From Promethearchaeota archaeon (GTDB lineage: Archaea > Asgardarchaeota > Hermodarchaeia > Hermodarchaeales > Hermodarchaeaceae): 64,000 nucleotides of DNA. Of this stretch, positions 1 to 64,000 are shown piece after piece. Positions within the stretch are counted from its first letter, which is position 1. Each line of letters starts with the position of its first letter. The translations under genes were made by a program, and so were the position numbers. Under the pieces are notes generated by a model, which made no database searches, was not told the DNA's origin, and saw only the letters and a program-made list of their open reading frames with translations. The stretch is from assembly GCA_048938385.1 (NCBI GenBank), contig JBHLMG010000009.1, positions 1 to 64,000 on the forward strand, written 5' to 3'.

Positions 1-249
1 CCCACACCCGAAATTCGGGATAAATATATCAAGTAATTCGAATAATCTGGTTCTTGAGTCGGCAATTCCTTCTCACCTGAGCTGCATATTCCTATGTTTG
101 CTATTAACTATTCGAAATGCGTCAAGATTCCGTCAATATTTCACAACATGTTAGTATAGTTACATTTTGTGACCCCAAAATGTGAGTCCTTCTTTTAAAG
201 AACGCATGCCTTCGTATCGAATGAAGAGTAGCCTGGAGGCATGAACTAA

Positions 250-1443
250 ATGGGTGAAAAACTCCGATTCAAAAATGAACGCGAAGTCAAACTGGGCCAT
301 ATCAAAGGCGATGTGGCGATCGAGAACTGTCCTATCATCGTCCCTGAAAAAGGAGCAGAAATTGTCATCGAAGGCGCATTGGAAATCCGCGGACATACGG
401 ATATCGAAGGATCGCTAAAAGCTGATTATCTTGAAATCGATGGGCGAAATACCTCTGAAATTCATGGAGATTTATCCATCGCTCGTTCTATCGATGTTCG
501 AAGAGGACAACTAACCGTCACCGGGTCAGTGTCTGCCAGCAAAATTAATGTTCACGCTGCCTTATCGGTAGGCAAGAATTTGCAAGCTACGAAAGTGTCA
601 ATTGGGGGTGCGCTCAAAGTAGGGGGAGCTGCTACCGTTGAAGACATCAATGTAGGCGGCGCGGTAAAAATCGAAGGGAAAATTGATTCTAAGGTTCTCA
701 ATGTCGGAGGGGCTGTAAAATGCAATATTGGTATCATCGGCAAAGTCAATGTGGGTGGCTCCTTTAAGGCAGAGGGGGCTGTTGAAATCGGCGAAATTGA
801 TGTCGGTGGCGCCGTGGTCGTGGGACCAGGCTCCAAAGTCCTCACTATTGATGTAGGTGGCAGTTTCAAGAGCGAAGGCGATATAATTTTTGAAGAATTG
901 GATGTTGGCGGTGCAGCGAAATTTGAAGGAGAAGCAAAAGGAAAATCCGTAGATGTCGGTGGATCCGTTAAGGCTGAACAATCGCTCACTCTAACAGGGA
1001 AGCTTGATGTGGGTGGTGCCATTTTTGTAGGAACAGATCTTTTTGTGGCTGAAGAGATTGAAGTTGGTGGCTCTTTGCGAGCTGGTCGGAAGATTGAATC
1101 ACCACGAATTGATATTGGTGGCTCGATTGAGGCGGCCCACATTAAGGCTGCTAAGGAATTTCAGATTGGGCGTCGTGGGGAAGTGAGGGGGTTTGTAGAA
1201 AGCTCTGACATTATCATATCAGAATCATCGCGTGGTGGTTCGTTTTATGGTGATTCCATCCGTGTGGAAGAGCGAGCTCGGGTGAAAAACCTCTATGGGC
1301 GGGTTATTTACCTTGAACGGGATGTTCGCGTCGAAGGCGACATCTTGTATACAGAACAGTTCGAGGCAGAACCCGGAGTTTATTTCGGAAAAGAACCGCA
1401 ACAAGTGAAAACTCTACCTAAGGCTGAAGATTTGCTTAAATAG
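250..1443 (+). CDS. Bactofilin-like (polymer-forming cytoskeletal) beta-helix repeat protein
   Basis: About 11 coils of [DNES]-[VI]-G-G spaced 16-18 aa apart, Val/Ile/Gly-rich; C-terminal end resembles bactofilin-type beta-solenoids. Confidence 0.7.
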   Translation: MGEKLRFKNEREVKLGHIKGDVAIENCPIIVPEKGAEIVIEGALEIRGHTDIEGSLKADYLEIDGRNTSEIHGDLSIARSIDVRRGQLTVTGSVSASKINVHAALSVGKNLQATKVSIGGALKVGGAATVEDINVGGAVKIEGKIDSKVLNVGGAVKCNIGIIGKVNVGGSFKAEGAVEIGEIDVGGAVVVGPGSKVLTIDVGGSFKSEGDIIFEELDVGGAAKFEGEAKGKSVDVGGSVKAEQSLTLTGKLDVGGAIFVGTDLFVAEEIEVGGSLRAGRKIESPRIDIGGSIEAAHIKAAKEFQIGRRGEVRGFVESSDIIISESSRGGSFYGDSIRVEERARVKNLYGRVIYLERDVRVEGDILYTEQFEAEPGVYFGKEPQQVKTLPKAEDLLK

Positions 1444-1460
1444 CATGGCCCACAGCGTTC

Positions 1461-1506
1461 GGGGTTCGGGGCAGAGGGATATGCTCCGAACTCCACTTCT
1501 TCTTGT
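1461..1506 (+). terminator. 3' stem-loop followed by a pyrimidine tract
   Basis: GGGGTTCGGGGCA (1461-1473) pairs with TGCTCCGAACTCC (1482-1494) using two G-U pairs that work only on the + strand; followed by ACTTCTTCTTGT. Confidence 0.55.
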
Positions 1507-1563
1507 TACGAAAACTCCTAAAAGGTTCTTGTGAAGCTTTCTTGGGATTAGGAGTTAAGCTAG

Positions 1564-2583
1564 TTGGTTGAACCTGCTCACACCTGCTCTAGTAAAATTC
1601 AACTCAGTCAAGACATGACGGTTACACCCTTGGCTGCGGAGAGCCTGGGAGTTCGAAGTCTTGCGGCCTACATTCAGACAAGTGACACAACTATTCTTAT
1701 TGATCCAGGGGTTGCTCTCGGCTTCCGTGATGGATATCATCCTCATCCAAGAGAATACCAACTGTTGGCTGATTTCCGAGAAAAAATCCATCGCTACTCT
1801 TCAGCTACTGATGTGATTGTTGTATCTCATTATCACCATGACCATTTCCAACCCTTCTATCAGAATTATGCTTATTTTTGGTCTACACCTGAGGAGGCGT
1901 CTCTTCTGTATAATGGTCGGCGTGTTTGGTGTAAGGATATTCGCTCCAATATCAACTATTCTCAACAAAGCCGTGGATATCATTTTGTTCGAAAAGTACG
2001 GAAGATTGCTCAGTCTGTTGAATACGCTGATGGACGGGCCATGAAGTTCAACCAGACGCTAATTCGGTTTTCTCCACCTGTCCCTCATGGGGAGAAGAAC
2101 ACCAAGCTTGGCTGGGTCATTATGACCGCGATCCGTTGTGGTGATTTTTGCATGGTCCATGCCTCTGATACACAAGGTCCGATGGAAAAGCTGACGACCG
2201 ACTGGATCCTTCGCCAGAAACCCGATGTTGTTATGATCGCTGGTCCACCCACTTATCTTGCGCCAGATCGGGTTGGTTCCGCGGTCATTGTAGCTGCTGC
2301 TGAGAATCTCAAAACTTTGGCAGTTGAGATTCCTATGGTAATCGTTGACCATCATCTCCTCAGGGATTCAAATTGGTCGGACTGGTTAGATCCAATACGC
2401 CAACATGCAAGAGACCATGGGAATCAGCTGATGACGGTGGCTGAAGTCTTAGGAGTAGAGGAGAACCTTCTAGAGGTGAAGCGTGAAAGTCTTTACCGGC
2501 AAACGCCGGTCACTCCTGCATTTGAAGATTGGGTTAGGCAAGTTCAAGGTAATCGAATTCAGACTCCACCACCCTTACCATGA
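1564..2583 (+). CDS. Metallo-beta-lactamase-fold hydrolase (archaeal UPF0282-like)
   Basis: PLAAESLGVRS, IDPG, SHYHHDH, HASDTQG and DHHLLRD motifs; true start may lie downstream (MTVTPL). Confidence 0.8.
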   Translation: MVEPAHTCSSKIQLSQDMTVTPLAAESLGVRSLAAYIQTSDTTILIDPGVALGFRDGYHPHPREYQLLADFREKIHRYSSATDVIVVSHYHHDHFQPFYQNYAYFWSTPEEASLLYNGRRVWCKDIRSNINYSQQSRGYHFVRKVRKIAQSVEYADGRAMKFNQTLIRFSPPVPHGEKNTKLGWVIMTAIRCGDFCMVHASDTQGPMEKLTTDWILRQKPDVVMIAGPPTYLAPDRVGSAVIVAAAENLKTLAVEIPMVIVDHHLLRDSNWSDWLDPIRQHARDHGNQLMTVAEVLGVEENLLEVKRESLYRQTPVTPAFEDWVRQVQGNRIQTPPPLP

Positions 2584-2589
2584 GATAAA

Positions 2590-3261
2590 TCAGAACACGC
2601 TTTTTCTAGTCGGGGATGGTTGGTAAAAGGGACCGTGTATTGGGAAGATGACTTCTCGAAATGCTTCAGCGTATTCGCATCCTGCCTGTACGCCTCGAAG
2701 ACGGGCTTTTTGCACATTGAATGCAAGGTAAAAGTCGTTGGTTTTTTGTAGCTGACTTTGATACGCTCGAATTGCTTGCTCCTTCTTTTCCATCGTTTCT
2801 GTGATGTCTACAAATATCGTAGGCGCTGGAAACAAGGAGTTGATTTCCATGCTCAGTAATCGTTTGGGACGCCAAGCTAGCTCCTTGTATTGCGTGGAGT
2901 GTCCTGCCCATTCAGCTGCACGCAAGACTGCCTGATGCACAATTCGGTGATCTGGATGATAATCGAACTCACTGTGGGAGATAATCACTTCAGGTTGAAT
3001 TTGTTGTATCACAGGAATAATCGTATTCGCGGTTTCAGTTATAGTGAAGGCAAGTTCAGGACCTTCAATGGCCACGACTTTGGCACCTAGCTTTCCACAA
3101 GCGGTCTGTAGTTCCTGGTGTCGTGCGGGATTACCAGATAAACAACAGACTGTCACGGAGTTACCCCGTGTGGTTTCTAAGGCAATACTACCTCCGCATC
3201 CAAAGGTTTCATCATCGGCATGGGCACCAATGACCAGTAAACGCTTTGACGATTCAGGCAT
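2590..3261 (-). CDS. bshB: PIG-L/LmbE-family deacetylase, BshB-like
   Basis: AHADDE metal motif, HPDH motif, AYQSQ, YAEAF; divergent from bshA. Confidence 0.75.
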   Translation of the reverse strand: MPESSKRLLVIGAHADDETFGCGGSIALETTRGNSVTVCCLSGNPARHQELQTACGKLGAKVVAIEGPELAFTITETANTIIPVIQQIQPEVIISHSEFDYHPDHRIVHQAVLRAAEWAGHSTQYKELAWRPKRLLSMEINSLFPAPTIFVDITETMEKKEQAIRAYQSQLQKTNDFYLAFNVQKARLRGVQAGCEYAEAFREVIFPIHGPFYQPSPTRKSVF

Positions 3262-3375
3262 AACGAGTAGATACAGCTTTCCTCATCTAAAGGTTTCCCT
3301 GTTTGGTAGGATGAGGAAGATTTCACCAAAGGTAACACATAAGGGTGGGAATGACAGGGTGCCAAAGGATTAATC

Positions 3376-4482
3376 ATGCGAATAGGCATCACGTGCTACC
3401 CTGGTGTTGGTGGTTCTGGTCTTCTAGCAACGCGCCTTGGTGTTGAACTCGCTAAACGCAATCATGAAGTCCGGTTCATCACTTACGAAGTACCATTTGA
3501 ACTGCAAGAAGGAATTCATGAGAATGTCAAAGTTGACCTAGTCGATGTGTTAGATTACCCACTTTTTCGCTACCCCCCATATACCGTAGCATTAGCATCC
3601 CGAATGGCTCAAATTGCTCAAAAACATCAACTCGATCTCTTGCACACCCACTATGCTATTCCCCACGCGCTATCTGCCTATGTTGCGCACCAGATGACCG
3701 GAATCCCATACATCGTAACATTGCACGGTTCAGATGTACATACCTTAGGCGCTGACCCAGCTTACCAGCCTGCCACACGGTTTGCCGTAGAAGCTGGTAA
3801 TGCCGTCACCTGCGTTACCAAGCATATCTGTCAAACAGCGGAACAGACCTTAGGAATTCGGTGTAAAATCGAACCCATAACGAATTTCACTGATCCAGAC
3901 CTTTTCAAACCTAACGCTTGTGAATTTCCAGTCGTGAATGGAAAACGCCAGTTAATCCATGTATCTAATTTTCGTCCAGTCAAGCGTGTAAGTGACCTTG
4001 TGACCGCCTTTGCACAAATAGCTGATGAGGTGCCTGATGTTGAACTGCTCTTACTTGGCGATGGACCTGAACGTCCTGGTGTCGATCGGCTAATTCGGAA
4101 ATTTGAGCTTAATAATCGTATCCGGTGTCCTGGGTTCAAGCGAGATGTCTATCAATACCTTCGATGCGCCTCGGCTTTTGCCTTAAGCTCCGAATTAGAA
4201 GGTGCTCCACTTTCATTACTTGAAGCGATGAGCTGTGGATTGCCCGTAGTAGCTACTGAAGTGGGAGGGATTCCTGAGATTGTAAAAGATGGAGAAAATG
4301 GGTTGCTTGTCCCCTTTGGAGATATTGATGCCTTAGCAGAAAAAATGTATGTACTCCTTACGGATCGAATATTGGCTAGTCAGTTGGGCGCACAGGCCCG
4401 GAAAACGATACTCGAAAATCACACAGCCGAAAAAGTGGTCCCCCAATATGAAGCGATTTACGAAGGAGTGATTCACGACTAA
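3376..4482 (+). CDS. bshA: GT4 N-acetyl-alpha-D-glucosaminyl L-malate synthase
   Basis: MRIGITCYPGVGGSG, YPLFRYPPY, HTHYAIPHA, TLHGSDV and HVSNFRPVKRV are characteristic of BshA. Confidence 0.9.
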   Translation: MRIGITCYPGVGGSGLLATRLGVELAKRNHEVRFITYEVPFELQEGIHENVKVDLVDVLDYPLFRYPPYTVALASRMAQIAQKHQLDLLHTHYAIPHALSAYVAHQMTGIPYIVTLHGSDVHTLGADPAYQPATRFAVEAGNAVTCVTKHICQTAEQTLGIRCKIEPITNFTDPDLFKPNACEFPVVNGKRQLIHVSNFRPVKRVSDLVTAFAQIADEVPDVELLLLGDGPERPGVDRLIRKFELNNRIRCPGFKRDVYQYLRCASAFALSSELEGAPLSLLEAMSCGLPVVATEVGGIPEIVKDGENGLLVPFGDIDALAEKMYVLLTDRILASQLGAQARKTILENHTAEKVVPQYEAIYEGVIHD

Positions 4483-4523
4483 TCAAGACCCTGTGTTTTT
4501 CGTGAGCAATCTTGGTGGTTAGT

Positions 4524-6293
4524 CTATTTCGCATTCGGGTTATTTGGTAAGAAGTAAGTGGCTGAGGAAGGAGTGTAGGTTTGGTAATGGCTAAGCAAGC
4601 GTGGAAAGTAATTTTGTGGACCTAAAGAAATGGCTCCGTCTATCCATGCAAAGCTTACTTCTTGGCCAAGGCGTTCGGGCGCATATCGTCCAAACATTTG
4701 TGAGAGGTAGGTTTGGAGTATTTGTCGTTGACGCGTGTAGCGACCCACCATGACTCGGTATGACTCTCTTATCTTAGCATCGGGAGAATCGCGCTGTTGA
4801 CGAATAGCCTCATTTCGGTCTTGTTCTAACTGTTGTTCTGCTTGAATGAGTTGTTCAACCGAATGGGCGATGAGTTCTGCACTGGCACCAAAAAGGGATC
4901 GCACTACTCCACTATTTTTTTCTTCAGATGCGGTAACGATGGCTTTCCCATAAAATCGAAGCTCTTTGAGGTCAAGAGGCATTATTCCTTCCTGCTCAAG
5001 TATTTGGGCTTGCTGCGTGGTCCATGGATTACCATAGTATTGCCGGGTGTATCGGAAGAATATTGGAGCCAAGCTATCAAGAGCCTCAAGGGCTGGTGAC
5101 ACTTGGGCATGGTAGGAAGTCTCTCCGGATCCGCCGATGTGAAGAATTATAGGAGTATAACTCTGCACAAGAAAAGCTCGAGTATCTACACGAGGAGAAA
5201 GAAATTCTGCCCAGTCAGAGAGATCCGGTGAAGTGGGTTTGAGTTCTAGCGTATGGGTGACCTTGCATTTGGGGCAACGCGCACTGATTTCCATTCTCAT
5301 AGCTGATTCATTAGCTAAAGTGGGGTCTAATCTGGTTCGATTACAACCAGCTGTCGGGCATTCAAGTTGGAAAGGAACATAGTCTTCTGTCCGGTGCCCG
5401 ATTCCAGGTTGATAACCTAGCTGTTGGAGCTGTTCCGCAGCTTGGTTAAGTGCCTGAATATAGCGAGAACGATTTCGAACATGGATGAGAAATTCAAAAG
5501 CTGGAAGCATGAGAAGGCGGAGCGTGGGATGGGAAAATTGTTGAAAAAGAATTCCACTATCTTGTGACAAGTTAGCAAGCTGCATCCAAATTAATAGGCT
5601 CCAATCTGATATTGTCTTTGCTTTGTCAAAGGCGTGTTGAATGATTTTGATGACCGATTGAACCCGATCCTCATACTCTGCCTTCTGGTGTGATGAGGAT
5701 TTTGTTACTAATTCATGGTAGGTTGAAGCGATTTTCTCCAGAGCTTGATTCAACCATGAACGCGAGGGTAGGGGCAGTGCATGCATAGGCGATTGTCGAA
5801 ATTCACGGGGCACATTAAATGAGAAACTAAGACCCCGTGGACCGGGACTAGGAAGGTGAATGACAGTCAGCTCTTTCTGTTCATGATCATGATCGCCAAC
5901 AAACATAATTGATGCGGTGTTCTGAAGCATGGCAATCTGGCCGATAGCTGCCAACTTGTTGATAACCAATCCAGGTCCACCAAGCAGGCTAGGTTGGTGA
6001 CCTGCCTCAACAGCTGCGTGTTGGGATTCGAGCAATTCGAGTCGATGGGTCACCATCGGCGTGAGCATCTCGTGCTTCTGATGAATTTCCTTAATTGTCT
6101 GACACAATACTATAAGCCGCTCATGAGTAAAGAGCGGTTGCTTCTCTTCACGGTACACAGCGGAGAGGGGTCGACTCAACGCAATAGCGTCGTTTACATT
6201 CAATGGGATAGATCCCCAAAATTGAAGAGCTGCCTCGTTACCATCGAACACGAATGAAGCATACAGTTTAGACGGGGCAGTGGTTGAAGTCAC
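4524..6293 (-). CDS. bshC: Bacillithiol cysteine-adding enzyme BshC-like protein
   Basis: AGHQPSLLGGPGLVINK, GDHDHE, LSPRVDTR and IGGSGETSYHAQ match BshC motifs (GQQxxLxxGPLYxxxK, EDHD, GGPGExxYxxQ); adjacent to bshA. Confidence 0.75.
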   Translation of the reverse strand: MTSTTAPSKLYASFVFDGNEAALQFWGSIPLNVNDAIALSRPLSAVYREEKQPLFTHERLIVLCQTIKEIHQKHEMLTPMVTHRLELLESQHAAVEAGHQPSLLGGPGLVINKLAAIGQIAMLQNTASIMFVGDHDHEQKELTVIHLPSPGPRGLSFSFNVPREFRQSPMHALPLPSRSWLNQALEKIASTYHELVTKSSSHQKAEYEDRVQSVIKIIQHAFDKAKTISDWSLLIWMQLANLSQDSGILFQQFSHPTLRLLMLPAFEFLIHVRNRSRYIQALNQAAEQLQQLGYQPGIGHRTEDYVPFQLECPTAGCNRTRLDPTLANESAMRMEISARCPKCKVTHTLELKPTSPDLSDWAEFLSPRVDTRAFLVQSYTPIILHIGGSGETSYHAQVSPALEALDSLAPIFFRYTRQYYGNPWTTQQAQILEQEGIMPLDLKELRFYGKAIVTASEEKNSGVVRSLFGASAELIAHSVEQLIQAEQQLEQDRNEAIRQQRDSPDAKIRESYRVMVGRYTRQRQILQTYLSQMFGRYAPERLGQEVSFAWIDGAISLGPQNYFPRLLSHYQTYTPSSATYFLPNNPNAK

Positions 6294-7507
6294 TGCTCAG
6301 ACTCCTCCCGCGGTTGTCGTCGAATAGCAAATCCCACAAGGCAACTAAGAAGGGATAAGGTACCAATAAGTGCGATTAATGTAGCAACATTCGTCGCAAA
6401 ATAAGCGAAATCTACTAAGGGTATTGAGCCGAGAGAGGTCCATTCTTGAAAATCGGTTCGGTGAAGCTGATAAGCAAAGAGGTTAGCATATTCAGTACGC
6501 CGCGTAGCGATGTAGTCAGTGGCCACGATTTGCCATAATTGGACGAAGGGAAGGTTCGAGGCGTAAAGGGATTCGTAATAGGTCTTGGATGGCTCAACAC
6601 CTACTCCACTAGCGGTGAGATCGAAAGGCAGCCAGCCCCATGGGGGAACATAGACCATAGCCCACCCATGACCGATGGCGTTTTTCCAGTCCACATAGAG
6701 GTATGCCTCTTCGGCTATTGACCCCCAAATGAATCCATTTGTGCGAGCGCCGTCTTGGAACCAGTGACCGGTTGTTAGGTAACAGGGGATTCTTAAAATT
6801 CGGAGCAGAGCAATAAGTAAATTCGATTGGTCATCACAGTCACCAATTTGACTAACTATGGTTTCCTCTGGATACTGTGGTTCAGTAATACCTGTTGATC
6901 GAATGATGTTTGACTGTATCCACCGAATTGCTGAATAAACGAGGGCGAGCACATTATCCTGGGTTGCGTTCGCCAGGCTCCTCTGAACATCCATGGCAAT
7001 GTCTACAAGAGAGGAATTCCATGTTTTCCACAGCGAAGTTCCTCGTGTATACCAAAGGTAATCATCTGTCCCAATCTGGTCCTCAATGTCATCGAGGGTA
7101 CCTGATTGGATGACACTAATTACTGGAAGACTTGGTCGATGATCGAGTACCGTGAAGAGCCACTCTTCCTCCCACCGAATCCTATCTTGGGGCAATAAGG
7201 TAGTAGTTAAATTCAATCGTATTCTTGGATTTCCATCGCTGTCTGTTCCAAAACCGATTGGTTCGATGGATTGGTTGTTGTAACTGAAATCGAAGTTCAG
7301 TTGTTCACAGGTTTGCCAAGAAGTGTTTCCGATGTAATCCCAATAGGCTGTTATTGGAAGGGATTGGTTTCCTGAAACGATTAGCGAACCTGAGAAGCTC
7401 ACTCGCCAGTGATGGACGTATTGAAAAGCTGATGTGGGGTGTGGCACTAAAGCTAGTAGGATGAGAAGAAGTAACAGTGTAACTATCCATGGACGATATT
7501 TCGACAT
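6290..7507 (-). CDS. Secreted, C-terminally anchored transglutaminase-like protein
   Basis: Signal peptide; GDCDD...GHGW...W-LPFDLT Cys-His-Asp triad; C-terminal TM helix plus RRQ; stop overlaps the bshC start (GTGA). Confidence 0.8.
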   Translation of the reverse strand: MSKYRPWIVTLLLLLILLALVPHPTSAFQYVHHWRVSFSGSLIVSGNQSLPITAYWDYIGNTSWQTCEQLNFDFSYNNQSIEPIGFGTDSDGNPRIRLNLTTTLLPQDRIRWEEEWLFTVLDHRPSLPVISVIQSGTLDDIEDQIGTDDYLWYTRGTSLWKTWNSSLVDIAMDVQRSLANATQDNVLALVYSAIRWIQSNIIRSTGITEPQYPEETIVSQIGDCDDQSNLLIALLRILRIPCYLTTGHWFQDGARTNGFIWGSIAEEAYLYVDWKNAIGHGWAMVYVPPWGWLPFDLTASGVGVEPSKTYYESLYASNLPFVQLWQIVATDYIATRRTEYANLFAYQLHRTDFQEWTSLGSIPLVDFAYFATNVATLIALIGTLSLLSCLVGFAIRRQPREESEQ

Positions 7508-7679
7508 GCGGAACAGCCTTGCCCCAAGTCATCTAGCAGGGAATCAACTGATTTAAGCTCTACCTTTTTTCTGACGCCCTCCAACCCACTGGGCTACAGA
7601 CACCCTTTATGTACCAATCCTTTCGTATTACCAGTATTTTTTAGCTAGAAAGTGGAAAGGATAAGAACACATTTCATGT

Positions 7680-7751
7680 TTCGAGGGAAGCTCGCAACGA
7701 ATTTGAAAGCGAAAGATATTGAACTAACTCTTGCTTTCTTCGAGGGAAGCT
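7680..7751. repeat. 13-bp direct repeat TTCGAGGGAAGCT upstream of the E2F-like gene
   Basis: Exact copies at 7680-7692 and 7739-7751. Confidence 0.7.
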
Positions 7752-7787
7752 TTTCCTTGGGCATGACAGACTGGGCGGGATATCGAC

Positions 7788-8270
7788 ATGAAATTAGGCG
7801 AAGTTGCCAATCATGTGATTGCTTTTTTGCAGAATCATACTGACCAGGAATTTACTGCTAATACGCTCCTCATGCATATAGGCTTGCCACTTAAAGAAAA
7901 ACGAAGGCTTTACGATGTGATTGAAGTCCTGTCTTGCGCAGGGCTTGTAGATATTCGCAAGGATTCACGAAAGCGATACTTCAGATGGAAACTACCCACT
8001 CTTTCCCCTACACCGTCTGAAATGAACCTTGAATTACCAGCTGATCCGTTATTTCAAGAAGCTGGTACTATTCTTCATCTTCTCCTACACCTTGGGCCAG
8101 GGGCGTTTCAAGAGCTGAGCAATGATTCATCGCTCTCCATGATAGAGCGAGATATCAAACGCACCGTATGGGGTGCTAATGCTGTTAGCGTTGTGCGCGT
8201 ATCTCTTCAAAATCAACAGGGTCGAGTTTTAAAAGAGACCTCCCATGGGACACTTCAAGCCGAAGTCTAA
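7788..8270 (+). CDS. Winged-helix DNA-binding protein with E2F/DP-family signature
   Basis: KRRLYDVIEVLSCAGLV...YFRWK matches the E2F/DP recognition helix KRR[IL]YD[IV]xNVLxxxGL[IV]...W[KL]; N-terminal LGEVANHVIAFLQ resembles E2F helix 1. Confidence 0.7.
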   Translation: MKLGEVANHVIAFLQNHTDQEFTANTLLMHIGLPLKEKRRLYDVIEVLSCAGLVDIRKDSRKRYFRWKLPTLSPTPSEMNLELPADPLFQEAGTILHLLLHLGPGAFQELSNDSSLSMIERDIKRTVWGANAVSVVRVSLQNQQGRVLKETSHGTLQAEV

Positions 8271-8340
8271 TAGAGACTCGGCGAGTAGAAGTCAAAAAGA
8301 GTAAAATTCAGCAGAACCAGAACAAAAATTAGTGTAAAGC

Positions 8341-8730
8341 TTATTCCTGCTCAGTGAGATCTTTTCGAACTGCTTCATAAAAGCTGACTTCGTCTTCTCC
8401 ACGCCGCTTCACGGTTATTTTAGGCTCAACACCTTCTAGCTTTCGTTGCACGAGGATAACACCAGTTTTTGGAATTCGCGTAAATAATTGTCCGCGTGAG
8501 TAAAGTGTGATGGCGATATCTTCGATTCGGGAGGCGAGTTCTGACTTTGTTTTATGAAGCGTCTCTAGATAGGTCACAGCATCAGGAAGAAAAATTAGTC
8601 GAATAAGCTCATCCCGCTCCTTTTCACGCTGTGTCTTTACTTCCTTCAACGCTTCTCGTCGCTGTTGCTCTTGTACGAGCGCTTTCAGTTTTTGCTCTCG
8701 GATGCGTTTAAGCTCTTCAGACTCGGACAT
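8341..8730 (-). CDS. PDCD5-like dsDNA-binding protein
   Basis: EELKRIREQKLKAL...IRLIFLPDA..YL...K.ELA..IE; start reassigned to ATG at 8730 (MSESEE). Confidence 0.7.
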   Translation of the reverse strand: MSESEELKRIREQKLKALVQEQQRREALKEVKTQREKERDELIRLIFLPDAVTYLETLHKTKSELASRIEDIAITLYSRGQLFTRIPKTGVILVQRKLEGVEPKITVKRRGEDEVSFYEAVRKDLTEQE

Positions 8731-8811
8731 GGCAAACCACCAAGCGACGAGGAGTGGCACCTGTTCGCTACTTTTATAGATTTCGGGTTTCCTCATACTC
8801 GAGACAAAGAT

Positions 8812-9945
8812 ATGAACCGTCATAAACGGATTATCACTAGACATCTATCTCGTTTCTTCTTACTCACTCTACTATGTGTTATTGTCTATGGGGGCGTTCC
8901 TCAAGTTCAACTCGTTAATGCTCACTCAGGATTAACCTCTCTTTGGGAATATTCCACGGCTCCCAATCAAGTGTCATTAGAATTTAACGGCACCGAGGCC
9001 TTCGTATATTTAGAGGCTCAATGCGATTTTGGGCCTCGCCCTCCTGGCTCGAGTAATCTTACCGCTTGCGGTGATTATATCATATCAATTCTGGAGGCTT
9101 ATGGGTGGCCGGTCCAAACGCAAACTTGGACCTACTTAGACACACCTCTACGAAATATCGTTGCAGGAGCCATAGCGCTACCAAGGTATGTACTACTCGC
9201 ACATTACGACACACGACCAATTGCTGAAATGGATCCAGATCCATTAAATCGGACCAGGCCTATTCTGGGTGCGAATGATGGCGCCAGTGGAGTCGCAACC
9301 CTTCTCGAACTCGCTGCTGTTCTTCCCCCCGAAGCCAAGAACTCTGTTGCTCTCCTTTTCGTTGACGCTGAAGATTCTGGCAATGTTAATGGCTGGGAAT
9401 GGATAGTTGGTTCTACTTACTATGTCAATGGGCTCAGCACGGTGCAGCGATTGAATATCCAAGCAGCGATTTTACTGGATATGATGGGTGATGCTGATCT
9501 ACAATTAAAACGGGAAGGGTATTCAACGCCTTCCTTAGCTAATGTTATCTGGCAGATTGCCACTGATCTCGTTTACGCAGATGTCTTCCTGAATGTATCT
9601 GGTTATAGCATACTTGATGATCATCATCCGTTCCTTGCTGTAGGTATTTCAGCTGTTGATATCATTGACTTTGACTATCCATACTGGCATACGCTAGCAG
9701 ATACCCCGGATAAATGCGCTCCTGAGTCTCTAGAAGCTGTTGGGCGTGTCGTTGAATCCTTCGTTGAACAGCAGCTAATAAACCCAACAATTTTCACTCC
9801 CACTCAACCATTGGTGATTCCTTATCTGGAGTTGTTACTGTTAGTTGTTGGATCTGCGATGATAGTAGGGTTGCTGATACTATTTATTTTCTGGCAAAAA
9901 AAACCAAAGAATGACTACCAAAAAATAGCTGGTTATTGTTGCTAA
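8812..9945 (+). CDS. M28-family peptidase / glutaminyl cyclase-like, membrane anchored
   Basis: AHYDTR, GANDGASG, DAED, LLDMMGD, DDHHPF, DFDYPYWHT; signal peptide and C-terminal TM; start reassigned to 8812. Confidence 0.85.
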   Translation: MNRHKRIITRHLSRFFLLTLLCVIVYGGVPQVQLVNAHSGLTSLWEYSTAPNQVSLEFNGTEAFVYLEAQCDFGPRPPGSSNLTACGDYIISILEAYGWPVQTQTWTYLDTPLRNIVAGAIALPRYVLLAHYDTRPIAEMDPDPLNRTRPILGANDGASGVATLLELAAVLPPEAKNSVALLFVDAEDSGNVNGWEWIVGSTYYVNGLSTVQRLNIQAAILLDMMGDADLQLKREGYSTPSLANVIWQIATDLVYADVFLNVSGYSILDDHHPFLAVGISAVDIIDFDYPYWHTLADTPDKCAPESLEAVGRVVESFVEQQLINPTIFTPTQPLVIPYLELLLLVVGSAMIVGLLILFIFWQKKPKNDYQKIAGYCC

Positions 9946-9967
9946 ACGATTTTCAACTTAAACCAAA

Positions 9968-9979
9968 CACTTTAAAGTG
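9968..9979 (+). promoter_or_regulatory. TATA box (TTTAAA) inside the perfect palindrome CACTTTAAAGTG upstream of alba
   Basis: Directly visible; about 110 nt upstream of the alba start. Confidence 0.5.
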
Positions 9980-9994
9980 CGATTTCAAGTAACG

Positions 9995-10074
9995 ATGCTA
10001 CCCACCTTATTGCTAGGAGGAGGCGTCTCGTCCCTTCTTGCAATGTGGTAAAACCCAACTGGTGAAACTAGCAT
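9995..10074 (+). ncRNA. Candidate structured 5' leader of alba
   Basis: About 19-bp interrupted hairpin at 10002-10048 with G-U pairs; ATGCTA (9995-10000) is complementary to TAGCAT (10069-10074). Confidence 0.45.
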
Positions 10075-10089
10075 ACATAAACATCAGTG

Positions 10090-10545
10090 ATGGAGGAAAC
10101 TCCCAAAATGTCTAAAGAAGCAGACTCCACTGAGGCTCCAGCAGCCGCAGAACCCAAAACCGAAGAAGCTAAGACCGAAGAAGCTAAGACCGAAGAACCC
10201 AAAGCGGAAAAGGCTCCTAAAGAGGCTAAGAAGAAGGCTGAGAAAAAAGCCGAAGCTCCTAAATCTCGACGCGATGAAAGCGTCGTGTTCGTGGGCAGTA
10301 AACCTCTCATGAGTTACATCACAGCCTGTGTAACACAATTGAACCGTAATCCTGAAGAACTGGTCATCAAAGCCCGTGGTCGAGCCATCAGCCGCGCGGT
10401 GGATGTTGCTGAAGTCCTTCGAAACCGGTTCATGCCCGATCTCGTAGTGAGAAACATCGACATCTCCACTGAACAAGTCAAAACCGCTGAGGGAAGTATA
10501 GCAAACGTCTCGGCAATGGAAATCACCTTGGTTCGCGGAACATAA
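10090..10545 (+). CDS. albA: DNA/RNA-binding protein Alba with an N-terminal E/K/A/P-rich extension of about 60 aa
   Basis: [36 protein letters not shown]. Confidence 0.95.
10156..10200 (+). repeat. 3 x 15-nt coding tandem repeat ([15 protein letters not shown])
   Basis: aaaaccgaagaagct aagaccgaagaagct aagaccgaagaaccc. Confidence 0.85.
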
Positions 10546-10744
10546 TATGGCCTAGTGCTATCTCCGAACAACTGAATCGTCAAGCGATCGAATATCGCTC
10601 TAATCTGTCTAGCCGGCTTACGAAAACGCCTAATAGCTCTTGGGGCAGGCGCGTTCATCTCCCTCTTCTTTAGCCGGATTAAAGTAGCGGATAGTATTAT
10701 TATCTAACAATTATCTGATACGCACGATTTTCGAGGTGTTCTAA

Positions 10745-11737
10745 ATGGAACCACGACAACATGGAATGGTACCAACGGTAGTGCAAATCCTAGCCATTGG
10801 TGATGCCAACGCTGAACTCGTCTTCTCTTCTCTTCAAACTTTGCCTCCTTTTGGTCGTGAGGTTGTTGTACCCCAAATGGCTCTGCGTGCAGCAGGATCA
10901 GCGACGAATTTTGCATTATGTGCAGCTCATTTAGGTGTAAAAACAGGGTTTGCAGGACGCCTAGCAGTGGATGAATTTGGAGAAGTAGTGCTTAAAGCGC
11001 TTCGAACTGCAAATGTCGATACCACATGCCTTCGTCTTGTTGAAGACGCAGAAACTGGAATGACCATTTCCATAGTGCGTAACGATGGTGAACGGGCGCT
11101 TATCACCTTTCAAGGGGCCACTGCGCAATTGCAATTTAAGGAACTCGAAAAATGCCTAAAGTCGGTTCCACCACCAAGATGGGTTCATTTAGCTGGGTAT
11201 CATTTACTCGATTCACTTCGCGGACAACCAGCGGCTTCGCTTTTAAAACTTGCCCGCTCTCGCGGTGCAACGACATCGTTGGATACTGGATGGGACCCTA
11301 AGGGTTGGACTGATGAAACTGTGACGACACTGTTAGACACGCTACGGTTTGTGGATGTGTTCTTTCCCAATGCTAGTGAATTGAAAGCGCTGACAGGTGA
11401 TCGGAGTCCTCGAAAAGGAGCTGAGAAACTAATCGAAGCTGGTACAGCTGCGTTAGTTGTAAAACTAGGAAACAAGGGTTGTCTGCTTGTGACCAAACGC
11501 GATGTACATTCGATTCCGGCGTTCGAAGTTCGTGTCACTGATACTACAGCGGCAGGAGATGCCTTTGATGGCGGCTTCGCCGTAAGCATGCTCTCAGGCG
11601 CTACGATGGGTCGGGCGGCGGTGTTCGCAAATGCAGTAGCTGCCCTCCGAATATCTCGTGGCCCTGACCAGCCTCTCTTTCCGACCCTGCAAGAAACAAC
11701 TGCCTTCCTGATGCGCCGTCGACCCTTAGAGGTTTGA
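10745..11737 (+). CDS. PfkB/ribokinase-family carbohydrate kinase
   Basis: AGSATNFA, FPNASE, VVKLGNKG, DTTAAGDAF. Confidence 0.9.
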   Translation: MEPRQHGMVPTVVQILAIGDANAELVFSSLQTLPPFGREVVVPQMALRAAGSATNFALCAAHLGVKTGFAGRLAVDEFGEVVLKALRTANVDTTCLRLVEDAETGMTISIVRNDGERALITFQGATAQLQFKELEKCLKSVPPPRWVHLAGYHLLDSLRGQPAASLLKLARSRGATTSLDTGWDPKGWTDETVTTLLDTLRFVDVFFPNASELKALTGDRSPRKGAEKLIEAGTAALVVKLGNKGCLLVTKRDVHSIPAFEVRVTDTTAAGDAFDGGFAVSMLSGATMGRAAVFANAVAALRISRGPDQPLFPTLQETTAFLMRRRPLEV

Positions 11738-13285
11738 AAACACGCACTTTCCACCCACAAAGGTTTCTAACACTTTCACATCTTTGAGTCGCTCAGGTTT
11801 AATGTTGAAGGGATTTTCCGATACAACGATAAAATCAGCGAGCATTCCTGAAGCAAGAATGCCTTTCTTGCTTTCTTCAAAGCTGGCATAAGCTGCGTCT
11901 GCTGTATAAAGGCGAATGGCTTCTTCGACTGTTATACGGGTCGCAGGGTTAGGGTGGGTCACCGCTGAATAAATACCATAGAAGGGATTCATTGGCATAC
12001 AATCTGAACCGAAAGCAGTAGGAATGCCCGCATCAAGAATTAACCGGAAATTGTTCAATTGCTGAGCTAGCTCAGAACCCAGACGAATATCATACATTCC
12101 GCCTGGTAAGCCCCAGCGATGGGCGAAATTCGGTTGTAAGAGTAACAGCATTCCTAATGCCTTTACTCGTTCTAGTTGTGAAGGCGTGATAAGTTCAGCA
12201 TGAATAATATTATGTCGGAGCTCTTTGACCATTTTGGAGGTACTCACCTTCTCATGGCTTCGAAGTACCAGTTCAATGGCTCGGTCCCCAATAGCGTGAG
12301 TACTTACCTGCAAACCTAACTGATTGGCTATGTGTAAAAGGAATTCATAATCTGTGTCGGTTAATAGTAACAAACCTTTGGATTCGGGCTTATCCTTGTA
12401 GAACTGTGAAATCGCGGCTGTTTGAGCACCCAATGATCCATCTATGAAAACTTTAACCCCTCCAAATCGGAAATATTCATCACCTAGCCCTGAAGACAAA
12501 CCAAGGCCTGCAAGCAGATCGAGGAGTGTCCTTTCGAGATTCATGTATACTCTGACGGTAAGTTGTCCTTTGCGATGTAGTTTCAGATATTCTTTGAAAA
12601 AGGGTAGATGGCGTTGATAGAGGTTTTCATGCACTGAGGTTACTCCTACGCTGTTAGCGTAGCGGCAGGCTGCCAAAAGGACTTGAGATAAATCTTCTTC
12701 GTCTGAAGTAAATTGCTGGGTGTTAATTGGGATGTCTCGAAGCACACCAGTAGGTTCGTTAGTTTGTTGATCACGATCTATTCCGGGGTCGTTCTCATCG
12801 AGTATAAGCTGGTCAAGAGCGGTTGAGTTTACGGTAACAAGGTGTCCACAGACTCGGATTAAAACAACTGGGTTCTTGGGTGCAATGGGATCTAAGTCGG
12901 CTTTGGTTAGGTAGCGTGGGGTTTTCCAAGTACTTTCATCCCAGTTATAGCCGAGGATGAGTTTGTTAGGTTCAGAACCTTGAACTCGTTCTTTCACTAA
13001 GGCAATCGCCTCGTCTGCAGAGGATACATCACCTAGGTCAAGGTGTAAGAGCTTCCGACCTAATCCAACTAGGTGGGCGTGAGTGTCAATGAATCCAGGC
13101 AGGACAATTCGGCCTTTAAAGTTCAAGACCTTTGAGGCCAAATCGTAGAAAGGTTCTAACTCTGAGTTAGTTCCAATGGCAAGAATTCGCTCGTTACTGA
13201 TTGCCATCGCTTCTGCATGTGGGAGTGCAGAGTTCATTGTAAGGATGTCTGCATTATGAATGACCAGATCAAGCGAGAATGGCAT
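11726..13285 (-). CDS. Amidohydrolase 3 family (YtcJ-like)
   Basis: PGFIDTHAH, KVFIDGSLGAQTA, HAIGDRA, FGSDCMP, GMLADF. Confidence 0.9.
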   Translation of the reverse strand: MPFSLDLVIHNADILTMNSALPHAEAMAISNERILAIGTNSELEPFYDLASKVLNFKGRIVLPGFIDTHAHLVGLGRKLLHLDLGDVSSADEAIALVKERVQGSEPNKLILGYNWDESTWKTPRYLTKADLDPIAPKNPVVLIRVCGHLVTVNSTALDQLILDENDPGIDRDQQTNEPTGVLRDIPINTQQFTSDEEDLSQVLLAACRYANSVGVTSVHENLYQRHLPFFKEYLKLHRKGQLTVRVYMNLERTLLDLLAGLGLSSGLGDEYFRFGGVKVFIDGSLGAQTAAISQFYKDKPESKGLLLLTDTDYEFLLHIANQLGLQVSTHAIGDRAIELVLRSHEKVSTSKMVKELRHNIIHAELITPSQLERVKALGMLLLLQPNFAHRWGLPGGMYDIRLGSELAQQLNNFRLILDAGIPTAFGSDCMPMNPFYGIYSAVTHPNPATRITVEEAIRLYTADAAYASFEESKKGILASGMLADFIVVSENPFNIKPERLKDVKVLETFVGGKCVFSNL

Positions 13286-13431
13286 ACGACTTGTGACTCC
13301 TTGAACGATTTCTATTCGCCCTATATCTATTAATTCCCTTAGCTTAGTAGGTGTTCTTGGAGAACTACTGACACTAGAAGATTAAATACTACCTAACATC
13401 GTTAGGAAACTACTCGGAGGTTTTTCAGAGA

Positions 13432-13839
13432 ATGGCAAAAAAAACAGCACGAAACGCAATCATTGTAGTGATTGTCATCGTTGTGATCAGTACAGGAATC
13501 TATCTTGGATTGGCATACCCATTCCCCGTGTATTCACAACCAGTAGAACTTACAGGTATCCTCTCTGAGACAGATTTCGATGTCAACATCGGATGGCCCA
13601 ACACTCAAATGCGAATCCAAATTACTCTAACCTCTGTGAGTGCAATCTGGGGCTATGAAGTTCGTGACTCGACAGACACTTATATTATTGGAAATGCGAG
13701 TATCAGCACTTCTACAACGACAATAACTTCGCCTTGGTTTGATGCTTCGGGAATCTATACAATTACTGTTGTCTGTATTGGATCGCTTGAAGGCACCGTA
13801 ACGATATACGCCCGAGGAACTCCTTTCATCACTGCCTAA
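13432..13839 (+). CDS. Hypothetical membrane-anchored beta-rich protein
   Basis: GGAGG RBS; N-terminal KK plus hydrophobic helix; Thr/Ser-rich beta domain. Confidence 0.65.
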   Translation: MAKKTARNAIIVVIVIVVISTGIYLGLAYPFPVYSQPVELTGILSETDFDVNIGWPNTQMRIQITLTSVSAIWGYEVRDSTDTYIIGNASISTSTTTITSPWFDASGIYTITVVCIGSLEGTVTIYARGTPFITA

Positions 13840-13994
13840 TAGCTTCTCAAAATTTCGCACCTATTGAAATCGTATGTCCACGGAGGTACTCCATAAGTGG
13901 GGTGGAACTTCTAAGGTAATACTTTGCCATCTTCGGCAATCTTATATTACAAACAGAACCAAGACGGCGTATTCAGATTCTATTCGAGGAGGCT

Positions 13995-15932
13995 TTGACT
14001 ATGCCCCAATCCGATTACACACTGCGCAAACACCCCGCTCGGACACAACGCGCCCTCTTATTGACTTCTACACTTATCTGCTTGTTCATAATCAGCAGCT
14101 CTCTCACTATTCAAACTACTCAGGCCCTACCCTTACAGCCCTTTATCGATACCTTCGAAATCAATGGTCCCATGATTAACGAAGTGGTATTTAGTGTCTA
14201 CCATGGTGGAGAAGCCCAATGGGCGGCGATGGTTGATGGCCTCATTGATATTGGCAATGCCCCAATCTCCCCGGAAGTGCGCTCAGAAATCGGGATAAAC
14301 GAATGGGAAGTAGATGCCTTTTGGGGAATTGCCTGCAGCACTCACGATGATCCGTTCTTCATTGAAGAGCCTGAAGGACCCCCTGGCGTGACAGGGTTTC
14401 CTTTCAATTATGTTGCTCTACGTCGCGCAGTCGCTATGGCCCTCGACAAGTATTCTATAGCCCAAAACAGCTTTGGTGAAGCAGGCGTCGCATTGGACCA
14501 CATTATTCCCGCATCCTTCACTGCGTGGCATGAACCCAATCTCCCCAGAGATTACCGAAGCGGAAATATTGCTGGCGCAATTGACATTTTAGAAGAAGCC
14601 GGCTTCATTGACTTCAACATGGATGGGTATCGAGATGCACCCAACGCTACTGAGGTCACCTTAAGCCTCTATTATACTCCTATAGAACTTGCTTCTAAGG
14701 CGGCTCAACATTCAAAAATCGCGACCAATACAACGAGGCTAGCTGAAACTATTGGGACCACCATGGAAGCGCTCGGTTTCCGCATTGAACTCTTCCCGGT
14801 CTCTGAACAGACCCTTTGGTTGTATACTCACATCGGATTCCGCTCCTATCAAATGGCTCTCCTTCCTATCGAAGTACCTGAACGCGCTCCAAAGCTTCTT
14901 GAAGACTTATTCTACTCCTTCAACATCCCTACATCCAATATCATGAACTTTCACAACACCACAGTAGATACCATCATTGAAACCATGAACTCTACCTATG
15001 ATTTTGGTGACTATCAAGATCTTCTCAGTGAACTACAAGTTGCCATTGCACAAAACCAACCCCTCATTCCCCTTTGTACCAAGTACCAATACACGGCTCA
15101 GCGTATAGACCGCTTTGAAAGTTGGTTCAACCAACCGGGAATAGGGACTGCAAATACATGGTCGCTCCTCCAAGCAAAACTACGCACTGGACAACCTGAT
15201 CAACATCCGATTTCAGGCGTTGGAGGAGTTTTACAGTTCGGCCTTCACAATGTGCCTGACTCGCTCAATCCGGTCCTAGCTACTTTGGATGAAAGTTTCC
15301 TTGTCCTCAACTCTATCTATAGCCATCTCGTCCGGATGGATCCAAATACTGGTGAAGCCATTCCTGATTTAGCACGAAGCTGGAATATCGAGCCTGAAGG
15401 AAGTGGTCTTCAAATAACCTTCAACCTACAAAATAACGCTACTTGGCATGATGGGGAACCCTTCACTTCCACCGATGTGAACTTCACTTATGACTACATC
15501 AATAATCTGCCAGGTCCATGGCCTTATCCGCGACCGAAACCCAGTACAGTAGTTACCAGCGTCGATGTGATCAATAACATCACCATTGTGGTTCACACGC
15601 CCTTAAACGGCTACTTTGCTCTCTTCGATGTCGCTTCTACTCTAATCCTTCCCCAACACCTTTGGGAAGGAATGTTACAACCAGCTTTCTTTGAAAATCC
15701 GCGACCCGTGGGTACAGGCCCTTTCCGTTTTGATAAACAACCCGAACCTGGCCTTGTCTACTTGGAATACTTCCCTGAATACCATTATGGACTCCCAGGC
15801 TCACGAGAGATGCCCACCTTCGTAGATGTCTCGCTTCTCATCTGGCTAGGTGGAGGGATTTTCATCATCGTAATCACAGGGTTAGGGGCTCTCTGGTTCC
15901 TCCGACGAAGACCGCACGGATTTGTTAGTTAA
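13995..15932 (+). CDS. ABC-type family 5 (peptide/nickel) substrate-binding protein with permuted domain order and C-terminal TM anchor
   Basis: PFNYVALRRAVAMALD, PDSLNP, IPDLARSW, WHDGEPFTSTDVNFT, PVGTGPF. Confidence 0.85.
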   Translation: MTMPQSDYTLRKHPARTQRALLLTSTLICLFIISSSLTIQTTQALPLQPFIDTFEINGPMINEVVFSVYHGGEAQWAAMVDGLIDIGNAPISPEVRSEIGINEWEVDAFWGIACSTHDDPFFIEEPEGPPGVTGFPFNYVALRRAVAMALDKYSIAQNSFGEAGVALDHIIPASFTAWHEPNLPRDYRSGNIAGAIDILEEAGFIDFNMDGYRDAPNATEVTLSLYYTPIELASKAAQHSKIATNTTRLAETIGTTMEALGFRIELFPVSEQTLWLYTHIGFRSYQMALLPIEVPERAPKLLEDLFYSFNIPTSNIMNFHNTTVDTIIETMNSTYDFGDYQDLLSELQVAIAQNQPLIPLCTKYQYTAQRIDRFESWFNQPGIGTANTWSLLQAKLRTGQPDQHPISGVGGVLQFGLHNVPDSLNPVLATLDESFLVLNSIYSHLVRMDPNTGEAIPDLARSWNIEPEGSGLQITFNLQNNATWHDGEPFTSTDVNFTYDYINNLPGPWPYPRPKPSTVVTSVDVINNITIVVHTPLNGYFALFDVASTLILPQHLWEGMLQPAFFENPRPVGTGPFRFDKQPEPGLVYLEYFPEYHYGLPGSREMPTFVDVSLLIWLGGGIFIIVITGLGALWFLRRRPHGFVS

Positions 15933-16735
15933 GCAAAACGCCTAATGGTCGTATCCGTGACCTGTTGTAAAAAAGCTGCAAGAGCTACACCAAATGCCTT
16001 TGGCTGCTCTAGCATTACATTATGACCACTCCTAGGAATTGACACGAACTGGCCCTGTGGCAGATCTTCAAGCATCTGAGTCACGGTCTTGGTATCGACG
16101 GTAGTTTCAAATTCTCCATTAATGATGAGGGTGGGGACCGTAATTTCTGTAAGCCGATTCTGTACATTAAACGCTTTTACGGCTTTGAGAGTTTGACGCA
16201 CGACGAAGGTGGGAGTCCGGAGCGAATCCTGATTCACCCAATCTATAAGAGACGGGTCCACATCTGGCCCGAAAATCTGAGTTCGTGTATACTTAGAGGC
16301 ACGAGTTCGTGACATGCGAATCATCCAGCTAAGTAGAGACATTTGGATGCTCCTCTTCAGGGAAGAAACAGGACGCGGATTTGTGCCTACCAAAACCAAT
16401 GCCCTTGGTAACTCGATGTTTTCAAGAGTGTATTGAAGAGCAATTATGCCTCCTAAAGAATGTCCAATCAACACCGGGTTGTTAATCTTCTCACATTTAA
16501 GAAGGGTTTTCAGGTCCTCAACATGATCAGACACTTGGTACCCTGTCTTGGGCTTATCAGAATCTCCATGTCCACGTAAATCATAAGCCAAAACCCGATA
16601 TGATGCTCGAAATTGTTGGATTTGGTGCTTCCAGAATCGTTGAGATGCCGCCCATCCATGGATGAAAACGAGGGGCGGACCATCCCCTACAATGTTTACA
16701 TTTAATTTAGTTCCCGAATCTGCTAGGCTACTCAT
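15929..16735 (-). CDS. Alpha/beta hydrolase
   Basis: FIHGW, DLRGHGDS, GHSLGG nucleophile elbow, GHNVMLE. Confidence 0.9.
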   Translation of the reverse strand: MSSLADSGTKLNVNIVGDGPPLVFIHGWAASQRFWKHQIQQFRASYRVLAYDLRGHGDSDKPKTGYQVSDHVEDLKTLLKCEKINNPVLIGHSLGGIIALQYTLENIELPRALVLVGTNPRPVSSLKRSIQMSLLSWMIRMSRTRASKYTRTQIFGPDVDPSLIDWVNQDSLRTPTFVVRQTLKAVKAFNVQNRLTEITVPTLIINGEFETTVDTKTVTQMLEDLPQGQFVSIPRSGHNVMLEQPKAFGVALAAFLQQVTDTTIRRFA

Positions 16736-16849
16736 TTTCGTCACCAATGATTGCAACAAGACAGTCTCATTCTAGAGTCTCTTCCAAAGAATTTTTCTTC
16801 ATTCGAATTATCATCTTGATTTATGATGTTTTGAGATGGTGGTCTGTTT

Positions 16850-17401
16850 TTGGAAGAATCCACTCCTTGGGTTGTGATCGTTTGTGGTGAAGCGGAAGGA
16901 CAAAAGGTTCGCGTAGCCCTTGACTTTCAAGATGCCCAGTCCGTTCTTGGACCTCGTCGCTTCATTGTAGGTGATGCCTTCATTCATCAACTCCTTGAAT
17001 TATTTCAAGCGCGTGATGATTGGGTAATTAAAACAGTAATTGATGAAGTGAGAACGCCACAGAATACAATTGTTCCAAGTACAGTGCAGCTCTTCGCCCT
17101 TTTAAGCAAGAGTTACCCCCGAGGACTCTCCGCTGGAGTATTATTTATTGAAGAAGATGCGTTCCTCGAAGGAGAGGAGGGTAGTCTAGAAAACGTCAAA
17201 CCTCGCGATGGTTTTTTCGATTCCTTAAAACGTTACCTTGTTCTTGGCCTTTCGCCCATGGGATTTGTAGCGGCTTGTGCTGAAGATACCCGGCTCTTCA
17301 CCCGATTTATTTCCCGCCTTCTCAAACGCCCTGACGCCTTCACCGAAGTTTCTCTCCTTCTCCCTCAAGAAGCCCTTCTCCCCTCTACAAATAACGGATG
17401 A
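16850..17401 (+). CDS. Hypothetical protein
   Basis: 183-aa ORF filling a gap between genes; no recognised motif. Confidence 0.55.
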   Translation: MEESTPWVVIVCGEAEGQKVRVALDFQDAQSVLGPRRFIVGDAFIHQLLELFQARDDWVIKTVIDEVRTPQNTIVPSTVQLFALLSKSYPRGLSAGVLFIEEDAFLEGEEGSLENVKPRDGFFDSLKRYLVLGLSPMGFVAACAEDTRLFTRFISRLLKRPDAFTEVSLLLPQEALLPSTNNG

Positions 17402-17531
17402 TCCCGTGAAGAAAAGGGTGGATCATTGGTTTTTACAGGCTTGAATTATCGTTCGAGAATCCTTTGATTATCGACTGAACTTCTCTGTATTTTCTTACTC
17501 TAACTGTGCGCGTAGGTGAGGATACTTCTAT

Positions 17532-18128
17532 TTACACTTCGGTAGTGTCCTTCACACGGGCTACTAATCGTCCAGCGTAGCGATTTATCCAGGATGTGAG
17601 AATTTGCATGACGAAGGTAACGATTATCGCGCCAATCGCGAAAAAGACCACAATCATTCCTATTTCATAAAATAGAATTCCATTCACGCTCAGGGATATA
17701 AGAAAATCGTTACCCCAAGGTTGAAGGATGTACTTCCACAGAAGGTAGTACCCATAAATGCCAGCTACTAATACAAACAACACCGCTACGGCAAATAGTG
17801 TGAGAATCGTCTTTGAAGCTGGGTTATCTGCATCCACATCACCGACGCCTTTTCCAAGAATAAAGCGTTCAACTCGCCTATGAAACCGCAGAAAGAGTCC
17901 TAGTAACCAAATGAATAGGAGGAAGGCAAGGCCGCTCCCTATCAACAGTACGAAGATAAATAAATCTTGAATCGCGACGATATATCCCCAAATTCCTGTG
18001 AGCATGAGGAAGAAAACTAGGGCGGCACCAAAGAGAATGAGGATTGAGATCAGTTGCACACCAAAGGTTGTAGAGGCAATGCCCCTAAATACACGGTCCC
18101 AATCAAATTTTTTTGCATCCGCTGTCAT
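17532..18128 (-). CDS. Hypothetical 4-TM membrane protein
   Basis: Four hydrophobic helices arranged as two hairpins. Confidence 0.7.
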   Translation of the reverse strand: MTADAKKFDWDRVFRGIASTTFGVQLISILILFGAALVFFLMLTGIWGYIVAIQDLFIFVLLIGSGLAFLLFIWLLGLFLRFHRRVERFILGKGVGDVDADNPASKTILTLFAVAVLFVLVAGIYGYYLLWKYILQPWGNDFLISLSVNGILFYEIGMIVVFFAIGAIIVTFVMQILTSWINRYAGRLVARVKDTTEV

Positions 18129-18285
18129 GATTAACCATCCTTATTGAAAAATTATTGTACTACCTACAGGGTCTTGGTCGAAAAAGCTTTGCTTCTGTTA
18201 GATTCTGTCTGCTAGATTATTAATTACATAATCTAATCAGGCTATGGCGTATGAATCTGAAATCCCGTTGAAGGTTGGAATTATG

Positions 18286-18843
18286 TTAAATTTCCCTTTC
18301 CAGTTCTTCCACCATTTCCTTGTATCGTCGGTGGACATCTTTACCGCCAAGGATTTTATCAAAGCGCTCGAAATCTTTTTTCATCTTTTCTTTTTCTCCT
18401 TGGCTTAGCACATCAACCATAGCTGGAAAGACTTCATCTTCTTCTCTTTGAAAGTGAGGTTGCATAATTTCAAGATATTCTTTTACGGATTTTAGAATAT
18501 TCGTTCTGGCTTCTGGGGTCCCGCGGTGGTAAGCGCGAATTCCCTTGTGCATTTCATTTGCTAGGTCAAGAGCTGTGATGTGTTCCTCGATTAAGACAGC
18601 AATATCGTCTTGGACATCATCGGGGAGGTCGGTATCATGTTCACGCATCTGTTCGAAGAGAATATCTTCTTCCTTGCTGTGATGAATGACATCAGCATAA
18701 CCACGAACAAACTCCACGATTTTCCAAAAAACAGTGGCTGGGACTTCCTTTTCATCTTCGAGTTTATCACGCACTTTTTCGATAATGGAAAAGACACGTT
18801 CGACGAGTTTGTGTTCATCAAGTAAAATGTCGATTGGGTACAT
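18286..18843 (-). CDS. Hemerythrin (HHE cation-binding) domain protein
   Basis: LLDEH, HHSKEEDILF, LIEEH, HFQREEDEVFP; start reassigned to 18843. Confidence 0.85.
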   Translation of the reverse strand: MYPIDILLDEHKLVERVFSIIEKVRDKLEDEKEVPATVFWKIVEFVRGYADVIHHSKEEDILFEQMREHDTDLPDDVQDDIAVLIEEHITALDLANEMHKGIRAYHRGTPEARTNILKSVKEYLEIMQPHFQREEDEVFPAMVDVLSQGEKEKMKKDFERFDKILGGKDVHRRYKEMVEELEREI

Positions 18844-18987
18844 GTGAGGATTCCTCCGTGTCCAGAGTGTACCTCCCTTGTTACCATCCTCTTCAAAAAA
18901 CTTGCCTTCTACCAAAAGCATACCATTTTTAGTGTAAAACACACCTTCGGAGCCAATCAATTATTCTCAAAACCTCAAATTTGGCAG

Positions 18988-19908
18988 ATGACTATGACGC
19001 CTACTCCTGAATTATTCCTTATCGGTGTGTTCATGGGACTGGTTGGAGCTGCGCTGTATGGATTTTCGAATGTTATCTATAAATCGCAAAGCCACGGAAT
19101 TCATCCAGTACTCATCAATGCTCTGAAAATGTGGATTGCTCTTCTCCTCATGGCTGTCTTAGTCATTGTCATGCTATTGTTCATCCCTTGGACGGTTCCT
19201 GTAACTGCTGTCCCTTTACTCGCTCTCTCGATTCTCTTTGGAGCAGTCTTTGGTGATTTAATCTACTTAACAAGTCAAGCACGCATCGGTGTATCTCGTG
19301 CTTTTCCAATCGCCATGACTTTCCCACTTATCACCTATTTTGCCACAGTCCTTCTCTTCGGGGAACCTCTACTCCTCACACGGTTATTAGGTGTAGTGCT
19401 GGCGATCGTTGGTGTGGTTCTAATTAGCCACGAGCAAACCAACACCAGTCAAAATTCAAACGATCCCATTGCCAAACGAGATGTTCGCATCGGAATTCTG
19501 TTAGCCATTTTAACTCCGTTCTTTTGGACAGCGGGTGCTCTAATTACCCAACTAGCTATTACCGGAGTCGACCCAGTTCAAGGAAACCTCTTCCGGGTTC
19601 TCTCTGGTTCCTTGGTGATGATACCTATTATCTTCCTTGCTCGTTCCCGCGGAATAAAGGCGCCTACCAAACGAGCCACGAAGTTCACTCTGATTGCCGG
19701 ATTTTTCGGTATGGGCATAGGCTCTATCATGTATGTAACAGCTGTCCAACTCGCTGGAGCTGCTGTAATGTCCGTACTTGCCTCAACAGCACCTATATTC
19801 GCGCTACCCTTCACTGCGTTTTACCTGAAAGAGAAGATTACGCCGTTGATTCTCGTAGGGACGATCCTAACCATTTGTGGTATTTGGTTCGTTGTCCTCG
19901 GGTTTTAA
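18988..19908 (+). CDS. EamA/DMT-family transporter
   Basis: About 10 TM helices in two repeats; IGVSRAFPI, LFGEPL, LKEKIT. Confidence 0.9.
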   Translation: MTMTPTPELFLIGVFMGLVGAALYGFSNVIYKSQSHGIHPVLINALKMWIALLLMAVLVIVMLLFIPWTVPVTAVPLLALSILFGAVFGDLIYLTSQARIGVSRAFPIAMTFPLITYFATVLLFGEPLLLTRLLGVVLAIVGVVLISHEQTNTSQNSNDPIAKRDVRIGILLAILTPFFWTAGALITQLAITGVDPVQGNLFRVLSGSLVMIPIIFLARSRGIKAPTKRATKFTLIAGFFGMGIGSIMYVTAVQLAGAAVMSVLASTAPIFALPFTAFYLKEKITPLILVGTILTICGIWFVVLGF

Positions 19909-19956
19909 AAAAAGAAGTCGGCGATTCAGCCATCAATCGTGTACAGCTGATTCGCC
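19907..19956 (-). terminator. Hairpin plus U-tract after the Dps-like gene
   Basis: Minus strand GGCGAATCAGCT...GGCTGAATCGCC followed by GACTTCTTTTTTT. Confidence 0.55.
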
Positions 19957-19976
19957 ATTATTACAAATCTAAGTCA

Positions 19977-20477
19977 CTATTTCATTCGTTTACGCATCGC
20001 ATCGAGGTCTTCCATAATGGCTTCCAAATCTTCTTCGTGTTTAATTTCGTCTTGCATGATTTTGTAGGCAAGATGCTGGGTTATTGCATCCTTTCCCTTC
20101 GTCATTTCTGCGATCTTGTAATAAACATCAATAGCACATTGTTCACCCTTGATATTCTGCTTTAAAATTGGTTCAACATAAGGGTCCTTCGGAACCTCAT
20201 AACCACAATTGGTTTTTGTAAGCCATTCAGATGGATTGAGGATTGGGGTGCCACCTAATTGGATGATTCGTTCAACTAGCATACCGGCGTGCTCTAGTTC
20301 TTCGTTAGCGTGTTCCCCAAGTTCACTTGCAACTAAATCACGCATTGGTCCTACTACGATCTTTGATCCGATCCAGTATTGGTAATAGGCTAACCATTCG
20401 TCGGCTAGTGCTTTATTAAGCCATTCAATGAGCTCTTCGATGTCGAGCTTGATGATTTCACGACCCTTTGTACCCAT
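19977..20477 (-). CDS. Dps-like / bacterioferritin-like protein (DpsL type)
   Basis: LNKALADEWLAYYQYW, EHANEELEH, RIIQLGG, GEQCAI, DEIKHE. Confidence 0.85.
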   Translation of the reverse strand: MGTKGREIIKLDIEELIEWLNKALADEWLAYYQYWIGSKIVVGPMRDLVASELGEHANEELEHAGMLVERIIQLGGTPILNPSEWLTKTNCGYEVPKDPYVEPILKQNIKGEQCAIDVYYKIAEMTKGKDAITQHLAYKIMQDEIKHEEDLEAIMEDLDAMRKRMK

Positions 20478-20765
20478 AATAATCCACCAACATAGTGCTT
20501 TTGTGAATAGAGATGGCTTATTCTCCCTTTTATATAGTAATTATCTGGTAAGGGTCTTGAATTGATCCCCGGTATTGGCGTTCTGAATCATAAGCAGTGG
20601 TCCCTTTGACTTCGGTCTCTCGACCATACTATGAAATCATAAACAATTAGTTCTTCTTCGCCAATTGATAGGGTAGCTAACGACTTTGAAAAAGAAAGGG
20701 GCAGGAAGGTGGCGTTAAGCCATCTTCTGCTGCAGTATGAATAAAGGTTGCTTTTTTTGTTGTGT

Positions 20766-21260
20766 TTATTTCTCGCGTTGACCAAGTCTTGCATCGAGCA
20801 TGAATAAAGCACCCTTTTGATCGCCAATCTGTTTGAGTAGATCCGCGACTCGTTTAGTCTGCTCCTCTTCTTCTACTTGTTCTTCGTAGAACCAGTTGAG
20901 GAGAGGAATAGCGGACTTGTCGCCAAGTTTTTTGGCGAGTTCACCGATTTTGAAAATCCGTTCGGTGACGATTTTTTCATGCTCATAAGCATTCTCCCAA
21001 GCCGCACGGGCTGAATCCCATTCAGTGGCGGGACCTTTGATATCGGTGAGAATTACGCGTCCTCCCCGATCAGTTACATGTTCCCAAAACCGCATGGCGT
21101 GTGCATATTCTTCGCCTGCTTGGATTTTCATCCAATGAGCCATGCCAGATAGATTCTTGGATTCAAAATATGCGGCCATGGAAAGGTAAATGTAACCTGA
21201 ATATAGTTCGAAGTTAATTTGATCGTTAATTGCTTCTTGAAGTTCTTTACTAATTTCCAT
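20766..21260 (-). CDS. ftnA: Ferritin
   Basis: NDQINFELYSGYIYLSM, EEYAHA, HEKIVT, WFYEEQVEEE. Confidence 0.92.
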   Translation of the reverse strand: MEISKELQEAINDQINFELYSGYIYLSMAAYFESKNLSGMAHWMKIQAGEEYAHAMRFWEHVTDRGGRVILTDIKGPATEWDSARAAWENAYEHEKIVTERIFKIGELAKKLGDKSAIPLLNWFYEEQVEEEEQTKRVADLLKQIGDQKGALFMLDARLGQREK

Positions 21261-21425
21261 GTATTATCACTTCCGCAATTGGGTTACTGCTGAAGCGGTA
21301 TTTCTTCCTGCTTTATATTTGTAGTGAAGTTCGCAACTAGCTCATTGTTTATGCACACTGGTGTAACATGTCTCGGGCGTTCAATAGCCTTTTATGCAGT
21401 AGCTTCGAAACGATGTTGAGCAATC

Positions 21426-21959
21426 ATGAAAGCGTTAATCATTATCGACATGCTCAATGACTTTGTCACGGGCTCACTGAAATGTGATCGCGCTCAACGC
21501 ATTATTCCAAATATCAAGAAACTCATTGAGGGTTTTCATAAACACAAACTCCTCGTTATCTTCGCTAACGATAGCCACCTTCCCACGGACTTTGAAATGG
21601 GTAAATGGGGTGCCCACGCAATTGAAGGCACTGAAGGTGCTCAAGTGATTCCAGAACTTGATCCGCAGGATGAGGACATCACCGTGAGTAAACATGTCTA
21701 TAGTAGCTTCTTCGAAACCCCGCTGGATTCGATACTTCGAAGCCAAAAAATCGATACAGTGGTCTTGACCGGGTTGCATACTCACTTGTGCGTTCGTCAT
21801 ACTGCTGCAGACGCATTTTTCCGTGGATACAAGATCATTGTTCCTGAAAATGGCGTGGACTCGTTTACCGCAGAGGATCACGAATCCGGGTTAGCGTATC
21901 TAAAAGAATACTATGGTGCAATAATTACGGATGCTAAGGCTATTCTGAAGGATTTGTGA
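21426..21959 (+). CDS. pncA: Isochorismatase-family hydrolase / nicotinamidase
   Basis: IIDMLNDF, DSH, WGAHA, K..YSSF, TGLHTHLCVRHTA; near pncB. Confidence 0.75.
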   Translation: MKALIIIDMLNDFVTGSLKCDRAQRIIPNIKKLIEGFHKHKLLVIFANDSHLPTDFEMGKWGAHAIEGTEGAQVIPELDPQDEDITVSKHVYSSFFETPLDSILRSQKIDTVVLTGLHTHLCVRHTAADAFFRGYKIIVPENGVDSFTAEDHESGLAYLKEYYGAIITDAKAILKDL

Positions 21960-22020
21960 ACTTTTCATCCAATATGATATCATCACATTGGAATAAGTTG
22001 ACTTGCTGCTTCTTGTGAAG

Positions 22021-23178
22021 TCATTCAAGTAATGCCTTGAGTTGTTTTTGGATTGCTTCAAGTTCCGGTTGACTAGATCTACTGAGTTCTTTTTTGAGTG
22101 GCCAAAGCTTCACCAATATTGATCGAGCGATATCTTCTGTAAGTAATCCGAGGTCATGGCTCGTTTCGAGTACATATACCAAATCTGTGAAGGCTTGCTC
22201 TGGGTCAGGTGGTAAGGGGTCTATCAGGATGCTGTGAATGATTTCTCGTTCTCTTTCAGCAAGGTCTTTTTCTTCCCTGACAAAAAGTTGCTCTAACCGC
22301 TTCAGGTCTGATCGTTTGAGGTGTAATCCACTCCCACCTAGATTTTCTTCAAGGTGGTTAATTTTTGATGATCCCGTTAGGGCACAGATAATCTTCGGTT
22401 GTGCCAGTACCCAAGCAATGGCTAGTTGTACAGGAGTTGTACCGTACTCTTGCGCAAGGTGTATGAAATAATCCTTAATTCGTAAAGCAGATTCAAATCG
22501 TGCTCGTTGAAATAGAGGATCTAGCTTTCTAAGATCGCCTGGTTCGAATTGGGTGTCAGATTCGTATTTACCGGTTAAGATTCCGCGACCTGTCGCACTG
22601 AATCCGATCCCTGCGACATCGTAGGTGTGACAAAAAGGGAGGAGTTCGTCTCGAGATTTTCGGGCAACAGCGCTTAACTCCATCAAGATAGAGAATGGAG
22701 ATCCTTGCTCACAATATTCCTTTACTCGAATTCCCGGTAGATGCCCAATCCCGTAATGACGGATTTTTTCTTCTGCTATCAAATCTTCGAGTGCTTCAAT
22801 TGTCTCTGCTACAGGTGTTCTAGGGTCATTGAAGTGGACTTGATATAAATCGATGTAATCAGTGCTAAGCTGTTCTAGGCTACGCGCGCAGGCCTCATGT
22901 ATGTAGGTCTTTGAAAGGTTGGGAGTAAACCCTTCACGAATTCCAACCTTTGTGGCAATGTAGACTTCCTCACGGAAAGGTTTGATGCTGTCACCCAAAA
23001 TTTTCTCAGCGTTGCCATATCCTTCAGCGGTATCAAAGAAATTAACCCCCATCCTATAGGCACATTGAAGCATCCTTTGAAAACCTGGAATATCCACTGC
23101 GCCATAAACGCCGCTAAGGGCGTAGCAACCCACACCCACCTCGGAAATTTCGAGGTCATGGTGTTTCCGGTACTCCAT
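22021..23178 (-). CDS. Aldo/keto reductase with C-terminal helical extension
   Basis: FFDTAEGYG, IATKVG, DYIDLYQVH, QLAIAWVL. Confidence 0.9.
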   Translation of the reverse strand: MEYRKHHDLEISEVGVGCYALSGVYGAVDIPGFQRMLQCAYRMGVNFFDTAEGYGNAEKILGDSIKPFREEVYIATKVGIREGFTPNLSKTYIHEACARSLEQLSTDYIDLYQVHFNDPRTPVAETIEALEDLIAEEKIRHYGIGHLPGIRVKEYCEQGSPFSILMELSAVARKSRDELLPFCHTYDVAGIGFSATGRGILTGKYESDTQFEPGDLRKLDPLFQRARFESALRIKDYFIHLAQEYGTTPVQLAIAWVLAQPKIICALTGSSKINHLEENLGGSGLHLKRSDLKRLEQLFVREEKDLAEREREIIHSILIDPLPPDPEQAFTDLVYVLETSHDLGLLTEDIARSILVKLWPLKKELSRSSQPELEAIQKQLKALLE

Positions 23179-23221
23179 GTCTACTGAAGGGCATTTACAA
23201 ATGATAAAGGTTTTCAGCTAG

Positions 23222-24691
23222 TCAGGATTTTTTAGTAATGGACTCAAACGCTTTTTCTAGCTCTGGGCTTAATTTCACTGGGTAAATAGGTGGATCCGTG
23301 AGTATGCGATACGAAGCTGGAAGCTGCTCGATTTGGCTCCGGCAGTAAGCCCGAATTTCATCAAGGTGGGGAAATTCGTAAACGAGTTGGCCCTTTTTGA
23401 TAATAGGAATAAGTAACGCTTCTGTTTCCGGAATGGTTTCATTCCAGCGCGCAACGGTATCTCTGTGAAACAAACCGGTCTTATCACGGTGGCGGAACAC
23501 TTGCTTGCGATAGGGAACTAAGACTTTCTCTGCACTCAGTTTGGTTTTTGGAATTGGATGTCCATCCTTATCGATGCGTTCAACCAACTTGTACACACCC
23601 TGTAAAGCTGAAGGTCCACCTTCACGAGTGATGGGGTTAAAGTTTGCTCCGGTTACTAAGCGGGTACCCACACCAAACCCATCAATGGGGGCTTGTGCAC
23701 GGACTAATTCTTCAATGTGGTATTCATCTAAATCGCTACTCACGAAAATTTTCACATCACTGAGACCGGCGTCATCCAAGATTTTGCGTGCTTGTTGACT
23801 TAAGGTAAGGAGATCCCCGCTATCTAGCCGTATTCCTTGGAGGTTGTGGCCTTGTTCGCTTAGTTCTTTCCCGATTATAGTAGCGTTCTGCACACCCTGC
23901 AGTGTGTCGTAGGTGTCTACTAAGAGAATGACATTGTGGGGGAAAGAGTGGCTGTATTCACGAAATGCTTGGAGCTCATTCGATCGGTTCTGAATGAAGG
24001 CGTGGGGCATCGTCCCAATGTATGGAATCCCCCAAACCTTTCCCGCCAAGACTAAAGAAGTTCCCGTGGCGCCCGCGAGATAGGAGGCACGAGCCGCTAA
24101 AATCGCGGCGTCTCGACCATGTGCTCGTCTAGCCCCGAAATCAACTACGGTTCGTTCCCCGGCCACATCCACCATTCGGGCAGCTTTGGTAGCGACCAAG
24201 GTTTGAAAGTTCATCACGTTTAGCAGGTAAGTTTCCAATACCTGAACCTCAATTGCAGGGCCAGTCACATTGACGATAGGTTCATCTTCAAACACGATAG
24301 TGCCTTCAGGTACGGCGTAAATCTCTCCGGTGAATTTGAAGTTTAATAAAAAATCTAGAAACCCGTTTTTAAAATCTGGACCAGAAGTAGCTTCTAGCCA
24401 TCCCAAGTCCTTTTCTTCGAATCGAAGGTGTTGGATGTAAGCGATGAATTGCTCTAGCCCAGCGGCCACCATGTATCCACCAAAAGGTGGATTTCGAACA
24501 AAGTATTCTTGGGTGACAACGGCCTGGTTGTCATGGTCGAAATCAGTCTTGGTGCTGGTCAGTTCGTAATAATCCAAAAATAAGGCAATTTCATTCCGTG
24601 AAATTAATCCTAAATTGGGGCTTGGGGGTGGCATTAATCGTTCCTCCAGTAACTCCAGTGTTACCGATAGAAGCATGTTTCTTTCTCTCAT
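23222..24691 (-). CDS. pncB: Nicotinate phosphoribosyltransferase
   Basis: DYYELT, DFGARRAHG, GTMPHAFI, LVDTYDT, GIRLDSGD, GFGVGT, VYKL. Confidence 0.92.
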   Translation of the reverse strand: MRERNMLLSVTLELLEERLMPPPSPNLGLISRNEIALFLDYYELTSTKTDFDHDNQAVVTQEYFVRNPPFGGYMVAAGLEQFIAYIQHLRFEEKDLGWLEATSGPDFKNGFLDFLLNFKFTGEIYAVPEGTIVFEDEPIVNVTGPAIEVQVLETYLLNVMNFQTLVATKAARMVDVAGERTVVDFGARRAHGRDAAILAARASYLAGATGTSLVLAGKVWGIPYIGTMPHAFIQNRSNELQAFREYSHSFPHNVILLVDTYDTLQGVQNATIIGKELSEQGHNLQGIRLDSGDLLTLSQQARKILDDAGLSDVKIFVSSDLDEYHIEELVRAQAPIDGFGVGTRLVTGANFNPITREGGPSALQGVYKLVERIDKDGHPIPKTKLSAEKVLVPYRKQVFRHRDKTGLFHRDTVARWNETIPETEALLIPIIKKGQLVYEFPHLDEIRAYCRSQIEQLPASYRILTDPPIYPVKLSPELEKAFESITKKS

Positions 24692-24923
24692 AAGCCTATT
24701 GACAGAGCTTTTTTACACACTTCGTCGTTAGCTTCCGTGGAGAATCAAACATAGTGGAATTCGCCATCTTGGATTGCATTCAATTGGTAAAGAATCGTCA
24801 AGAGGAAGAGCCTTGTAGGGCTTACCAGTTGCCTTTTCCTATTATATGGTATCGCGGGTTACTTTATCACAATCAAAGACCTTAGAAAGGCTTTTGACAA
24901 CACATCCCATAGTGTGATCGAAG

Positions 24924-25430
24924 GTGTACTGCATGTCCTCACTGCTTCAAATCGGTCAAGTAGCTCCGCCTGTTAAACTCTATGATACCGCGTTTAACCT
25001 ACGGACTCTTAAAGAATTCAAAGGGCAAATCGTCGTCTTGGCCTTCTTCCCTGGGGCGTTTACTGCAGTGTGCACAAAGGAACTTTGCCACTTTCGAGAC
25101 AGTCTGGCCAACTTTGAATCCGTTAACGCTCAGGTTCTTGCTATTAGCGTTAACGACCCTTTCACGAACAAAGCCTTCGCTGAACAAAACCGTCTTACAT
25201 TTCCCCTTCTAAGCGATTACAACAGGGTTACCATCCGGGCTTGGGATGTGGTGCAACAAGGTATCGGTCCTCTTAACGATTATACAGTGGCTAAACGCGC
25301 AGTCTTCGTTATCAGTCCAGAGGGGTTCATTCGCTGGAAGTGGATAACTGATAATCCTGCAGTTGAACCACCTTATGGTGAAGTTCAACATGCGGTCGAT
25401 AACATCGGTCGAGGACAATCCGCTGATTAA
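24924..25430 (+). CDS. Peroxiredoxin (BCP/PrxQ-like)
   Basis: FPGAFTAVCTKELC (PxxxTxxC), LLSD, KRAVF. Confidence 0.9.
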   Translation: MYCMSSLLQIGQVAPPVKLYDTAFNLRTLKEFKGQIVVLAFFPGAFTAVCTKELCHFRDSLANFESVNAQVLAISVNDPFTNKAFAEQNRLTFPLLSDYNRVTIRAWDVVQQGIGPLNDYTVAKRAVFVISPEGFIRWKWITDNPAVEPPYGEVQHAVDNIGRGQSAD

Positions 25431-25449
25431 TTGGCTCTCACAAAGTATG

Positions 25450-26145
25450 TTATGCTTTCTTATTCCCATGTAGGGTTATCGTGATATTTTCCACAGGAAT
25501 CTTTTTCCCAGACTGAGCGATGGCAGTTTCTACGATCCGTTGAAGCCCTGAACAACAGGGAACCTCCATCTTCACCACGGTCACGCTCTTAACCGTGTTC
25601 TTCTGGAAGATGTCGGTAAGTTTGTCGATATATCCTTGGGCATCATCGAACTTCGGACAGCCATACACAAGAACTCTCCCGGGTAAATACTCTTGTTGAA
25701 AAAGAGGGTATGCAAAGGGCACACAATCCGCAGCGACCAAGATATCGGCGTCTTTGAAAAAGGGAGCGTTCACGGACACCAAGCGCAAAGCAATAGGCCA
25801 CTGCCGTTGCCCGATTGGCACCACTTTGCCGCTTAACTGCGAAGGGACTTCGATGGTGGAACCGTCGACTTTCACATCACAGGATGTACACTCAGGTGCA
25901 CCAACTTGGGCAAGGTGGTCATCTACAGCCTCTTCGTCAAAGTCGGGTGCTTCACGGCGAATGATTTTCAACGCATCTTCTGGACAATGCCCCAAACATG
26001 CTCCCAGGCCGTCACATAAATCATCACGAATTAGCTTTGCCTTGCCTTCAACGATTTGAAGGGCACCTTCAGCACAGTTTGGTATGCATTCTCCACAGCC
26101 CGTGCATTTTTCTTCGTCGATTTCGATGATTTCCCGGACAGGCAT
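25450..26145 (-). CDS. 4Fe-4S ferredoxin-domain protein with conserved Cys-rich C-terminal domain
   Basis: CTGCGECIPNC, CDGLGACLGHCP, QWP, ADC, GCPKFD, MEVPCC; start reassigned to 26145. Confidence 0.85.
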   Translation of the reverse strand: MPVREIIEIDEEKCTGCGECIPNCAEGALQIVEGKAKLIRDDLCDGLGACLGHCPEDALKIIRREAPDFDEEAVDDHLAQVGAPECTSCDVKVDGSTIEVPSQLSGKVVPIGQRQWPIALRLVSVNAPFFKDADILVAADCVPFAYPLFQQEYLPGRVLVYGCPKFDDAQGYIDKLTDIFQKNTVKSVTVVKMEVPCCSGLQRIVETAIAQSGKKIPVENITITLHGNKKA

Positions 26146-26201
26146 ATTAACGCTGTTAACTCTAAGGGTTTTTAACCTCTTCCAACTTCCCAAACACACC
26201 C

Positions 26202-26258
26202 AAAAAAAGGGCGAAAAAAGGAAAAACAACCGCCCGACGCGAGGTCGAGCAGGTTGTT
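26202..26258 (-). terminator. 14-bp hairpin plus long U-tract
   Basis: Minus strand AACAACCTGCTCGAC-CTCGC-GTCGGGCGGTTGTT, then a T-rich tract. Confidence 0.65.
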
Positions 26259-26281
26259 GGAAGGAGGGTCTTATAGGCGGG

Positions 26282-27661
26282 TTATGCTTGCTTACGACGG
26301 CGCACAAAGAAGACGGCTACCAGACAGACGATGACTCCAATGAGAATGGCTTCTAATGGGAATCCGGGGATTTCAGGAGCGGCTTGTCCGATATTGGAGT
26401 AGGCAGTGTAGACGGGATCGTGTTCAATGCGATAGCCTCCGAATTTAGGAAAGCTGATCGCGTACCAGAAGGCAACTTTGTTGAATGCAGAGTTGGCGTG
26501 GTTGTAGACATCGAGTGGTCCTGTGTAAAGGGTTTGGAGCATCGGACTTACGGCGTAGGACCAGATGGCAAGGAAGTCAGCTGAGAGGGGTAACTGCCAA
26601 CCAACGAGAAGCAAATCAGTGAAGGTTGGTGTCATCACCCAGGCAATCGCTGGTTCATCATCACGAAGAGTGATGCCGCTCGTCTCATTGATTACATCAT
26701 AGGTACCACGGACTCCAACAGCAAAAGCTCGTTCATTGCCTGCTGGATCTGTTGCGATGGTTCCTGCAATCCAGTCAGCTGCTGCCACAGGCATGGTGGT
26801 TCCTGGGTCAGTAAAGTACTCTGAACCCCAAGCGGTGACAAAATGCGCCATACCAATCGTGACATTCTGGAGTGCCTCGTGAACCTCGGTCATGTTATCG
26901 ATTTCGCCTATCCCGGCAACATGAAGCTCTTGGACTTGTCCAATATTGTAGAAGGTTTCTGCAGTAATTTCTCCGCTTGTCTCGTTCACTTTGATATCGT
27001 AGATGAACTCAAGTTCGCTGATTTGGAACTCGACAAGTGGAAGACCTAAAGTGAGCCAAAAGGCCAACCAGTTTTCACGTGACACGATCCGTGCATACAG
27101 GTCATTGTATCGCATTCCGAATCGGTAATGCCCTGGTTCAGGGTTTGTGACATCAATGGCGTCGACAGAGGGTGTTGCAGTCTTGTTTCCGCCATCGTAT
27201 CCGTAAGGAACAACGAACCAACTGGCCTCAGAACCATCACGGATATTGTTTCCATTAGTGTCGTTGAATGCATACATGAAGGCAAAGACGGCTCCAGTAA
27301 AGATTTCCTTACCAGTTGGTGTGGTAAAGTGCATTCCAAAGAGTTGGTAGGGGAAGGTTGAGTGGGTGTCGTTTTCGTAGATGTAGACATCGCCAAGTGC
27401 TAGGAGAGCGGCTTGAAAAGCGCCAGTTCCCTCATAGTTGATGTGATGCATTATGATTTCGATAGAATTGTTCGTAACTGGATCTTCGTGGGTCGTAACA
27501 TTGGTCCAAAAGGGCTCAGTAAATGTGTGACCAAAAAGGGCGGCTTCACTTCCTGGAACATAGGTCGCTGGGGGTGTTGCGCTAGCTGTTATTGGGGTAG
27601 CGAGAAGCATCATTGCAAGCGCTAGAATCACTGTGGGTAGAATTTTCGTTTTTATATTCAT
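26282..27661 (-). CDS. Secreted cell-surface protein with IPGF (PGF/Loki-CTERM-like) sorting signal; paralog of 28673-30061
   Basis: Signal peptide; many NxS/T sequons; C-terminal EIPGFPLEAILIG, TM, RRRK. Confidence 0.75.
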   Translation of the reverse strand: MNIKTKILPTVILALAMMLLATPITASATPPATYVPGSEAALFGHTFTEPFWTNVTTHEDPVTNNSIEIIMHHINYEGTGAFQAALLALGDVYIYENDTHSTFPYQLFGMHFTTPTGKEIFTGAVFAFMYAFNDTNGNNIRDGSEASWFVVPYGYDGGNKTATPSVDAIDVTNPEPGHYRFGMRYNDLYARIVSRENWLAFWLTLGLPLVEFQISELEFIYDIKVNETSGEITAETFYNIGQVQELHVAGIGEIDNMTEVHEALQNVTIGMAHFVTAWGSEYFTDPGTTMPVAAADWIAGTIATDPAGNERAFAVGVRGTYDVINETSGITLRDDEPAIAWVMTPTFTDLLLVGWQLPLSADFLAIWSYAVSPMLQTLYTGPLDVYNHANSAFNKVAFWYAISFPKFGGYRIEHDPVYTAYSNIGQAAPEIPGFPLEAILIGVIVCLVAVFFVRRRKQA

Positions 27662-27811
27662 GTTTCCACACCTAAACCCATGAAGGGTTTGATGTTAGTT
27701 GTTAAAGTTCCCTCTCAACTGACGAATTTAAAGAAGCTGAAAAGTTTAGTTTTCTGTCTAGAAAACTGCGGTTTACTAACAAATTTGTTACTAAATCCCT
27801 CTAAAGAGGGG

Positions 27812-28558
27812 TTAGTGGGCTCGGACCACCCAGGTTCGTGTGTATTGACCGAAAAAGCGGAGGAACCCGTTTTTCCGCGACTTTATCAATCCGGCGAGGA
27901 CATCAAAGGGGAGAATCAATACCTTAGTCAAGGCGCGAATCGCTGCAGGGAAGGGCTGCATCCGTGCCCCACTCACATCTACAATTCGTAAACCCATTAT
28001 TATTTTACCTAATGTCTGTCCGCGATATCCTTCCATCAAGGCAAAATACATCCATAACACTGCTAACACAAAAGCCCGAATTAAAACGACAATTAAATCT
28101 GGGTATCCAAAGAGCGTATCCATCATACGGGTGAGGAACAGTGGCATCGGTAAGTCAAAGAGCCACCAGGCTGGGGCAAGGTTGAGAGCTGAGAAGTCTG
28201 CGGCGATAAATATCAAAGCGAGAATTAATGCTACATCGATGAACATTGCGATCAGACGGCGGAAGAAAAACAATCCTAGTCTTTCAGACCGAGGTGTTTC
28301 CTTTCCGGTTAATCGGCCTTCAAGCATTTGCCAGATGCGGTAAAGTTGGAGCCCTTCCTTCGAAATTCGATACTTACCTTCAACTTGGGTTAGAAAGGGG
28401 TCTAGTTTCTGTAGGTGAAAATTCAGTTTCCCACTTGAAATGTTCACATGGTCCAAGATTCGAGAATAGGCAATATCTGGGTTGGCGTAGACAGTTTCAA
28501 GGATTTGACGACGGAGTGAATGGCCAATGGCGGTTAAAAAATCGTCCAGGTCAGTCAC
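27812..28558 (-). CDS. ArsR-type winged HTH fused to an RDD membrane domain
   Basis: AIGHSLRRQIL...SSGKLNFHLQKL; RRLIAMFID; GQTLGKIIMGLRIVD. Confidence 0.85.
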   Translation of the reverse strand: MTDLDDFLTAIGHSLRRQILETVYANPDIAYSRILDHVNISSGKLNFHLQKLDPFLTQVEGKYRISKEGLQLYRIWQMLEGRLTGKETPRSERLGLFFFRRLIAMFIDVALILALIFIAADFSALNLAPAWWLFDLPMPLFLTRMMDTLFGYPDLIVVLIRAFVLAVLWMYFALMEGYRGQTLGKIIMGLRIVDVSGARMQPFPAAIRALTKVLILPFDVLAGLIKSRKNGFLRFFGQYTRTWVVRAH

Positions 28559-28672
28559 AATGTGCGCCTTCCCTGTGTTCTATACTCACTGCCGAGGTTG
28601 CGCCTTTATACGTATCGCCACGCCTGCTGAGGGACTTTAGATTTCAACAACTGTGGTGTTATCAAAAACCAA

Positions 28673-30061
28673 CTAGGTCCCTGAATTAGGATGTGTTTTT
28701 CCATTGGATCGAATCACCTTGATTACAACTACAATGAGGGCTATCAATGAAACAGTGCCCAGAAGGATTAGTCCGAAGAGACTCGGGGCTTGTCCGATAT
28801 TCGAGAACGCGATGTACACGGGATCGTGTTCAACACGATAACCGTGGGACTCGGGGAATGTGATTCCAAACCAAAAAGCCGCTGAATTGAATACGAGGTC
28901 CTTGTTCTCATATACGCTGAGGGGACCAGGAAACAGTTCTTGGAGGTATGGGCTCATAGCGTACGCGAAGATACTAAAGATGATCGCAGAAATCGGGAGT
29001 TGCCAACTTATGAGGATCCCATCTGTAGGTTGGGGGGTGAGGATCCAGCTATACGCAGGCAGGTCTGTTTGAATAGGTGTAAAAGGATCAGTACTTTCAT
29101 TAAGCACATCATAACTGCCTCGGGTGCTCAAGGCGAAAGCTTGGTTGCGTCCAATTAAATCCGTTGAGATGTTGACTAGTGTTCGATTTACTCCACTTAC
29201 AGGTATGTTATTTGCTGTGCGCACATAGTATTGGGGTGAGAGAACAACACCTGCGTGAGCTACGCCAATACCAACATCATGTAAGGCTTCATGGAAATTC
29301 GGAACTGGAAATCCAAGGAATCGTAACTCTGTAACCTGACCGATGGTATAGAAGGTTTCTGTAGTAATTTCTCCTGTCACCACATCTAATTTTACATCAT
29401 AAGTGATGGTCAACTCGCTGAAGGTGATTTCAAAAATGTTTAACAGCAGAGAAAGGAGAAACTCACCGCCGTCTTTCGCTGACACCAAACGACCATAGAG
29501 GTTTTTGTAGCTAATCCCAAACTGATAATGTCCAGGACCGAGGTGGGTTACTGGAAGTGCTTCAATCGTCAAGGGTGCTGAAGTATTCCCCTCGTTAAAG
29601 CCGTACGGAATTATGTAAAACCGATTTTCTCCCGGGCTCGGTACGCCATTATGGTCTGTATCGTTGAACCCGAAAAGGAAGGCTAATACGGATCCGACGA
29701 AGAAGTCACGGTCATCCTTGGTCGTGTAGTGGAGTCCAAACAGCTGATAGGGTAATGTAGACTGGGTGCCGTTTTCATTCTCCACAACACCCAGCGCGAG
29801 GAGCATAGCTTGAAAACTCCCTACTTCTTCAGAGTAATTCACATAGTTGGCAATGAACTGTACCGTTTCATTGTTGGGCGTCTCAAAGATAATCGAGTCG
29901 TTCGTCCACATCGATTCGGCAAAGGTGTGACCGAAAAATTCCCGCTCAATCCCTGGCACCCAAGCAGGTGGTGGTAAGGCTTGTACTTGCGCTGGTGACG
30001 CCAGGGATAGGAGGATGCTCCCGAAGAGGGCGACTGCTAGCCATGTAGCATATCGATTCAT
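28673..30061 (-). CDS. Secreted, C-terminally anchored cell-surface protein; paralog of 26282-27661
   Basis: Shares FGHTF, STxPYQLFGxH, ETFYxIGQV, WQLP and EHDPVYxAxSNIGQA with its paralog. Confidence 0.75.
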   Translation of the reverse strand: MNRYATWLAVALFGSILLSLASPAQVQALPPPAWVPGIEREFFGHTFAESMWTNDSIIFETPNNETVQFIANYVNYSEEVGSFQAMLLALGVVENENGTQSTLPYQLFGLHYTTKDDRDFFVGSVLAFLFGFNDTDHNGVPSPGENRFYIIPYGFNEGNTSAPLTIEALPVTHLGPGHYQFGISYKNLYGRLVSAKDGGEFLLSLLLNIFEITFSELTITYDVKLDVVTGEITTETFYTIGQVTELRFLGFPVPNFHEALHDVGIGVAHAGVVLSPQYYVRTANNIPVSGVNRTLVNISTDLIGRNQAFALSTRGSYDVLNESTDPFTPIQTDLPAYSWILTPQPTDGILISWQLPISAIIFSIFAYAMSPYLQELFPGPLSVYENKDLVFNSAAFWFGITFPESHGYRVEHDPVYIAFSNIGQAPSLFGLILLGTVSLIALIVVVIKVIRSNGKTHPNSGT

Positions 30062-30202
30062 TCAATGGACCACTCATTAGTCATGCGCATGTACCTTACC
30101 TACTACTTCGCTACAATATATAAGCCAGCTGAAAAGTATAACTTTCCTCCTAGATAACCCTGATTGACAACGAAGTTCAAGGTTCATGGATTTTTTTTTA
30201 CT

Positions 30203-30709
30203 TCACTCGGAAGCTAATTCTTCTCTCAGTCTAAGTAAGTGTTGGAATTGCCACTCTCGTTCTTTTGCTACAGCTATGTATGTATCAGATGCGTTTGTGG
30301 CTCTATGGATGGCTTGTAAGGCATAAATTGCAGAACCAATAGAATGAGTTGGAACATGTGCGGTTGCCACTGCTTGACCTGCGGCACGAGCAGCAGAGCG
30401 GGCAGCATTATCTCTACCTACTTCGCGGGCAGCAGCATGGGAATCAAGTGAAGCCTGGCGAATAACCGCCATCTGAAACACCCCTGTATTGATCCATGTC
30501 TTGAGTGTTTCAATGGCTTTTCGAGGCCGTTGGTCTTCTGGATATTGTTCTTCAAAATATGGTAGAACACGCACAGCACAATCAATTGCCCAGGCTGCCA
30601 ATGTTTTATGGTTAGTTTTTTTCACAAGCTCTACAATTCTCTCATCTTTTCGGTAGTGTGTAAGTGAAAATTTTGGTTTCTTTTTTCGTGGTTCAACTTG
30701 CACATTCAT
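30203..30709 (-). CDS. Imm-5-like (putative immunity) domain protein
   Basis: LAAWAIDCAVRVLPYFE...DQRPRKAI...AARAAGQAVATAHVPTH. Confidence 0.75.
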   Translation of the reverse strand: MNVQVEPRKKKPKFSLTHYRKDERIVELVKKTNHKTLAAWAIDCAVRVLPYFEEQYPEDQRPRKAIETLKTWINTGVFQMAVIRQASLDSHAAAREVGRDNAARSAARAAGQAVATAHVPTHSIGSAIYALQAIHRATNASDTYIAVAKEREWQFQHLLRLREELASE

Positions 30710-30733
30710 TCCTCAATATACATTTTTTGTCCA

Positions 30734-32461
30734 TTAGTTTCGCTTGAGGTTGGGATTGTAATTTGTAATATCATGTGACACACTTTGTTTAGGTGATTTT
30801 CGGGCAAATCCAATGATGACTATTATCAATGGCACAAATAGTAGCGGGACAATAATAATAGCCCAATGATGAGTTGGTAACAAATCCAACGAATCGATCA
30901 ACCCATCTGCATCCGTGTCAGGTAATACCGGGTTTGTACCAATCTCGATTTCGTAATCATCCCTCAACCCGTCAGCATCGGTATCGCTGTTCCAAGGATT
31001 ACAGCCCCAACAGTATTCCTCGTAGTTCGTCAATCTATCCAAGTCGTAATCGATCCAGCTATCATTTTCAAAAAGATTGAGCCCCCACCGGGACTCCCAA
31101 CCATCCGGCATCCAGTCCAGGTCAGTATCAGGGTTTCGTGGGTGGGTAAAAAGGGTGAATTCTTCTGCGTTTGTAAGGGCATCCCCGTCTTCATCTCGTG
31201 CGGCGTCCGGTTGAGCTAGATTCAACTCGAACATTGACTCCCAGAAAGTAGGTAGTCCGTCATGGTCTGCATCTGAATGATTAAGCATGACAGGAAGCAT
31301 GGGGTCGCCTAGGCAAGTCATGCCGTAGCACCACTGAGGTGAATCGGGCATTTCCGGAGAGGGATAGACGGCTGATTGAAGCCATAATTGTAGTGCAGCT
31401 CCAAGCCCCCGCCCTTGGGCAAGCGTCTGAAAGAAGGTATTAAAATCGTACATACTTCCTGTTTTCGTAGAGCCGATGACCGCTAATGGTCCAGCGGAAG
31501 AGAACACATAAGCTCCTGCCAAATAGTTGGCAAATCGGTAGTCAGCTGCTGAGCAGGCAAAGAGGTTCGCAAAGAGGATGGTACTCTGCAACGCGAAGAT
31601 ATCCTTCGAATACACATAGTCCCAACCTCCCCAGGCTTGGAAAGCATGCCGTGTGGGATTTGAGTGCGCCCCGACGAGGACAAACTCGTAACTCTGGTTC
31701 AGTTCTTGAAGATATGCCGCAGCAGATGAACCATCGGGTTCACGAATCAGCGTCCCCTCCGGGTATACCAAACTGGCCTGAGTGTACCAAGTGGGGGCTA
31801 AGTAAGCCCAGTCGTCATCAATGAAGGTCAATACGCGTTGTGGGGCTCTTAGTGTTCCTCGCCGATACAACGAATTGCGGTGAAAATAGGATTGAAGCAA
31901 TTCTGAAGCGTTTCCGAAATTATAAAGGGTAGTCGGTGAAAGGCGACCAAGGAAAATTTCTGGCTCAATATTCCCACCATGCCAATCCAGGATTCCGTCG
32001 GTATTCAAATCACCAAAGATGCCATCAAGGTCCATGAAATACAAATCAATGGGAAACTCTTCAAAACTCGCTCCATCCTGTTGGCGAAATATTGGGGCTG
32101 AAAGGTTTCCAATAAGAAGACATCCAACCAGCCCGTTTTCATAATGTGTTTGAAGGCGTGAGCGAATGGTATAGGGCGTGGTTGCGTCGGGAATATACTC
32201 GATTAGTATCTGGAATCCCTGATATCCTGCTTCAATAGCAAAGCGTGACATGACCGTCCTGAGATCAGATTCAAATTGTTCTTCGATGATGACCACAACG
32301 AGATTTTGTAAAGATTCAACAACCGAAGGTCGAGGAACACAGGGGACTGTAGGTGAAGGTGTGTCCACCGATAGTTGAATAATGGAAGCGTGTGAGCAAA
32401 GGAGAAGGAGAACGAACAATCCACTAACTGGTTTTACTAACACGAAATGCCCGCCCAACAA
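30734..32461 (-). CDS. C25 (gingipain-like) cysteine peptidase with Ca-binding DxDxDG repeats and C-terminal TM
   Basis: LLIGN, PIDLYFMDLDG, PEIFLGRL, His in GAHS and Cys in FACS, LGDP; six DxDxD-type repeats. Confidence 0.75.
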   Translation of the reverse strand: MLGGHFVLVKPVSGLFVLLLLCSHASIIQLSVDTPSPTVPCVPRPSVVESLQNLVVVIIEEQFESDLRTVMSRFAIEAGYQGFQILIEYIPDATTPYTIRSRLQTHYENGLVGCLLIGNLSAPIFRQQDGASFEEFPIDLYFMDLDGIFGDLNTDGILDWHGGNIEPEIFLGRLSPTTLYNFGNASELLQSYFHRNSLYRRGTLRAPQRVLTFIDDDWAYLAPTWYTQASLVYPEGTLIREPDGSSAAAYLQELNQSYEFVLVGAHSNPTRHAFQAWGGWDYVYSKDIFALQSTILFANLFACSAADYRFANYLAGAYVFSSAGPLAVIGSTKTGSMYDFNTFFQTLAQGRGLGAALQLWLQSAVYPSPEMPDSPQWCYGMTCLGDPMLPVMLNHSDADHDGLPTFWESMFELNLAQPDAARDEDGDALTNAEEFTLFTHPRNPDTDLDWMPDGWESRWGLNLFENDSWIDYDLDRLTNYEEYCWGCNPWNSDTDADGLRDDYEIEIGTNPVLPDTDADGLIDSLDLLPTHHWAIIIVPLLFVPLIIVIIGFARKSPKQSVSHDITNYNPNLKRN

Positions 32462-32540
32462 TCTAATTCTCTCACAAAACCAAAAATCTTCTGAAAATTG
32501 TTAATCTAAGCAATCTAGCATTCTTTAGCTCTACAAATTG

Positions 32541-32586
32541 GAAAAGAAAAGAAAAAAAGGGAGAGGAACGAGGGCAGAACGCCCTC
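32541..32586 (-). terminator. Hairpin plus pyrimidine tract after the SPFH gene
   Basis: Minus strand GAGGGC-GTTCT-GCCCTC, then GTTCCTCTCCCTTTTTTTCTTTTC. Confidence 0.6.
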
Positions 32587-32594
32587 AAAGTGAA

Positions 32595-33587
32595 CTATAA
32601 TTTCTCTCCGCATTCACCGCAGAATTTACCCGATGCAGGAGCGCCACAATTTGGACAGAATTGCTTGGCTTTCGCTCGTTCATCAACTTGTTTTCGAATC
32701 ACTTTTCCGCATTCGGAGCAAAACTTGGGTGGTTTGCCACCTTTTAGGGGCATAGCGGCTCCGCAGTGTGGGCATGCAACATGGGTGACACCGGCTTCTT
32801 CAGGTCTTTGGGATTGGCGCATCATCTCGGCGAGTTGGGGAATGAGGACGATGCCGGCACCGGCCGCGGCTCCTCCTCCGCCGCCTTGACCGAGGGCTTC
32901 AGCGCTGCGTCGCATGGTTTCAGCAGTAAGGACTTCTCGACCGGAGACGCCTTGTACAGCGAAGAAGAGGCGTTCACGGTATTCAGGAGAGGTGTCCATG
33001 CCCCCGAAGGCCATGTCAAGGAGTTTGAGGCCATATTCTTCGAACTTATCAGATAGGCGAGTCTTCGTCTTCATGCTGGTCTCATCAAGACGGGTCATTG
33101 CATTTTGAAGTGAATATCCGGAAAGTTCATCCATCGATAGTTCGACGAACTTTGATCGGATGAAGTTGGTCACATCTTGCGTCGTGTAGTTTTCACCGGC
33201 TACAACTTCGTTCACAAAGACCTGTGGGTCTTCGATTTCGAACCAGAATTCACCGTGGAACATGAGGGGAGCTAGGTCACGGGTCTGTCCCTTGCCACCG
33301 AATTTACCTTGGAACTTGGTCATATTTATGAAAATCACTTCTGCGTTGAAGGGTGATTTTGGAAAGCCTGCAAGGCGGCGGACAATTCCTGTGAGGATGG
33401 GCACATTAGCAGTGGTCAACGTGTGACGACCAACACCCAGTACATCTAATGCTTTACCGTCTCGGTAGAAGATTGCGGCTTGATTTTCGCGCACGAGGCA
33501 CTGACTACCCCATTTCACGAGGTCATTGGGCCACCGATAGACAAGGTCATCCTTGCGCATCCCTTTCCATTCAATTATCTCTGGCAT
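32595..33587 (-). CDS. SPFH/band-7 protein (YdjI-like) with C-terminal zinc ribbons
   Basis: GSQCLVRENQAAIFYRDG, GRHTLTTANVP, PFNAEVIF; CPHC/CSEC/CPNC/CGEC. Confidence 0.85.
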   Translation of the reverse strand: MPEIIEWKGMRKDDLVYRWPNDLVKWGSQCLVRENQAAIFYRDGKALDVLGVGRHTLTTANVPILTGIVRRLAGFPKSPFNAEVIFINMTKFQGKFGGKGQTRDLAPLMFHGEFWFEIEDPQVFVNEVVAGENYTTQDVTNFIRSKFVELSMDELSGYSLQNAMTRLDETSMKTKTRLSDKFEEYGLKLLDMAFGGMDTSPEYRERLFFAVQGVSGREVLTAETMRRSAEALGQGGGGGAAAGAGIVLIPQLAEMMRQSQRPEEAGVTHVACPHCGAAMPLKGGKPPKFCSECGKVIRKQVDERAKAKQFCPNCGAPASGKFCGECGEKL

Positions 33588-33784
33588 GATTGGTTCTCCT
33601 CCTTCATCTGGAGGGGATAGAAGGTCTGTGCTGCCATTGGTGCGCAGCCTTTTGAACTTTACGACTTCTCTTCCAATCAGCGCGAAGTTAATGCGAAAAG
33701 AACTATTCGAATTATATTCTGGCGAAAAACGAGGCGGAGATAACGGCTAGAGGGCATTTCTGAAGTTGCCACTAATGGCTCGTT

Positions 33785-33822
33785 AAAAAGAGAGAAAAAA
33801 GGAAAGCCGCCCACTAAAGGCA
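33785..33822 (-). terminator. Small hairpin plus U-tract after the 184-aa gene
   Basis: Minus strand GCCC-TTTAGT-GGGC, then GGCTTTCCTTTTTTCTCTCTTTTT. Confidence 0.5.
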
Positions 33823-33843
33823 TCGAGTTGTTTAACCTAGATG

Positions 33844-34398
33844 CTAAACGACCTCAACACCCATAATGACTTGCTGACGTTCCTTCCACTTACGACTCAT
33901 CGCTGAAACAGCTTTCCGCAGTTCCTTGATGTGGCCAAGCGCTTCATCTGCGTCCTCTTCAGCCAACCGTAGTATGTCATCACAGCGCTGATCAAATGAC
34001 TGCACATTTTCTGCAAACCATGCGTCAAACTGAAGCATGGTCTCAAGATCCTTCTTGTCAATATGAATCTCATCGAAGTAAGGTCTATAGCCGTACGATG
34101 CGTGTTCGATTTCGCTGATGAGTTTCTCGGTTCGGCTTGAGACTGAGTCGACAAGCGTGTAGGCTTCTTCGATCTCGTTCTCGACGACTACTGTTCGTAT
34201 ATCCTGGATTTTATCTTGGCTTTGTCGTAGCCGGTTGACGATTTGGTCTCGGAGAATTCGGTCAGCGTTTCGTCGTTCTTCCTTGATACGGTATCCTCGC
34301 CAACCTGGAACAAACTTCAAGATTTTCTGCATGAGCGTGCGTTCATCATCGACTTTTTCTAAAATTGATGGTTTCTTATCGTCTCCCAACGGGGTCAC
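33844..34398 (-). CDS. Conserved-looking alpha-helical/coiled-coil protein next to the SPFH gene
   Basis: VPGWRGYRIKEERRNADRILR; amphipathic helices; GAGG RBS. Confidence 0.7.
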   Translation of the reverse strand: MTPLGDDKKPSILEKVDDERTLMQKILKFVPGWRGYRIKEERRNADRILRDQIVNRLRQSQDKIQDIRTVVVENEIEEAYTLVDSVSSRTEKLISEIEHASYGYRPYFDEIHIDKKDLETMLQFDAWFAENVQSFDQRCDDILRLAEEDADEALGHIKELRKAVSAMSRKWKERQQVIMGVEVV

Positions 34399-34531
34399 CT
34401 CGTTGGTCCTTAATTAGGCATTGGGTTAAGGGCTTATAAACATGCGCCAGATATAGTCGATTCACCAGTTGGGCTATCATCTCCTTGAAGATGTGAAGAA
34501 TCAGTGTTTGAGCTGGGGCATGTTGTTAGGC

Positions 34532-35545
34532 TCAGCGTGCGGCTTCTGCGGCGGTTTTTCTAAACGCAAGATAAATTGTTAGTATTGCCAGGATCAGTGG
34601 GATTATAGCTAGACCGAGGCTTGCATAGAAGAGACTGCCACCAGTTTGATAAGTCGTATACACCAGGTAAATACCAGCGATTCCAAGTAAGAACATAAAC
34701 GCAGCTCTGATCCAGGTTACAGCTTTAAAGCCCGCCGTACGTGGGATCTGAGTGTAAAGCACTCGTCCGTTTGATGCATCGAGAGCCGCTTCGTAAACTT
34801 TACCTTTATCACCGACAGTGAAGCGAATGTGGTAGATGGGGACATGGATGTAGGCGTGGTCGGTGACTTCAAAAGCTTCCCGAGCATCCTCGACCTTCAC
34901 GGTTTCCCGGTTAATGCGTGAATAGATCATGTTTCGCGTGGTAGTAATCGCCTGTTGTCGTGCGGTTTCTTCTGACACTTTTGAGAAGAGCACATTTCCG
35001 GTATGCTCCTTCACCTGCTCCAGATTGAAGAACTGACGCGACCGTGTAGCAATCGGGTAATTCGTAATCTCAGCCCGGGCTTCGGGTCCTGCATAGAGTC
35101 GAATGTGTCGAGTTTGTTCTTGATGACCTGATTCAGCAACCCATTCCCAATGAATGCTCGAGTATCGACCACCGGATTGTCCACGAAAACTCGCCTTCCT
35201 ATCGACACCACGATACGAGACATTACCGTGGACGGTGTACACCCAATAAGGATAGAAGGTCATGGACAGGTCTTTCAGGTTAATTAATTGCGCGAGTTCA
35301 TCAGCAACACCAGGTACTTTGACTAGATAAGCTTTCAAGGTGTCAAACGCGTCTTTCTCCGTGTAGTTTACGGCTAGCGCAAAATGCTCCTTAAATTGAG
35401 AACCCTCTGGAGTGAAACTCGTACCACAATACGAGCATGTGATAATAGTGTCTGAGGGGTGGACTTCAAGGGTTCCTCCACAATTTGGACAGTGTTTCTT
35501 CGTCATTTTTTCTACACCTTTTTCATGGTTTTTGTGAGATTTCAT
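34532..35545 (-). CDS. Zinc-ribbon membrane protein (YdjG-like), paralog 1
   Basis: CPNCG...CSYCG, YPYW, HVPIY, two C-terminal TMs; true start may be MTKKHC. Confidence 0.75.
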   Translation of the reverse strand: MKSHKNHEKGVEKMTKKHCPNCGGTLEVHPSDTIITCSYCGTSFTPEGSQFKEHFALAVNYTEKDAFDTLKAYLVKVPGVADELAQLINLKDLSMTFYPYWVYTVHGNVSYRGVDRKASFRGQSGGRYSSIHWEWVAESGHQEQTRHIRLYAGPEARAEITNYPIATRSRQFFNLEQVKEHTGNVLFSKVSEETARQQAITTTRNMIYSRINRETVKVEDAREAFEVTDHAYIHVPIYHIRFTVGDKGKVYEAALDASNGRVLYTQIPRTAGFKAVTWIRAAFMFLLGIAGIYLVYTTYQTGGSLFYASLGLAIIPLILAILTIYLAFRKTAAEAAR

Positions 35546-36540
35546 TCGCGCTTCATAGAGCTCATTTTGAGTGACTGAGCGGTTGCCACTGCGGCAATTA
35601 TGAGGCTAATGATGGTCACGACAATAGCCAGAATCTCCAATCCCTGTGGAGCAAAAAGTTCTGCAATAAAGTAGCTTCCGATTGTTCCGATCGCTAGGAA
35701 AATGAGGCTGACAAAAAACATCACACCACGAAATGTACCTGATATCGGAACTTCGCCTTTGAGAACCTTCTTTGTGTGTCCATCGATCCCGACACGGTAG
35801 GTTTCCCCTGCAAATTTGTAGCGGGCTAGCCAATGGGGCACATGGAGAAGATAGGCGCCTGTTTTTCGAATCTGGCTATGGCAGTCCCAAATCTTGCTTG
35901 CCCTTGATTCCGCTCGTTTTCGATGATCCTCTGCTACGAAGGTTTCAGCAAGTTCGTAAGCATCGGGATCCGTCAACTCGCTGTTCAAAAAGAGGGGCTT
36001 TGATTCAACCGCAGTGATTGCAGTATAATCAAAAGGTTTGATGTTCCCCTTGGTCACAGACAGTGCCTTGTCAAGCTCATCCTGACTGAAGAAAGTAGCT
36101 CCTCTACGACACAAGACATTGACTGAACGGTTCTCGTTGAAGTCACCGGTAATCGGTTCGTACTCGATTTTTGTACGGCTTCGTCGATTTCCTTGGGAAT
36201 CCGTGTAATATTCCGTTTCACGGTGTTCCTTGTACCCTTCGTAATGGGTGAGTGCATGCATCGTTTCAACCCAGAAGGGGACAAACCGTAACACAGCCTC
36301 AGTCACACGAGCCTTACCGCCTCGTCCCACCCATTCGGCGACCTTTTCTCGAATGTCAGCAGAATTTACGGTTGGTTCCAAGACGAAATGGTTCTCGATC
36401 TTCTCACCTTCAACCGTTGCAGTGAATCCACAGTAATTGCACACAATAACTACATCGTCGGGCGATACGGTGAGAGGAGCATTGCAGGATTGGCACTTTA
36501 ACGCAGTCATGGTTTCAATAGGCTTAGTAGCTTCCACCAA
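35542..36540 (-). CDS. Zinc-ribbon membrane protein (YdjG-like), paralog 2
   Basis: CQSCN...CNYCG, VPFW, HVPHW, IDGHT...GEVP, two C-terminal TMs. Confidence 0.75.
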   Translation of the reverse strand: MVEATKPIETMTALKCQSCNAPLTVSPDDVVIVCNYCGFTATVEGEKIENHFVLEPTVNSADIREKVAEWVGRGGKARVTEAVLRFVPFWVETMHALTHYEGYKEHRETEYYTDSQGNRRSRTKIEYEPITGDFNENRSVNVLCRRGATFFSQDELDKALSVTKGNIKPFDYTAITAVESKPLFLNSELTDPDAYELAETFVAEDHRKRAESRASKIWDCHSQIRKTGAYLLHVPHWLARYKFAGETYRVGIDGHTKKVLKGEVPISGTFRGVMFFVSLIFLAIGTIGSYFIAELFAPQGLEILAIVVTIISLIIAAVATAQSLKMSSMKRE

Positions 36541-36687
36541 CTGCTTTCCTCCTTATTGCCTGACAATAGAGGGATCGCCCTTAACTGTTTCCTCTCAAAG
36601 TGCTGACAAAAGGAATTCTTAGACTTTTTACAGGGCAGTAAGGAAGGCTGAAAAGGTCTGAATGGCTAGGCATGATAGTGGTTAGTC

Positions 36688-37476
36688 ATGACAACTATCC
36701 GTGATGGCGATCAAGTGCTTTTTTATTTGGATTCTCGGCGTACATGGCTGCTCCGTGTTGAAGCTGGTAAATCCTTTCATTTGCATCGAGGAATTCTCCT
36801 TTTTGATGATGTAATAGGCCAACAATATGGGAGCCTCATTGCTACCAGCAAAAATGTCTATGTCGCAGCCCTTCCCTCGCTGCCTAGAGATCGCGCAATT
36901 AAGTTAGGTCGGAATACAAACATCGTATATCCTAAGGATGCTGGATTGATCATTATTTTAGCAGGAATTGGTCCTGGGTCAAAGGTGGTGGAGGCAGGAA
37001 CAGGAAGTGGCGCCCTAGCATCGCTGTTAGGTTATCATGTTTCACCGAATGGACAGGTGTCTTCTTATGAAATCCGTGAAGATTTTGCCTTCACAGCCAA
37101 AAAAAACCTAGAAAAAGCTGGTTTAGCAGAACTCGTTAGCGTCAAACATCAAGATGTCCTTGAAGGGATTGACGAACAGGATGTTGATGCTGTGGTCTTG
37201 GACTTGGCAGTTCCCTGGGAAGTAGTTGATCATGCCTACCAGGCGTTGCGTGGTGGGGGTGTTCTCGTATCCTTTTCGCCAACGATTGAGCAAACCCAAC
37301 GAACAGTCGAAGCGTTGTATTCCTCGCATTTTATCGAGATTGAAACCCGAGAACTCCTTGAACGACAAATTCTTGTACGCACTGGTAAGACTCGACCCGC
37401 TACTCGCATGATAGGGCATACTGGGTATGTAACCTCAGCTCGAAAAGTCTATCCACCCAAAACTAAACAAGCTTGA
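36688..37476 (+). CDS. trmI: tRNA (adenine-N1)-methyltransferase
   Basis: IVYPKDA, VEAGTGSG, SYEIRED, LDLAVPWE, GHTGY. Confidence 0.93.
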   Translation: MTTIRDGDQVLFYLDSRRTWLLRVEAGKSFHLHRGILLFDDVIGQQYGSLIATSKNVYVAALPSLPRDRAIKLGRNTNIVYPKDAGLIIILAGIGPGSKVVEAGTGSGALASLLGYHVSPNGQVSSYEIREDFAFTAKKNLEKAGLAELVSVKHQDVLEGIDEQDVDAVVLDLAVPWEVVDHAYQALRGGGVLVSFSPTIEQTQRTVEALYSSHFIEIETRELLERQILVRTGKTRPATRMIGHTGYVTSARKVYPPKTKQA

Positions 37477-37528
37477 TTAGAGCGATGTCGAATTCACTAC
37501 TAGCAACCGGAGAATGTTAGGGGTCTAA

Positions 37529-37990
37529 CTAATCAAGACTAGCTCCACATCTATGACAAAAGCGTGCCTCAGGAGCCGGAACCTCTACTCCACATGACGA
37601 ACAGTATTTCGAAGCATAGGTTCCAGCAGGTTGTTGACCGTTGGGAATAGCTTTGAGTACTGGATCGAGGAGTGAGTTATTCACGGAACGCTCGCCACCT
37701 CCGTGAGTAGGGCAGTGAATCTGAATTTTAGTCGTCAGTTTCAAGGTCCTCTGTCCAACGATGTCAACTGGTGAACCACATTTACGGCATAGAAGTACAT
37801 GTTCACGAATAAGATGGCTAACGGGTTCGTATTGGTCAAGGGGTAGGCGCCAGACGACTTCACTTCGGTGAACAGGGCAGAGCATGTAGAGAGCTACTTG
37901 GTTGGGTTTCGGTTTGCTGACGCGTGTGATAATTCGAGGTCGACCGCAATGGCGACAACTGAGTTTTTGTTGGGCTTCTTGGAGAGACAT
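37529..37990 (-). CDS. Multi zinc-finger protein (2 x CxxCG...CPxH plus a zinc ribbon)
   Basis: CRHCG..CPVH, CRKCG..CPTH, CSSCG..CHRCG. Confidence 0.75.
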   Translation of the reverse strand: MSLQEAQQKLSCRHCGRPRIITRVSKPKPNQVALYMLCPVHRSEVVWRLPLDQYEPVSHLIREHVLLCRKCGSPVDIVGQRTLKLTTKIQIHCPTHGGGERSVNNSLLDPVLKAIPNGQQPAGTYASKYCSSCGVEVPAPEARFCHRCGASLD

Positions 37991-38124
37991 TGGAGATCAC
38001 GCTCTGAGTTCCATCTAAAACACAGGCTTTTAAACAATCGTAACGGTTCAAGAGTTGACTAATACCTTCTGAGAAATCATTATCTAGATGTCTGAACCTT
38101 GCATTACCTATTGAGAGGATAAAA

Positions 38125-39111
38125 TTGATTTCGCATTCACCTTCTAAATCGTTACCTGTGACTCCCGTTATGGTATTAGAAGCTAGAAAACGTTTAATGG
38201 GGATCACTATTCACACCCCTACTGAGCCCTCGGTAAACCTTACCAGTCTTGTGGGCGCTCCTATATCCGTTAAGTGGGAGTCTTTACAAAAAACTGGTGT
38301 CTTCAAGCTCCGTGGCGCTTACAATAAAATTGTTTCAATCCCTAAAGAAAAAGCGCGTAATGGAGTCGTCACTGCGTCTACGGGTAATCATGCGCTCGCA
38401 GTTGCCTATGCAGCTCAACAATGTGGAGTTGCAGCCACCGTTGTGGTCCCAGAACAAGCCTCTCAGTTAAAGGTTGACAAATGTCGACGCTATGGAGCAG
38501 AGATTATCAACTACGGCTCAAACTATGATGAAGCGGCGAAGTACAGTAACGAATTATCTCAGAAGATGGATGCCACGCTTATTCACGCCTATGCGGATCC
38601 CCTAGTCATCGCTGGTCAGGGAACGGTTGGTGTTGAGTTACTGATGGATTCACCTAATACCGACATTGTGTTGGTTCCTATTGGCGGAGGGGGGTTGATT
38701 TCTGGGGTTTCACTGTGGGTGAAATCTGTGAATCCCAAAGCTCAGATAATAGGCGTTCAAACTACGGCAACAAGGGCCTTCTTTGAAAACTTCAAAGCTG
38801 GGCGCTTATTCCATGTGCCCATTGAACCGACAATTGCGGATGGATTAGCTGGAAACACAGCGCAGCTTAACCTCGAAGTGGGCTTCAAATTTGTTGATGA
38901 TGTAATCCTCGTTGAAGAAGATGGATTACGGGAAGCCATTCGATGGACGCTTCTCAACGAACAGCGAGTCCTTGAACCATCTGGAGTTGTGGGAATCGCA
39001 GCGCTTCTTCAGAAAAAGCTCACCATACCTCAGAAAGAACATGTGGTGGTTATTGCTAGTGGTAGTAACATCGATCCACAGCTACTACGAGATATTTTAA
39101 CAACCAAATAA
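38125..39111 (+). CDS. Threonine/serine dehydratase (PLP, fold type II, no ACT domain)
   Basis: KWESLQKTGVFKLRGA, ASTGNHA, AGQGT, PIGGGGL, TIADGL, SGSN. Confidence 0.9.
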   Translation: MISHSPSKSLPVTPVMVLEARKRLMGITIHTPTEPSVNLTSLVGAPISVKWESLQKTGVFKLRGAYNKIVSIPKEKARNGVVTASTGNHALAVAYAAQQCGVAATVVVPEQASQLKVDKCRRYGAEIINYGSNYDEAAKYSNELSQKMDATLIHAYADPLVIAGQGTVGVELLMDSPNTDIVLVPIGGGGLISGVSLWVKSVNPKAQIIGVQTTATRAFFENFKAGRLFHVPIEPTIADGLAGNTAQLNLEVGFKFVDDVILVEEDGLREAIRWTLLNEQRVLEPSGVVGIAALLQKKLTIPQKEHVVVIASGSNIDPQLLRDILTTK

Positions 39112-39125
39112 GGGGGTCAAGTCAC

Positions 39126-39496
39126 CTAGTGGCGTGTTTCGCTTTTACATCCTAAGACATTGCCATCATAGTCAATGAAAAACAACACAAACATCGCAGC
39201 ATCGTATTCATGGATTCCACGAGTTATTGAGACTTCGTGTTACAGGAGGTATTTGAACGCTTCATCGATTTTATCAATATAGAACTAGATTTGGGGAATT
39301 TTGATCTCTTTACCTTTCTTATGCCTGGAGGGTTGTTCGCTTGGTGGGGGTGTAAGGGAATGCCTTTGGTGTTCAATGTTACAAAGGATGAGTCGAACCC
39401 TTCAACTTCTATGCTCGGAACTTGTTTGTAAAACACAAGTGCTCTTTCTATGTCTTGAACATAGAAGGTAATTCCTCCAATCTGAGAGAAATTCAC
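39126..39496 (-). pseudogene. Degraded VOC/glyoxalase-family gene
   Basis: ITFYVQDIERALVFY, then a frameshift to IPQI*FYIDKIDEAFKYLL*HEV...FFIDYDGNVLG with two internal stops. Confidence 0.7.
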
Positions 39497-39499
39497 CTT

Positions 39500-40288
39500 T
39501 CACTTGGCACTTCTTATCTGGACCCCTTCAATCATCCAAGTGATTCCACGTTTACCCCAACGATATTTTCCTCGACGTCGTGAGGAGCCCCCAATGAATT
39601 TCGTTAAAATTTCAATTGTTTTTTTATCAACGGTGATGATGTTGTAATTCTGACAGGGACTTCCTCGCAATCTAGGGCTTCCGCAGGTTCCCGAATAAGC
39701 TAATACCATGTTCTCAAGGCGCCATACCCAAGGATAATGTCGATGGCCGCTCAGCACTAAGGAGACACCCTTGTGCATCAACAGTTCCAATGTATCCCCT
39801 GCATCTAAAAGATTGTCTCGTTCACGACCCGACCGAGGTACGGGTACCAAATGGTGATGTAAAGCGATAACGCGAAGTAAGTCCTCATCGGCTTTTGAAA
39901 AGGTCTCATCAATGAAGTGGCGTCCTTCTCGACCTATATGGCCAGTATCTAAGTCTGGTTGTGAGCTATCCGCTGCGAGTAGAAACAAGCTTTCGTCTTC
40001 ATGTTGGACAAATCGAGGACCAAAGAATTCCTCAAATGTCAGGTATCCTACATTTGAGGCATCGTGGTTACCCATAGTCATTATGGTAGGGGGCTCAAGG
40101 TTTTGTAGTAGATCGCGAGCTTCAATGAATTGTTCACGGATCCCGTTCCAAGTTAAATCTCCGCATAGGACGACAAGATTGGGTTTGAGTTTGTTAATCT
40201 CGTCAATAGCTGCTACGACCATGTCATGTTTAAAGCCTGCTTCACCAACATGCACATCTGATATCTGAACAATTGTATATTTGGGCAA
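39500..40288 (-). CDS. Calcineurin-like metallophosphoesterase
   Basis: SDVH, GDLT, GNHD, HHH, GHRH. Confidence 0.92.
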   Translation of the reverse strand: MPKYTIVQISDVHVGEAGFKHDMVVAAIDEINKLKPNLVVLCGDLTWNGIREQFIEARDLLQNLEPPTIMTMGNHDASNVGYLTFEEFFGPRFVQHEDESLFLLAADSSQPDLDTGHIGREGRHFIDETFSKADEDLLRVIALHHHLVPVPRSGRERDNLLDAGDTLELLMHKGVSLVLSGHRHYPWVWRLENMVLAYSGTCGSPRLRGSPCQNYNIITVDKKTIEILTKFIGGSSRRRGKYRWGKRGITWMIEGVQIRSAK

Positions 40289-40428
40289 TCGAAATCATCT
40301 CGGTTTTTTCCGAACATCTTCACTACCTAATATTAAGACATTCGTATCTGTTTTTTGAACGTAAGTACAGAATTTAAACCAACTGGCGATAATCTCGTCT
40401 GGCATAATATATACACTGGTGAATGTGA

Positions 40429-40836
40429 ATGGCACGATTTGGTACTTCCGAATGGATCGGGCAGTTTGTTACCACTCTCAACAACAACGAAGCATATGCG
40501 GAGGCTGCTGAAACCTGGGAAGGGGACTTCCTCTTCATTGTTTGGCAAAACAAAGAAGCAGGCCTTGATGAAGAAATCGTAATGTGGATGGACTTATGGC
40601 ATGGAAAATGTCGTGACCATGCTATGCTCACAAATCGCACCGAAAAAGAGACCGCCTTTATCTATGAAGGCGAGCTCGCAAATTGGAAAGAGATCATCGA
40701 AGGACGTTTAGATCCCATTAAGGCGCTTCTAACGCGAAAGATGAAACTAACTGGTGACCGGGCAAAGGTTATGCGGGCTACTCGTGCCGCGAAGGAACTC
40801 GTTCGGACTGCTCAAATGATTAAGACCGAGTTCTAG
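40429..40836 (+). CDS. SCP2 sterol/lipid-binding domain protein
   Basis: WKEIIEGRLDPIKALLTRKMKLTGD. Confidence 0.85.
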   Translation: MARFGTSEWIGQFVTTLNNNEAYAEAAETWEGDFLFIVWQNKEAGLDEEIVMWMDLWHGKCRDHAMLTNRTEKETAFIYEGELANWKEIIEGRLDPIKALLTRKMKLTGDRAKVMRATRAAKELVRTAQMIKTEF

Positions 40837-40975
40837 GTTAGTATTCGCTTATCAAGCCTGTTCATACAATGGGGGTTCCTATTCTTTTTTCTACAGGAAC
40901 AACCAATGGTAGGGTAGGTTGGCTCTTCTCGGTTTCACCGAGGAAAGAATCTCATTCCTATGGAAGTTGTGTAGC

Positions 40976-42145
40976 ATGTGGTATTTTCGTTCCCCACGAC
41001 TCATAGTCTTTGGTGAAGGCGCCCTAGACCATCTTAAAGAACTCGAGGGAAATCGAGTTTTCATCGTCACAGACCAGACGATCGTGAAACTTGGTTTCTT
41101 AGATCAGGTAATTGAGAAACTCAAAGCCTCAGGTAAAGAAGTTGCATTCTATGATAAGGTCCCTCCTGAACCGCCTGATGAAATAGCGCAGGATTGTGCT
41201 CATGTCTTACGAAAATTCGATCCTGACATTATAATGGGAATCGGAGGTGGGTCGGTTTTGGATGTCGCCAAGGTGGCACGGATCCTGAATGAGCATCCTG
41301 ACCACCCGATCATCGATATTACCCCTCTAACTCCTATCGCTGTTTCAAAAACTCAACTCATCACTATTCCCACAACATCAGGCACTGGTTCTGATGCCAC
41401 ATGGGCGGCTGTTATTACTGATACCCAAGATGGGAATAAGATGGAACTTACTCACCCTGAATTAGTGCCCTTCATATCTATTTTAGATCCCGCTCTAACC
41501 AAGTCCATGCCTCCTAAGGTAACGGCTTCAACGGGTATGGATGCTATCGCCCAAGCAATCGATGGGTACACTGTTCAGTGGCGAAACGATTTCAGTGATG
41601 GCCTCGCCATTCATGCCACTCGTCTGCTCTTTAAGTATTTACCAAGAGCTTTTGAAAAACCGAATGATATGGAAGCCCGAGAGAAAGTTCAGAATGCTGC
41701 AACAATTAGTGGGCTAGCTTGGAGCAATTCATTTCTCGGAATAACTCACTCGTTTGGCCACGCAATGGGGGCTGTGTTCAAAATTCCGCATGGAATAACG
41801 GTGGGAATGGTGCTTCCGTACTCCATCGAATACGCAAAGAAAACCCATGCAGCCTTGTATGGCGAGTTATCCCGCGCCGTAGGGGTGGCTACGAAAGACG
41901 ACGACAACGATACTGCAACAATGAAACTTCGGGACGCTGTCTTCAAGCTCATGGAAGGGCTACAAGTACCAACAAGCCTGAAGGAGTATGGGATATCTAA
42001 GGAGGAGTTTGAAAAGGCTTACGATGACCTTGTGCGTTTTACACAAGAGTCGGCAGTTAACATCTTCAATTGTCGTGAACCTACAAACGAAGATATCGAA
42101 CGCTTCTGGCACTACATGTTTGAAGGGAAATCCATTGACTTCTAA
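40976..42145 (+). CDS. Iron-containing alcohol dehydrogenase
   Basis: GIGGGSVLDVAK, IPTTSGTGSD, GMDA, HSFGH, PHG; start reassigned to MWYF. Confidence 0.9.
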   Translation: MWYFRSPRLIVFGEGALDHLKELEGNRVFIVTDQTIVKLGFLDQVIEKLKASGKEVAFYDKVPPEPPDEIAQDCAHVLRKFDPDIIMGIGGGSVLDVAKVARILNEHPDHPIIDITPLTPIAVSKTQLITIPTTSGTGSDATWAAVITDTQDGNKMELTHPELVPFISILDPALTKSMPPKVTASTGMDAIAQAIDGYTVQWRNDFSDGLAIHATRLLFKYLPRAFEKPNDMEAREKVQNAATISGLAWSNSFLGITHSFGHAMGAVFKIPHGITVGMVLPYSIEYAKKTHAALYGELSRAVGVATKDDDNDTATMKLRDAVFKLMEGLQVPTSLKEYGISKEEFEKAYDDLVRFTQESAVNIFNCREPTNEDIERFWHYMFEGKSIDF

Positions 42146-42166
42146 CTAATTTTAATAATTCCGCGA

Positions 42167-44032
42167 ATGCCTGAGGAGGTGCGATTACCCATGATTGCAA
42201 AGAATGGAATGGGTTTTACTGGAAAGATATTGCATGTTAATCTCACAAATCGAACGATCACGAACATTCCTACACCGATGGATCTAGCTAGACAATTTAT
42301 TGGTGGTGGAGGATTAGCCGCAAGAATCCTGTACCCGTTACTCAAAATCGCTCCTGAACCCCTTGGACCCCATAATCCTGTAATCATGATGGCCGGACCC
42401 TTCACTGGAACCACTGTTCCATGCTCTGGACGAATGGTCATTTGCGCCCGGTCTCCTCTCACAAACCTATGGGGCGAGTGTAATATCGGTGGTTATTTTG
42501 GTGCTACAATGCGACAGGCAGGTTATGATGGCCTCCTCATCGAAGGGCGAGCCAAAAAACCTAGTTATCTATCAATTATCCACGGATCAGCTCAACTCCA
42601 CGATGCACAGCATCTATGGACAAAGACCGTCCTTGACACGCAAGAAAGCCTTCGAGCCGACTTGAAGGAAAAACGATTTTTCACCCTAAGCATCGGACCT
42701 GCTGGGGAACACCTCGTTAAATATGCTAACATCATGTCTGAAGGCGGACGTGCAGCCGGTCGGATGGGCTTAGGCGCCGTCCTCGGTAGTAAACACCTCA
42801 AATCTGTCGCAGTTGTTGGCAATCAACGCGTTCCTGTAGCGCAGCCAGACGCAATCATAGAGCTTGCGCGAACCGCAAATAAAGTGATGATAGAGGATTT
42901 CATGCCTGATTGTTACCGAATGATGGGAACCGCTACAGCTGTTGGACCTGCACAAGAAATTGGTGCAATGCCTAACAAGTACTTCACTGAGGGTGAGTTC
43001 CCAACACACGATAACATCAGTGGCGCAACCCTGCTGGAAACTCGGCTTGTTGGTCGTGATGGTTGCCACCGTTGCCCAATTCAATGTGGACGTGTTATCG
43101 AAATCCCAGATGGTAAATACCAACTTCCCCGGGTGTCAGGACCTGAATACGAGACTCTAGGGGCTCTTGGTTCAATGATTCTTGTTGATGACTTGGATGC
43201 GGTAATTTATGCGAGTCATTTGTGTGATAACTTGGGATTGGACACAATTAGCTGTGGCAACAGTATTGGCTTTGCATACTACCTTGTGGACCAAGGGAAG
43301 CTATCCAAACAGGAAGTGGGTATGAATCTGGAATGGGGCGACCCTGAACCGATGATCCAACTCATTCCCCAAATTGCCCAACGGCAAGGCTTTGGTGCCA
43401 TCCTTGCTGAAGGAACTCAGGCGATGGGCGTCCGCTACGCTGCAGAAGACATGGCCGTTCAGATCAAAGGTCTTGAGGTGTCATGCTGGGACCCCCGAGC
43501 GCTTTTTGGAATGGCAACAATTTATGCGACAAGCCCCAGAGGTGGTTGCCATCTTGATGGTGATATGTATATGGTCCTTCAAGGTCAAGTCATTCTTGAA
43601 CTTGGGATTGATGCTGATGATCCCCAAACTGACGAAGGCATGGGTGAAATTGCAGCAAAATCGCAGAGTTGGCGACAGGTGTCTAATGCCCTCATCATGT
43701 GCCAGTTTCCCACCTTTACCGTTGATGAAATCACGCAATTCTATAGCTATGTTACTGGTGAAAAAACAACACCTCAACAACTGCTGACCATCGGTGATCG
43801 CATCATCACCTTGAAACGATTAATTAACCTGCACCTAGGGTTCAAACCTGAAATGGATAACCTTCCCAAACTCCTTCTCAAACCGCTTGAATCTGGTGGA
43901 ACCCGTGGGTTAGTTCCTAATATACAAAAACAGCTTGCAGACTATAATGCGTACAGGGATTGGGATCCACAAACGGGGCACCCCTCCGCCACTGCCCTTA
44001 AAAAGGTTGGACTCGCTGACTTGATTGAGTAA
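42167..44032 (+). CDS. aor: W/Mo aldehyde:ferredoxin oxidoreductase
   Basis: SPLT, IGPAGE, AGRMGLGAVLGSKHLK, CHRCPIQC, PEYET, LGLDTIS, RGGCH. Confidence 0.92.
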   Translation: MPEEVRLPMIAKNGMGFTGKILHVNLTNRTITNIPTPMDLARQFIGGGGLAARILYPLLKIAPEPLGPHNPVIMMAGPFTGTTVPCSGRMVICARSPLTNLWGECNIGGYFGATMRQAGYDGLLIEGRAKKPSYLSIIHGSAQLHDAQHLWTKTVLDTQESLRADLKEKRFFTLSIGPAGEHLVKYANIMSEGGRAAGRMGLGAVLGSKHLKSVAVVGNQRVPVAQPDAIIELARTANKVMIEDFMPDCYRMMGTATAVGPAQEIGAMPNKYFTEGEFPTHDNISGATLLETRLVGRDGCHRCPIQCGRVIEIPDGKYQLPRVSGPEYETLGALGSMILVDDLDAVIYASHLCDNLGLDTISCGNSIGFAYYLVDQGKLSKQEVGMNLEWGDPEPMIQLIPQIAQRQGFGAILAEGTQAMGVRYAAEDMAVQIKGLEVSCWDPRALFGMATIYATSPRGGCHLDGDMYMVLQGQVILELGIDADDPQTDEGMGEIAAKSQSWRQVSNALIMCQFPTFTVDEITQFYSYVTGEKTTPQQLLTIGDRIITLKRLINLHLGFKPEMDNLPKLLLKPLESGGTRGLVPNIQKQLADYNAYRDWDPQTGHPSATALKKVGLADLIE

Positions 44033-44050
44033 TTGTTACTGTAAACTGAG

Positions 44051-44980
44051 TTGGATGGGATTATGGAGACACTACGAAAACAAAACAAAGAGCTATTCAC
44101 CCTATTAGACCAAGTGGCAACTTCTCAGCACACAAAGCTGCTCTCATTGCTTATTGAACAACTCAAACCCTTTGCCGAAAAAGATCCACAACTCCTTCTC
44201 ATGCCCAATGCCTATGAACGAGTAAAAACCTATGCTGAAACAGCTGTAGATTTAGAAATGCGCGGGAAAACATCCGCGCCCATCGATTTTGGTGGATATA
44301 CCCTCGTAGTTACTCTCTCAACAAAACAACCCTTCGACACCTTATATCTTACGCGCCCCTTTTCGAACAAACTTAAAATCACAGCTTTTACTACACAACC
44401 TCCAATCTTTCCATTCGCTGTGTGGCTTACTCTCAACCCTACACACCCTGGCATCACAACAGAGGGATTTAACCCAGAAGGAGCCTTCACCATCTCTCGG
44501 GGACCAGCTCCCACTCTTCCAGCGAACCTCAATAATCCCAACGATCTAATTACCGCAGGTGTACTGCTACGCGAATCCCTTGAAACCCGAACACTTGACC
44601 CCCAAGCCCAAGCCACTCTCTATCAAATAATTCCTTTTCCTATCGAACGTGAAGTAGGCAAGCGTTTCTTTCCGCCCCTTCAGGTTATACGAAGTGGTGT
44701 AGACGATATCCTGCGCCCCGAAAGTTACCTTCTCCGCTTACCCATTGTACCACTCCTAATTACTCGGTCTGCGGAGCTAAATTGTACTATGATTCAGCTC
44801 GAAACTGTCCCCGCGTGGCCCACTAACTGGCAACCGGAGAAGGCTTTTACTAGCGAAACGCAACGGTATGTCACAATTGGAGAGGGAATTAACTATGATG
44901 TCTTCACGCTTCTTACCCTGATGCGTGATTTAGCAGAAATTACAACAGCCGCAGAAGATATCTACTGGCCTATCGGTTAA
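44051..44980 (+). CDS. Hypothetical protein
   Basis: 309-aa ORF 18 nt after aor on the same strand; no recognised motif. Confidence 0.65.
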   Translation: MDGIMETLRKQNKELFTLLDQVATSQHTKLLSLLIEQLKPFAEKDPQLLLMPNAYERVKTYAETAVDLEMRGKTSAPIDFGGYTLVVTLSTKQPFDTLYLTRPFSNKLKITAFTTQPPIFPFAVWLTLNPTHPGITTEGFNPEGAFTISRGPAPTLPANLNNPNDLITAGVLLRESLETRTLDPQAQATLYQIIPFPIEREVGKRFFPPLQVIRSGVDDILRPESYLLRLPIVPLLITRSAELNCTMIQLETVPAWPTNWQPEKAFTSETQRYVTIGEGINYDVFTLLTLMRDLAEITTAAEDIYWPIG

Positions 44981-45059
44981 TTAACTCCTTCACTCAAGTA
45001 CCAAAAGGTTTATGCCAGTCTGGTTCCTGCGACGGACTAGATACGCTAGGTGAATCATT

Positions 45060-45446
45060 GTGGTGTTTTGCCCTCTGGCAGGCGGCCCCTGTCAAGGTCG
45101 CTCGAACTGTCGATTGTGGGTTCGTGGACGCATCCTCAATACCGATTCAAAACTCCTCGCTGCCCAACTTGCCCGTTTTCTTGTGCAAGAAAAAACAATA
45201 CTTGCACAATCCAATCCCAAAAACTCAGAATTCACCCACGCTTTTTGGCAATCGCAGGGCCTTGCAGATATTCATCGGGAAGTGATCATTGATCGATATT
45301 TGGCAGAGAAGGTTCGCGAAGTTGAAGACTTAGCTAATCGATGGGCAAAAAGCCCAGGGTTTCTCAAAACTTTGGTTGCTAATAAAACAAAAAGCACTAA
45401 GGAATCGCCTGGGCTCCGTAAACAACGCTGCAAGTCCCCTCCATAG
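45060..45446 (+). CDS. Hypothetical protein with N-terminal CPx5Cx5CxxW cluster
   Basis: GGTGA RBS; FCPLAGGPCQGRSNCRLW; 3' end overlaps the end of hypD. Confidence 0.5.
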   Translation: MVFCPLAGGPCQGRSNCRLWVRGRILNTDSKLLAAQLARFLVQEKTILAQSNPKNSEFTHAFWQSQGLADIHREVIIDRYLAEKVREVEDLANRWAKSPGFLKTLVANKTKSTKESPGLRKQRCKSPP

Positions 45447-46527
45447 ACACCATACAAGGACCAATTGGGTTGTCTGGTGTACACTTCGATCCAAACAGTG
45501 GACACTCTGTGGGGCGAAGGATACCCCGAAGGACCTCACCACACTTGCATCCTGGGGGCATTTCATATTTTTGGGATTCTACATTGATATCAAAGCGTTT
45601 GCGTGCATCAAAGTCTTTGTATTTCGGACGAAGGGCTAAACCGGACTTAGGAATGAGTCCAATTCCACGCCATCTAGCATCCACCGGTTCAAAGACTTGG
45701 TTAATCATTTTTCGTGCACGCACATTTCCCTCATAGGTCACTGCCCGTGTATACTCGTTTTCTACTTCACCTCGTCCCTCTACTGATTGCCTCAAGAGCA
45801 TCACTAACCCCAGCATCACATCCAATGGCTCAAACCCTGCCACAACCTGAGGGACCTTCCACCGTTTAGAAATCGGTACATATGCCTGCACTCCAATGAT
45901 CACACTAACATGCCCGGGAAGTAAGAAACCATCAATTCCCACTTCGCCCTGCTCGAGTAGAAAAATTTCTGCCGGTGGAATGAGTCGATGGCTAACGAGC
46001 ACTGAGAAATTCTTAGGTGGATCGCCAAGGATTTCAGCAGCAGTCGGAGGTGTCGTTGTTTCAAAACCAATAGCAAAATGTACCACTTCTTTATCGCGGT
46101 TCTCCCGAGCAGTGATGATAGCATCCATCATGCTATACACCACTTGTACATTTGCGCCCTTACTTCGTGCTGCGTTTAGAGAACCCAAATCACCTGCAGG
46201 AACTCGCATCATATCACCAAAGGTAGTTAACAAAGCATTGGGTTGATTGGCAATCTCAATGGCAAAGGCTACATCTTCGGGAGGGCAAATACAGACAGGA
46301 CATCCAGGACCCGCGAGCAACTCAACATTCGTAGGTAATAGATCGCGTAGCCCAGCATGAGTAATAGTGTATTCATGTGTACCACAAAGATGCATCCACT
46401 TGTAATTGCGGTCACCTGCTAATTCTCGAATTCTTTGCGCGGCTTGCTGGGCAAGCTTTGGGTCCCGAAACCCCTTTTGCACTTCGAGGGGATCCATATT
46501 TGCAAAACTTCCTGTCATCCTTGGCAC
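45397..46527 (-). CDS. hypD: [NiFe]-hydrogenase maturation protein HypD
   Basis: CGTHE, GPGCPVC, GFETT, PGHVS, CMVSMEGTC. Confidence 0.95.
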   Translation of the reverse strand: MPRMTGSFANMDPLEVQKGFRDPKLAQQAAQRIRELAGDRNYKWMHLCGTHEYTITHAGLRDLLPTNVELLAGPGCPVCICPPEDVAFAIEIANQPNALLTTFGDMMRVPAGDLGSLNAARSKGANVQVVYSMMDAIITARENRDKEVVHFAIGFETTTPPTAAEILGDPPKNFSVLVSHRLIPPAEIFLLEQGEVGIDGFLLPGHVSVIIGVQAYVPISKRWKVPQVVAGFEPLDVMLGLVMLLRQSVEGRGEVENEYTRAVTYEGNVRARKMINQVFEPVDARWRGIGLIPKSGLALRPKYKDFDARKRFDINVESQKYEMPPGCKCGEVLRGILRPTECPLFGSKCTPDNPIGPCMVSMEGTCSVVYGAQAIP

Positions 46528-46672
46528 CTCGTAACTAACTTCAACACAGGTCCCATACTTCCTGTCGTATGGGATACCTAATACTTCTTTCGCAGTTCCA
46601 TCTTTTCTCTACATTTGTCTTTCCCGAACAGCTAAAAACTCTAATCAATTCAGAGCTGTCCGAGGGTCTAAA

Positions 46673-47125
46673 ATGAGTGATGAAACTGTTGAACGCCATG
46701 AGTTTCATGTAGGAATCACCTGGACAGGGGGCAAGGAAGGCATTATAACCCTTTCAGGAAAACCTCCGCTACCTCTAACATCGCCGGTTTATTGGGAAGG
46801 AAAACCTGACGCTTATTCTCCCCATGACCTATTCATATCTGCAGTATCAGGCTGTTATATCACAACCTTCGCCAGTATGATGCAGCGAATGAAACAGCCA
46901 CTACAAACTCATGAAGTCTCAGGTCATGGAACGCTTCAAAAGCATCCAAAAGGAGGATGGCTGTTCACAGATATCTACATCACAATGGAGATCACCATAC
47001 CCAAGGATGCAACACTGTCACAAGTGGAACGCGCTGTCGAGCTAACAAAGAAGTATTGTCATATTTCTCGCTCCATTGCCAGCAAGGTTCATGTCAAGGC
47101 AACTATCCATCAGCTGGACGAGTAA
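46673..47125 (+). CDS. OsmC/Ohr-family protein
   Basis: SPHDLFISAVSGC, KYCHISRSI. Confidence 0.88.
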   Translation: MSDETVERHEFHVGITWTGGKEGIITLSGKPPLPLTSPVYWEGKPDAYSPHDLFISAVSGCYITTFASMMQRMKQPLQTHEVSGHGTLQKHPKGGWLFTDIYITMEITIPKDATLSQVERAVELTKKYCHISRSIASKVHVKATIHQLDE

Positions 47126-47209
47126 GTCAACACAGACGGTCCACAGTCCAATTAGGATGGCAAGTTTAAGTAGGCAGACACCCTTTTTTCCTGTAAATTC
47201 GTCATCCTA

Positions 47210-48256
47210 ATGGTGATTCAGTTGAATAAGGAAAAGCTTGGATTCGAACACTTGGAAGCCAATGTGATCGAAGCCAACAAATGTTGTAGCTGTGGAGGGT
47301 GTGAAGCTGCCTGTCCCATCGATGCAATTGAACTACAAGCCCTCCGTCCAACACTTGTCAAGGATTGTACTAAATGTGAGTTTTGTTGGAAATCCTGTCC
47401 TCGAATGATACATGATTATTCACCTCTTTACACACAAGTCTTTGGGGAAGATACCCACCGTGATCCCGTATTGGGCGTATACCGTCAAGCCTATGCCTTG
47501 CGCAATGTCGATGAATCGATACGAAAACGAGCTCAGGATGGTGGAGTTGTGACGGCAATTCTCCTCCATCTACTCAAAACTGGTGGTATCGAAGGAGCGG
47601 TTATCTCGGGCATTGATCCCGATAATCCCTGGAGACCCAAACCGATGGTCGCAACGACTCAGGAGGCAATCGTTTCTGCTACCAAGTCTCGATATACTCG
47701 CTCACCAAACCTTATTGCCTTAAAGGAAGCGTTGAAGGAACGGAAGCTTAGCCAGATAGCCGTTGTTGGAACCCCTTGCCATATCCAAGCCATTCAACGA
47801 ATGCGCCTTGCACCTTTGAAAAAAATCGATCGTTCTGTTGTGATGACGATCGGGCTCTTTTGTAGTGAGACCTTCAAGTTCAAAGAACTCATGGAAGACA
47901 AGATAGCAAACGAACTCGGTGTTCCTTTAGCTAATCTGCGTAAGCTCGATATTAAGGGAAAGCTACTCATCTATCCCCAAGGTGCCAAAGATGCTTTACA
48001 GATTCCTTTAAGCGAAGCTCAAGAATGGATTGATCCTGGTTGCCATGGTTGCAAGGATTTCGCCTCTGACTTCGCTGATATATCTGTAGGTGGTGCCGGT
48101 ACTCCAAGAAAATGGTCTTCTGTTCTAGTACGAACCGAACGAGGTCAAGCAGTCATTGATGGAATGATTGAGGCAGGGTTGTTCCTGCACGAAGCACTAA
48201 CGAATGAAGGGCTTAACCAGTTACGCAAGATTGCTGCATCCAAAATCAGAAAATAA
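47210..48256 (+). CDS. FrhB/FdhB/FpoF-like F420-binding subunit with N-terminal 2x[4Fe-4S]
   Basis: CCSCGGCEAACP, CTKCEFCWKSCP, QDGGVVT, VGTPC, IGLFC, GCHGCKDF, ADISVG. Confidence 0.88.
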   Translation: MVIQLNKEKLGFEHLEANVIEANKCCSCGGCEAACPIDAIELQALRPTLVKDCTKCEFCWKSCPRMIHDYSPLYTQVFGEDTHRDPVLGVYRQAYALRNVDESIRKRAQDGGVVTAILLHLLKTGGIEGAVISGIDPDNPWRPKPMVATTQEAIVSATKSRYTRSPNLIALKEALKERKLSQIAVVGTPCHIQAIQRMRLAPLKKIDRSVVMTIGLFCSETFKFKELMEDKIANELGVPLANLRKLDIKGKLLIYPQGAKDALQIPLSEAQEWIDPGCHGCKDFASDFADISVGGAGTPRKWSSVLVRTERGQAVIDGMIEAGLFLHEALTNEGLNQLRKIAASKIRK

Positions 48257-48373
48257 CCCTTCTAAAGGCGATTAAATTGACAGCACCTTCGAAAGTAAAC
48301 ACTTTTGTCAGTAGAATACGCCAGAACTTGTTACATCCAACTTTCACTGTAATAATCTGATGGTGGTTATGAC

Positions 48374-49213
48374 ATGAGTGCAACTCCCTTTCTCCTCGGC
48401 GTATTAAAACTTGGTAACATTGGAACCTCGCCGTTATTGGAACTGTTATTCGATGAACGCGCTGAACGCGAAAACTTCAATGCTGTTGTAATTGGTTCGG
48501 GTGCTAAAATGAATGAAGAAGTCGCAGAAGACAGAGCCAAACTTCTAATCGAACAAAAACCTCATCTCGTACTGATTCCAAGCCCTAACGCGGCATTGAA
48601 GGGCCCGACCAAAGCCAGAGAATTGGTTAAGGAAGCTGGCATACCCGTTATCCTACTATCTGATCTTCTACCCAAGGACCAACGAGAAACACTCGCAGAA
48701 GAAGGCTATGGCTATATACTCATCCCTGCAGATTCCATGATCGGAGCACGGCGTGAGTTTTTAGACCCTTCCGAAATGGCGATCTTCAATGCGCATGTTA
48801 TTCAGGTCTTAGCTTCTACCGGAGCGTTACGAGCGGCCCAACTCGCACTCGATGAGGTCATTGCCAACATAACCGCTGGACAATCAGCCCCTCTTCCTAC
48901 GCTAGTTGTAAACGCTTCTCGTGCAGTAGCGGCAGGGAATTTCTCGAATCCGTATGCACGGGTAAAAGCGATGGCAGCATACGAAATGGCTGCTGCTGTT
49001 GCTGAGATTTCAGTTAAGGGCTGTTTTAGACAGAAGGAACGCGAAGAATACATTCCTACAGTGGCTAGTGCCCACGAAATGATGCGAAGTGCTGCCTTAC
49101 TCGCAGATGAGGCACGCGAACTCGAAAAATCCGGAGACACTCTTTACCGGACGCCCCACTTTGATAACGGCACAGTAGGATCCAAAACTAAACTGGGTGA
49201 AAAACCTGCCTAA
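48374..49213 (+). CDS. mtd: F420-dependent methylene-H4MPT dehydrogenase
   Basis: KLGNIGTS, DERAERE, GSGAKM, SPNAALKGP, DSMIGARREFLDPSEMAIFN, NPYA, AHEMM. Confidence 0.95.
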   Translation: MSATPFLLGVLKLGNIGTSPLLELLFDERAERENFNAVVIGSGAKMNEEVAEDRAKLLIEQKPHLVLIPSPNAALKGPTKARELVKEAGIPVILLSDLLPKDQRETLAEEGYGYILIPADSMIGARREFLDPSEMAIFNAHVIQVLASTGALRAAQLALDEVIANITAGQSAPLPTLVVNASRAVAAGNFSNPYARVKAMAAYEMAAAVAEISVKGCFRQKEREEYIPTVASAHEMMRSAALLADEARELEKSGDTLYRTPHFDNGTVGSKTKLGEKPA

Positions 49214-49307
49214 TTGAAGTAAAGGAATACTGCCCTTTACTTTGTCAACGAAGGTGCTACCACTCCCTCACTGCGAATTCTAAGTATAGTCAGAACAAGG
49301 TGTTTCC

Positions 49308-49805
49308 CTACTCTTCCTTCTTATCAAGACGAGGAGATTCCCAGTCCTTTCGGAGTGGATAGACATCCTTTGGCCAATCTTCAGGCAGAATCAACCGCTT
49401 TAGGTTTGGATGATCCTTAAACTTCACGCCTAGTAAGTCATGAACCTCGCGTTCGTAGAGAGTTGCACCTGGAATTAGAGGTGTGATTGAATCCACATCA
49501 GGATGCGATGTCGGAACTTGAATGTGAAGGCTCACCGAAACCGCTTTGACTTCGAAATGGTAAATTACGGCGAGTTCACCGCGTAGGTCCATCCCAGTAA
49601 TGCTTGAAAGGTGAGTCAACCCCCATTCCTGTTTCATCCAATCCACGGCCTTACGAACCGCTTCGGCTTTGACGGTAACATAGATGCTGTGTTCGCGTAG
49701 AAATTCTGCAGAGATGAAATCACTACCCAGGGCTTTTTCGATTTCAGTCATCATTTTTGCTTCTTTCGGGGTCGGTTTCCTTGCAGGTTTTTCTTCACTT
49801 GCCAT
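49308..49805 (-). CDS. NuoC-like subunit of a complex I-like / group 4 hydrogenase
   Basis: HLSSITGMD, YEREVHDLLGVKFKDHPNLKRL, YPLRKD. Confidence 0.88.
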   Translation of the reverse strand: MASEEKPARKPTPKEAKMMTEIEKALGSDFISAEFLREHSIYVTVKAEAVRKAVDWMKQEWGLTHLSSITGMDLRGELAVIYHFEVKAVSVSLHIQVPTSHPDVDSITPLIPGATLYEREVHDLLGVKFKDHPNLKRLILPEDWPKDVYPLRKDWESPRLDKKEE

Positions 49806-49827
49806 TTTCTTTCACTCCATTCACTCA

Positions 49828-50262
49828 CTATCCACCCTTGAGCTTTCCAAGGAGTGCTGCTACACCGTAAATAATGGCTTCAGGTTTTGGAGGACATCCC
49901 GGAATCCAAGCGTCCACTGGAATTACACCATCCAGTCCACCTGTCACATTATAGCATTGTCGGAACACGCCACCAGACATGGTACAGGCGCCGATGCCCA
50001 CCACAAATTTCGGTTCAGGCGTTTGATTGTAAATCCGTAAAAACCGTTCAGCAACCTGTTTGGTAATTGGTCCGCTACAAAGTAAGACATCTGCGTGACG
50101 CGGGCTACCTTTTAAGAGGACACCAAATCTTTCAAGGTCATATCGTGGAGTTAACGCATCAAGGATCTCAATGTCGCAGCCATTGCATCCACCTGAGTTT
50201 AGATGGAGTACCCATGGTGACTTGATGCGTGCCCAAGTAACAAGTTTTGATAAGACACCCAT
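49828..50262 (-). CDS. NuoB-like / group 4 [NiFe]-hydrogenase small subunit
   Basis: GCNGCDIE, YDLERFG, SPRHAD, IGAC, IPGCPPKPE; start reassigned to MGVLSK at 50262 behind a GGAGG. Confidence 0.9.
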   Translation of the reverse strand: MGVLSKLVTWARIKSPWVLHLNSGGCNGCDIEILDALTPRYDLERFGVLLKGSPRHADVLLCSGPITKQVAERFLRIYNQTPEPKFVVGIGACTMSGGVFRQCYNVTGGLDGVIPVDAWIPGCPPKPEAIIYGVAALLGKLKGG

Positions 50263-50406
50263 TATGATAGCCTCCAATCTGGGCGTTGCTAACCTAAACC
50301 TATGCCTCGTCTTAAAACCCTTTGGGTGTTTTGGAATGCTAAATCGAAATCCTTTGAATGTATTGCTCAAGTATTAGTACGAAAGATGCCTTCGGGGCTG
50401 GCATGT

Positions 50407-50739
50407 TTATTTCCGAAGGATTAGGATTGCAATGAATGCGACAAGAAGATAGATGATGGGAACCCATCCAAGGACGCCCATTGATGTGGCGAGGATGAAC
50501 GCGATGATGTCAAAGATTGTAAAGTACACAGCATAGCGGAGAAGCTGTGTGTGGAATTGTGCCTTTATAGCGGGTAAGTCTTCTCCACAAGCGTAAGTTG
50601 TGGTCTTTTCTTTGGTGGGGTTGCTTGGGGCAAGTCTTCGTCCAATCCAGTAAAGTAACAGGACAATTATGAGCATTATACCAAAGGCTAACAAGAAGTT
50701 GAGGAAATTTGAAAAGGTGTTAGACCAGGCAAATTGCAA
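50407..50739 (-). CDS. NuoA-like membrane subunit
   Basis: Three TMs; KTTTYACGE; YFTIFD. Confidence 0.85.
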   Translation of the reverse strand: MQFAWSNTFSNFLNFLLAFGIMLIIVLLLYWIGRRLAPSNPTKEKTTTYACGEDLPAIKAQFHTQLLRYAVYFTIFDIIAFILATSMGVLGWVPIIYLLVAFIAILILRK

Positions 50740-50907
50740 TCTCCGTCACCACGATAATGGCTTGTTAGAAGTCAAAGGGTTCTAGATTGTATAAAAGGCT
50801 TGCTCCCACTGGAAATTTCTGTTAAAGATAAAACTGAAGGTCTTCTCAATAAATGGGTTAAGGTCGGGTAAAGGGGGCTTCTGCTGCAAGTATTTTGTAA
50901 TATCGTG

Positions 50908-51075
50908 CTAATCGGAAATTTCGATGCGGATTTTCTCAGAGCCTTTCAGTTTTGGTGCGCGGAGCGTGGAGACTATGGCAAAGACCACTTTTTGAATAAG
51001 TGTATCAGTGTATTCGTTTAATCCAATCTCTCGGTCGAAAACGACCAGAGTTGTCTTCTTCTCATCTGGAGTCAT
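50908..51075 (-). CDS. 55-aa protein resembling the C-terminal domain often fused to archaeal MobB (not in the ORF track)
   Basis: MTPDEKKTTLVVFDREIGLNEYTDTLIQKVVFAIVSTLRAPKLKGSEKIRIEISD; ATGA overlap with the mobB stop. Confidence 0.6.
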   Translation of the reverse strand: MTPDEKKTTLVVFDREIGLNEYTDTLIQKVVFAIVSTLRAPKLKGSEKIRIEISD

Positions 51076-51629
51076 GCAGATTCACCTAACTTTATTCTTG
51101 GGGCAGTTGGAAGCCACTTATCGATGGCTTCTAGGAGAAAAGGTAACTCATTTGGAATATGTACGGCTGCTTCGATATTAGGGTCTAGGGAACATTGACC
51201 GAGTATTGGTCCTGTAGTTGTAGTTTGGAACTTCGCTATTTCTTCTGATGACCGGACGCAAATAATCTTGGCAATTTTTGGATGCGTTTGGGTCCAAAAA
51301 CGGAACCCCTCAAGGACAATCACATCAGCTGAAACTACATGAGTTCCGCGTCGTAAGAGGTCAACTGGATCAACGATGGGTCGTTGAAAAAGTAGGGTTG
51401 TTGATGATTCGCTTTGAAGAAATGTCGCTGAAGCACCAGCTTCGAGATGTCGATATGAATCAGTGCCGGGGGTATCAAGGGAAAATTGTGGGTCACCTAC
51501 ATGTTTTGCACTGAGGATGCCTAGGTTCTGCTGCGAAAGGTGAGTAATGATGTGGGCAGTGACTGTAGTCTTACCCGAGTCCTTGTATCCAATTACCGAG
51601 AGTATCGGAGGGAATGAAACGATAAGCAG
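51072..51629 (-). CDS. mobB: Molybdopterin-guanine dinucleotide biosynthesis protein B, non-canonical start
   Basis: Frame stays open upstream of the listed ORF: ILSVIGYKDSGKTT (P-loop), AKH, DTPGTDSYRHLEAGA, VIVLEGF; only CTG (51629) or ATC (51623) available after GGAGG. Confidence 0.8.
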   Translation of the reverse strand: MLIVSFPPILSVIGYKDSGKTTVTAHIITHLSQQNLGILSAKHVGDPQFSLDTPGTDSYRHLEAGASATFLQSESSTTLLFQRPIVDPVDLLRRGTHVVSADVIVLEGFRFWTQTHPKIAKIICVRSSEEIAKFQTTTTGPILGQCSLDPNIEAAVHIPNELPFLLEAIDKWLPTAPRIKLGESA

Positions 51630-51821
51630 TCCTCCCTAAAGACGAGTTACCTTCAGAAGTGAAAAGGTAACCCTGAGTATTAAACTTTTCAACATCTTGA
51701 GCACCAAAACAACGCTTTTCCGGTTGGATGAGAAAAAATGAAACAGGTAGTCACACTTTTAAGCAGAATGGACAGAAAAGCGGGTCTAAGGTACTCAAGT
51801 CACCGTGACGAGGGTCCAACG

Positions 51822-52172
51822 ATGTCGTTATCGCGTACTGTGGTCGTTGGTCTACTTGCTATTATAGCAGTAGCCATTGTTTTGTTTATTCTGATGCTCG
51901 CTGGGTTTATCCAGTTCGCTACTTATGGTTTATTATTCATTACGGTGATCTTTGCCATCCTCGCCATTGAAGACAAAGACCTCTTACACGCTGCACTCTA
52001 CCTCGCAGGCTCTGCCATTGCCCTGGCTCTAATATACTTGGTTCTGTTCGCACCTTGGGTCGCTTTCTTCCAACTAGCGATATACGCGGGCGCAGTCACC
52101 ATTATCCTGGTTTCGGCTGTAGCGTTAACGGCGCGTCGTGGGACTGGTGAAGTTGAGGAGGATGCGTCATGA
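51822..52172 (+). CDS. NuoJ N-terminal half / MbhD-like subunit
   Basis: DLLHAAL, APWVAFFQLAIYAGAV; start reassigned to MSLSR. Confidence 0.75.
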   Translation: MSLSRTVVVGLLAIIAVAIVLFILMLAGFIQFATYGLLFITVIFAILAIEDKDLLHAALYLAGSAIALALIYLVLFAPWVAFFQLAIYAGAVTIILVSAVALTARRGTGEVEEDAS

Positions 52173-52450
52173 AAATTAAAGTGGTTGGCCTGTTTCTCAC
52201 AATTGTACTTGCCGTGTTCATGGTTGTGTTTATTAGTTTTGGATTTGGGGATTGGTTACTTGCCTCACCAGACCCTGCGACAGTGGCAACGCGGTTCATA
52301 TTACCAGAGAATATCATTGTGCTAATCCAGAGCTTAAGTAACATGTTATGGCATTACCGTGGCATCGACATGGTGCTACAGGGAGTGTTCTTGTTCGTCG
52401 CAGCACTTGCTGCGTCTGTCTTTTTCCATGGAGTGGTCAAGGAGGAGTAA
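52169..52450 (+). CDS. NuoJ C-terminal half / MbhE-MnhB-like subunit
   Basis: LWHYRGIDMVLQ resembles the YRGxD motif; ATGA coupling to the upstream gene. Confidence 0.65.
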   Translation: MKIKVVGLFLTIVLAVFMVVFISFGFGDWLLASPDPATVATRFILPENIIVLIQSLSNMLWHYRGIDMVLQGVFLFVAALAASVFFHGVVKEE

Positions 52451-52456
52451 GAGAAA

Positions 52457-52792
52457 ATGCAAGCGCTTGATACGATTGGTGTTCCACTTTCTGGGTTCCT
52501 TGCTGTCGCGGTCATCCTGTATGTCATTGGCATCTATGGGATGGCGACGAAACGTAATATGATCAAGTTCCTCATTTCACTGGAATTACTCCTTGATGGA
52601 GCGCATTTGAACTTCATCGTCTTTGCCACTATCTGGTCGGGTGGGTATATCGACCTGATGGTCCAAGCAATCGTCATCGCAAGTATTTGTATCGGCGGTG
52701 GAATCATCGCAATTGGGCTTGGATTCATCATTAGTGCTTACAATAAATTCGGAACGCTGGATGTCCGAAAACTCAACAAACTGCGTCATTAA
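52457..52792 (+). CDS. NuoK/MnhC-like subunit
   Basis: GIYG..KRNMIK..ISLELL; GTLDVRKLNKL. Confidence 0.85.
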   Translation: MQALDTIGVPLSGFLAVAVILYVIGIYGMATKRNMIKFLISLELLLDGAHLNFIVFATIWSGGYIDLMVQAIVIASICIGGGIIAIGLGFIISAYNKFGTLDVRKLNKLRH

Positions 52793-52812
52793 CCCTGGGG
52801 TGAACGAGAAAA

Positions 52813-54963
52813 ATGCTACCTTACGCTGCTTGGCTTTGTTGGGGATTCCCCCTGCTAGGGGCTGTCCTCACACCGCTCTTTGCAAAAATCCATCCAAAGC
52901 TTCGGGATTACGGAGCCATCGTCTTTGGCTTACTAGGCATGATCATGGCCTTCTCCATGATTCCATTCATTTATTCTGGAGATGCCTGGCTTGGGACTCA
53001 ATGGCTAGAAATTTCTATTCCTTGGATTAACATCCCAGGTGTTCTTACACTGGAATGGGGAATGCTCATTGACCCGTTATCCGTTTTCATGGCCTGTGTA
53101 GCAACCGGTGTCAGCTTCCTCATCCTTGTATACAGCCTTGGTTACATGCACGGTGATGAATCGCTCACTCGTTACTGGTTTTTCATGCAACTGTTCATTG
53201 GTGGAATGGTTCTCCTTGTTATGGCGAACAACCTCCTCCAAACTTTCATTGGCTGGGAAATCGTAGGGCTCTGCTCCTACGCCCTCATCGGCTTCTGGTA
53301 CAACAAGCCCAACATGGTTATAGACGATCAACTAGGTGAAATCACCGAAGGAAGGCTAAACTCACACAGTGGTATGAAAGCCTTCATCGTTACCCGTGTT
53401 GGAGATGTCGCCCTCCTTATTGCCATCGTCTTTATCTTCTTCTTCACTGTTCAAGCAGGAACTCCCACCTTCAACTACCAAGTTCTCCTTTCAGACTTCA
53501 CCTGGCTTGGAACCATGGCTCAGGCGATTAGTGCTTTTCCTGGCCTATTACTATTCGTGGTGTTCCTCCTCTTCTTTCTGGGACCCATTGGAAAAAGCGC
53601 GCAATTCCCCTTACAGTTCTGGCTCCCGGAAGCCATGGCAGGTCCAACCACCGTCTCCGCCTTGATCCACGCTGCTGCAATGGTCAAAGCTGGTGTCTAT
53701 CTGGTTGCTCGAATGGCCCCAATCCTTGTACAGGGCTTCCACACGGTAGCGATCGCAACAGCTATTGTTCAACAGGCTCTTAGCAACTTCTTCTATGTTA
53801 TCGCCATAATCGGGACTTTCACCGCTTTTATGGCGGCAAGCATGGCTTTGGTCTCTAAGGAGCTCAAGAAGGTTCTTGCTTTCAGCACCATTAGCCAACT
53901 CGGTTATATGTTCATGGCAATTGGTGTGTTCGCCATCGCTGCTGAAGGAGCAGCAGGATACGCTGCGGGGGTCTTCCATTTAGCTGCCCATGCTGTCTTT
54001 AAAGCACTCCTCTTCTTGTCCGCAGGGGCTGTGCTCCACGCAGTTCATAGCAAATACATGACGGATATGGGCGGGATCCGAAAAGCAATGCCGATTACCT
54101 TTATTGTAATGATCATTGGTGCTCTAGCCTTGAGTGGCTTCCCGCCCCTAGCAGGCTTTTGGAGCAAGGAAGCCATCTTTTCTGCTGCCTGGGAATTGGG
54201 AGTTATGGGCAACATGACAGGTTACATCTTCCTCCTCTTCGCTGCCCTAACTGGTGTATTGACCTTCTTCTACAGTCTTCGTATGATTGGTATGACCTTC
54301 CTTGGTTCACCAAGTGAGAATGTTGAGAAACTAGCTGCAGAAGGGAAACCTGTGCATGAAGCGCCCCTAGTAATGTGGTTACCTTTAGTAATTCTTGCTA
54401 TCACTACAGTGGTTCTTGGATTTCTTGAACCGTTCCTGAAGACATTCTTTCTAGGTGAATGGGCTCTTCAATTCTCAGGGATACCTCATGCTCCCCACAT
54501 AGGTTCACTTATCGAGATGTATGTAGAACTCTTCGTTCACACCTTTACCTCACCCACATTCCTGATTACCCTTGGCGTGTTAGCCCTTGGCGGCATCCCC
54601 GGATACCTCATCTACATTCGCCAAAGTTGGACACCCGCAATTAGTGAGAAGAACTTCCTGTATCGGTTCTTATACAAACGTTGGTACTGGAACGGGCTCA
54701 TGTACAAGATCTTTGTCAGTGGCACTCTTTGGTTTTCACGGGGAATGTTCAAGACTGTTGAAGCAAAAGGCATCGACCAGTTCAACTATGTTGTGGCTGA
54801 TGGTGCCACAGGGCTAAGCCGCTGGTGGCGTCGAATTCAAACCGGTGTGCACAGCTGGAACATGATTCTGCTGCTCATTGGTGCTGTGGTCTTCGTAGCA
54901 CTCCTCATCTTGTTTCAATTTGTAGGAGGCGTGCTACTTCTTCCAATTCCCTTCATACCCTGA
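52813..54963 (+). CDS. NuoL/MrpA-like antiporter subunit
   Basis: YSLGYM, WEIVGLCSY, KSAQFPLQFWLPEAMAGPTTVSALIHAA, STISQLGY; lateral helix plus terminal TM. Confidence 0.92.
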   Translation: MLPYAAWLCWGFPLLGAVLTPLFAKIHPKLRDYGAIVFGLLGMIMAFSMIPFIYSGDAWLGTQWLEISIPWINIPGVLTLEWGMLIDPLSVFMACVATGVSFLILVYSLGYMHGDESLTRYWFFMQLFIGGMVLLVMANNLLQTFIGWEIVGLCSYALIGFWYNKPNMVIDDQLGEITEGRLNSHSGMKAFIVTRVGDVALLIAIVFIFFFTVQAGTPTFNYQVLLSDFTWLGTMAQAISAFPGLLLFVVFLLFFLGPIGKSAQFPLQFWLPEAMAGPTTVSALIHAAAMVKAGVYLVARMAPILVQGFHTVAIATAIVQQALSNFFYVIAIIGTFTAFMAASMALVSKELKKVLAFSTISQLGYMFMAIGVFAIAAEGAAGYAAGVFHLAAHAVFKALLFLSAGAVLHAVHSKYMTDMGGIRKAMPITFIVMIIGALALSGFPPLAGFWSKEAIFSAAWELGVMGNMTGYIFLLFAALTGVLTFFYSLRMIGMTFLGSPSENVEKLAAEGKPVHEAPLVMWLPLVILAITTVVLGFLEPFLKTFFLGEWALQFSGIPHAPHIGSLIEMYVELFVHTFTSPTFLITLGVLALGGIPGYLIYIRQSWTPAISEKNFLYRFLYKRWYWNGLMYKIFVSGTLWFSRGMFKTVEAKGIDQFNYVVADGATGLSRWWRRIQTGVHSWNMILLLIGAVVFVALLILFQFVGGVLLLPIPFIP

Positions 54964-54974
54964 GGTGACACAAA

Positions 54975-56483
54975 ATGGCACTATTCCACTATCTCTCATT
55001 CACGCTGTTGCTCATGTTCATCGGTGCTCCAATCGCCTGGATCATTGGGCGCCGTAACGGTCGCTGGGCAGGTGTCTTTGCCCTTCTTATCATGCTAGTC
55101 AGTATGGTCACCTTTGGTCTTGCCTGGTGGGAAACGCAACTTGCCGGCACCTATATGGAAGAATTCGTTTTGACCCCCACGCTAGGACCGTTTGGCTGGT
55201 ACCTTGACGGATTGAGTTCTGTCGTAGGCTGGATCATCCTCTTCCTTACTACTGCTGCAACCTGCTATTCCATCGCCTACATGGCGAAAGAACATGGCCA
55301 ATCCCGGTTCTTTGCATTACTTCTCATGTATAACGCTGGCATCCTCGGTGTCGTGTTGGCAACGAACCTATTTGAGTTCTACATCCTTTGGGAAATCATG
55401 CTCATACCCAGCTACTTCCTTATTGCAGAATGGGGTACTAAACCCCAATCCACAAAAATCGCCCTCAAATACTTCATCTTTACACACATTGGTGCTGTGC
55501 TAATTCTCGTTGGTATCGCCGGCATCTATTCACTGAGCAGTCCTGCTAGCCTAAACTTGTTTTCGACACTGGTTTCAACAATTGACCTCAGTGGGTCTAT
55601 GACTGTGGGAACGCTAGCCTTCGATTTAGCTCGCATCATCACAGTTCTCTTAACAATTGGGTTCGCTGTTAAGATGGCTATCTTTCCCTTGCACACCTGG
55701 CTCCCCGATGCCCATGCCGAAGCTCCGACGCCTATTAGCGTCATCTTATCTGGCGTGATGATTGAAACCGCTGCTTACGCAATCATTCGAATCTTGATGA
55801 CCTTCATGCTTCCTGCGTATGGAAGCTTCAGCACCATTCTCATGTTCTTTGGACTCATAACCATGATTTATGGTGGTATAATGGCTCTAGCCCAAAAGGA
55901 TACCAAACGCCTTTTCGCCTACTCGTCAGTGTCACAAATGGGCTACATTTTCTTTGGTGTAGGCACAGCCCTTCTGATTGGAACCGTTGGAGCCGCCTTT
56001 CACATCTTTACACACGCCCTAGGTAAAGGCCTCTTGTTTATGACTGCTGGCGTCCTCATCGTTCAAATTGGCCATGAACGGGGACGGGATATTACGGCTA
56101 TGGGCGGTTTAGGGCGCAAGATGCCTTGGACTGCCACCATTGCTCTCATCGCAGGCTTAAGCATCGCTGGCACACCACCCCTCGCCGGGTTCGCTTCAGA
56201 GTTCTGGATCTTTGTGGGCGGAGCCCTCGGTTATGCTGTCTTAATGTTAATCTTTGCTGTTGCCTCCACTGCACTTACAGCTTCATACATACTCTGGTTT
56301 GTGAAGCGTGTATTCTTCGGTCCTACCCCCGCAGATCTTGAGAAAGTTACAGACAGCCCATTACTCATGCGTATCCCTATGATCATCCTTGCGCTCCTGA
56401 TCATCATCTTAGGAGTATGGCCCGCATTAGTACTTGATCCACTATATCAGGCACTGAGTTTGCTTCCTACCCTGGTCCCATAA
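54975..56483 (+). CDS. NuoM/MrpD-like antiporter subunit
   Basis: WEIMLIPSY, PLHTWLPDAHAEAPT, AYSSVSQMG, GFASEF. Confidence 0.92.
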   Translation: MALFHYLSFTLLLMFIGAPIAWIIGRRNGRWAGVFALLIMLVSMVTFGLAWWETQLAGTYMEEFVLTPTLGPFGWYLDGLSSVVGWIILFLTTAATCYSIAYMAKEHGQSRFFALLLMYNAGILGVVLATNLFEFYILWEIMLIPSYFLIAEWGTKPQSTKIALKYFIFTHIGAVLILVGIAGIYSLSSPASLNLFSTLVSTIDLSGSMTVGTLAFDLARIITVLLTIGFAVKMAIFPLHTWLPDAHAEAPTPISVILSGVMIETAAYAIIRILMTFMLPAYGSFSTILMFFGLITMIYGGIMALAQKDTKRLFAYSSVSQMGYIFFGVGTALLIGTVGAAFHIFTHALGKGLLFMTAGVLIVQIGHERGRDITAMGGLGRKMPWTATIALIAGLSIAGTPPLAGFASEFWIFVGGALGYAVLMLIFAVASTALTASYILWFVKRVFFGPTPADLEKVTDSPLLMRIPMIILALLIIILGVWPALVLDPLYQALSLLPTLVP

Positions 56484-56499
56484 TGGAGGTTGAAATGAG

Positions 56500-58080
56500 A
56501 TGGCTATCGGAATAAATGAATGGATTCAACTCATCCCCCTCTGGTTACCTCTCGTCGGCGCACTCTTCCTCGCGCTCATCGGTCGACTCACAAAAGAACG
56601 AAACAAAGTGCTCCTTGGGGCAATCTCTGTCGTAATTTTGTTCATTGCCCTCTGGTTCCTCATTTCACCCTTTCCGCCCTTTCAAGGACTCTACTTCCAG
56701 CTCGTCAACGCTGGTTTCACTCCTATTGATATCGTCTACTTCGTGACAACGCCACTGGACCCAAGCATAGGAGCCGCCTTCTTGCGAATCGACATTCTCT
56801 CTGTCTTCATGTCTGTCATCTTCATATTCTTAGGCTTCTTCGTCGCCCTCTACTCCATTAAGTACATGGAACATGACACTCGGTTATCCATCTACTATGC
56901 CCTTCTCCTCACACTCGTTGGAGGAATGGTGGGGGTCACCATGGCAGGCGATTTCTTCACATTGTTCATCCTTTGGGAAACGATGTCAATAAGCAGCTAT
57001 GTTTTAGTCGCCTTCCGGAAAGACGAAGCAGAACCTCTTGAAGCCGGCATCAAGTACCTCTTTCTTAGCGCTGTGGGTTCCACGCTCATCCTCTTCACCA
57101 TGTCACTTCTCTACGGGCTCACAGGCACTTTGAATATCTACCAAATCGGTCCAGCACTTTCTTTGATCGTTGGAGGCGCCACTCCTGGTTCTCCAATCCA
57201 GGGCCTTCTCCTCATCACCATCGTTGGTCTCATCATCGGGTTCGGCGTCAAAGCGGCAATTGCTCCACTTTCCACCTGGCTTCCAGACGCCCATCCTGCT
57301 GCTCCTAGTGGCATCAGTGCCATGCTCAGCGGCGTCGTCATCATGACAGGTGCTTATGCTATTATTCGCACACTTATCCTCTTCTATAATCCCGCGGACT
57401 TTCCCTACTATGGGGCCGTAGTCAGCTGGTTTGCCCTCTTCACCATGATCTATGGAAACCTCATGGCACTGACACAAAAGGATCTGAAACGGCTTCTAGC
57501 CTATTCAACTATAGTAAATGTCGGTTACATCATCTACGGGTTCAGTATTGCGATGATGCAGGTAGCTCAGCCTGCCCAACTCACCTCCGTCACAGGAAGC
57601 CTGTTCCACATTACAGCCCATATGCTCTCAAAGGGCATGCTCTTCTTGATCTCAGGAATTTTCTTACACTCTCTACATACCCGGGATCTCGATAAACTCC
57701 GCGGCGTAGGTCGTAAAATGCCACTGACCATACTCTGTTTGACGATTGGTGCTCTGTCCCTTGCAGGGGTACCTCCCCTCATCGGATTCTATAGCAAATT
57801 CTTCATCATTTGGGGCGCCATCCAAGCAGGTGCATACATTGCCACAATCATCCTGGTGCTCATGAGCGCGTTCAGCGTAGTCTATTACTTACGCATTATC
57901 CAAGTCCTCGTCTTCGCCGAGCCCAGCCCTGAGGCTGCCACCGTCAAACCCACACACCCAATCCTTCTATTTGTTATCAGCGTACTCACAATCTTCATCA
58001 TCGGTATCGGGCTGTTTCCCGGCTTCTTCATTGAAGTAGCCGAATTTGCCGCTCAAGGTGCTCTTGGGCTGCTTCCCTAA
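56500..58080 (+). CDS. NuoN/MrpD-like antiporter subunit
   Basis: WETMSISSY, EAGIKY, WLPDAHPAAPS, KRLLAYST, GVPPLIGFYSK. Confidence 0.9.
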   Translation: MAIGINEWIQLIPLWLPLVGALFLALIGRLTKERNKVLLGAISVVILFIALWFLISPFPPFQGLYFQLVNAGFTPIDIVYFVTTPLDPSIGAAFLRIDILSVFMSVIFIFLGFFVALYSIKYMEHDTRLSIYYALLLTLVGGMVGVTMAGDFFTLFILWETMSISSYVLVAFRKDEAEPLEAGIKYLFLSAVGSTLILFTMSLLYGLTGTLNIYQIGPALSLIVGGATPGSPIQGLLLITIVGLIIGFGVKAAIAPLSTWLPDAHPAAPSGISAMLSGVVIMTGAYAIIRTLILFYNPADFPYYGAVVSWFALFTMIYGNLMALTQKDLKRLLAYSTIVNVGYIIYGFSIAMMQVAQPAQLTSVTGSLFHITAHMLSKGMLFLISGIFLHSLHTRDLDKLRGVGRKMPLTILCLTIGALSLAGVPPLIGFYSKFFIIWGAIQAGAYIATIILVLMSAFSVVYYLRIIQVLVFAEPSPEAATVKPTHPILLFVISVLTIFIIGIGLFPGFFIEVAEFAAQGALGLLP

Positions 58081-58090
58081 CACGGTGATC

Positions 58091-58113
58091 GCGTCTGCCT
58101 ACAAGGTGGACGC
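58091..58113 (+). terminator. Hairpin between the convergent nuoN-like gene and cysS
   Basis: GCGTCTGCCT-ACA-AGGTGGACGC. Confidence 0.5.
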
Positions 58114-58117
58114 TATT

Positions 58118-59635
58118 TCACTCTTTCTTCGTATTAGGCGATTTCAACCACCAATAAGTATGAGATTTCGTATCTGCAAGTTCAAATCCTAACTCGTTAA
58201 GTTTTGTTCGAATACCATCGGCTTCTTGGTATTTGTTTTCCGCCCGAAGTTGAGCACGTTGTTGGAGTAAAGCTTCTATTAGTTGCTTTATCACAGGATC
58301 TATCTCGCTATCGATTTCTCGTTGGTAGAGGTCCCCAAACAGAATGATTCCTATCTTCGAAAAGAACGCAAGCAATGCTTGAGCAGAATTTGAACTTACA
58401 GCTGATGGTGTTTCCAACTGTCCTTGGATTCTGTTCACTAATCGAAAAAGGGTATTAATTGCTCGCCCCGTGTTAAAATCATCCAGTAAGGCTTCTTCTA
58501 TAGCTACCTCTACTTCTTGGAATGAAGTATCCTGTTCAATAGTTTTCTCAGAGGGTTCTGCGAATTCAGCAAGTGCACGAAGATGGACGAGAACTTTCCG
58601 TAACCGTTCGACTTGTTTACGAACGCGTTTAAGCTCAGCTTCTTTAAAGGTCAAGGGTTTCCGATAGTGCATTGAAAGTAAGTAAAGCCGCAATGTCGCT
58701 GCTCCAAACCGGTTCACAGCCTCTCGCACGGTGATCAGATTTCCTACCGACTTGGACATTTTCTCTCCATCGAGTTTCAGATGGCGAACATGCATCCAAT
58801 AACGAACATACGGCTTCTCGTTTGCTGCTTCACTTTGAGCGATTGAATTCTCATGATGCGGAAAGATATTATCCTCACCACCCCCCGAAATATCTAGTGT
58901 ATCTCCCAGATACTTTTTCGCCATAGCACTGCATTCAAGGTGCCAGCCTGGGCGTCCTGGACCCCACGGACTCCACCAGAAAGGCTCATCAGGTTTCGCC
59001 TGCTTCCAAAGGACAAAATCCCCCACCTGATCCTTATCGTACTCGTCTTTGTCAACCCGTCCACTTGCCCCTGCCTGAAGCTTCTGAGGATCAATCCCTG
59101 CAAGGCGACCGTACGCAGGGAATCTGCTTATCCGAAAGTACACCCCGTCGTCTGCTTCATAAGCAACTCCTTTCTCTAGAAGAGTTTGAACTAAGTGGAT
59201 CATCTCTTGTATGTGCTGTGTTGCGATAGCATAAGTAGAGGGATCTGCAATACCTAGTAGCTGTCGATCCATGTAGTAATTCCTGGTTTGACGAGTGACT
59301 AGTTGTTGGAAGGCTTCACCGCTGGCTTGAACGCGATTCAAGATGTTGTCATCGACGCTGATGTCTGTCACATTCGAGATGTGCTTGACTTCATAGCCAA
59401 GATACTGAAGAAAACGTTCAACCACATCCCAGAATATGTAAGTCCGTGCATGCCCTATGTGCATCAAGTAGTTAACTGTCAACCCACAGGTATACATACG
59501 AATCTTCCCAGGCTCAATTGGTGTGAATCTCTCCTTTTGCTTCGTCAGAGTATTGTAAATTCTAAGTGTTGATCGTCGGTTCCATTCGCTCGTTCTTGGA
59601 TGAAGGGATGTTGGAGGATTCCGCTTCGATGTCAT
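58118..59635 (-). CDS. cysS: Cysteinyl-tRNA synthetase
   Basis: YTCGLTV..HIGH, GRPGWHLECS, FPHHEN, KMSKS. Confidence 0.96.
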   Translation of the reverse strand: MTSKRNPPTSLHPRTSEWNRRSTLRIYNTLTKQKERFTPIEPGKIRMYTCGLTVNYLMHIGHARTYIFWDVVERFLQYLGYEVKHISNVTDISVDDNILNRVQASGEAFQQLVTRQTRNYYMDRQLLGIADPSTYAIATQHIQEMIHLVQTLLEKGVAYEADDGVYFRISRFPAYGRLAGIDPQKLQAGASGRVDKDEYDKDQVGDFVLWKQAKPDEPFWWSPWGPGRPGWHLECSAMAKKYLGDTLDISGGGEDNIFPHHENSIAQSEAANEKPYVRYWMHVRHLKLDGEKMSKSVGNLITVREAVNRFGAATLRLYLLSMHYRKPLTFKEAELKRVRKQVERLRKVLVHLRALAEFAEPSEKTIEQDTSFQEVEVAIEEALLDDFNTGRAINTLFRLVNRIQGQLETPSAVSSNSAQALLAFFSKIGIILFGDLYQREIDSEIDPVIKQLIEALLQQRAQLRAENKYQEADGIRTKLNELGFELADTKSHTYWWLKSPNTKKE

Positions 59636-59902
59636 GAGTACAAACCTCCGATGTCATTACTAGATACGGAATAATTACTACCTAGTAAACTACCATATAG
59701 TTGGAATAAGTATTGAGAAACTAAAATGGAGTACGGCGTCACCGAAGGGCTAGTGTTGGCAAACTAAATACCCCATGGTATTCACCAACCCAGAGAGAGT
59801 TCCTGTTTATACATAAATGTTATGTGCTCAGTAGTTATCAGAGCCCAAATAAGAGGAAGCCTTTTTTACCCACATAGTTACTGATGTACCTCCATTCCAA
59901 GA

Positions 59903-61858
59903 ATGAATACAGAGTTAATGGTGAAAGCCGTGTCACCAATGCTGTCAGCGAAAATGAGCAGTTTTATTGCGATCACACTAGATTTTGATGTTGACTCAGC
60001 ACTTCGCCTTATTGCCCAAACTGGACTCGCTCATTTTTCAGACATCAAACAAAGCAGTCGCAATCTTTCACAAGGCCTAGAACCTGTGGAACCTTCAGAA
60101 CGTTTCTATTATCTTTCCAATCTTCTAACCCGCACAACTACCCTCATCAATGATATGAAGGTCAATCGCGGTGGTAAAATTAAAAATCCTCTAAAGGTCC
60201 CTGAAATCCCTGAAGACAGCTATTTAGAATCCATCGAAACGAAACTTAAGAAAATCGAAGATGAATTCGAGGGCCATACTCGTAGCTTAGAAATAGCTGC
60301 ACGGAAAGAGGATAAAGCTTCCAAAAAAGAAGCTAAAAAACATATCAAAGAATTAACCGAAGAGAAACGTCTGGAGCTATTAGGCTGGGAAGAACTACTC
60401 AAACGTGAACACAGCTTGGAAGAGACTAAGACGCTCTTTTACAAAACAAAACGAACCTACATCATGTATGGCTGGATTCCCACTAAGAAAATTAAATCTC
60501 TGGAGAAAGCTATTGCGCAACAAAAACAAGTCTCCCTTTCCATTGAATTCGAAGCACATAAAGACAAACCAGAATCCGGTCACTATCCAGCTGATGTTGG
60601 TCCTCTCGAAGGGGAAGTTGCTCCAGAAGAACCAATTGCACCCCCGACAAAACAAACAAATCCCCGTTTTCTCCGATCCTTCCAAAACCTTACAAACGCC
60701 TTCGGATTACCCAACCACCGTGAAATTGACCCCGCTTGGTTCATGGCACTCGGATTCCCCATAATCTTCGGCCTTATGTTTGGCGACATCGGACATGGAT
60801 TACTCCTCTTCGGTTTTGCTATGATTGGTATGATAGCAAAACGCCGCAATGTTGACGCTGGTGAAATGATCAATTACTTCATTCAAGGATCTGGGCTCAT
60901 CGCACTCATCGCTCTTGTCTCGGTCTTTTTTGGAGTATTATACGGTGAATTTCTTGGTATCGATATCACTTACCTTCCCATCTACCAGGCACTCAAATAC
61001 TCACCCTTCGGGCAAGCAATGAAAAATGTCCTAGTCAACCTTTTTCTCTTCTTCGACTTTGATGGTGGAGTAAATTGGTTCCTCGACCCGCATAGTCCTT
61101 ACAACCTCTGGATCCTCGGTGATCCTCATGGTCACCCCACCCCTATCTGGTTCAGCGCCTTCGAAATGCCTGCTAACCTCCCCGCCAACATCGCCAATCC
61201 TACCTGGATCCTTTTTGTCCTCAGCATCATTATCGGCTTCATCCACCTAAGCATTGCCATTGGGTTCGATGCCATCAACAAGCTTCGCCACCGTGACTGG
61301 AAACACGCCATCTTCGGTCCCATCATCTGGCTCTATTTCCTATGGGGACTTGCCTTTATGATCTTTCAATTTGGAATTAACTTCATGGCTTGGCCACTTA
61401 TTGAAATGCTCATCGCGCTCATCCTCCCCGCTGTCATCATGTTCCTCGGAGGCATGGTCGCCTTCGGGTTCATGGATGGCTTTATGGAAGGTCTCGAGCG
61501 TCTTATCGAGAGCATCAGTAACACCATCAGTTACTCTCGAATTCTTGCCCTCAACATGGCACATGCAGGCTTCGCTAAAACCTTCATCTTTCTCGCAGGC
61601 TTTACAGGAGCTGTTGAGCTTTTTAACATCCTCGAACAACTCTTCCCCGCTGGACAACTCAATTTCGGAACCTTCCTTACATTTATTGGCATGATCATTC
61701 TTGGCACTGTCTTCGTCCTCCTCATGGAAGGCCTCCTCTCGTTCATCCATACCCTTCGTCTCCACTGGGTGGAAGCTTACCTGAAATTCTACGCAGGGAC
61801 CGGCTACGAGTACAAACCTCTCACCCTACCACAAAAATGGACGACAACGCCTACATAA
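59903..61858 (+). CDS. atpI: A/V-type ATP synthase subunit I (a)
   Basis: FGLMFGDIGHG, SNTISYSRILAL (essential Arg), HTLRLHWVE..KFY.G.G. Confidence 0.95.
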   Translation: MNTELMVKAVSPMLSAKMSSFIAITLDFDVDSALRLIAQTGLAHFSDIKQSSRNLSQGLEPVEPSERFYYLSNLLTRTTTLINDMKVNRGGKIKNPLKVPEIPEDSYLESIETKLKKIEDEFEGHTRSLEIAARKEDKASKKEAKKHIKELTEEKRLELLGWEELLKREHSLEETKTLFYKTKRTYIMYGWIPTKKIKSLEKAIAQQKQVSLSIEFEAHKDKPESGHYPADVGPLEGEVAPEEPIAPPTKQTNPRFLRSFQNLTNAFGLPNHREIDPAWFMALGFPIIFGLMFGDIGHGLLLFGFAMIGMIAKRRNVDAGEMINYFIQGSGLIALIALVSVFFGVLYGEFLGIDITYLPIYQALKYSPFGQAMKNVLVNLFLFFDFDGGVNWFLDPHSPYNLWILGDPHGHPTPIWFSAFEMPANLPANIANPTWILFVLSIIIGFIHLSIAIGFDAINKLRHRDWKHAIFGPIIWLYFLWGLAFMIFQFGINFMAWPLIEMLIALILPAVIMFLGGMVAFGFMDGFMEGLERLIESISNTISYSRILALNMAHAGFAKTFIFLAGFTGAVELFNILEQLFPAGQLNFGTFLTFIGMIILGTVFVLLMEGLLSFIHTLRLHWVEAYLKFYAGTGYEYKPLTLPQKWTTTPT

Positions 61859-61873
61859 CCCACGTGACCAATT

Positions 61874-64000
61874 ATGCTCCAACAACTCCTCCTTAACATG
61901 GGTCAAGTCTACACCGCATTTGGTGCTGTTCTCGCGGCTGGACTCGGAGCTGCAGGAGCTGCCATAGGCATCGGCTACAGTGGAAGCGCCATGATTAGCG
62001 CGGTAGCTGAAAAACCTCAATCCTTCAGTAAAAGCATGATCACAGTGGTTCTTGCTGAAGCTCTCGCTATCTATGGACTCCTCGCCAGTTTCATGCTTCT
62101 TATGCGCATCGGGACAATCACTAACGAAGCCCAAGGCCTCGTCGCTCTTGGTGCTGGACTGGCCATCGGTTTATCGTGCATTGGTGCTGGCATCGGTATC
62201 GCACGAGCAGGTAGCGCTATGGCGACAGGCACCGCAGCTGCCCCCGAAACTTTCAGCAAAGCCCTCGTCTCCGTCGTCCTCGCTGAGGCCCTTGCTATCT
62301 ATGGGCTTCTCACTAGCTTTATGCTTCTTATGCGCGTCGAAACGGCATCCTACATCGGACAAGGTCTGGTAGCAATCGCCGCAGGGTTAGGCATTGGGTT
62401 AGCAGCCCTCGGTGCTGGCGTCGGTATATCAAAAACTGGAGCAGCTCTCAACAAAGCCCTAGCTACTGCTCCTGAAACCTTCAGCAAAGGCTTAGTAGGC
62501 GTCGTGTTAGCCGAAGCCCTGGGTATCTACGGCTTGCTCTCGAGTTTCATGCTGCTCATGCGCATTGAAACCGTCACACTCCAAAGCCAAGGATTCATAG
62601 CAATCGCTGCTGCCTTCGGTGTAGGACTGGCTGCCCTTGGTGCTGGCATTGGTATCGCGTCGAGCGGGGCCTCGTTATCAGAAAGCCTGACCAAACGCCC
62701 AGAAATCTTCAGTAAGGGTTTGGTCAGCGTCGTGTTAGCCGAAGCCCTAGGTATCTACGGCTTGCTCTCGAGTTTCATGCTGCTCATGCGCATTGAAACC
62801 GCTACAGCAATCGCTCAAGGACTAGCTGGAATTGGTGCTGGATTAGCTGTCGGAATCGCAGGTTTTGGGGCTGGTATCGGTATTGCCCAAGCCGGTGGCG
62901 CACTCAGCAAAGCCCTCGTCGAAGCCCCTGAAGCCTTTAGTAAGGGTTTGGTCAGCGTCGTGTTAGCCGAAGCCCTGGGTATCTATGGGCTCTTAGCGAG
63001 CTTCATGTTGCTCATGCGCATCGAATCCGTCGCAATAGCGGCACAAGGATACCTTGCGGTTGCAGCAAGTCTAGGTGTAGGTTTAGCAGCATTCGGTGCT
63101 GGTATCGGTATCGCCTCCGCAGGAGCAGCCTTATCACAAAGCCTTGTCGATCGTCCTGAAGTATTCAGCAAGGGCTTGGTCAGCGTCGTGTTAGCCGAAG
63201 CCCTGGGTATCTATGGGCTCTTAGCGAGCTTCATGTTGCTCATGCGCATCGAATCCGTCACTGAAATCGGTCAAGGACTAGTGGGTTTATCTGCTGCACT
63301 TGCCATCGGACTTGCTGCAATTGGTGCAGGGTTTGGCATTGCCAAGGCAGGCGCGTCTATTAATAGAACACTTGTTGTCGCTCCTGAAGCCTTCAGTAAG
63401 GGTTTGGTCAGCGTCGTGTTAGCCGAAGCCCTGGGTATCTACGGGTTGTTAGCCAGCTTCATGTTGTTGATGCGTATTGAGTCGGTCACAGGGATAGGTC
63501 AAGGCTTCATGGGAATGGCAGCCGCTATCTCGGTTGGTATTGCTGGTATTGGCGCGGGTATCGGTATAGCTTTTGCAGGCCAGGCACTTTCGCAAAGCCT
63601 TGGTGAGCGGCCTGAAATCTTCAGTAAAGGTCTAATCGGCGTCGTTCTCGCTGAAGCTCTCGCCATCTATGGTTTACTGGCAGGTTTCATGTTGCTGATG
63701 CGTATCGACACGATTAACATCGATATCAGTATAGGTATGAGTCAAGGCGTCGTCGGAATTGGCGGGGGCATCGCAATTGGGCTCGCGGCATTTGGTGCGG
63801 GAATTGGCATTGCCCAAGCAGGCGCAAGCATGTCTCGCACGATCGTTCACGCTCCTGAAACCTTCAGTAAAGGCCTCGTCAGCGTAGTGTTAGCAGAGGC
63901 ACTTGGCATCTATGGATTACTAACGAGTTTCATGTTGTTAATGCGAATAGATTCTGTAACTCAAATCGGTCAAAGTATCATTGCAATTGGTGCTGGACTT
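61874..64000 (+). CDS. atpK: A/V-type ATP synthase proteolipid subunit K (c) polyprotein with at least 9 complete fused hairpins and a 10th starting; truncated by the window end
   Basis: Open frame of 709 codons from ATG 61874 with no stop; motif FSKxxxxVVLAEAL[AG]IYGLLxxFMLLMR with Glu codons at 62057, 62285, 62513, 62741, 62969, 63197, 63425, 63653, 63896. Confidence 0.93.
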   Translation, partial: MLQQLLLNMGQVYTAFGAVLAAGLGAAGAAIGIGYSGSAMISAVAEKPQSFSKSMITVVLAEALAIYGLLASFMLLMRIGTITNEAQGLVALGAGLAIGLSCIGAGIGIARAGSAMATGTAAAPETFSKALVSVVLAEALAIYGLLTSFMLLMRVETASYIGQGLVAIAAGLGIGLAALGAGVGISKTGAALNKALATAPETFSKGLVGVVLAEALGIYGLLSSFMLLMRIETVTLQSQGFIAIAAAFGVGLAALGAGIGIASSGASLSESLTKRPEIFSKGLVSVVLAEALGIYGLLSSFMLLMRIETATAIAQGLAGIGAGLAVGIAGFGAGIGIAQAGGALSKALVEAPEAFSKGLVSVVLAEALGIYGLLASFMLLMRIESVAIAAQGYLAVAASLGVGLAAFGAGIGIASAGAALSQSLVDRPEVFSKGLVSVVLAEALGIYGLLASFMLLMRIESVTEIGQGLVGLSAALAIGLAAIGAGFGIAKAGASINRTLVVAPEAFSKGLVSVVLAEALGIYGLLASFMLLMRIESVTGIGQGFMGMAAAISVGIAGIGAGIGIAFAGQALSQSLGERPEIFSKGLIGVVLAEALAIYGLLAGFMLLMRIDTINIDISIGMSQGVVGIGGGIAIGLAAFGAGIGIAQAGASMSRTIVHAPETFSKGLVSVVLAEALGIYGLLTSFMLLMRIDSVTQIGQSIIAIGAGL
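61895..64000 (+). repeat. 228-nt (76-aa) coding tandem repeat, one unit 243 nt
   Basis: Exact 228-nt spacing of the Glu codons for units 1-8; 243 nt between units 8 and 9. Confidence 0.92.

Follow-up and report, generated by a model that had tools for sequence, protein, structure and literature searches.

Three adjacent genes, located in a 64,000-nucleotide stretch of contig JBHLMG010000009.1 (hereafter the window, meaning the whole stretch of DNA analyzed), probably make up a native bacillithiol-type pathway of a Hermodarchaeota-type Asgard archaeon. The set consists of a gene on the minus strand for a PIG-L/LmbE zinc deacetylase, a candidate for the GlcNAc-malate deacetylase BshB (positions 2590-3261; ORF of 223 aa), of bshA on the plus strand (3376-4482; 368 aa) and, again on the minus strand, of an archaeal-type BshC-like gene for a putative cysteine-adding enzyme (4524-6293; 589 aa), with a GTG start codon and a GGAGG site upstream of it. 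An ORF check of the window showed that the three reading frames are real and have exactly the coordinates given in the original prediction, whose claim of a clustered bshB-like, bshA and bshC-like set in an archaeon was also borne out. The novelty of this claim was not supported. Rawat and Maupin-Furlow (2020) had listed 39 archaeal InterPro matches each for BshA and BshC, most of them from Asgard archaea, and had already proposed that archaea may make bacillithiol (BSH) (PMC7278568); in GenBank, the Hermodarchaeota orthologs are named 'bacillithiol biosynthesis BshC', and archaeal BshA proteins are also named as such. Since the idea is both published and present in GenBank annotation, the window adds detail and is no discovery; what persists is that no archaeon has so far been shown to contain bacillithiol (PMC7278568), a 398-Da sugar-cysteine antioxidant measured to date in bacteria alone, and this was counted against the bacillithiol reading. 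A 2025 paper still described the pathway as absent from all archaea (PMC12719100), which indicates that the idea of archaeal bacillithiol has not been widely absorbed.

By sequence, the BshA of the window is a canonical, equivalog-level match to its family. It reached 382.8 bits against TIGR03999 and thereby passed the NCBIfam cut-off of 273.7 by 109 bits, with residues 1-366 of 368 aligned to model positions 1-374 of 375. In a PDB search, the highest values were obtained with B. anthracis BshA (2jjm/3mbo; 312.9 bits, full length), B. subtilis BshA (5d00; 292.6 bits) and 6n1x/6d9t (270 bits), compared to 78 bits for the nearest GT4 protein other than BshA. The alignment with the crystallized BshA proteins from B. 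anthracis, B. subtilis and S. aureus ran end to end, and the blocks GITCYPxVGGSG, HYAIPHA, TLHGxD, SNFRxVKR and LLEAMxCGxP were kept. Orthologs of this protein carry the name BshA at both NCBI and JGI.

The deacetylase belongs to the PIG-L family (PF02585; 70.7 bits, cut-off of 28.2). With the BshB1 model TIGR04001 it scored 97.5 bits, under the cut-off of 182.5, and a PIG-L paralog encoded elsewhere in the genome, at 59085-59465 of contig C2, scored slightly above it with 111.1 bits, also under the cut-off; both results were counted against the bacillithiol reading. Its best PDB matches were BshB structures (6p2t, 56.9 bits; 2ixd, 53.2 bits); diacetylchitobiose deacetylase followed at a short distance, with 44.6 bits. 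In the B. cereus enzyme, the zinc ligands are His12, Asp15 and His113, accompanied by Asp14, His110 and Asp112 (PMC4101496), and alignment to 2ixd placed their equivalents at H14, D17 and H105, and at D16, H102 and D104, respectively. The zinc and catalytic columns were conserved in all Hermodarchaeota orthologs aligned, and the HxDD...HPDH motif was intact. Two arginines, Arg53 and Arg109, have been proposed as GlcNAc-malate contacts from docking only. The Arg53 equivalent was kept in the window; the Arg109 equivalent was a tyrosine (Tyr101), both there and in 14 of 14 Hermodarchaeota orthologs aligned, and this was again counted against bacillithiol. The protein reads DYHPDH where the canonical motif is DRHPDH, the arginine of which is kept in canonical Asgard BshB, and it has an 8-residue loop deletion. 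As in the window, the bshB-like gene divergently adjoins bshA in every Hermodarchaeota locus that extends that far (14 of 15).

With regard to the BshC-like protein, its score of 58.6 bits against TIGR03998 was far under the cut-off of 265.8 and was counted against the bacillithiol reading, this cut-off being conservative, as only two of four matching control genomes passed it. The Rossmann-like domain of BshC (PF10079) was recognized at residues 62-412 with 54.2 bits, above its cut-off of 27. Pairwise searches gave neither a PDB match up to an E-value of 1 nor a phmmer match to B. subtilis BshC, and a profile built from 16 archaeal BshC-like sequences had BshC (4WBD) as its only significant PDB match (E 3.1e-20). 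An AF2 model of the protein (pLDDT 79.1, pTM 0.80) also gave 4WBD as the top Foldseek match (E 2.3e-14; TM 0.58/0.63; 592 columns), ahead of the class I synthetases LysRS, ArgRS and MetRS. As modeled, then, the fold of the 589-aa protein is that of BshC, with a long helical hairpin at residues 461-532 predicted at lower confidence. Identity to B. subtilis BshC in the structural alignment was 16%, a value that, like the missing phmmer match to it, was counted against bacillithiol. Residues Q100, G106, K113, D136, E141, G388, E391 and Y394 were kept, each of them being the majority residue in archaeal-type, Asgard-canonical and other representatives, and a CX4C...CX2C element was formed by C312, C317, C340 and C343. 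In a tree computed without taxon labels on its tips, the protein fell into a separate, archaeal-type branch with an SH-like support of 97.

The 589-aa protein therefore matches BshC at the family and fold level, though under the equivalog cut-off, so that the mismatch by which the original prediction would have been refuted did not occur. The scoring against family models proposed with the original prediction gave a mixed outcome, in which BshA exceeded its cut-off and the BshB1 and BshC models stayed under theirs; the description of BshA as bacterial-looking and of BshC as strongly diverged proved accurate.

In the pathway that we consider probable, BshA would join GlcNAc from UDP-GlcNAc to L-malate, as its equivalog-level similarity suggests, and the PIG-L deacetylase, with its intact catalytic motif and conserved place beside bshA, would strip the acetyl group to give GlcN-malate. 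The BshC-like enzyme would then add cysteine to the free amine, and the product would be bacillithiol (Cys-GlcN-malate) or a compound derived from it with very little change. For this last step, we rely on the BshC fold, on the retained family-wide residues, and on adjacency to and co-occurrence with bshA; the latter kind of evidence supports a BshC role because bshC was itself originally identified through co-occurrence and co-localization with bshA (PMC5790435). Not even with bacterial enzymes has the reaction of BshC ever been reconstituted (PMC5790435), so cysteine specificity is not readable from sequence, which was again counted against the bacillithiol reading. Given a bacterial-looking BshA and a strongly diverged BshC, the product may be bacillithiol or a variant of it, as had originally been suggested. 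The thiol would buffer the redox state of the cytoplasm and act as a cofactor of DinB-type S-transferases. In favor of the bacillithiol-type reading, four DinB_2 proteins, members of a family that includes bacillithiol S-transferases, are encoded in the genome, and a GCS2-type gamma-glutamylcysteine ligase was not found there.

[quoted passage not shown] Shared with these are the zinc site (His-Asp-His) of the deacetylase together with its catalytic Asp and His residues, the fold, C-terminal helical hairpin (in the model) and family-invariant residues of BshC, and, as in the bshA-bshB1 operon of B. subtilis, a bshA that adjoins the deacetylase gene. In contrast to the bacterial systems, the host is an archaeon, the deacetylase has a tyrosine for Arg109 and a shortened loop, and the BshC-like protein is around 50 residues longer, only 16% identical, provided with the four-cysteine element and placed in its own branch; furthermore, the genes are arranged divergently and convergently instead of in one operon. 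Mycothiol synthesis by MshA-MshB-MshC in Actinobacteria follows the same logic, from a GT4 through a PIG-L deacetylase to a cysteine ligase resembling class I aminoacyl-tRNA synthetases. However, the MshA, MshB and Mca models scored far lower on the window proteins (63.9, 32.9 and 37.8 bits), and MshC was only a remote fold match to the BshC-like model (Foldseek rank 45).

Less probably, but deserving some weight, the genes could make a related yet distinct thiol or amino-sugar conjugate, with another amino acid, a modified cysteine such as an N-methyl form, or an altered aglycone. The changed deacetylase pocket, with its tyrosine and loop deletion, would fit such a product, as would the separate, well-supported branch of the BshC-like protein. 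This branch also appears to tolerate different partners, since in other archaea (L055-L057) it is coupled to an unrelated GT2, together with a PIG-L gene (adjacent in L055, as in the window) and in part an amidohydrolase; with this GT2 in place of the true BshA found in the window, the product of those loci is less predictable. In the same direction, searches of the 2.48-Mb, 89.8%-complete genome did not recover the enzymes known for BSH recycling: there was no match to BrxA/B (PF06491) or YtxJ/BrxC (TIGR04019), and the best match to YpdA/Bdr (TIGR04018) had 64.8 bits against a cut-off of 339.9. These three results were likewise counted against the bacillithiol reading; among the control genomes, Bacteroides matched BshC yet neither PF06491 nor TIGR04019. 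Against a distinct product, an equivalog-level BshA points to GlcNAc-malate as the intermediate formed first, the BshC-like protein has retained those residues that do not vary anywhere in the BshC family, and an N-methyl form requires, in bacteria, the separate methyltransferase NmbA (PMC12719100). We put forward, as a slightly more tentative conjecture, that the four-cysteine BshC branch and the tyrosine-variant deacetylase together make a non-bacillithiol cysteine-glucosamine thiol, or bacillithiol via a different activated-cysteine donor, and that in either case several Asgard lineages have this product as their main low-molecular-weight thiol.

As far as their contigs reach, all 15 Hermodarchaeota loci had a common order of bactofilin, PRK04286, bshB-like, bshA, bshC-like, transglutaminase-like, E2F/DP, PDCD5-like and M28 genes, encoding proteins with 52-85% identity to those of the window. 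It is improbable, in our estimate, that the three genes are neighbors without a common pathway, with, for example, GlcNAc-malate made for another purpose, chitobiose or a glycolipid as the substrate of the PIG-L enzyme, and an unrelated ligase role for the BshC-like protein. This explanation draws on the fact that the whole 12-kb neighborhood is syntenic in Hermodarchaeota, where adjacency is by itself weak evidence, on the modest distance between the PIG-L protein's scores to diacetylchitobiose deacetylase (44.6 bits) and to BshB (53-57 bits), and on the still tighter coupling of the BshC-like gene to an unrelated gene for a probably extracellular transglutaminase-like protein. It has to contend with the Asgard family f7, in which bshA and a BshC-like gene are again immediate convergent neighbors between different flanks; in f31 genomes, too, the listed coordinates put both genes side by side. 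It also has to contend with their shared distribution at the family level over 400 Asgard genomes, with BshA over the cut-off in 146 and BshC-like genes in 166 of them, and both present in the same families (f1, f6-f9, f12, f31-33).

Mis-binning or mis-assembly of bacterial DNA into an archaeal MAG, for which one might invoke a BshA about equally similar to that of Bacillus (313 bits) and to that of another Asgard family (276-303 bits), is extremely unlikely, because the same archaeal neighborhood recurs in 15 Hermodarchaeota-type genomes (15 of 15 related loci; differing accession prefixes; contigs up to 232 kb), G+C content is uniform across the region (0.45-0.47), and family scans identified the flanks as archaeal or eukaryote-like (PRK04286, a PDCD5-like dsDNA-binding protein, an E2F/DP winged helix).

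The cluster can also be compared with a second arrangement in the same phylum, the canonical, bacterial-type bshC-bshB-bshA operon of the Asgard family f12 (L025-L035), which has the same three functions as the window. There, BshC scored 375-389 bits and thus over the cut-off, BshB has the DRHPDH motif, and the genes are co-directional; in the tree, its BshC sequences grouped together with a support of 100, outside the archaeal-type branch. The f12 operon looks like a separate, more recent acquisition; the cluster in the window is of the archaeal type.

A sugar-based low-molecular-weight thiol has so far been demonstrated in no archaeon. Should the pathway prove functional, thiols of the bacillithiol type would belong to the redox biology of Asgard archaea, as the number of genomes with a BshA over the cut-off suggests. 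Asgard lineages are the closest prokaryotic relatives of eukaryotes, and a working pathway would be relevant to the way in which organisms related to the eukaryotic ancestor deal with oxidants. In addition, BshC, an enzyme with a reaction that nobody has reconstituted, has in the archaeal type a second and very distant version, which could help to find the missing substrate.

The divergent genes bshB-like and bshA are separated by an intergenic region of 114 bp (3262-3375), which contained two blocks kept in an alignment of 11 Hermodarchaeota intergenic regions, one of them 22 nt long and situated just upstream of bshA (3334-3355). Neither was retained as a regulon motif, as the 22-nt block occurred a single time in the 2.48-Mb genome and the second block was no commoner than its control.

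The transglutaminase-like gene upstream of the BshC-like gene (6290-7507, minus strand; PF01841, 43.4 bits) overlaps the start of the latter by 4 nt (GTGA), and both are translationally coupled. Its product, in which C224, H280 and D296 are invariant, begins with a hydrophobic stretch, carries a hydrophobic helix at its C-terminal end and is rich in NxS/T sequons, and it is predicted to be probably extracellular and membrane-anchored. Strong matches (E 1e-94 or better) were confined to the Hermodarchaeota family (15 of 18 genomes), one further match at 34% identity was present in f4, and the remainder were weak, domain-level ones; in other families, no transglutaminase-like match was found on a contig with BshC. 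The protein was therefore rejected as a missing BshC partner, and it probably lies outside the thiol pathway.

Of the redox-stress genes that the original prediction had pointed to in the window, those for hemerythrin (18286-18960), two ferritin-like proteins (19977-20477 and 20766-21260) and peroxiredoxin (24924-25430) were present, but at a distance of 12-19 kb from the cluster.

The original prediction of a three-gene bacillithiol-type (bsh) cluster was borne out, with ORFs found at exactly the coordinates that it had given: a deacetylase gene (candidate bshB; 2590-3261, minus strand, 223 aa), bshA (3376-4482, plus strand, 368 aa) and a bshC-like gene (4524-6293, minus strand, 589 aa). The deacetylase gene and bshA are divergent and separated by a spacer of 114 bp, while bshA and the bshC-like gene are convergent, with 41 bp between them. 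G+C content was even over the region, and a search of the window for tRNA and Rfam elements found none. The GTG start of the bshC-like gene, with a GGAGG site a few bases 5' of it, overlaps the TGA stop of a transglutaminase-like gene (6290-7507, minus strand, 405 aa) in the sequence GTGA, so that the two are translationally coupled. Features of the transglutaminase-like protein are a hydrophobic N-terminus, a hydrophobic helix at the C-terminus, numerous NxS/T N-glycosylation sequons and an invariant triad, Cys224/His280/Asp296; strong matches to it were confined to the Hermodarchaeota-type (Hermod) family. From these sequence features it is read as a putative surface enzyme, probably unconnected with the pathway. 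About 20 nt 5' of bshA, a 22-nt block, AACACATAAGGGTGGGAATGAC (3334-3355, plus strand), is conserved between Hermod loci and has a single copy in the genome; it may belong to the promoter or leader.

When the 589-aa protein was used as query, 15 loci were retrieved, all from Asgard MAGs and with 52-62% identity, labelled Hermodarchaeota, Hermodarchaeum or Promethearchaeota, and in two cases Odin or Thor. To the extent of each contig, all 15 keep the gene order of the window: bactofilin-domain protein, PRK04286 family, PIG-L, BshA, BshC-like, transglutaminase-like, E2F/DP winged helix, PDCD5-like DNA-binding protein and M28 peptidase. Identity of the Hermod orthologs to the window proteins was 75-85% for BshA, 60-66% for the deacetylase and 52-62% for the BshC-like protein. 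Because order and identities are kept over these loci, the block is native to the lineage and under purifying selection. A mis-binned bacterial fragment was rejected on the same two grounds. The genome itself comprises 2.48 Mb in 51 contigs and is about 90% complete. Two of the retained neighbours are the 397-aa bactofilin-domain protein (250-1443, plus strand) and the 160-aa E2F/DP winged-helix protein (7788-8270, plus strand).

With regard to the individual enzymes, BshA scored 382.8 bits against the NCBIfam equivalog TIGR03999 (cut-off 273.7) and could be aligned over its full length to crystal structures of BshA from B. anthracis (312.9 bits), B. subtilis (292.6) and S. aureus (about 270); the best non-BshA GT4 enzyme reached only 78 bits. 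Its orthologs in Promethearchaeota, Thorarchaeota and Bathyarchaeota MAGs are already named BshA by NCBI and JGI.

A pairwise PDB search with the BshC-like protein gave no match; a profile of 16 archaeal sequences retrieved a single significant structure, B. subtilis BshC (4WBD, E 3.1e-20). The same structure was the top Foldseek match (E 2.3e-14, TM 0.58/0.63, 16% identity) of the AlphaFold model (pLDDT 79.1, pTM 0.80), followed by class I lysyl-, arginyl- and methionyl-tRNA synthetases. Majority residues common to canonical and archaeal-type BshC are retained (Q100, G106, K113, D136, E141, G388, E391 and Y394). When 1.84 billion representatives were searched exhaustively with the profile, there were 2441 matches, including a close full-length set at 220 bits or more and other full-length sequences, in the canonical BshC range, from near 110 bits. 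A FastTree built from 119 full-length sequences separated the close (archaeal-type) set from the rest by a branch whose SH-like support was 97, a test that is partly circular because the set was defined by score rank.

Hermod BshC-like proteins also carry a CX4C...CX2C element (C312, C317, C340, C343), which lies in a beta-rich insert modelled with confidence. Most archaeal-type sequences of the tree set have three or four cysteines here, and those of a second Asgard family (f7) have two or three, with Asp or Glu in place of the fourth. Nine canonical Asgard BshC sequences have none, as does B. subtilis BshC in the alignment. The element is not restricted to archaea, because three of the four columns also hold cysteines in 20 of 77 other representatives.

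The deacetylase is a PIG-L/LmbE protein (PF02585, 70.7 bits) that scored 97.5 bits on the BshB1 model, under the cut-off of 182.5. Its closest solved structures are BshB (6p2t, 56.9 bits; 2ixd, 53.2 bits), with diacetylchitobiose deacetylase close behind (44.6 bits). Residues described in a review of LmbE proteins (PMC4101496) were transferred via the 2ixd alignment: all zinc ligands and catalytic residues are retained (H14, D16, D17, H102, D104, H105), as is the Arg53 equivalent, and that of Arg109 is a Tyr. All 15 Hermod deacetylases share a DYHPDH motif and the loss of 8 loop residues; the corresponding motif in canonical BshB from another Asgard family is DRHPDH. The genome holds two further PIG-L paralogs, one of which, on contig C2, scored slightly higher on the BshB1 model (111 bits); the cluster gene is therefore assigned as bshB chiefly for its conserved place beside bshA. 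A third PIG-L deacetylase (206 aa) lies in locus L060 (G000:C24:19952-23281; ORFs 107-1171, 1237-1857 and 1854-2909 (-)) with a PylC-like ATP-grasp ligase on each side, and this set may represent another amino-sugar amide pathway of this genome.

Among 400 sampled Asgard genomes, bshC-like genes were present in 166 (41 of 85 genera) and BshA over the cut-off in 146. The same families carry both: with BshA counted at E 1e-40 or better, the respective numbers were 16/18 and 16/18 (f1), 29/31 and 30/31 (f7), 11/12 and 12/12 (f9), 11/12 and 12/12 (f12), and 76/89 and 80/89 (f31 group). In f7, where NCBI labels one member Heimdallarchaeota, bshA and the bshC-like gene likewise stand directly side by side in convergent orientation, with flanks that differ. 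Around the two most diverged bshC-like genes of the archaeal type, BshA gives way to a GT2 glycosyltransferase (loci L055, 539-3910, and L056, 3897-7809), with PIG-L in one cluster and an Amidohydro_2 gene in the other. Families f10, f11 and f19, with weak BshC-like matches and no BshA, may hold clusters of this GT2 kind. An Arf-family GTPase gene adjoins the cluster in L056 and in a further locus, L057. Unlike the window cluster, the bshC-bshB-bshA operon of loci L025-L035 (f12 and one f24 genome, G286) is co-directional and canonical throughout (BshC 375-389 bits; BshB with DRHPDH), and it seems to be a bacterial-type acquisition made separately and more recently within Asgard.

The idea of an archaeal pathway is not new, being already in print and in annotation. 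Rawat and Maupin-Furlow (2020) listed 39 BshA and 39 BshC InterPro matches in archaea, mostly Asgard, and proposed bacillithiol as a possible product, so far undetected there (PMC7278568); GenBank entries for the Hermod orthologs read 'bacillithiol biosynthesis BshC', 'PIG-L deacetylase family protein' and 'transglutaminase-like domain-containing protein'. A 2025 RefSeq-based survey reported the pathway absent from all archaea (PMC12719100); it probably missed the Asgard genes, MAGs and divergent BshC being outside its criteria. The BshC reaction is unreconstituted even for bacteria (PMC5790435). Judged by sequence and predicted fold, the genes encode a diverged archaeal form of the known bacterial pathway, and their predicted product is most likely bacillithiol or a near derivative; the main alternative, that they make a distinct thiol, appears rather unlikely.

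As for other thiol-related genes, searches of the genome did not find BrxA/B, YtxJ or a GCS2-type gamma-glutamylcysteine ligase, and no YpdA/Bdr exceeded the cut-off (best 64.8 bits vs 339.9). A CoA-disulfide-reductase-like oxidoreductase, under its cut-off, and four proteins of the DinB_2 family, which includes bacillithiol S-transferases, are encoded; no archaeon matched in the DinB_2 control set. An oxidative-stress group lies 12-19 kb from the cluster and outside it, with genes for hemerythrin (18286-18960), two ferritin-like proteins (19977-20477 and 20766-21260) and peroxiredoxin (24924-25430). Farther along the window, a 168-aa protein (30203-30709, minus strand) has a strong Imm-5-like immunity-protein domain (PF21805, 143.8 bits), which is unexpected for an archaeon.

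Follow-up and report, generated by a model that had tools for sequence, protein, structure and literature searches.

Organization of the E2F-like locus

The window, by which we mean the whole stretch of 64,000 nucleotides that was analysed, carries a gene for a 160-residue protein with an N-terminal winged-helix domain resembling that of E2F and DP proteins and a lineage-specific C-terminal domain. The features of the gene and its surroundings, together with those of the related loci discussed below, are listed in Table 1. The start codon of the gene is well supported, since all orthologues begin with MKL-x-E and a GAGGA block lies upstream of it. Identity among homologues of the protein is 57-82%. 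Both peptides quoted in the sequence-only reading of this DNA were found in the protein, LGEVANHVIAFLQNHTD as residues 3-19 and KRRLYDVIEVLSCAGLVDIRKDSRKRYFRWK as residues 38-68, and the RRLYD motif is encoded where that reading had placed it, as R39-R40-L41-Y42-D43. When the genome from which the window comes (a Hermodarchaeota-like Asgard MAG of 2.48 Mb in 51 contigs, 89.8% complete) was searched in six frames with PF02319, the Pfam family E2F_TDP, this gene was the sole site recovered (E 2.6e-8), and the same search detected no E2F_TDP site in 14 control prokaryote genomes. In public sequencing runs, DNA of the gene was found in sediment metagenomes, and no RNA run with its sequence was listed.

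The neighbours of the gene are archaeal and include Alba, a PDCD5-like protein, an M28 peptidase, a transglutaminase-like membrane protein and a BshC-like protein. More than 20 MAGs, which come from several studies and belong to two genera, keep this order. The named homologues of the protein belong to Thorarchaeota/Promethearchaeota MAGs, and the syntenic loci are from Hermodarchaeota/Candidatus Hermodarchaeum (GTDB genomes). In Hermod-type genomes the 3' ends of the PDCD5-like and E2F-like genes face each other, and this arrangement was also found at two distant loci from small genomes (L006 1944-2318 and L009 1947-2321), whose proteins closely match Odinarchaeia entries. A GT1 glycosyltransferase gene and the BshC-like gene (PF10079, 54 bits) lie adjacent at 2590-6293, and this pair is likewise syntenic in Hermod-type MAGs.

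Table 1. Coordinates of the features of the E2F-like locus and of related loci. Positions are those of the window unless a contig or locus is named.
Feature	Position	Strand	Basis or remark
E2F/DP-like protein gene (P0001)	7788..8270	+	ORF list and translation; end coordinate counts the stop codon
E2F/DP-type winged-helix DNA-binding domain, residues 3-67	7794..7988	+	PF02319, AF2 model, PDB matches
RRLYD, the RRxYD DNA-recognition motif	7902..7916	+	Invariant in alignments A1, A2 and A4
Lineage-specific C-terminal domain, residues ~80-160	8025..8267	+	Conserved in Hermod-type and Odinarchaeia-type proteins
GTATTACCAG block, then T-rich TATA-like box	7625..7645	+	Nearly invariant in 12 upstream regions; flanks diverge
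Structured 5' leader, 7674-7686 pairing with 7754-7766, variable hairpin inside	7674..7766	+	RNAalifold
Conserved block upstream of the ATG, consensus GACTGGGCGAGGATATC, with Shine-Dalgarno-like GAGGA	7769..7784	+	Upstream alignment
PDCD5-like dsDNA-binding protein, convergent neighbour	8341..8844	-	PF01984, 32.8 bits; synteny L003, L006-L024
Alba protein with Lys/Glu-rich repetitive N-terminal extension of ~60 residues	10087-10545	+	Adjoins the locus in orthologous MAGs
Two genuine TrmB regulators (G000, contig C23)	99125-99370; 71431-71676	-; +	Loci L026, L027
Thorarchaeia/Baldrarchaeia-type E2F-like loci	L002 1144-1692; L004 1510-2022; L005 1138-1665	-; +; -	Proteins P0044-P0163, P0037

Upstream region and predicted leader RNA

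The E2F-like gene is separated from the divergent transglutaminase-like gene by an intergenic region of 280 nt, which includes a TATA-like element for the latter and shows islands of near-invariance when compared among 12 orthologues. One of these islands, the GTATTACCAG block followed by a T-rich box, is the likely promoter of the E2F-like gene, as judged from its position and conservation. The leader predicted downstream is about 120 nt long and contains a covarying helix. Alignment of the orthologues with RNAalifold gave 13 pairs, 7 of which carry compensatory changes, and 92% of the helix cells were paired, compared with 40-56% when the partner strand was slid by 1-3 columns. The window's own leader sequence folds alike (z = -1.9). 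A search of positions 7400-8400 against Rfam returned no match. The helix could be cis-regulatory, for example in translational control or autoregulation.

The conserved block next to the ATG is unique in the genome. Orthologues have the Shine-Dalgarno-like consensus GGGCGAGGAT there, and the window's GGGCGGGAT differs from it by the loss of 1 nt. An exact 12-nt repeat, TTCGAGGGAAGC, is found genome-wide only in this upstream region; the first copy supplies the 5' side of the covarying RNA helix, and orthologues lack the exact second copy, reading GGGCGAGGAT at the second site. TTCGAGGGAAGC and GGGCGGGAT were considered as E2F sites and rejected, the former being a helix strand, the latter a form of the Shine-Dalgarno-like GGGCGAGGAT, and neither occurring elsewhere in the genome. 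Based on the covariation of the helix, the GGGCGAGGAT consensus and the lack of conservation of the second copy, we prefer to regard these elements as belonging to the ribosome-binding region and to a structured 5' leader, a more likely reading than a set of E2F sites.

The winged-helix domain

A Pfam scan of the 160-residue protein gave a match to E2F_TDP of 33.5 bits (E 3.5e-8, gathering cut-off 25.7) that covers residues 3-67, equivalent to model positions 5-63 of 65. E2F_TDP was the best family match and exceeded its cut-off, whereas TrmB, the sole further family matched, reached 16.3 bits against a cut-off of 25.6; an NCBIfam scan of the same protein gave nothing meaningful. The homologues that were scanned scored 32.9-68.4 bits with E2F_TDP, all above the cut-off, and no other family exceeded its own. 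PF02319 matches in whole genomes of relatives reached 46.5 bits.

The profile match and the profile comparison agree with the claim that the helix-1 pattern and the spacing to the wing tryptophan fit the E2F/DP family. The recognition helix contains K38-R39-R40-L41-Y42-D43, and W67 lies in the wing. Conservation was assessed in A1, an alignment and profile of 18 close homologues of the Hermod type, in A2, a more diverse Asgard profile, and in alignment A4. R39, R40, Y42 and D43 are invariant across all three, such that RRxYD did not vary among the homologues examined, and the wing tryptophan is nearly invariant among the Asgard homologues. The eukaryotic E2F1-6/DP1-3 proteins (1CF7, the E2F4-DP2-DNA complex) share PF02319, the helix-1 pattern, RRxYD and the spacing of the wing tryptophan with this protein. 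The asparagine of the eukaryotic "NVL" sequence is present in E2F4, E2F8 and DP2, whereas the corresponding residue is Glu here, as the sequence-only reading had observed, Asp in Odin-type and Ala in Thor-type proteins. With this residue replaced in the Asgard proteins, their DNA specificity may differ from that of the eukaryotic factors.

We compared the profiles with 177,635 PDB sequences. E2F8 (4YO2) and E2F4 (1CF7) came out on top with the A1 profile, although weakly, and the A2 profile ranked E2F8 first (1.2e-11, 48 bits), followed by E2F4 (1.7e-6), TrmB (8.5e-4) and DP2 (0.012). The best-scoring solved relative is therefore E2F8. E2F7 and E2F8 act independently of DP and carry two tandem winged helices per chain, with which they recognise DNA through two domains, whereas the Asgard protein of 160 residues has one. 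In a library of 1.84 billion representative proteins, the A1 profile had 11 matches at E <= 1e-3, one of which was the protein's own cluster. In a Pfam scan of eight of the other ten, E2F_TDP was in every case the one family to pass its cut-off; the remaining two, P0035 and P0036, align over their full length with the Odin-type protein P0034.

In the AF2 model, the N-terminal domain is a confident winged helix (H3-16, H24-31, H35-50, E54-59, E62-67), with pLDDT values of 86-95 over residues 1-67. Fold searches with the full model (Foldseek PDB, VIA) returned generic winged helices, namely ArsR/HlyU, Z-alpha, Fur/PerR, MarR and Hop2, the last with Z 11.1 and an rmsd of 1.8 over 70 residues. No E2F chain was among the fold matches listed, and generic winged helices do not discriminate between families. 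Structure prediction thus bore out the winged helix but did not single out the closeness to E2F4, DP2 or E2F8, and it is the sequence profiles and the conserved motif, not the fold, that make the case for the family. With E2F_TDP as the best profile match and RRxYD unvarying, the grounds named in the sequence-only reading for giving up the claim were not borne out. At the level of sequence, the resemblance of the protein to E2F/DP is far beyond chance, and we regard the domain as in all probability a true E2F/DP-family DNA-binding domain.

The C-terminal domain and the missing eukaryotic parts

Similarity to E2F/DP stops at about residue 68. The C-terminal domain that follows has invariant residues at M118, R121, D122, K124, R125 and L140, and its M-x-x-R-D-x-K-R module is common only to the Hermod-type proteins and to Odinarchaeia proteins of 152 residues, which together account for just four of the 50%-identity clusters of the library of 1.84 billion proteins. 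When modelled alone with AF2, the domain had a pLDDT of 77. A comparison with PDB folds gave a best Z of 3.2 (SEA/dystroglycan-like, over 48 residues), with nothing convincing; the best TM against the Atlas was 0.42, and a protein-atlas feature search gave a score of 0.75, which is within noise. No Pfam or NCBIfam match was detected in the domain. The absence of any profile match or similar fold agrees with the statement of the sequence-only reading that the C-terminal 90 residues or so are not a coiled-coil/marked box.

E2F/DP and Rb together are the core of the switch by which eukaryotic cells enter S phase. Eukaryotic E2F and DP proteins have 300-450 residues and include a coiled-coil/marked-box or DP domain, whereas the Asgard protein has 160 residues and neither domain, and ends at residue 160 without a pocket-binding or transactivation tail. 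No match to the coiled-coil/marked-box (PF16421) or the DP domain (PF08781) was detected in the protein or in the genome, which is 89.8% complete. Furthermore, E2F1-6 and DP1-3 work with a heterodimer partner and Rb, whereas in this genome, at the same completeness, we found neither a second E2F/DP paralogue, the Asgard profile otherwise recovering only TrmB proteins, nor RB_A, in a search that had no positive control among prokaryote genomes. The proposal that the protein is a prokaryotic member of the E2F/DP family therefore holds for its DNA-binding domain, but the dimerisation and regulator-binding parts of the family are absent.

The tail of the relatives in Thorarchaeia, Baldrarchaeia and some other groups is built differently and consists of a heptad-rich coiled coil of about 50 residues followed by a small beta-rich region. 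Profile-profile comparison with hhalign detected no relation between this tail and that of the Hermod/Odin type. Searching PDB sequences with the Thorarchaeia-type tail gave coiled-coil noise only and no match to the E2F/DP coiled-coil/marked-box. The order of winged helix, coiled coil and beta region in the Thorarchaeia/Baldrarchaeia proteins recalls the arrangement of DNA-binding domain, coiled coil and marked box in E2F/DP, and one could envisage that their coiled coil and beta region are a forerunner of the eukaryotic coiled-coil/marked-box module.

Distribution among Asgard genomes

A survey of Asgard genomes, which had been suggested with the original claim, showed E2F_TDP matches to be patchy: of the 400 genomes of the phylum that were covered, 136 had a PF02319 match above the cut-off, in a family-wise pattern. 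One family of 135 genomes had three matches, one at 27.9 bits, barely above the cut-off, and two below it. PF02319 was found in 0 of 31 and 0 of 22 genomes of other families, several of these genomes being near-complete. Some Asgard genomes (G306-G308, G081, G084-G086, G042 and G313) contain two PF02319 genes, so that the products might pair as heterodimers in some lineages.

Small E2F_TDP proteins of another kind (P0038-P0042; locus L028 6001-6621, plus strand) have 195-248 residues and score 48-68 bits. Two E2F_TDP stretches were detected in three of the five by Pfam and in all five with the A1 profile (HMMER), a layout like that of E2F7/8. The cluster of P0038 is found on compact, intron-less metagenomic contigs at most 73 kb long, whose genes are mostly unknown, apart from some for Kelch-repeat and DAGAT proteins; these contigs have the look of a giant virus.

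Discussion

The features described above suggest how the protein might work. Its RRxYD helix would bind dsDNA in the major groove and would read a GC-rich, GCGC-like core as in eukaryotic E2F/DP, whose RRxYD motif touches GCGC in the core of the site (Medina 2016, citing Zheng 1999). Given that the gene is present in a single copy (in a genome 89.8% complete), the protein would act as a homo-oligomer rather than as an E2F-DP heterodimer; most simply, it would bind a roughly palindromic site as a homodimer. A prediction of a two-copy complex with A1 gave a score of 0.40, the mark to reach being 0.42, and was not counted as evidence either way. The C-terminal module, which has no recognizable fold, would by our guess provide oligomerisation or input from a partner or ligand. 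With these parts, the protein would repress or activate its targets from near their BRE/TATA elements, as archaeal regulators ordinarily do, and its own expression is probably tuned through the conserved structured leader. As the best overall explanation we favour, with good confidence, a small DNA-binding regulator that has an E2F/DP winged helix and is predicted to work as a homo-oligomer on a GC core. Analogy with the eukaryotic factors makes it reasonably likely that this regulator is a sequence-specific transcription factor, and its binding to a GCGC-like core specifically as a homodimer is a tentative suggestion to which we give slightly less than even chances. A role in the control of replication or cell-cycle genes is possible, although it drew no support from this analysis.

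The most probable of the alternatives accepts the E2F-type winged helix but assigns the protein to chromatin or the nucleoid, to the binding of origins or replication structures, or to RNA binding in company with the PDCD5-like protein and Alba. The convergent adjacency of the PDCD5-like gene, conserved from Hermod-type to Odin-type genomes, and the presence of Alba 2 kb away would accord with such a role, as would the invariant basic R-D-x-K-R helix of the C-terminal module and the failure to detect enrichment of E2F-type sites in promoters. The intergenic DNA of the genome contained 23 sites of the eukaryotic consensus TTTSSCGC, and 250 permuted versions of the motif averaged 28, which means no enrichment, although a small regulon would escape this comparison. 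However, the E2F-like and PDCD5-like genes are convergent and not co-transcribed, their adjacency is missing from the Thorarchaeia-type loci in the synteny comparison, and the invariant, base-reading RRxYD argues for sequence-specific recognition. We therefore consider this alternative unlikely and the sequence-specific regulator the better account.

A second alternative is that the protein is a generic archaeal regulator of the TrmB type, in which an E2F-like R-x-YD helix arose by convergence or through descent at the level of the clan. In sequence, no prokaryotic winged-helix family comes closer than TrmB (PF01978; 3QPH), which is second-best in Pfam (13-25 bits across homologues) and third-best among the PDB matches. 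Its recognition helix contains R-V-Y-D, its coiled coil after the winged helix resembles the layout of the Thorarchaeia-type relatives, and the generic prokaryotic winged helices returned by the fold searches are in keeping with this alternative. Nevertheless, the TrmB scores all lie below the cut-off, whereas E2F_TDP exceeded its own in every homologue scanned, and no TrmB-type protein was among the 11 library matches of the Hermod-type profile. The sugar-binding or PLD-like C-terminal domain of TrmB is also absent from the 160-residue protein. The same genome encodes two genuine TrmB proteins, one of them fused to a PLD-like domain (PF13091), and it contains no nearer paralogue of the E2F-like winged helix. 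These two proteins scored 77 and 74.5 bits on TrmB, but with the Asgard profile their E values were no better than 1e-3 to 1e-2. These results leave a TrmB-like identity with little probability, less than that of a chromatin or RNA-binding role.

Finally, contamination of the MAG by eukaryotic or viral DNA, or recent horizontal transfer into it, might be suspected, because E2F_TDP is otherwise eukaryotic and because compact metagenomic contigs that resemble viruses encode small proteins with E2F_TDP in tandem. However, contamination is effectively refuted by the conserved archaeal synteny. The contig around the gene is long and archaeal, the orthologous MAGs have the same genes next to it, the family-wise distribution in the phylum is consistent, and the protein has low identity to eukaryotic domains, which leaves the whole proposal a negligible chance of being correct.

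The preferred reading, a small regulator with an E2F/DP winged helix, is in agreement with published work, which answers the question, left open when the protein was first noticed, of whether such homologues had been reported. Eme et al. 2023 (Nature 618:992) describe Asgard E2F/DP homologues in Supplementary section 4.1.5, where they are said to be present in most Asgard groups and absent from other archaea, with a conserved DNA-binding domain, including the residues that contact bases, with homology confined to that domain, and with the dimerisation and regulator-binding domains absent. Their sequence table includes Hermodarchaeia entries, and they credit others with having pinpointed the presence of E2F/DP in Asgard archaea earlier; the homologues are mentioned again in an Annual Review article of 2024. 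As they are described in that section, the homologues belong to the same family and lineage as the protein studied here and led to the same conclusions, with nothing essential being different. The finding of an Asgard E2F/DP homologue is thus correct but already known. What we add is descriptive and does not amount to a discovery: the two unrelated tail types, the synteny with the PDCD5-like neighbour and the structured leader RNA, none of which is stated in section 4.1.5, and the viral-looking tandem forms. If the coiled coil and beta region of the Thorarchaeia/Baldrarchaeia proteins were indeed a forerunner of the eukaryotic module, this would contradict the published statement that the Asgard homologues are without a dimerisation domain.

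A more far-reaching proposal is that the Hermod/Odin tail is an undescribed oligomerisation or signal-input module and that the protein is a homodimeric "proto-E2F" that binds a palindromic GCGC-type core at replication or division promoters. We think it improbable that all of this holds; if it did, E2F-driven cell-cycle transcription would predate eukaryotes. As a single-domain, single-copy archaeal relative, the protein represents the simplest available form of the E2F/DP DNA-binding module, and it is small and soluble-looking, so that its DNA specificity and oligomeric state are directly measurable. Such measurements would tell whether recognition of GCGC, and perhaps control of replication genes, predates the Rb/cyclin-CDK layer.

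What the first reader, a model, noticed from the sequence alone, without database searches (positions are those of the whole stretch)
61874..64000. Whole ATP synthase rotor ring encoded as one polypeptide (at least 10 fused c-hairpins)
Seen: directly after subunit I, an ORF absent from the track (it has no stop inside the window) runs 709 codons. It contains 9 complete 76-aa c-subunit hairpins and the start of a 10th, and every complete hairpin keeps the carboxylate in VVLAEAL[AG]IYG. Known: c subunits normally have 1 hairpin (F-type, many A-type), 2 (V-type, usually one Glu per pair) or 3 (Methanocaldococcus). The only ring-sized fusion I know of is the 13-hairpin protein of Methanopyrus kandleri. 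Inference: this non-Methanopyrus, Asgard-like archaeon evolved a single-chain rotor independently. That would fix the ring size genetically, with about 3.3 or more ions per ATP if the 10th hairpin also has the Glu.
Basis: partly seen in the sequence, partly recalled or inferred. Interest (0 to 1): 0.93.

Follow-up and report, generated by a model that had tools for sequence, protein, structure and literature searches.

The report
Fifteen-hairpin single-chain ATP synthase rotor
An Asgard archaeon (Hermodarchaeota) encodes the membrane rotor of its only ATP synthase as one 1147-residue protein of 15 fused proton-binding hairpins, the most found in any protein searched here, which would fix the ring size genetically at about 5 protons per ATP.

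Summary
The ORF starts at 61874, 15 nt after subunit I. It runs past the window edge to contig position 65317. It is 1147 aa and holds 15 PF00137 hairpins, each with the Glu in VVLAEAL.

It is not an assembly artefact:
- About nine distinct lineages (80-96% aa identity) from several studies have the same 15-unit layout with almost no indels.
- Synonymous sites are saturated (pS about 0.75) while pN is 0.06-0.09.
- Each of the 15 positions is orthologous across species.
- Contigs from four runs match it exactly.

It is the genome's only c gene, and single copies of A, B, C, D, E, F and I are present.

Hairpin trees, identities and ion-site motifs (A-E-A-L against P-E-T-Q in M. kandleri) place it with Asgard c subunits, not with the M. 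kandleri/DPANN fusions. An AU test of a shared clade is only borderline (p = 0.052).

The most likely function is a single-chain, H+-coupled c15 rotor. Ring closure is inferred, not shown.

Relatives carry 8-hairpin and 3+7-hairpin forms. Public data also hold many unpublished 12-13-hairpin fusions, but none above 15 was listed.

This scan had already met the same gene in another Hermodarchaeota genome. I found no paper describing it.

The parts
61874..64000 (+). A/V-type ATP synthase subunit c/K gene with 15 fused hairpins. The window holds units 1-9 and the start of unit 10. The gene continues to contig position 65317 (L007:6874-10317), 1147 aa in all.
   Evidence: Unit bounds in contig (= window) coordinates: u1 61874-62110, u2 -62338, u3 -62566, u4 -62794, u5 -63022, u6 -63250, u7 -63478, u8 -63706, u9 -63949, u10 -64177, u11 -64405, u12 -64633, u13 -64861, u14 -65089, u15 -65314. 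The stop is 65315-65317, followed by T-rich stretches.
59903..61858 (+). ATP synthase subunit I/a (stator, ion channel), 651 aa, ending 15 nt before the c gene.
   Evidence: PF01496, E = 6e-55. The nearest solved proteins are eukaryotic V-ATPase subunit a (E = 8e-28). Arg546, in the motif S-Y-S-R-I-L-A-L, aligns to the essential stator Arg.
62471..63624 (+). The most regular part of the array (units 3/4 to 8), with both 1-unit (228 nt) and 2-unit (456 nt) periodicity.
   Evidence: TRF: 73-75% matches. Units alternate between an 'A-P-E-[AT]-F' loop type and an 'R-P-E-[IV]-F' loop type.
49308..58080 (.). Complex-I-like (Nuo/Fpo-type) membrane-arm cluster: nuoA/B/C-like on the minus strand and nuoJ/K/L/M/N-like on the plus strand. 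This is bioenergetic context, not part of the rotor.
   Evidence: Pfam Oxidored_q4, q6, Complex1_30kDa, q3, q2 and three Proton_antipo_M.

Best explanation
The gene encodes the complete rotor ring of this archaeon's single A/V-type ATP synthase as one polypeptide. It has 15 covalently linked two-helix hairpins (30 transmembrane helices), each with a protonatable Glu on its outer helix. As the ring turns against subunit I (Arg546), each of the 15 sites would carry one H+. One turn would then move 15 H+ for 3 ATP, or 5.0 H+ per ATP, and that number would be set by the gene rather than by assembly. A ratio this high would allow ATP synthesis at a low proton-motive force: about 105 mV at 50 kJ/mol, against about 155 mV for a ratio of 3.3 (my own arithmetic). 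That would suit an energy-limited sediment anaerobe.

Shown: the gene, its 15 intact sites, its conservation under selection, its being the only c gene, the presence of the other subunits, and its Asgard-native origin.

Inferred: closure of one chain into one ring, H+ rather than Na+ coupling, and operation in the synthase direction.
For: Gene and hairpins:
- 1147-aa ORF with 15 PF00137 hairpins, all with Glu.
- It is the only PF00137 signal in a roughly 90%-complete genome.
- Single copies of I, C(d) and E lie on C36, A, B and F on C18, and D on C23.

Conservation:
- Ten orthologs align over 1147 columns with almost no gaps at 80-92% identity, and all 15 Glu are invariant.
- pS is 0.73-0.77 and pN is 0.06-0.09.
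- Each position forms its own cross-species group, using 14 label changes, the minimum possible.

Assembly:
- Contigs from four runs are 100% identical and bridge many unit junctions. They break only at 31-mers that recur within the gene.

Structure:
- The outer, Glu-bearing helix is nearly identical in all 15 units. The variable loop and inner-helix columns are still 0.82 conserved within a position.
- Two consecutive units align without large gaps to the four-helix eukaryotic V-type c (E = 3e-16). So the linker fits neighbouring places in a ring.
- AF2 gives 30 long helices with pTM 0.66. Its best Foldseek neighbours are designed single-chain helical barrels and toroids.

Coupling ion:
- The sites lack the helix-1 Gln, the Thr at E+1 and the Gln at E+2 that M. 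kandleri units keep.

Stator:
- The essential Arg is present.
Against: - No protein-level data exist. I could not obtain model coordinates, so contact between hairpins 1 and 15 was not measured, and the model's pLDDT is only 66.
- Close relatives have 8-hairpin genes, or 3- plus 7-hairpin gene pairs, as their only c genes. Rings in this family can therefore be built from more than one chain, and ring size is not known for any of them.
- H+ coupling rests on motif rules alone.
- Synthase versus pump direction is not addressed by any data here.
Confidence: 0.68

Rival explanations
1. The 15-hairpin chain is real, but the functional ring is not 'one chain = one ring'. It might combine with a second chain, or leave some hairpins outside the ring, so the ring size differs from 15.
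For: Sister lineages make do with an 8-hairpin gene, or a 3+7 pair, as their only c genes. An 8-hairpin ring would be smaller than the 12-, 13- and 20-hairpin examples named in this report (T. thermophilus, M. kandleri deduced, E. hirae), which suggests multi-chain rings in this family. First and last units are conserved as distinct types in all four architectures. That fits a generic head-to-tail seam that could also form between chains.
Against: Two chains would give 30 hairpins (60 helices), which is beyond the 8-17 (F/N-type) and 12-20 (A/V-type) ring sizes I recall. Two 8-hairpin chains give 16, close to 15, which argues for a ring of about 15-16 hairpins and so for one 15-hairpin chain per ring. 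All 15 sites and all 15 outer helices are kept identical under strong selection.
Confidence: 0.15
2. The polyprotein is cut after translation into single or few-hairpin c subunits, which then assemble into a ring of unfixed size.
For: None found here. It cannot be excluded from sequence.
Against: The linkers are only about 7 non-helical residues long and differ between positions, with no shared cleavage-like motif. Unit number and order have stayed fixed while synonymous sites saturated. There would be little reason for that if the units were released as equivalent monomers. Position-specific residues are conserved.
Confidence: 0.07
3. The array is an assembly or binning artefact: repeats mis-joined, or several c genes run together.
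For: The gene has internal exact repeats up to 92 nt long. No single Logan contig spans it. One relative bin (G017) holds a probably mis-binned copy.
Against: The same 1146-1149-aa, 15-unit ORF occurs in about nine distinct lineages from different studies and assemblers. The units are only 63% identical to each other on average at the nucleotide level. Independent contigs match with no differences, no alternative joints and no loose ends. Positional orthology is perfect.
Confidence: 0.02
4. The fusion was acquired by transfer from a Methanopyrus- or DPANN-type 12-13-hairpin gene and did not arise within Asgard archaea.
For: The AU test does not formally reject a joint Hermod+M. kandleri clade (p = 0.052). 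Only 76 columns are available.
Against: The ML tree puts the M. kandleri/DPANN/other fusions in a 100%-supported clade. Asgard single-hairpin c subunits lie between that clade and the Hermod units. The constrained tree is 35.6 lnL units worse. Hermod units are 41-45% identical to Asgard c against 30-36% to the other fusions, and share the Asgard x-E-A-[IL]-[AG]-I-Y site rather than P-E-T-Q. The adjacent subunit I is also of the eukaryote/Asgard-like type.
Confidence: 0.08

Closest known systems
Methanopyrus kandleri A-ATP synthase subunit K (1021 aa, 13 hairpins; deduced monomeric rotor). It is cited as reference 119 in bioRxiv 10.64898/2026.10.01.756066; from memory that reference is Lolkema & Boekema 2003.
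   Same: A ring-sized number of c hairpins in one ORF. Every hairpin keeps its carboxylate. It is the only c gene in the genome. The ion/ATP ratio is fixed by the gene.
   Different: 15 hairpins against 13, so 5.0 against 4.3 ions per ATP. The ion site is A-E-A-L with no polar Na+ ligands, against P-E-T-Q plus a helix-1 Gln. Identity is 29-34%. The two fall in separate clades of the hairpin tree. The host is an Asgard archaeon, not a hyperthermophilic methanogen.
Unpublished 12-13-hairpin c fusions in DPANN/'Nanoarchaeota'/'Euryarchaeota' MAGs (for example P0041, P0018, P0032)
   Same: Very long single-ORF c subunits of about 965-1190 aa.
   Different: They cluster with M. kandleri and carry P-E-T-Q-type sites. 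Some have an N-terminal PKD domain. None has more than 13 hairpins.
Eukaryotic V-ATPase proteolipid c (for example yeast 3j9t chain Y; human 6wlw)
   Same: The nearest solved sequences (E = 3e-16). Two consecutive Hermod hairpins align over the whole four-helix protein. The partner subunit I is also nearest to V-type a.
   Different: V-type c has 2 hairpins and only one Glu per pair, and about 10 separate chains form the ring. Here there are 15 hairpins, 15 Glu and one chain.
Large F-type and N-type c rings (c15 of Spirulina platensis; c17 of the Burkholderia N-ATPase; both from my own knowledge)
   Same: A ring of 15 or more hairpins, giving 5 or more H+ per ATP.
   Different: Those rings are built from separate 8-kDa monomers of F-type sequence. 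Their stoichiometry is set by packing, not by covalent linkage.

Membership tests
ATP synthase subunit c / proteolipid (Pfam PF00137), A/V-type subunit K | A two-helix hairpin matching the family model above its curated cut-off | tested here: met
   15 stretches, 717 bits in total against a cut-off of 24. Each stretch scores 56-67 bits in the six-frame search.
ATP synthase subunit c / proteolipid (Pfam PF00137), A/V-type subunit K | An ion-binding carboxylate in the middle of the second helix | tested here: met
   Glu within V-V-L-A-E-A-L in all 15 units, invariant in 10 orthologs.
ATP synthase subunit c / proteolipid (Pfam PF00137), A/V-type subunit K | Encoded beside the stator subunit I/a, in a genome that holds the other A1AO subunits | tested here: met
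   Subunit I ends 15 nt upstream and keeps the essential Arg. Genes for A, B, C, D, E and F are present.
ATP synthase subunit c / proteolipid (Pfam PF00137), A/V-type subunit K | Assembles into a ring that rotates against subunit a | not testable with these tools
   There is only a medium-confidence AF2 model (pLDDT 66, pTM 0.66) with toroid-like Foldseek neighbours. No coordinates were available.
Single-polypeptide rotor of the M. kandleri type | A ring-sized set of hairpins in one ORF, and no other c gene | tested here: met
   15 hairpins, with all PF00137 matches in the genome inside this ORF.
Single-polypeptide rotor of the M. kandleri type | Common descent with the M. kandleri/DPANN fusions | tested here: not met
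   The two groups fall in separate clades (95 and 100 SH-aLRT). Identities are lower and site motifs differ. The AU test of a joint clade gives p = 0.052, which is borderline.
Single-polypeptide rotor of the M. kandleri type | A Na+-type site (helix-1 Gln; E-T-Q on helix 2) | tested here: not met
   Hermod units have Ile, Ala and Leu at these three places.
V-type (eukaryote-like) duplicated proteolipid | One carboxylate lost per pair of hairpins | tested here: not met
   Every hairpin keeps its Glu.

The most novel reading that the evidence does not exclude
Hermodarchaeota hold a natural series of rotor architectures that share the same first and last hairpins: one chain of 15, one chain of 8 (probably two per ring, giving 16), and a 3+7 pair. 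The number of internal hairpins was changed by unequal recombination of a two-hairpin block. The 15-hairpin form would be a true monomeric c15 ring with the highest coupling ratio among the A/V-type enzymes compared here (5 H+/ATP). Its 15 individually conserved cytoplasmic loops would dock the asymmetric central stalk in one fixed register, which is impossible for rings made of identical monomers.
Probability: 0.4. Interest if true: 0.85.

Novelty: new variant of a known kind. Interest (0 to 1): 0.72.

Why it matters
The number of ion sites in the rotor ring sets how many ions an ATP costs. In nearly all organisms that number comes from how separate subunits pack, and it cannot be read from a genome. 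Here it is written in the gene as 15.

This is the largest single-chain rotor found in a profile search of 1.84 billion representative proteins. It arose separately from the only published case. It also sits in Asgard archaea, whose ATPase subunits a and c are the closest prokaryotic relatives of the eukaryotic V-ATPase parts among the solved structures compared here.

[quoted passage not shown] This gene is a concrete candidate at 5.0.

The sister 8-hairpin and 3+7 forms offer a ready-made comparison for testing how ring size is determined. A single-chain ring of defined size would also be a convenient object for structural and single-molecule work.

Tried and rejected
- **RNA evidence.** No RNA holder was listed for the gene, so nothing can be said about expression.
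- **Read mapping.** Only Logan contigs of four runs from one study could be laid, and that study may be the source of the assembly. No single contig spans the gene. No raw or long reads were available.
- **Ring closure.** The AF2 model is of medium confidence and its coordinates are not exposed. Foldseek against the PDB gave no match at E <= 0.001. The top rows were designed helical barrels and toroids with low TM scores.
- **'8 + 7 gene fusion' for the 15-mer.** Rejected. Units 8 and 9 do not resemble terminal units.
- **Whole-gene duplication of an 8-mer.** It fits the second half of the gene (positions 12-15 against units 5-8) but not positions 6-8. Amplification of the internal unit-4/unit-5 pair fits better, and direction (8 to 15, or 15 to 8) stays open. 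On the subunit-I tree the genus-1 8-mers nest among 15-mer lineages.
- **AU test of a Hermod+M. kandleri clade.** p = 0.052, not a formal rejection.
- **Literature.** Five full-text searches found no description of a fused c subunit in Hermodarchaeota or other Asgard archaea. Subscription-only papers are not covered.
- **Complex prediction.** Not used. The 8-mer dimer exceeds the size limit, and hairpin-to-hairpin packing would pass merely by likeness to solved rings.

Full report
**Observation**

The window is G000:C36:1-64000, part of a 95,075-bp contig. The frame opening at ATG 61874 is open to the window's end: 709 codons. Reading on in the contig, it closes at TAA 65315-65317. That gives 1147 aa with no N, followed by T-rich stretches.

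The motif V-V-L-A-E-A-L occurs 15 times, 76 aa apart except for one spacing of 81 and one of 75. Cutting after each F-M-x-x-M-R-x motif gives 15 units of 75-81 aa. Pfam PF00137 (ATP-synt_C) matches in 15 stretches, E = 1.4e-221. TRF reports periods of 228 and 456 nt. The true count is 15, and every hairpin keeps the carboxylate.

**Is it real?**

- Unit divergence. The units are only 63% identical on average at the nucleotide level (maximum 83%). The longest exact internal repeat is 92 nt.
- Independent contigs. Logan contigs from four runs of one sediment study match with zero differences, no alternative joints and no loose ends. They bridge many unit junctions, for example 8415-9120 and 9156-9802 in L007 coordinates. 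They break only where 31-mers recur within the gene.
- Other genomes. Stronger evidence comes from relatives. The same 1146-1149-aa, 15-hairpin ORF lies after subunit I in G001, G002, G004, G007 and G014, and also in G017, although G017's contig is probably a mis-binned copy of the G002 lineage (99.6% nt identical; see 'A family of architectures'). It also appears in P0003-P0006 from NCBI and JGI. That makes about nine distinct lineages at 80-96% aa identity.
- Selection. Ten of these orthologs align over 1147 columns almost without gaps, and all 15 Glu are invariant. Between species, synonymous sites are saturated (pS 0.73-0.77) while pN is 0.06-0.09, so dN/dS is about 0.035 or lower.
- Positional orthology. 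In a tree of units, each of the 15 positions forms its own cross-species group. This needs 14 label changes, the minimum possible. The array was therefore complete before these species split and has not been homogenised since.

**Organism and enzyme**

Record titles of relatives found through subunit I read Hermodarchaeota, or other Asgard labels.

All PF00137 signal in this roughly 90%-complete genome lies in this ORF. Single genes exist for subunit I (59903-61858), C/d and E on the same contig, A, B and F on C18, and D on C23. So this is one complete A/V-type enzyme with scattered genes.

Subunit I is nearest to eukaryotic V-ATPase subunit a (E = 8e-28). It keeps the essential Arg, at position 546 in S-Y-S-R-I-L-A-L. 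By sequence, the nearest solved proteins to the rotor are eukaryotic V-type c (E = 3e-16). Two consecutive Hermod hairpins align across that whole four-helix protein, so the inter-hairpin linker has the length used for neighbouring hairpins in real rings.

Upstream lies a complex-I-like cluster, which is a chemiosmotic setting.

**Ion site**

Aligned with M. kandleri units, the Hermod units have Ile where M. kandleri has the helix-1 Gln. They read A-E-A-L where M. kandleri reads P-E-T-Q. Under the established Na+-site rules (Mulkidjanian et al. 2008, PMC2359735, listed but not opened here; cited from memory), the polar Na+ ligands are missing. H+ coupling is therefore the likely reading, as an inference.

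**Origin**

In a hairpin-level ML tree, all Hermod units lie on one side of a starred branch, together with 2-hairpin c subunits of other Asgard lineages. M. kandleri, DPANN and other long fusions form a separate clade with 100% support. Asgard single-hairpin c subunits lie between the two.

Hermod units are 41-45% identical to Asgard c and 30-36% identical to the other fusions. They share the Asgard x-E-A-[IL]-[AG]-I-Y motif. Forcing Hermod and M. kandleri together costs 35.6 lnL units, but the AU p-value is 0.052, which is borderline on 76 columns. Among 251 Asgard genomes from 28 families, eight or more hairpin matches occur only in this family. An independent origin within Asgard archaea is the best reading.

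**A family of architectures**

- Three species of the same genus (G003, G011, G012) have a 617-630-aa, 8-hairpin gene as their only c gene. The sister genus has an 8-hairpin form in G017, and G016 holds a contig-cut fragment (3 hairpins) that resembles its C-terminal units.
- G015 and G018 (sister genus) have two overlapping genes. One has 3 hairpins behind a roughly 310-aa N-terminal domain with a signal-peptide-like start and many N-x-S/T sites, and no Pfam match. The other has 7 hairpins.
- First units and last units of all four forms group by position. Units 1-3 and 6-8 of the 8-mer correspond to positions 1-3 and 13-15 of the 15-mer. The extra units are copies of the internal unit-4/unit-5 pair, which matches the 456-nt periodicity.
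- On a subunit-I tree, the genus-1 8-mers nest among 15-mer lineages, so hairpin number has changed more than once.
- G017's 15-type contig is 99.6% identical to G002's and carries an identical subunit I. It is probably mis-binned.
- Two 8-hairpin chains would give 16 hairpins, close to 15. I read this as a hint that the family's ring holds about 15-16 hairpins. That is inference.

**Mechanism**

The outer, Glu-bearing helix is almost identical in all 15 units, as expected if each must present the same face to subunit I in turn. Differences between positions are concentrated at the end of helix 1 and in the cytoplasmic loop. Those columns are still 0.82 conserved within a position across species, despite saturated synonymous change. 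That fits hairpins with individual, fixed places under the asymmetric central stalk.

AF2, run on 10 orthologs, predicts 30 long helices with pLDDT 66 and pTM 0.66. The best Foldseek rows are designed single-chain helical barrels and toroids (prob 1.0, TMt 0.38-0.44, none at E <= 0.001). That is compatible with a toroid but is not proof of closure.

If one chain forms one ring, the enzyme moves 15 H+ per 3 ATP.

**How unusual?**

A 2026 review preprint still gives M. kandleri (1021 aa, 13 hairpins, ratio 4.3) as the extreme. Five literature searches found nothing on Asgard fused c subunits.

Databases, however, contain many unpublished 12-13-hairpin proteins from Methanopyrus, DPANN and other archaeal MAGs. 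They also hold 6-hairpin proteins with PKD domains from Thermoplasmatota, and a 10-hairpin protein from Vampirococcus.

In a profile search that read 1.84 billion representative proteins, the window's protein scored highest, with 15 stretches. Next came proteins with 12, 10 and 8 stretches. None of the 150 listed has more than 15.

This scan had already reported a 1146-aa, 15-hairpin gene in another Hermodarchaeota genome, and 8-hairpin genes in a further genome. My analysis was done independently and agrees.

**Verdict**

This is a real, strongly conserved gene with 15 hairpins. It is most likely a monomeric H+-coupled c15 rotor, of independent Asgard origin. It is a new variant of a known kind. 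Ring closure, the uncleaved state, the coupling ion and the direction of operation all still need experiments.

Noticed in passing
L041:2523-4139:- (G015) and the same gene in L045 (G018); the 7-hairpin gene follows, overlapping by 8 nt: In the sister genus, the c function is split into two genes placed after subunit I. The first has 3 hairpins behind a roughly 310-aa N-terminal domain with a signal-peptide-like start and many N-x-S/T sites, and no Pfam match. The second has 7 hairpins.
   Followed up: partly
L030:3027-4916:-, L038:3111-5000:-, L039:2823-4673:-, L044:362-2293:-: 8-hairpin c genes (617-644 aa, all with Glu) are the only c gene in G003, G011 and G012. On the subunit-I tree they nest among 15-hairpin lineages. 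This implies either a monomeric c8 ring or, more likely, a two-chain c16 ring.
   Followed up: partly
P0017-P0048, P0050-P0072: Many apparently undescribed 12-13-hairpin c fusions occur in DPANN/'Nanoarchaeota'/'Euryarchaeota' MAGs, some with an N-terminal PKD domain. There are also 6-hairpin proteins with PKD domains in Thermoplasmatota and a 10-hairpin protein in Vampirococcus.
   Followed up: partly
window 49308-58080: A complex-I-like cluster split into two divergent parts (nuoA/B/C-like on the minus strand, nuoJ/K/L/M/N-like on the plus strand). It is separated from the ATPase I-K pair only by a minus-strand cysteinyl-tRNA synthetase gene (58118-59635).
   Followed up: partly
G000:C36 65421-66362 (-), 69213-70262 (-), 71446-72024 (+); C18 39426-43880; C23 178320-178895: The ATP synthase genes are scattered. 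I-K is followed by a methyltransferase and ThiF, not by E-C-F-A-B-D. C(d) and E lie 4-6 kb downstream on different strands. F, A and B are on another contig, and D is on a third.
   Followed up: partly
L043 (G017:C282) versus L029 (G002:C9): The G017 bin holds both a 15-hairpin and an 8-hairpin I-K locus. The 15-type gene is 99.6% nt identical to G002's and its subunit I is identical. This is probably a mis-binned contig, not two ATPases in one cell.
   Followed up: yes
window 59903-61858 and 61874 onward: Both membrane subunits (I/a and c) are closer by sequence to solved eukaryotic V-ATPase subunits than to solved bacterial or archaeal A/V-type ones. For subunit I the E-values are 8e-28 against 1e-4. 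For c they are 3e-16 against 6.5e-12 (E. hirae) and about 5e-8 (T. thermophilus).
   Followed up: no
L046 (G035:C10:138-638) and L047 (G020:C14): Other Asgard families have 2-hairpin c subunits that keep both Glu. The second hairpin of G035's protein resembles the terminal Hermod units (K-P-x-x-F-S-K-S-M...A-E-A-I-A-I-Y). It may be close to the ancestor of the fusions.
   Followed up: partly
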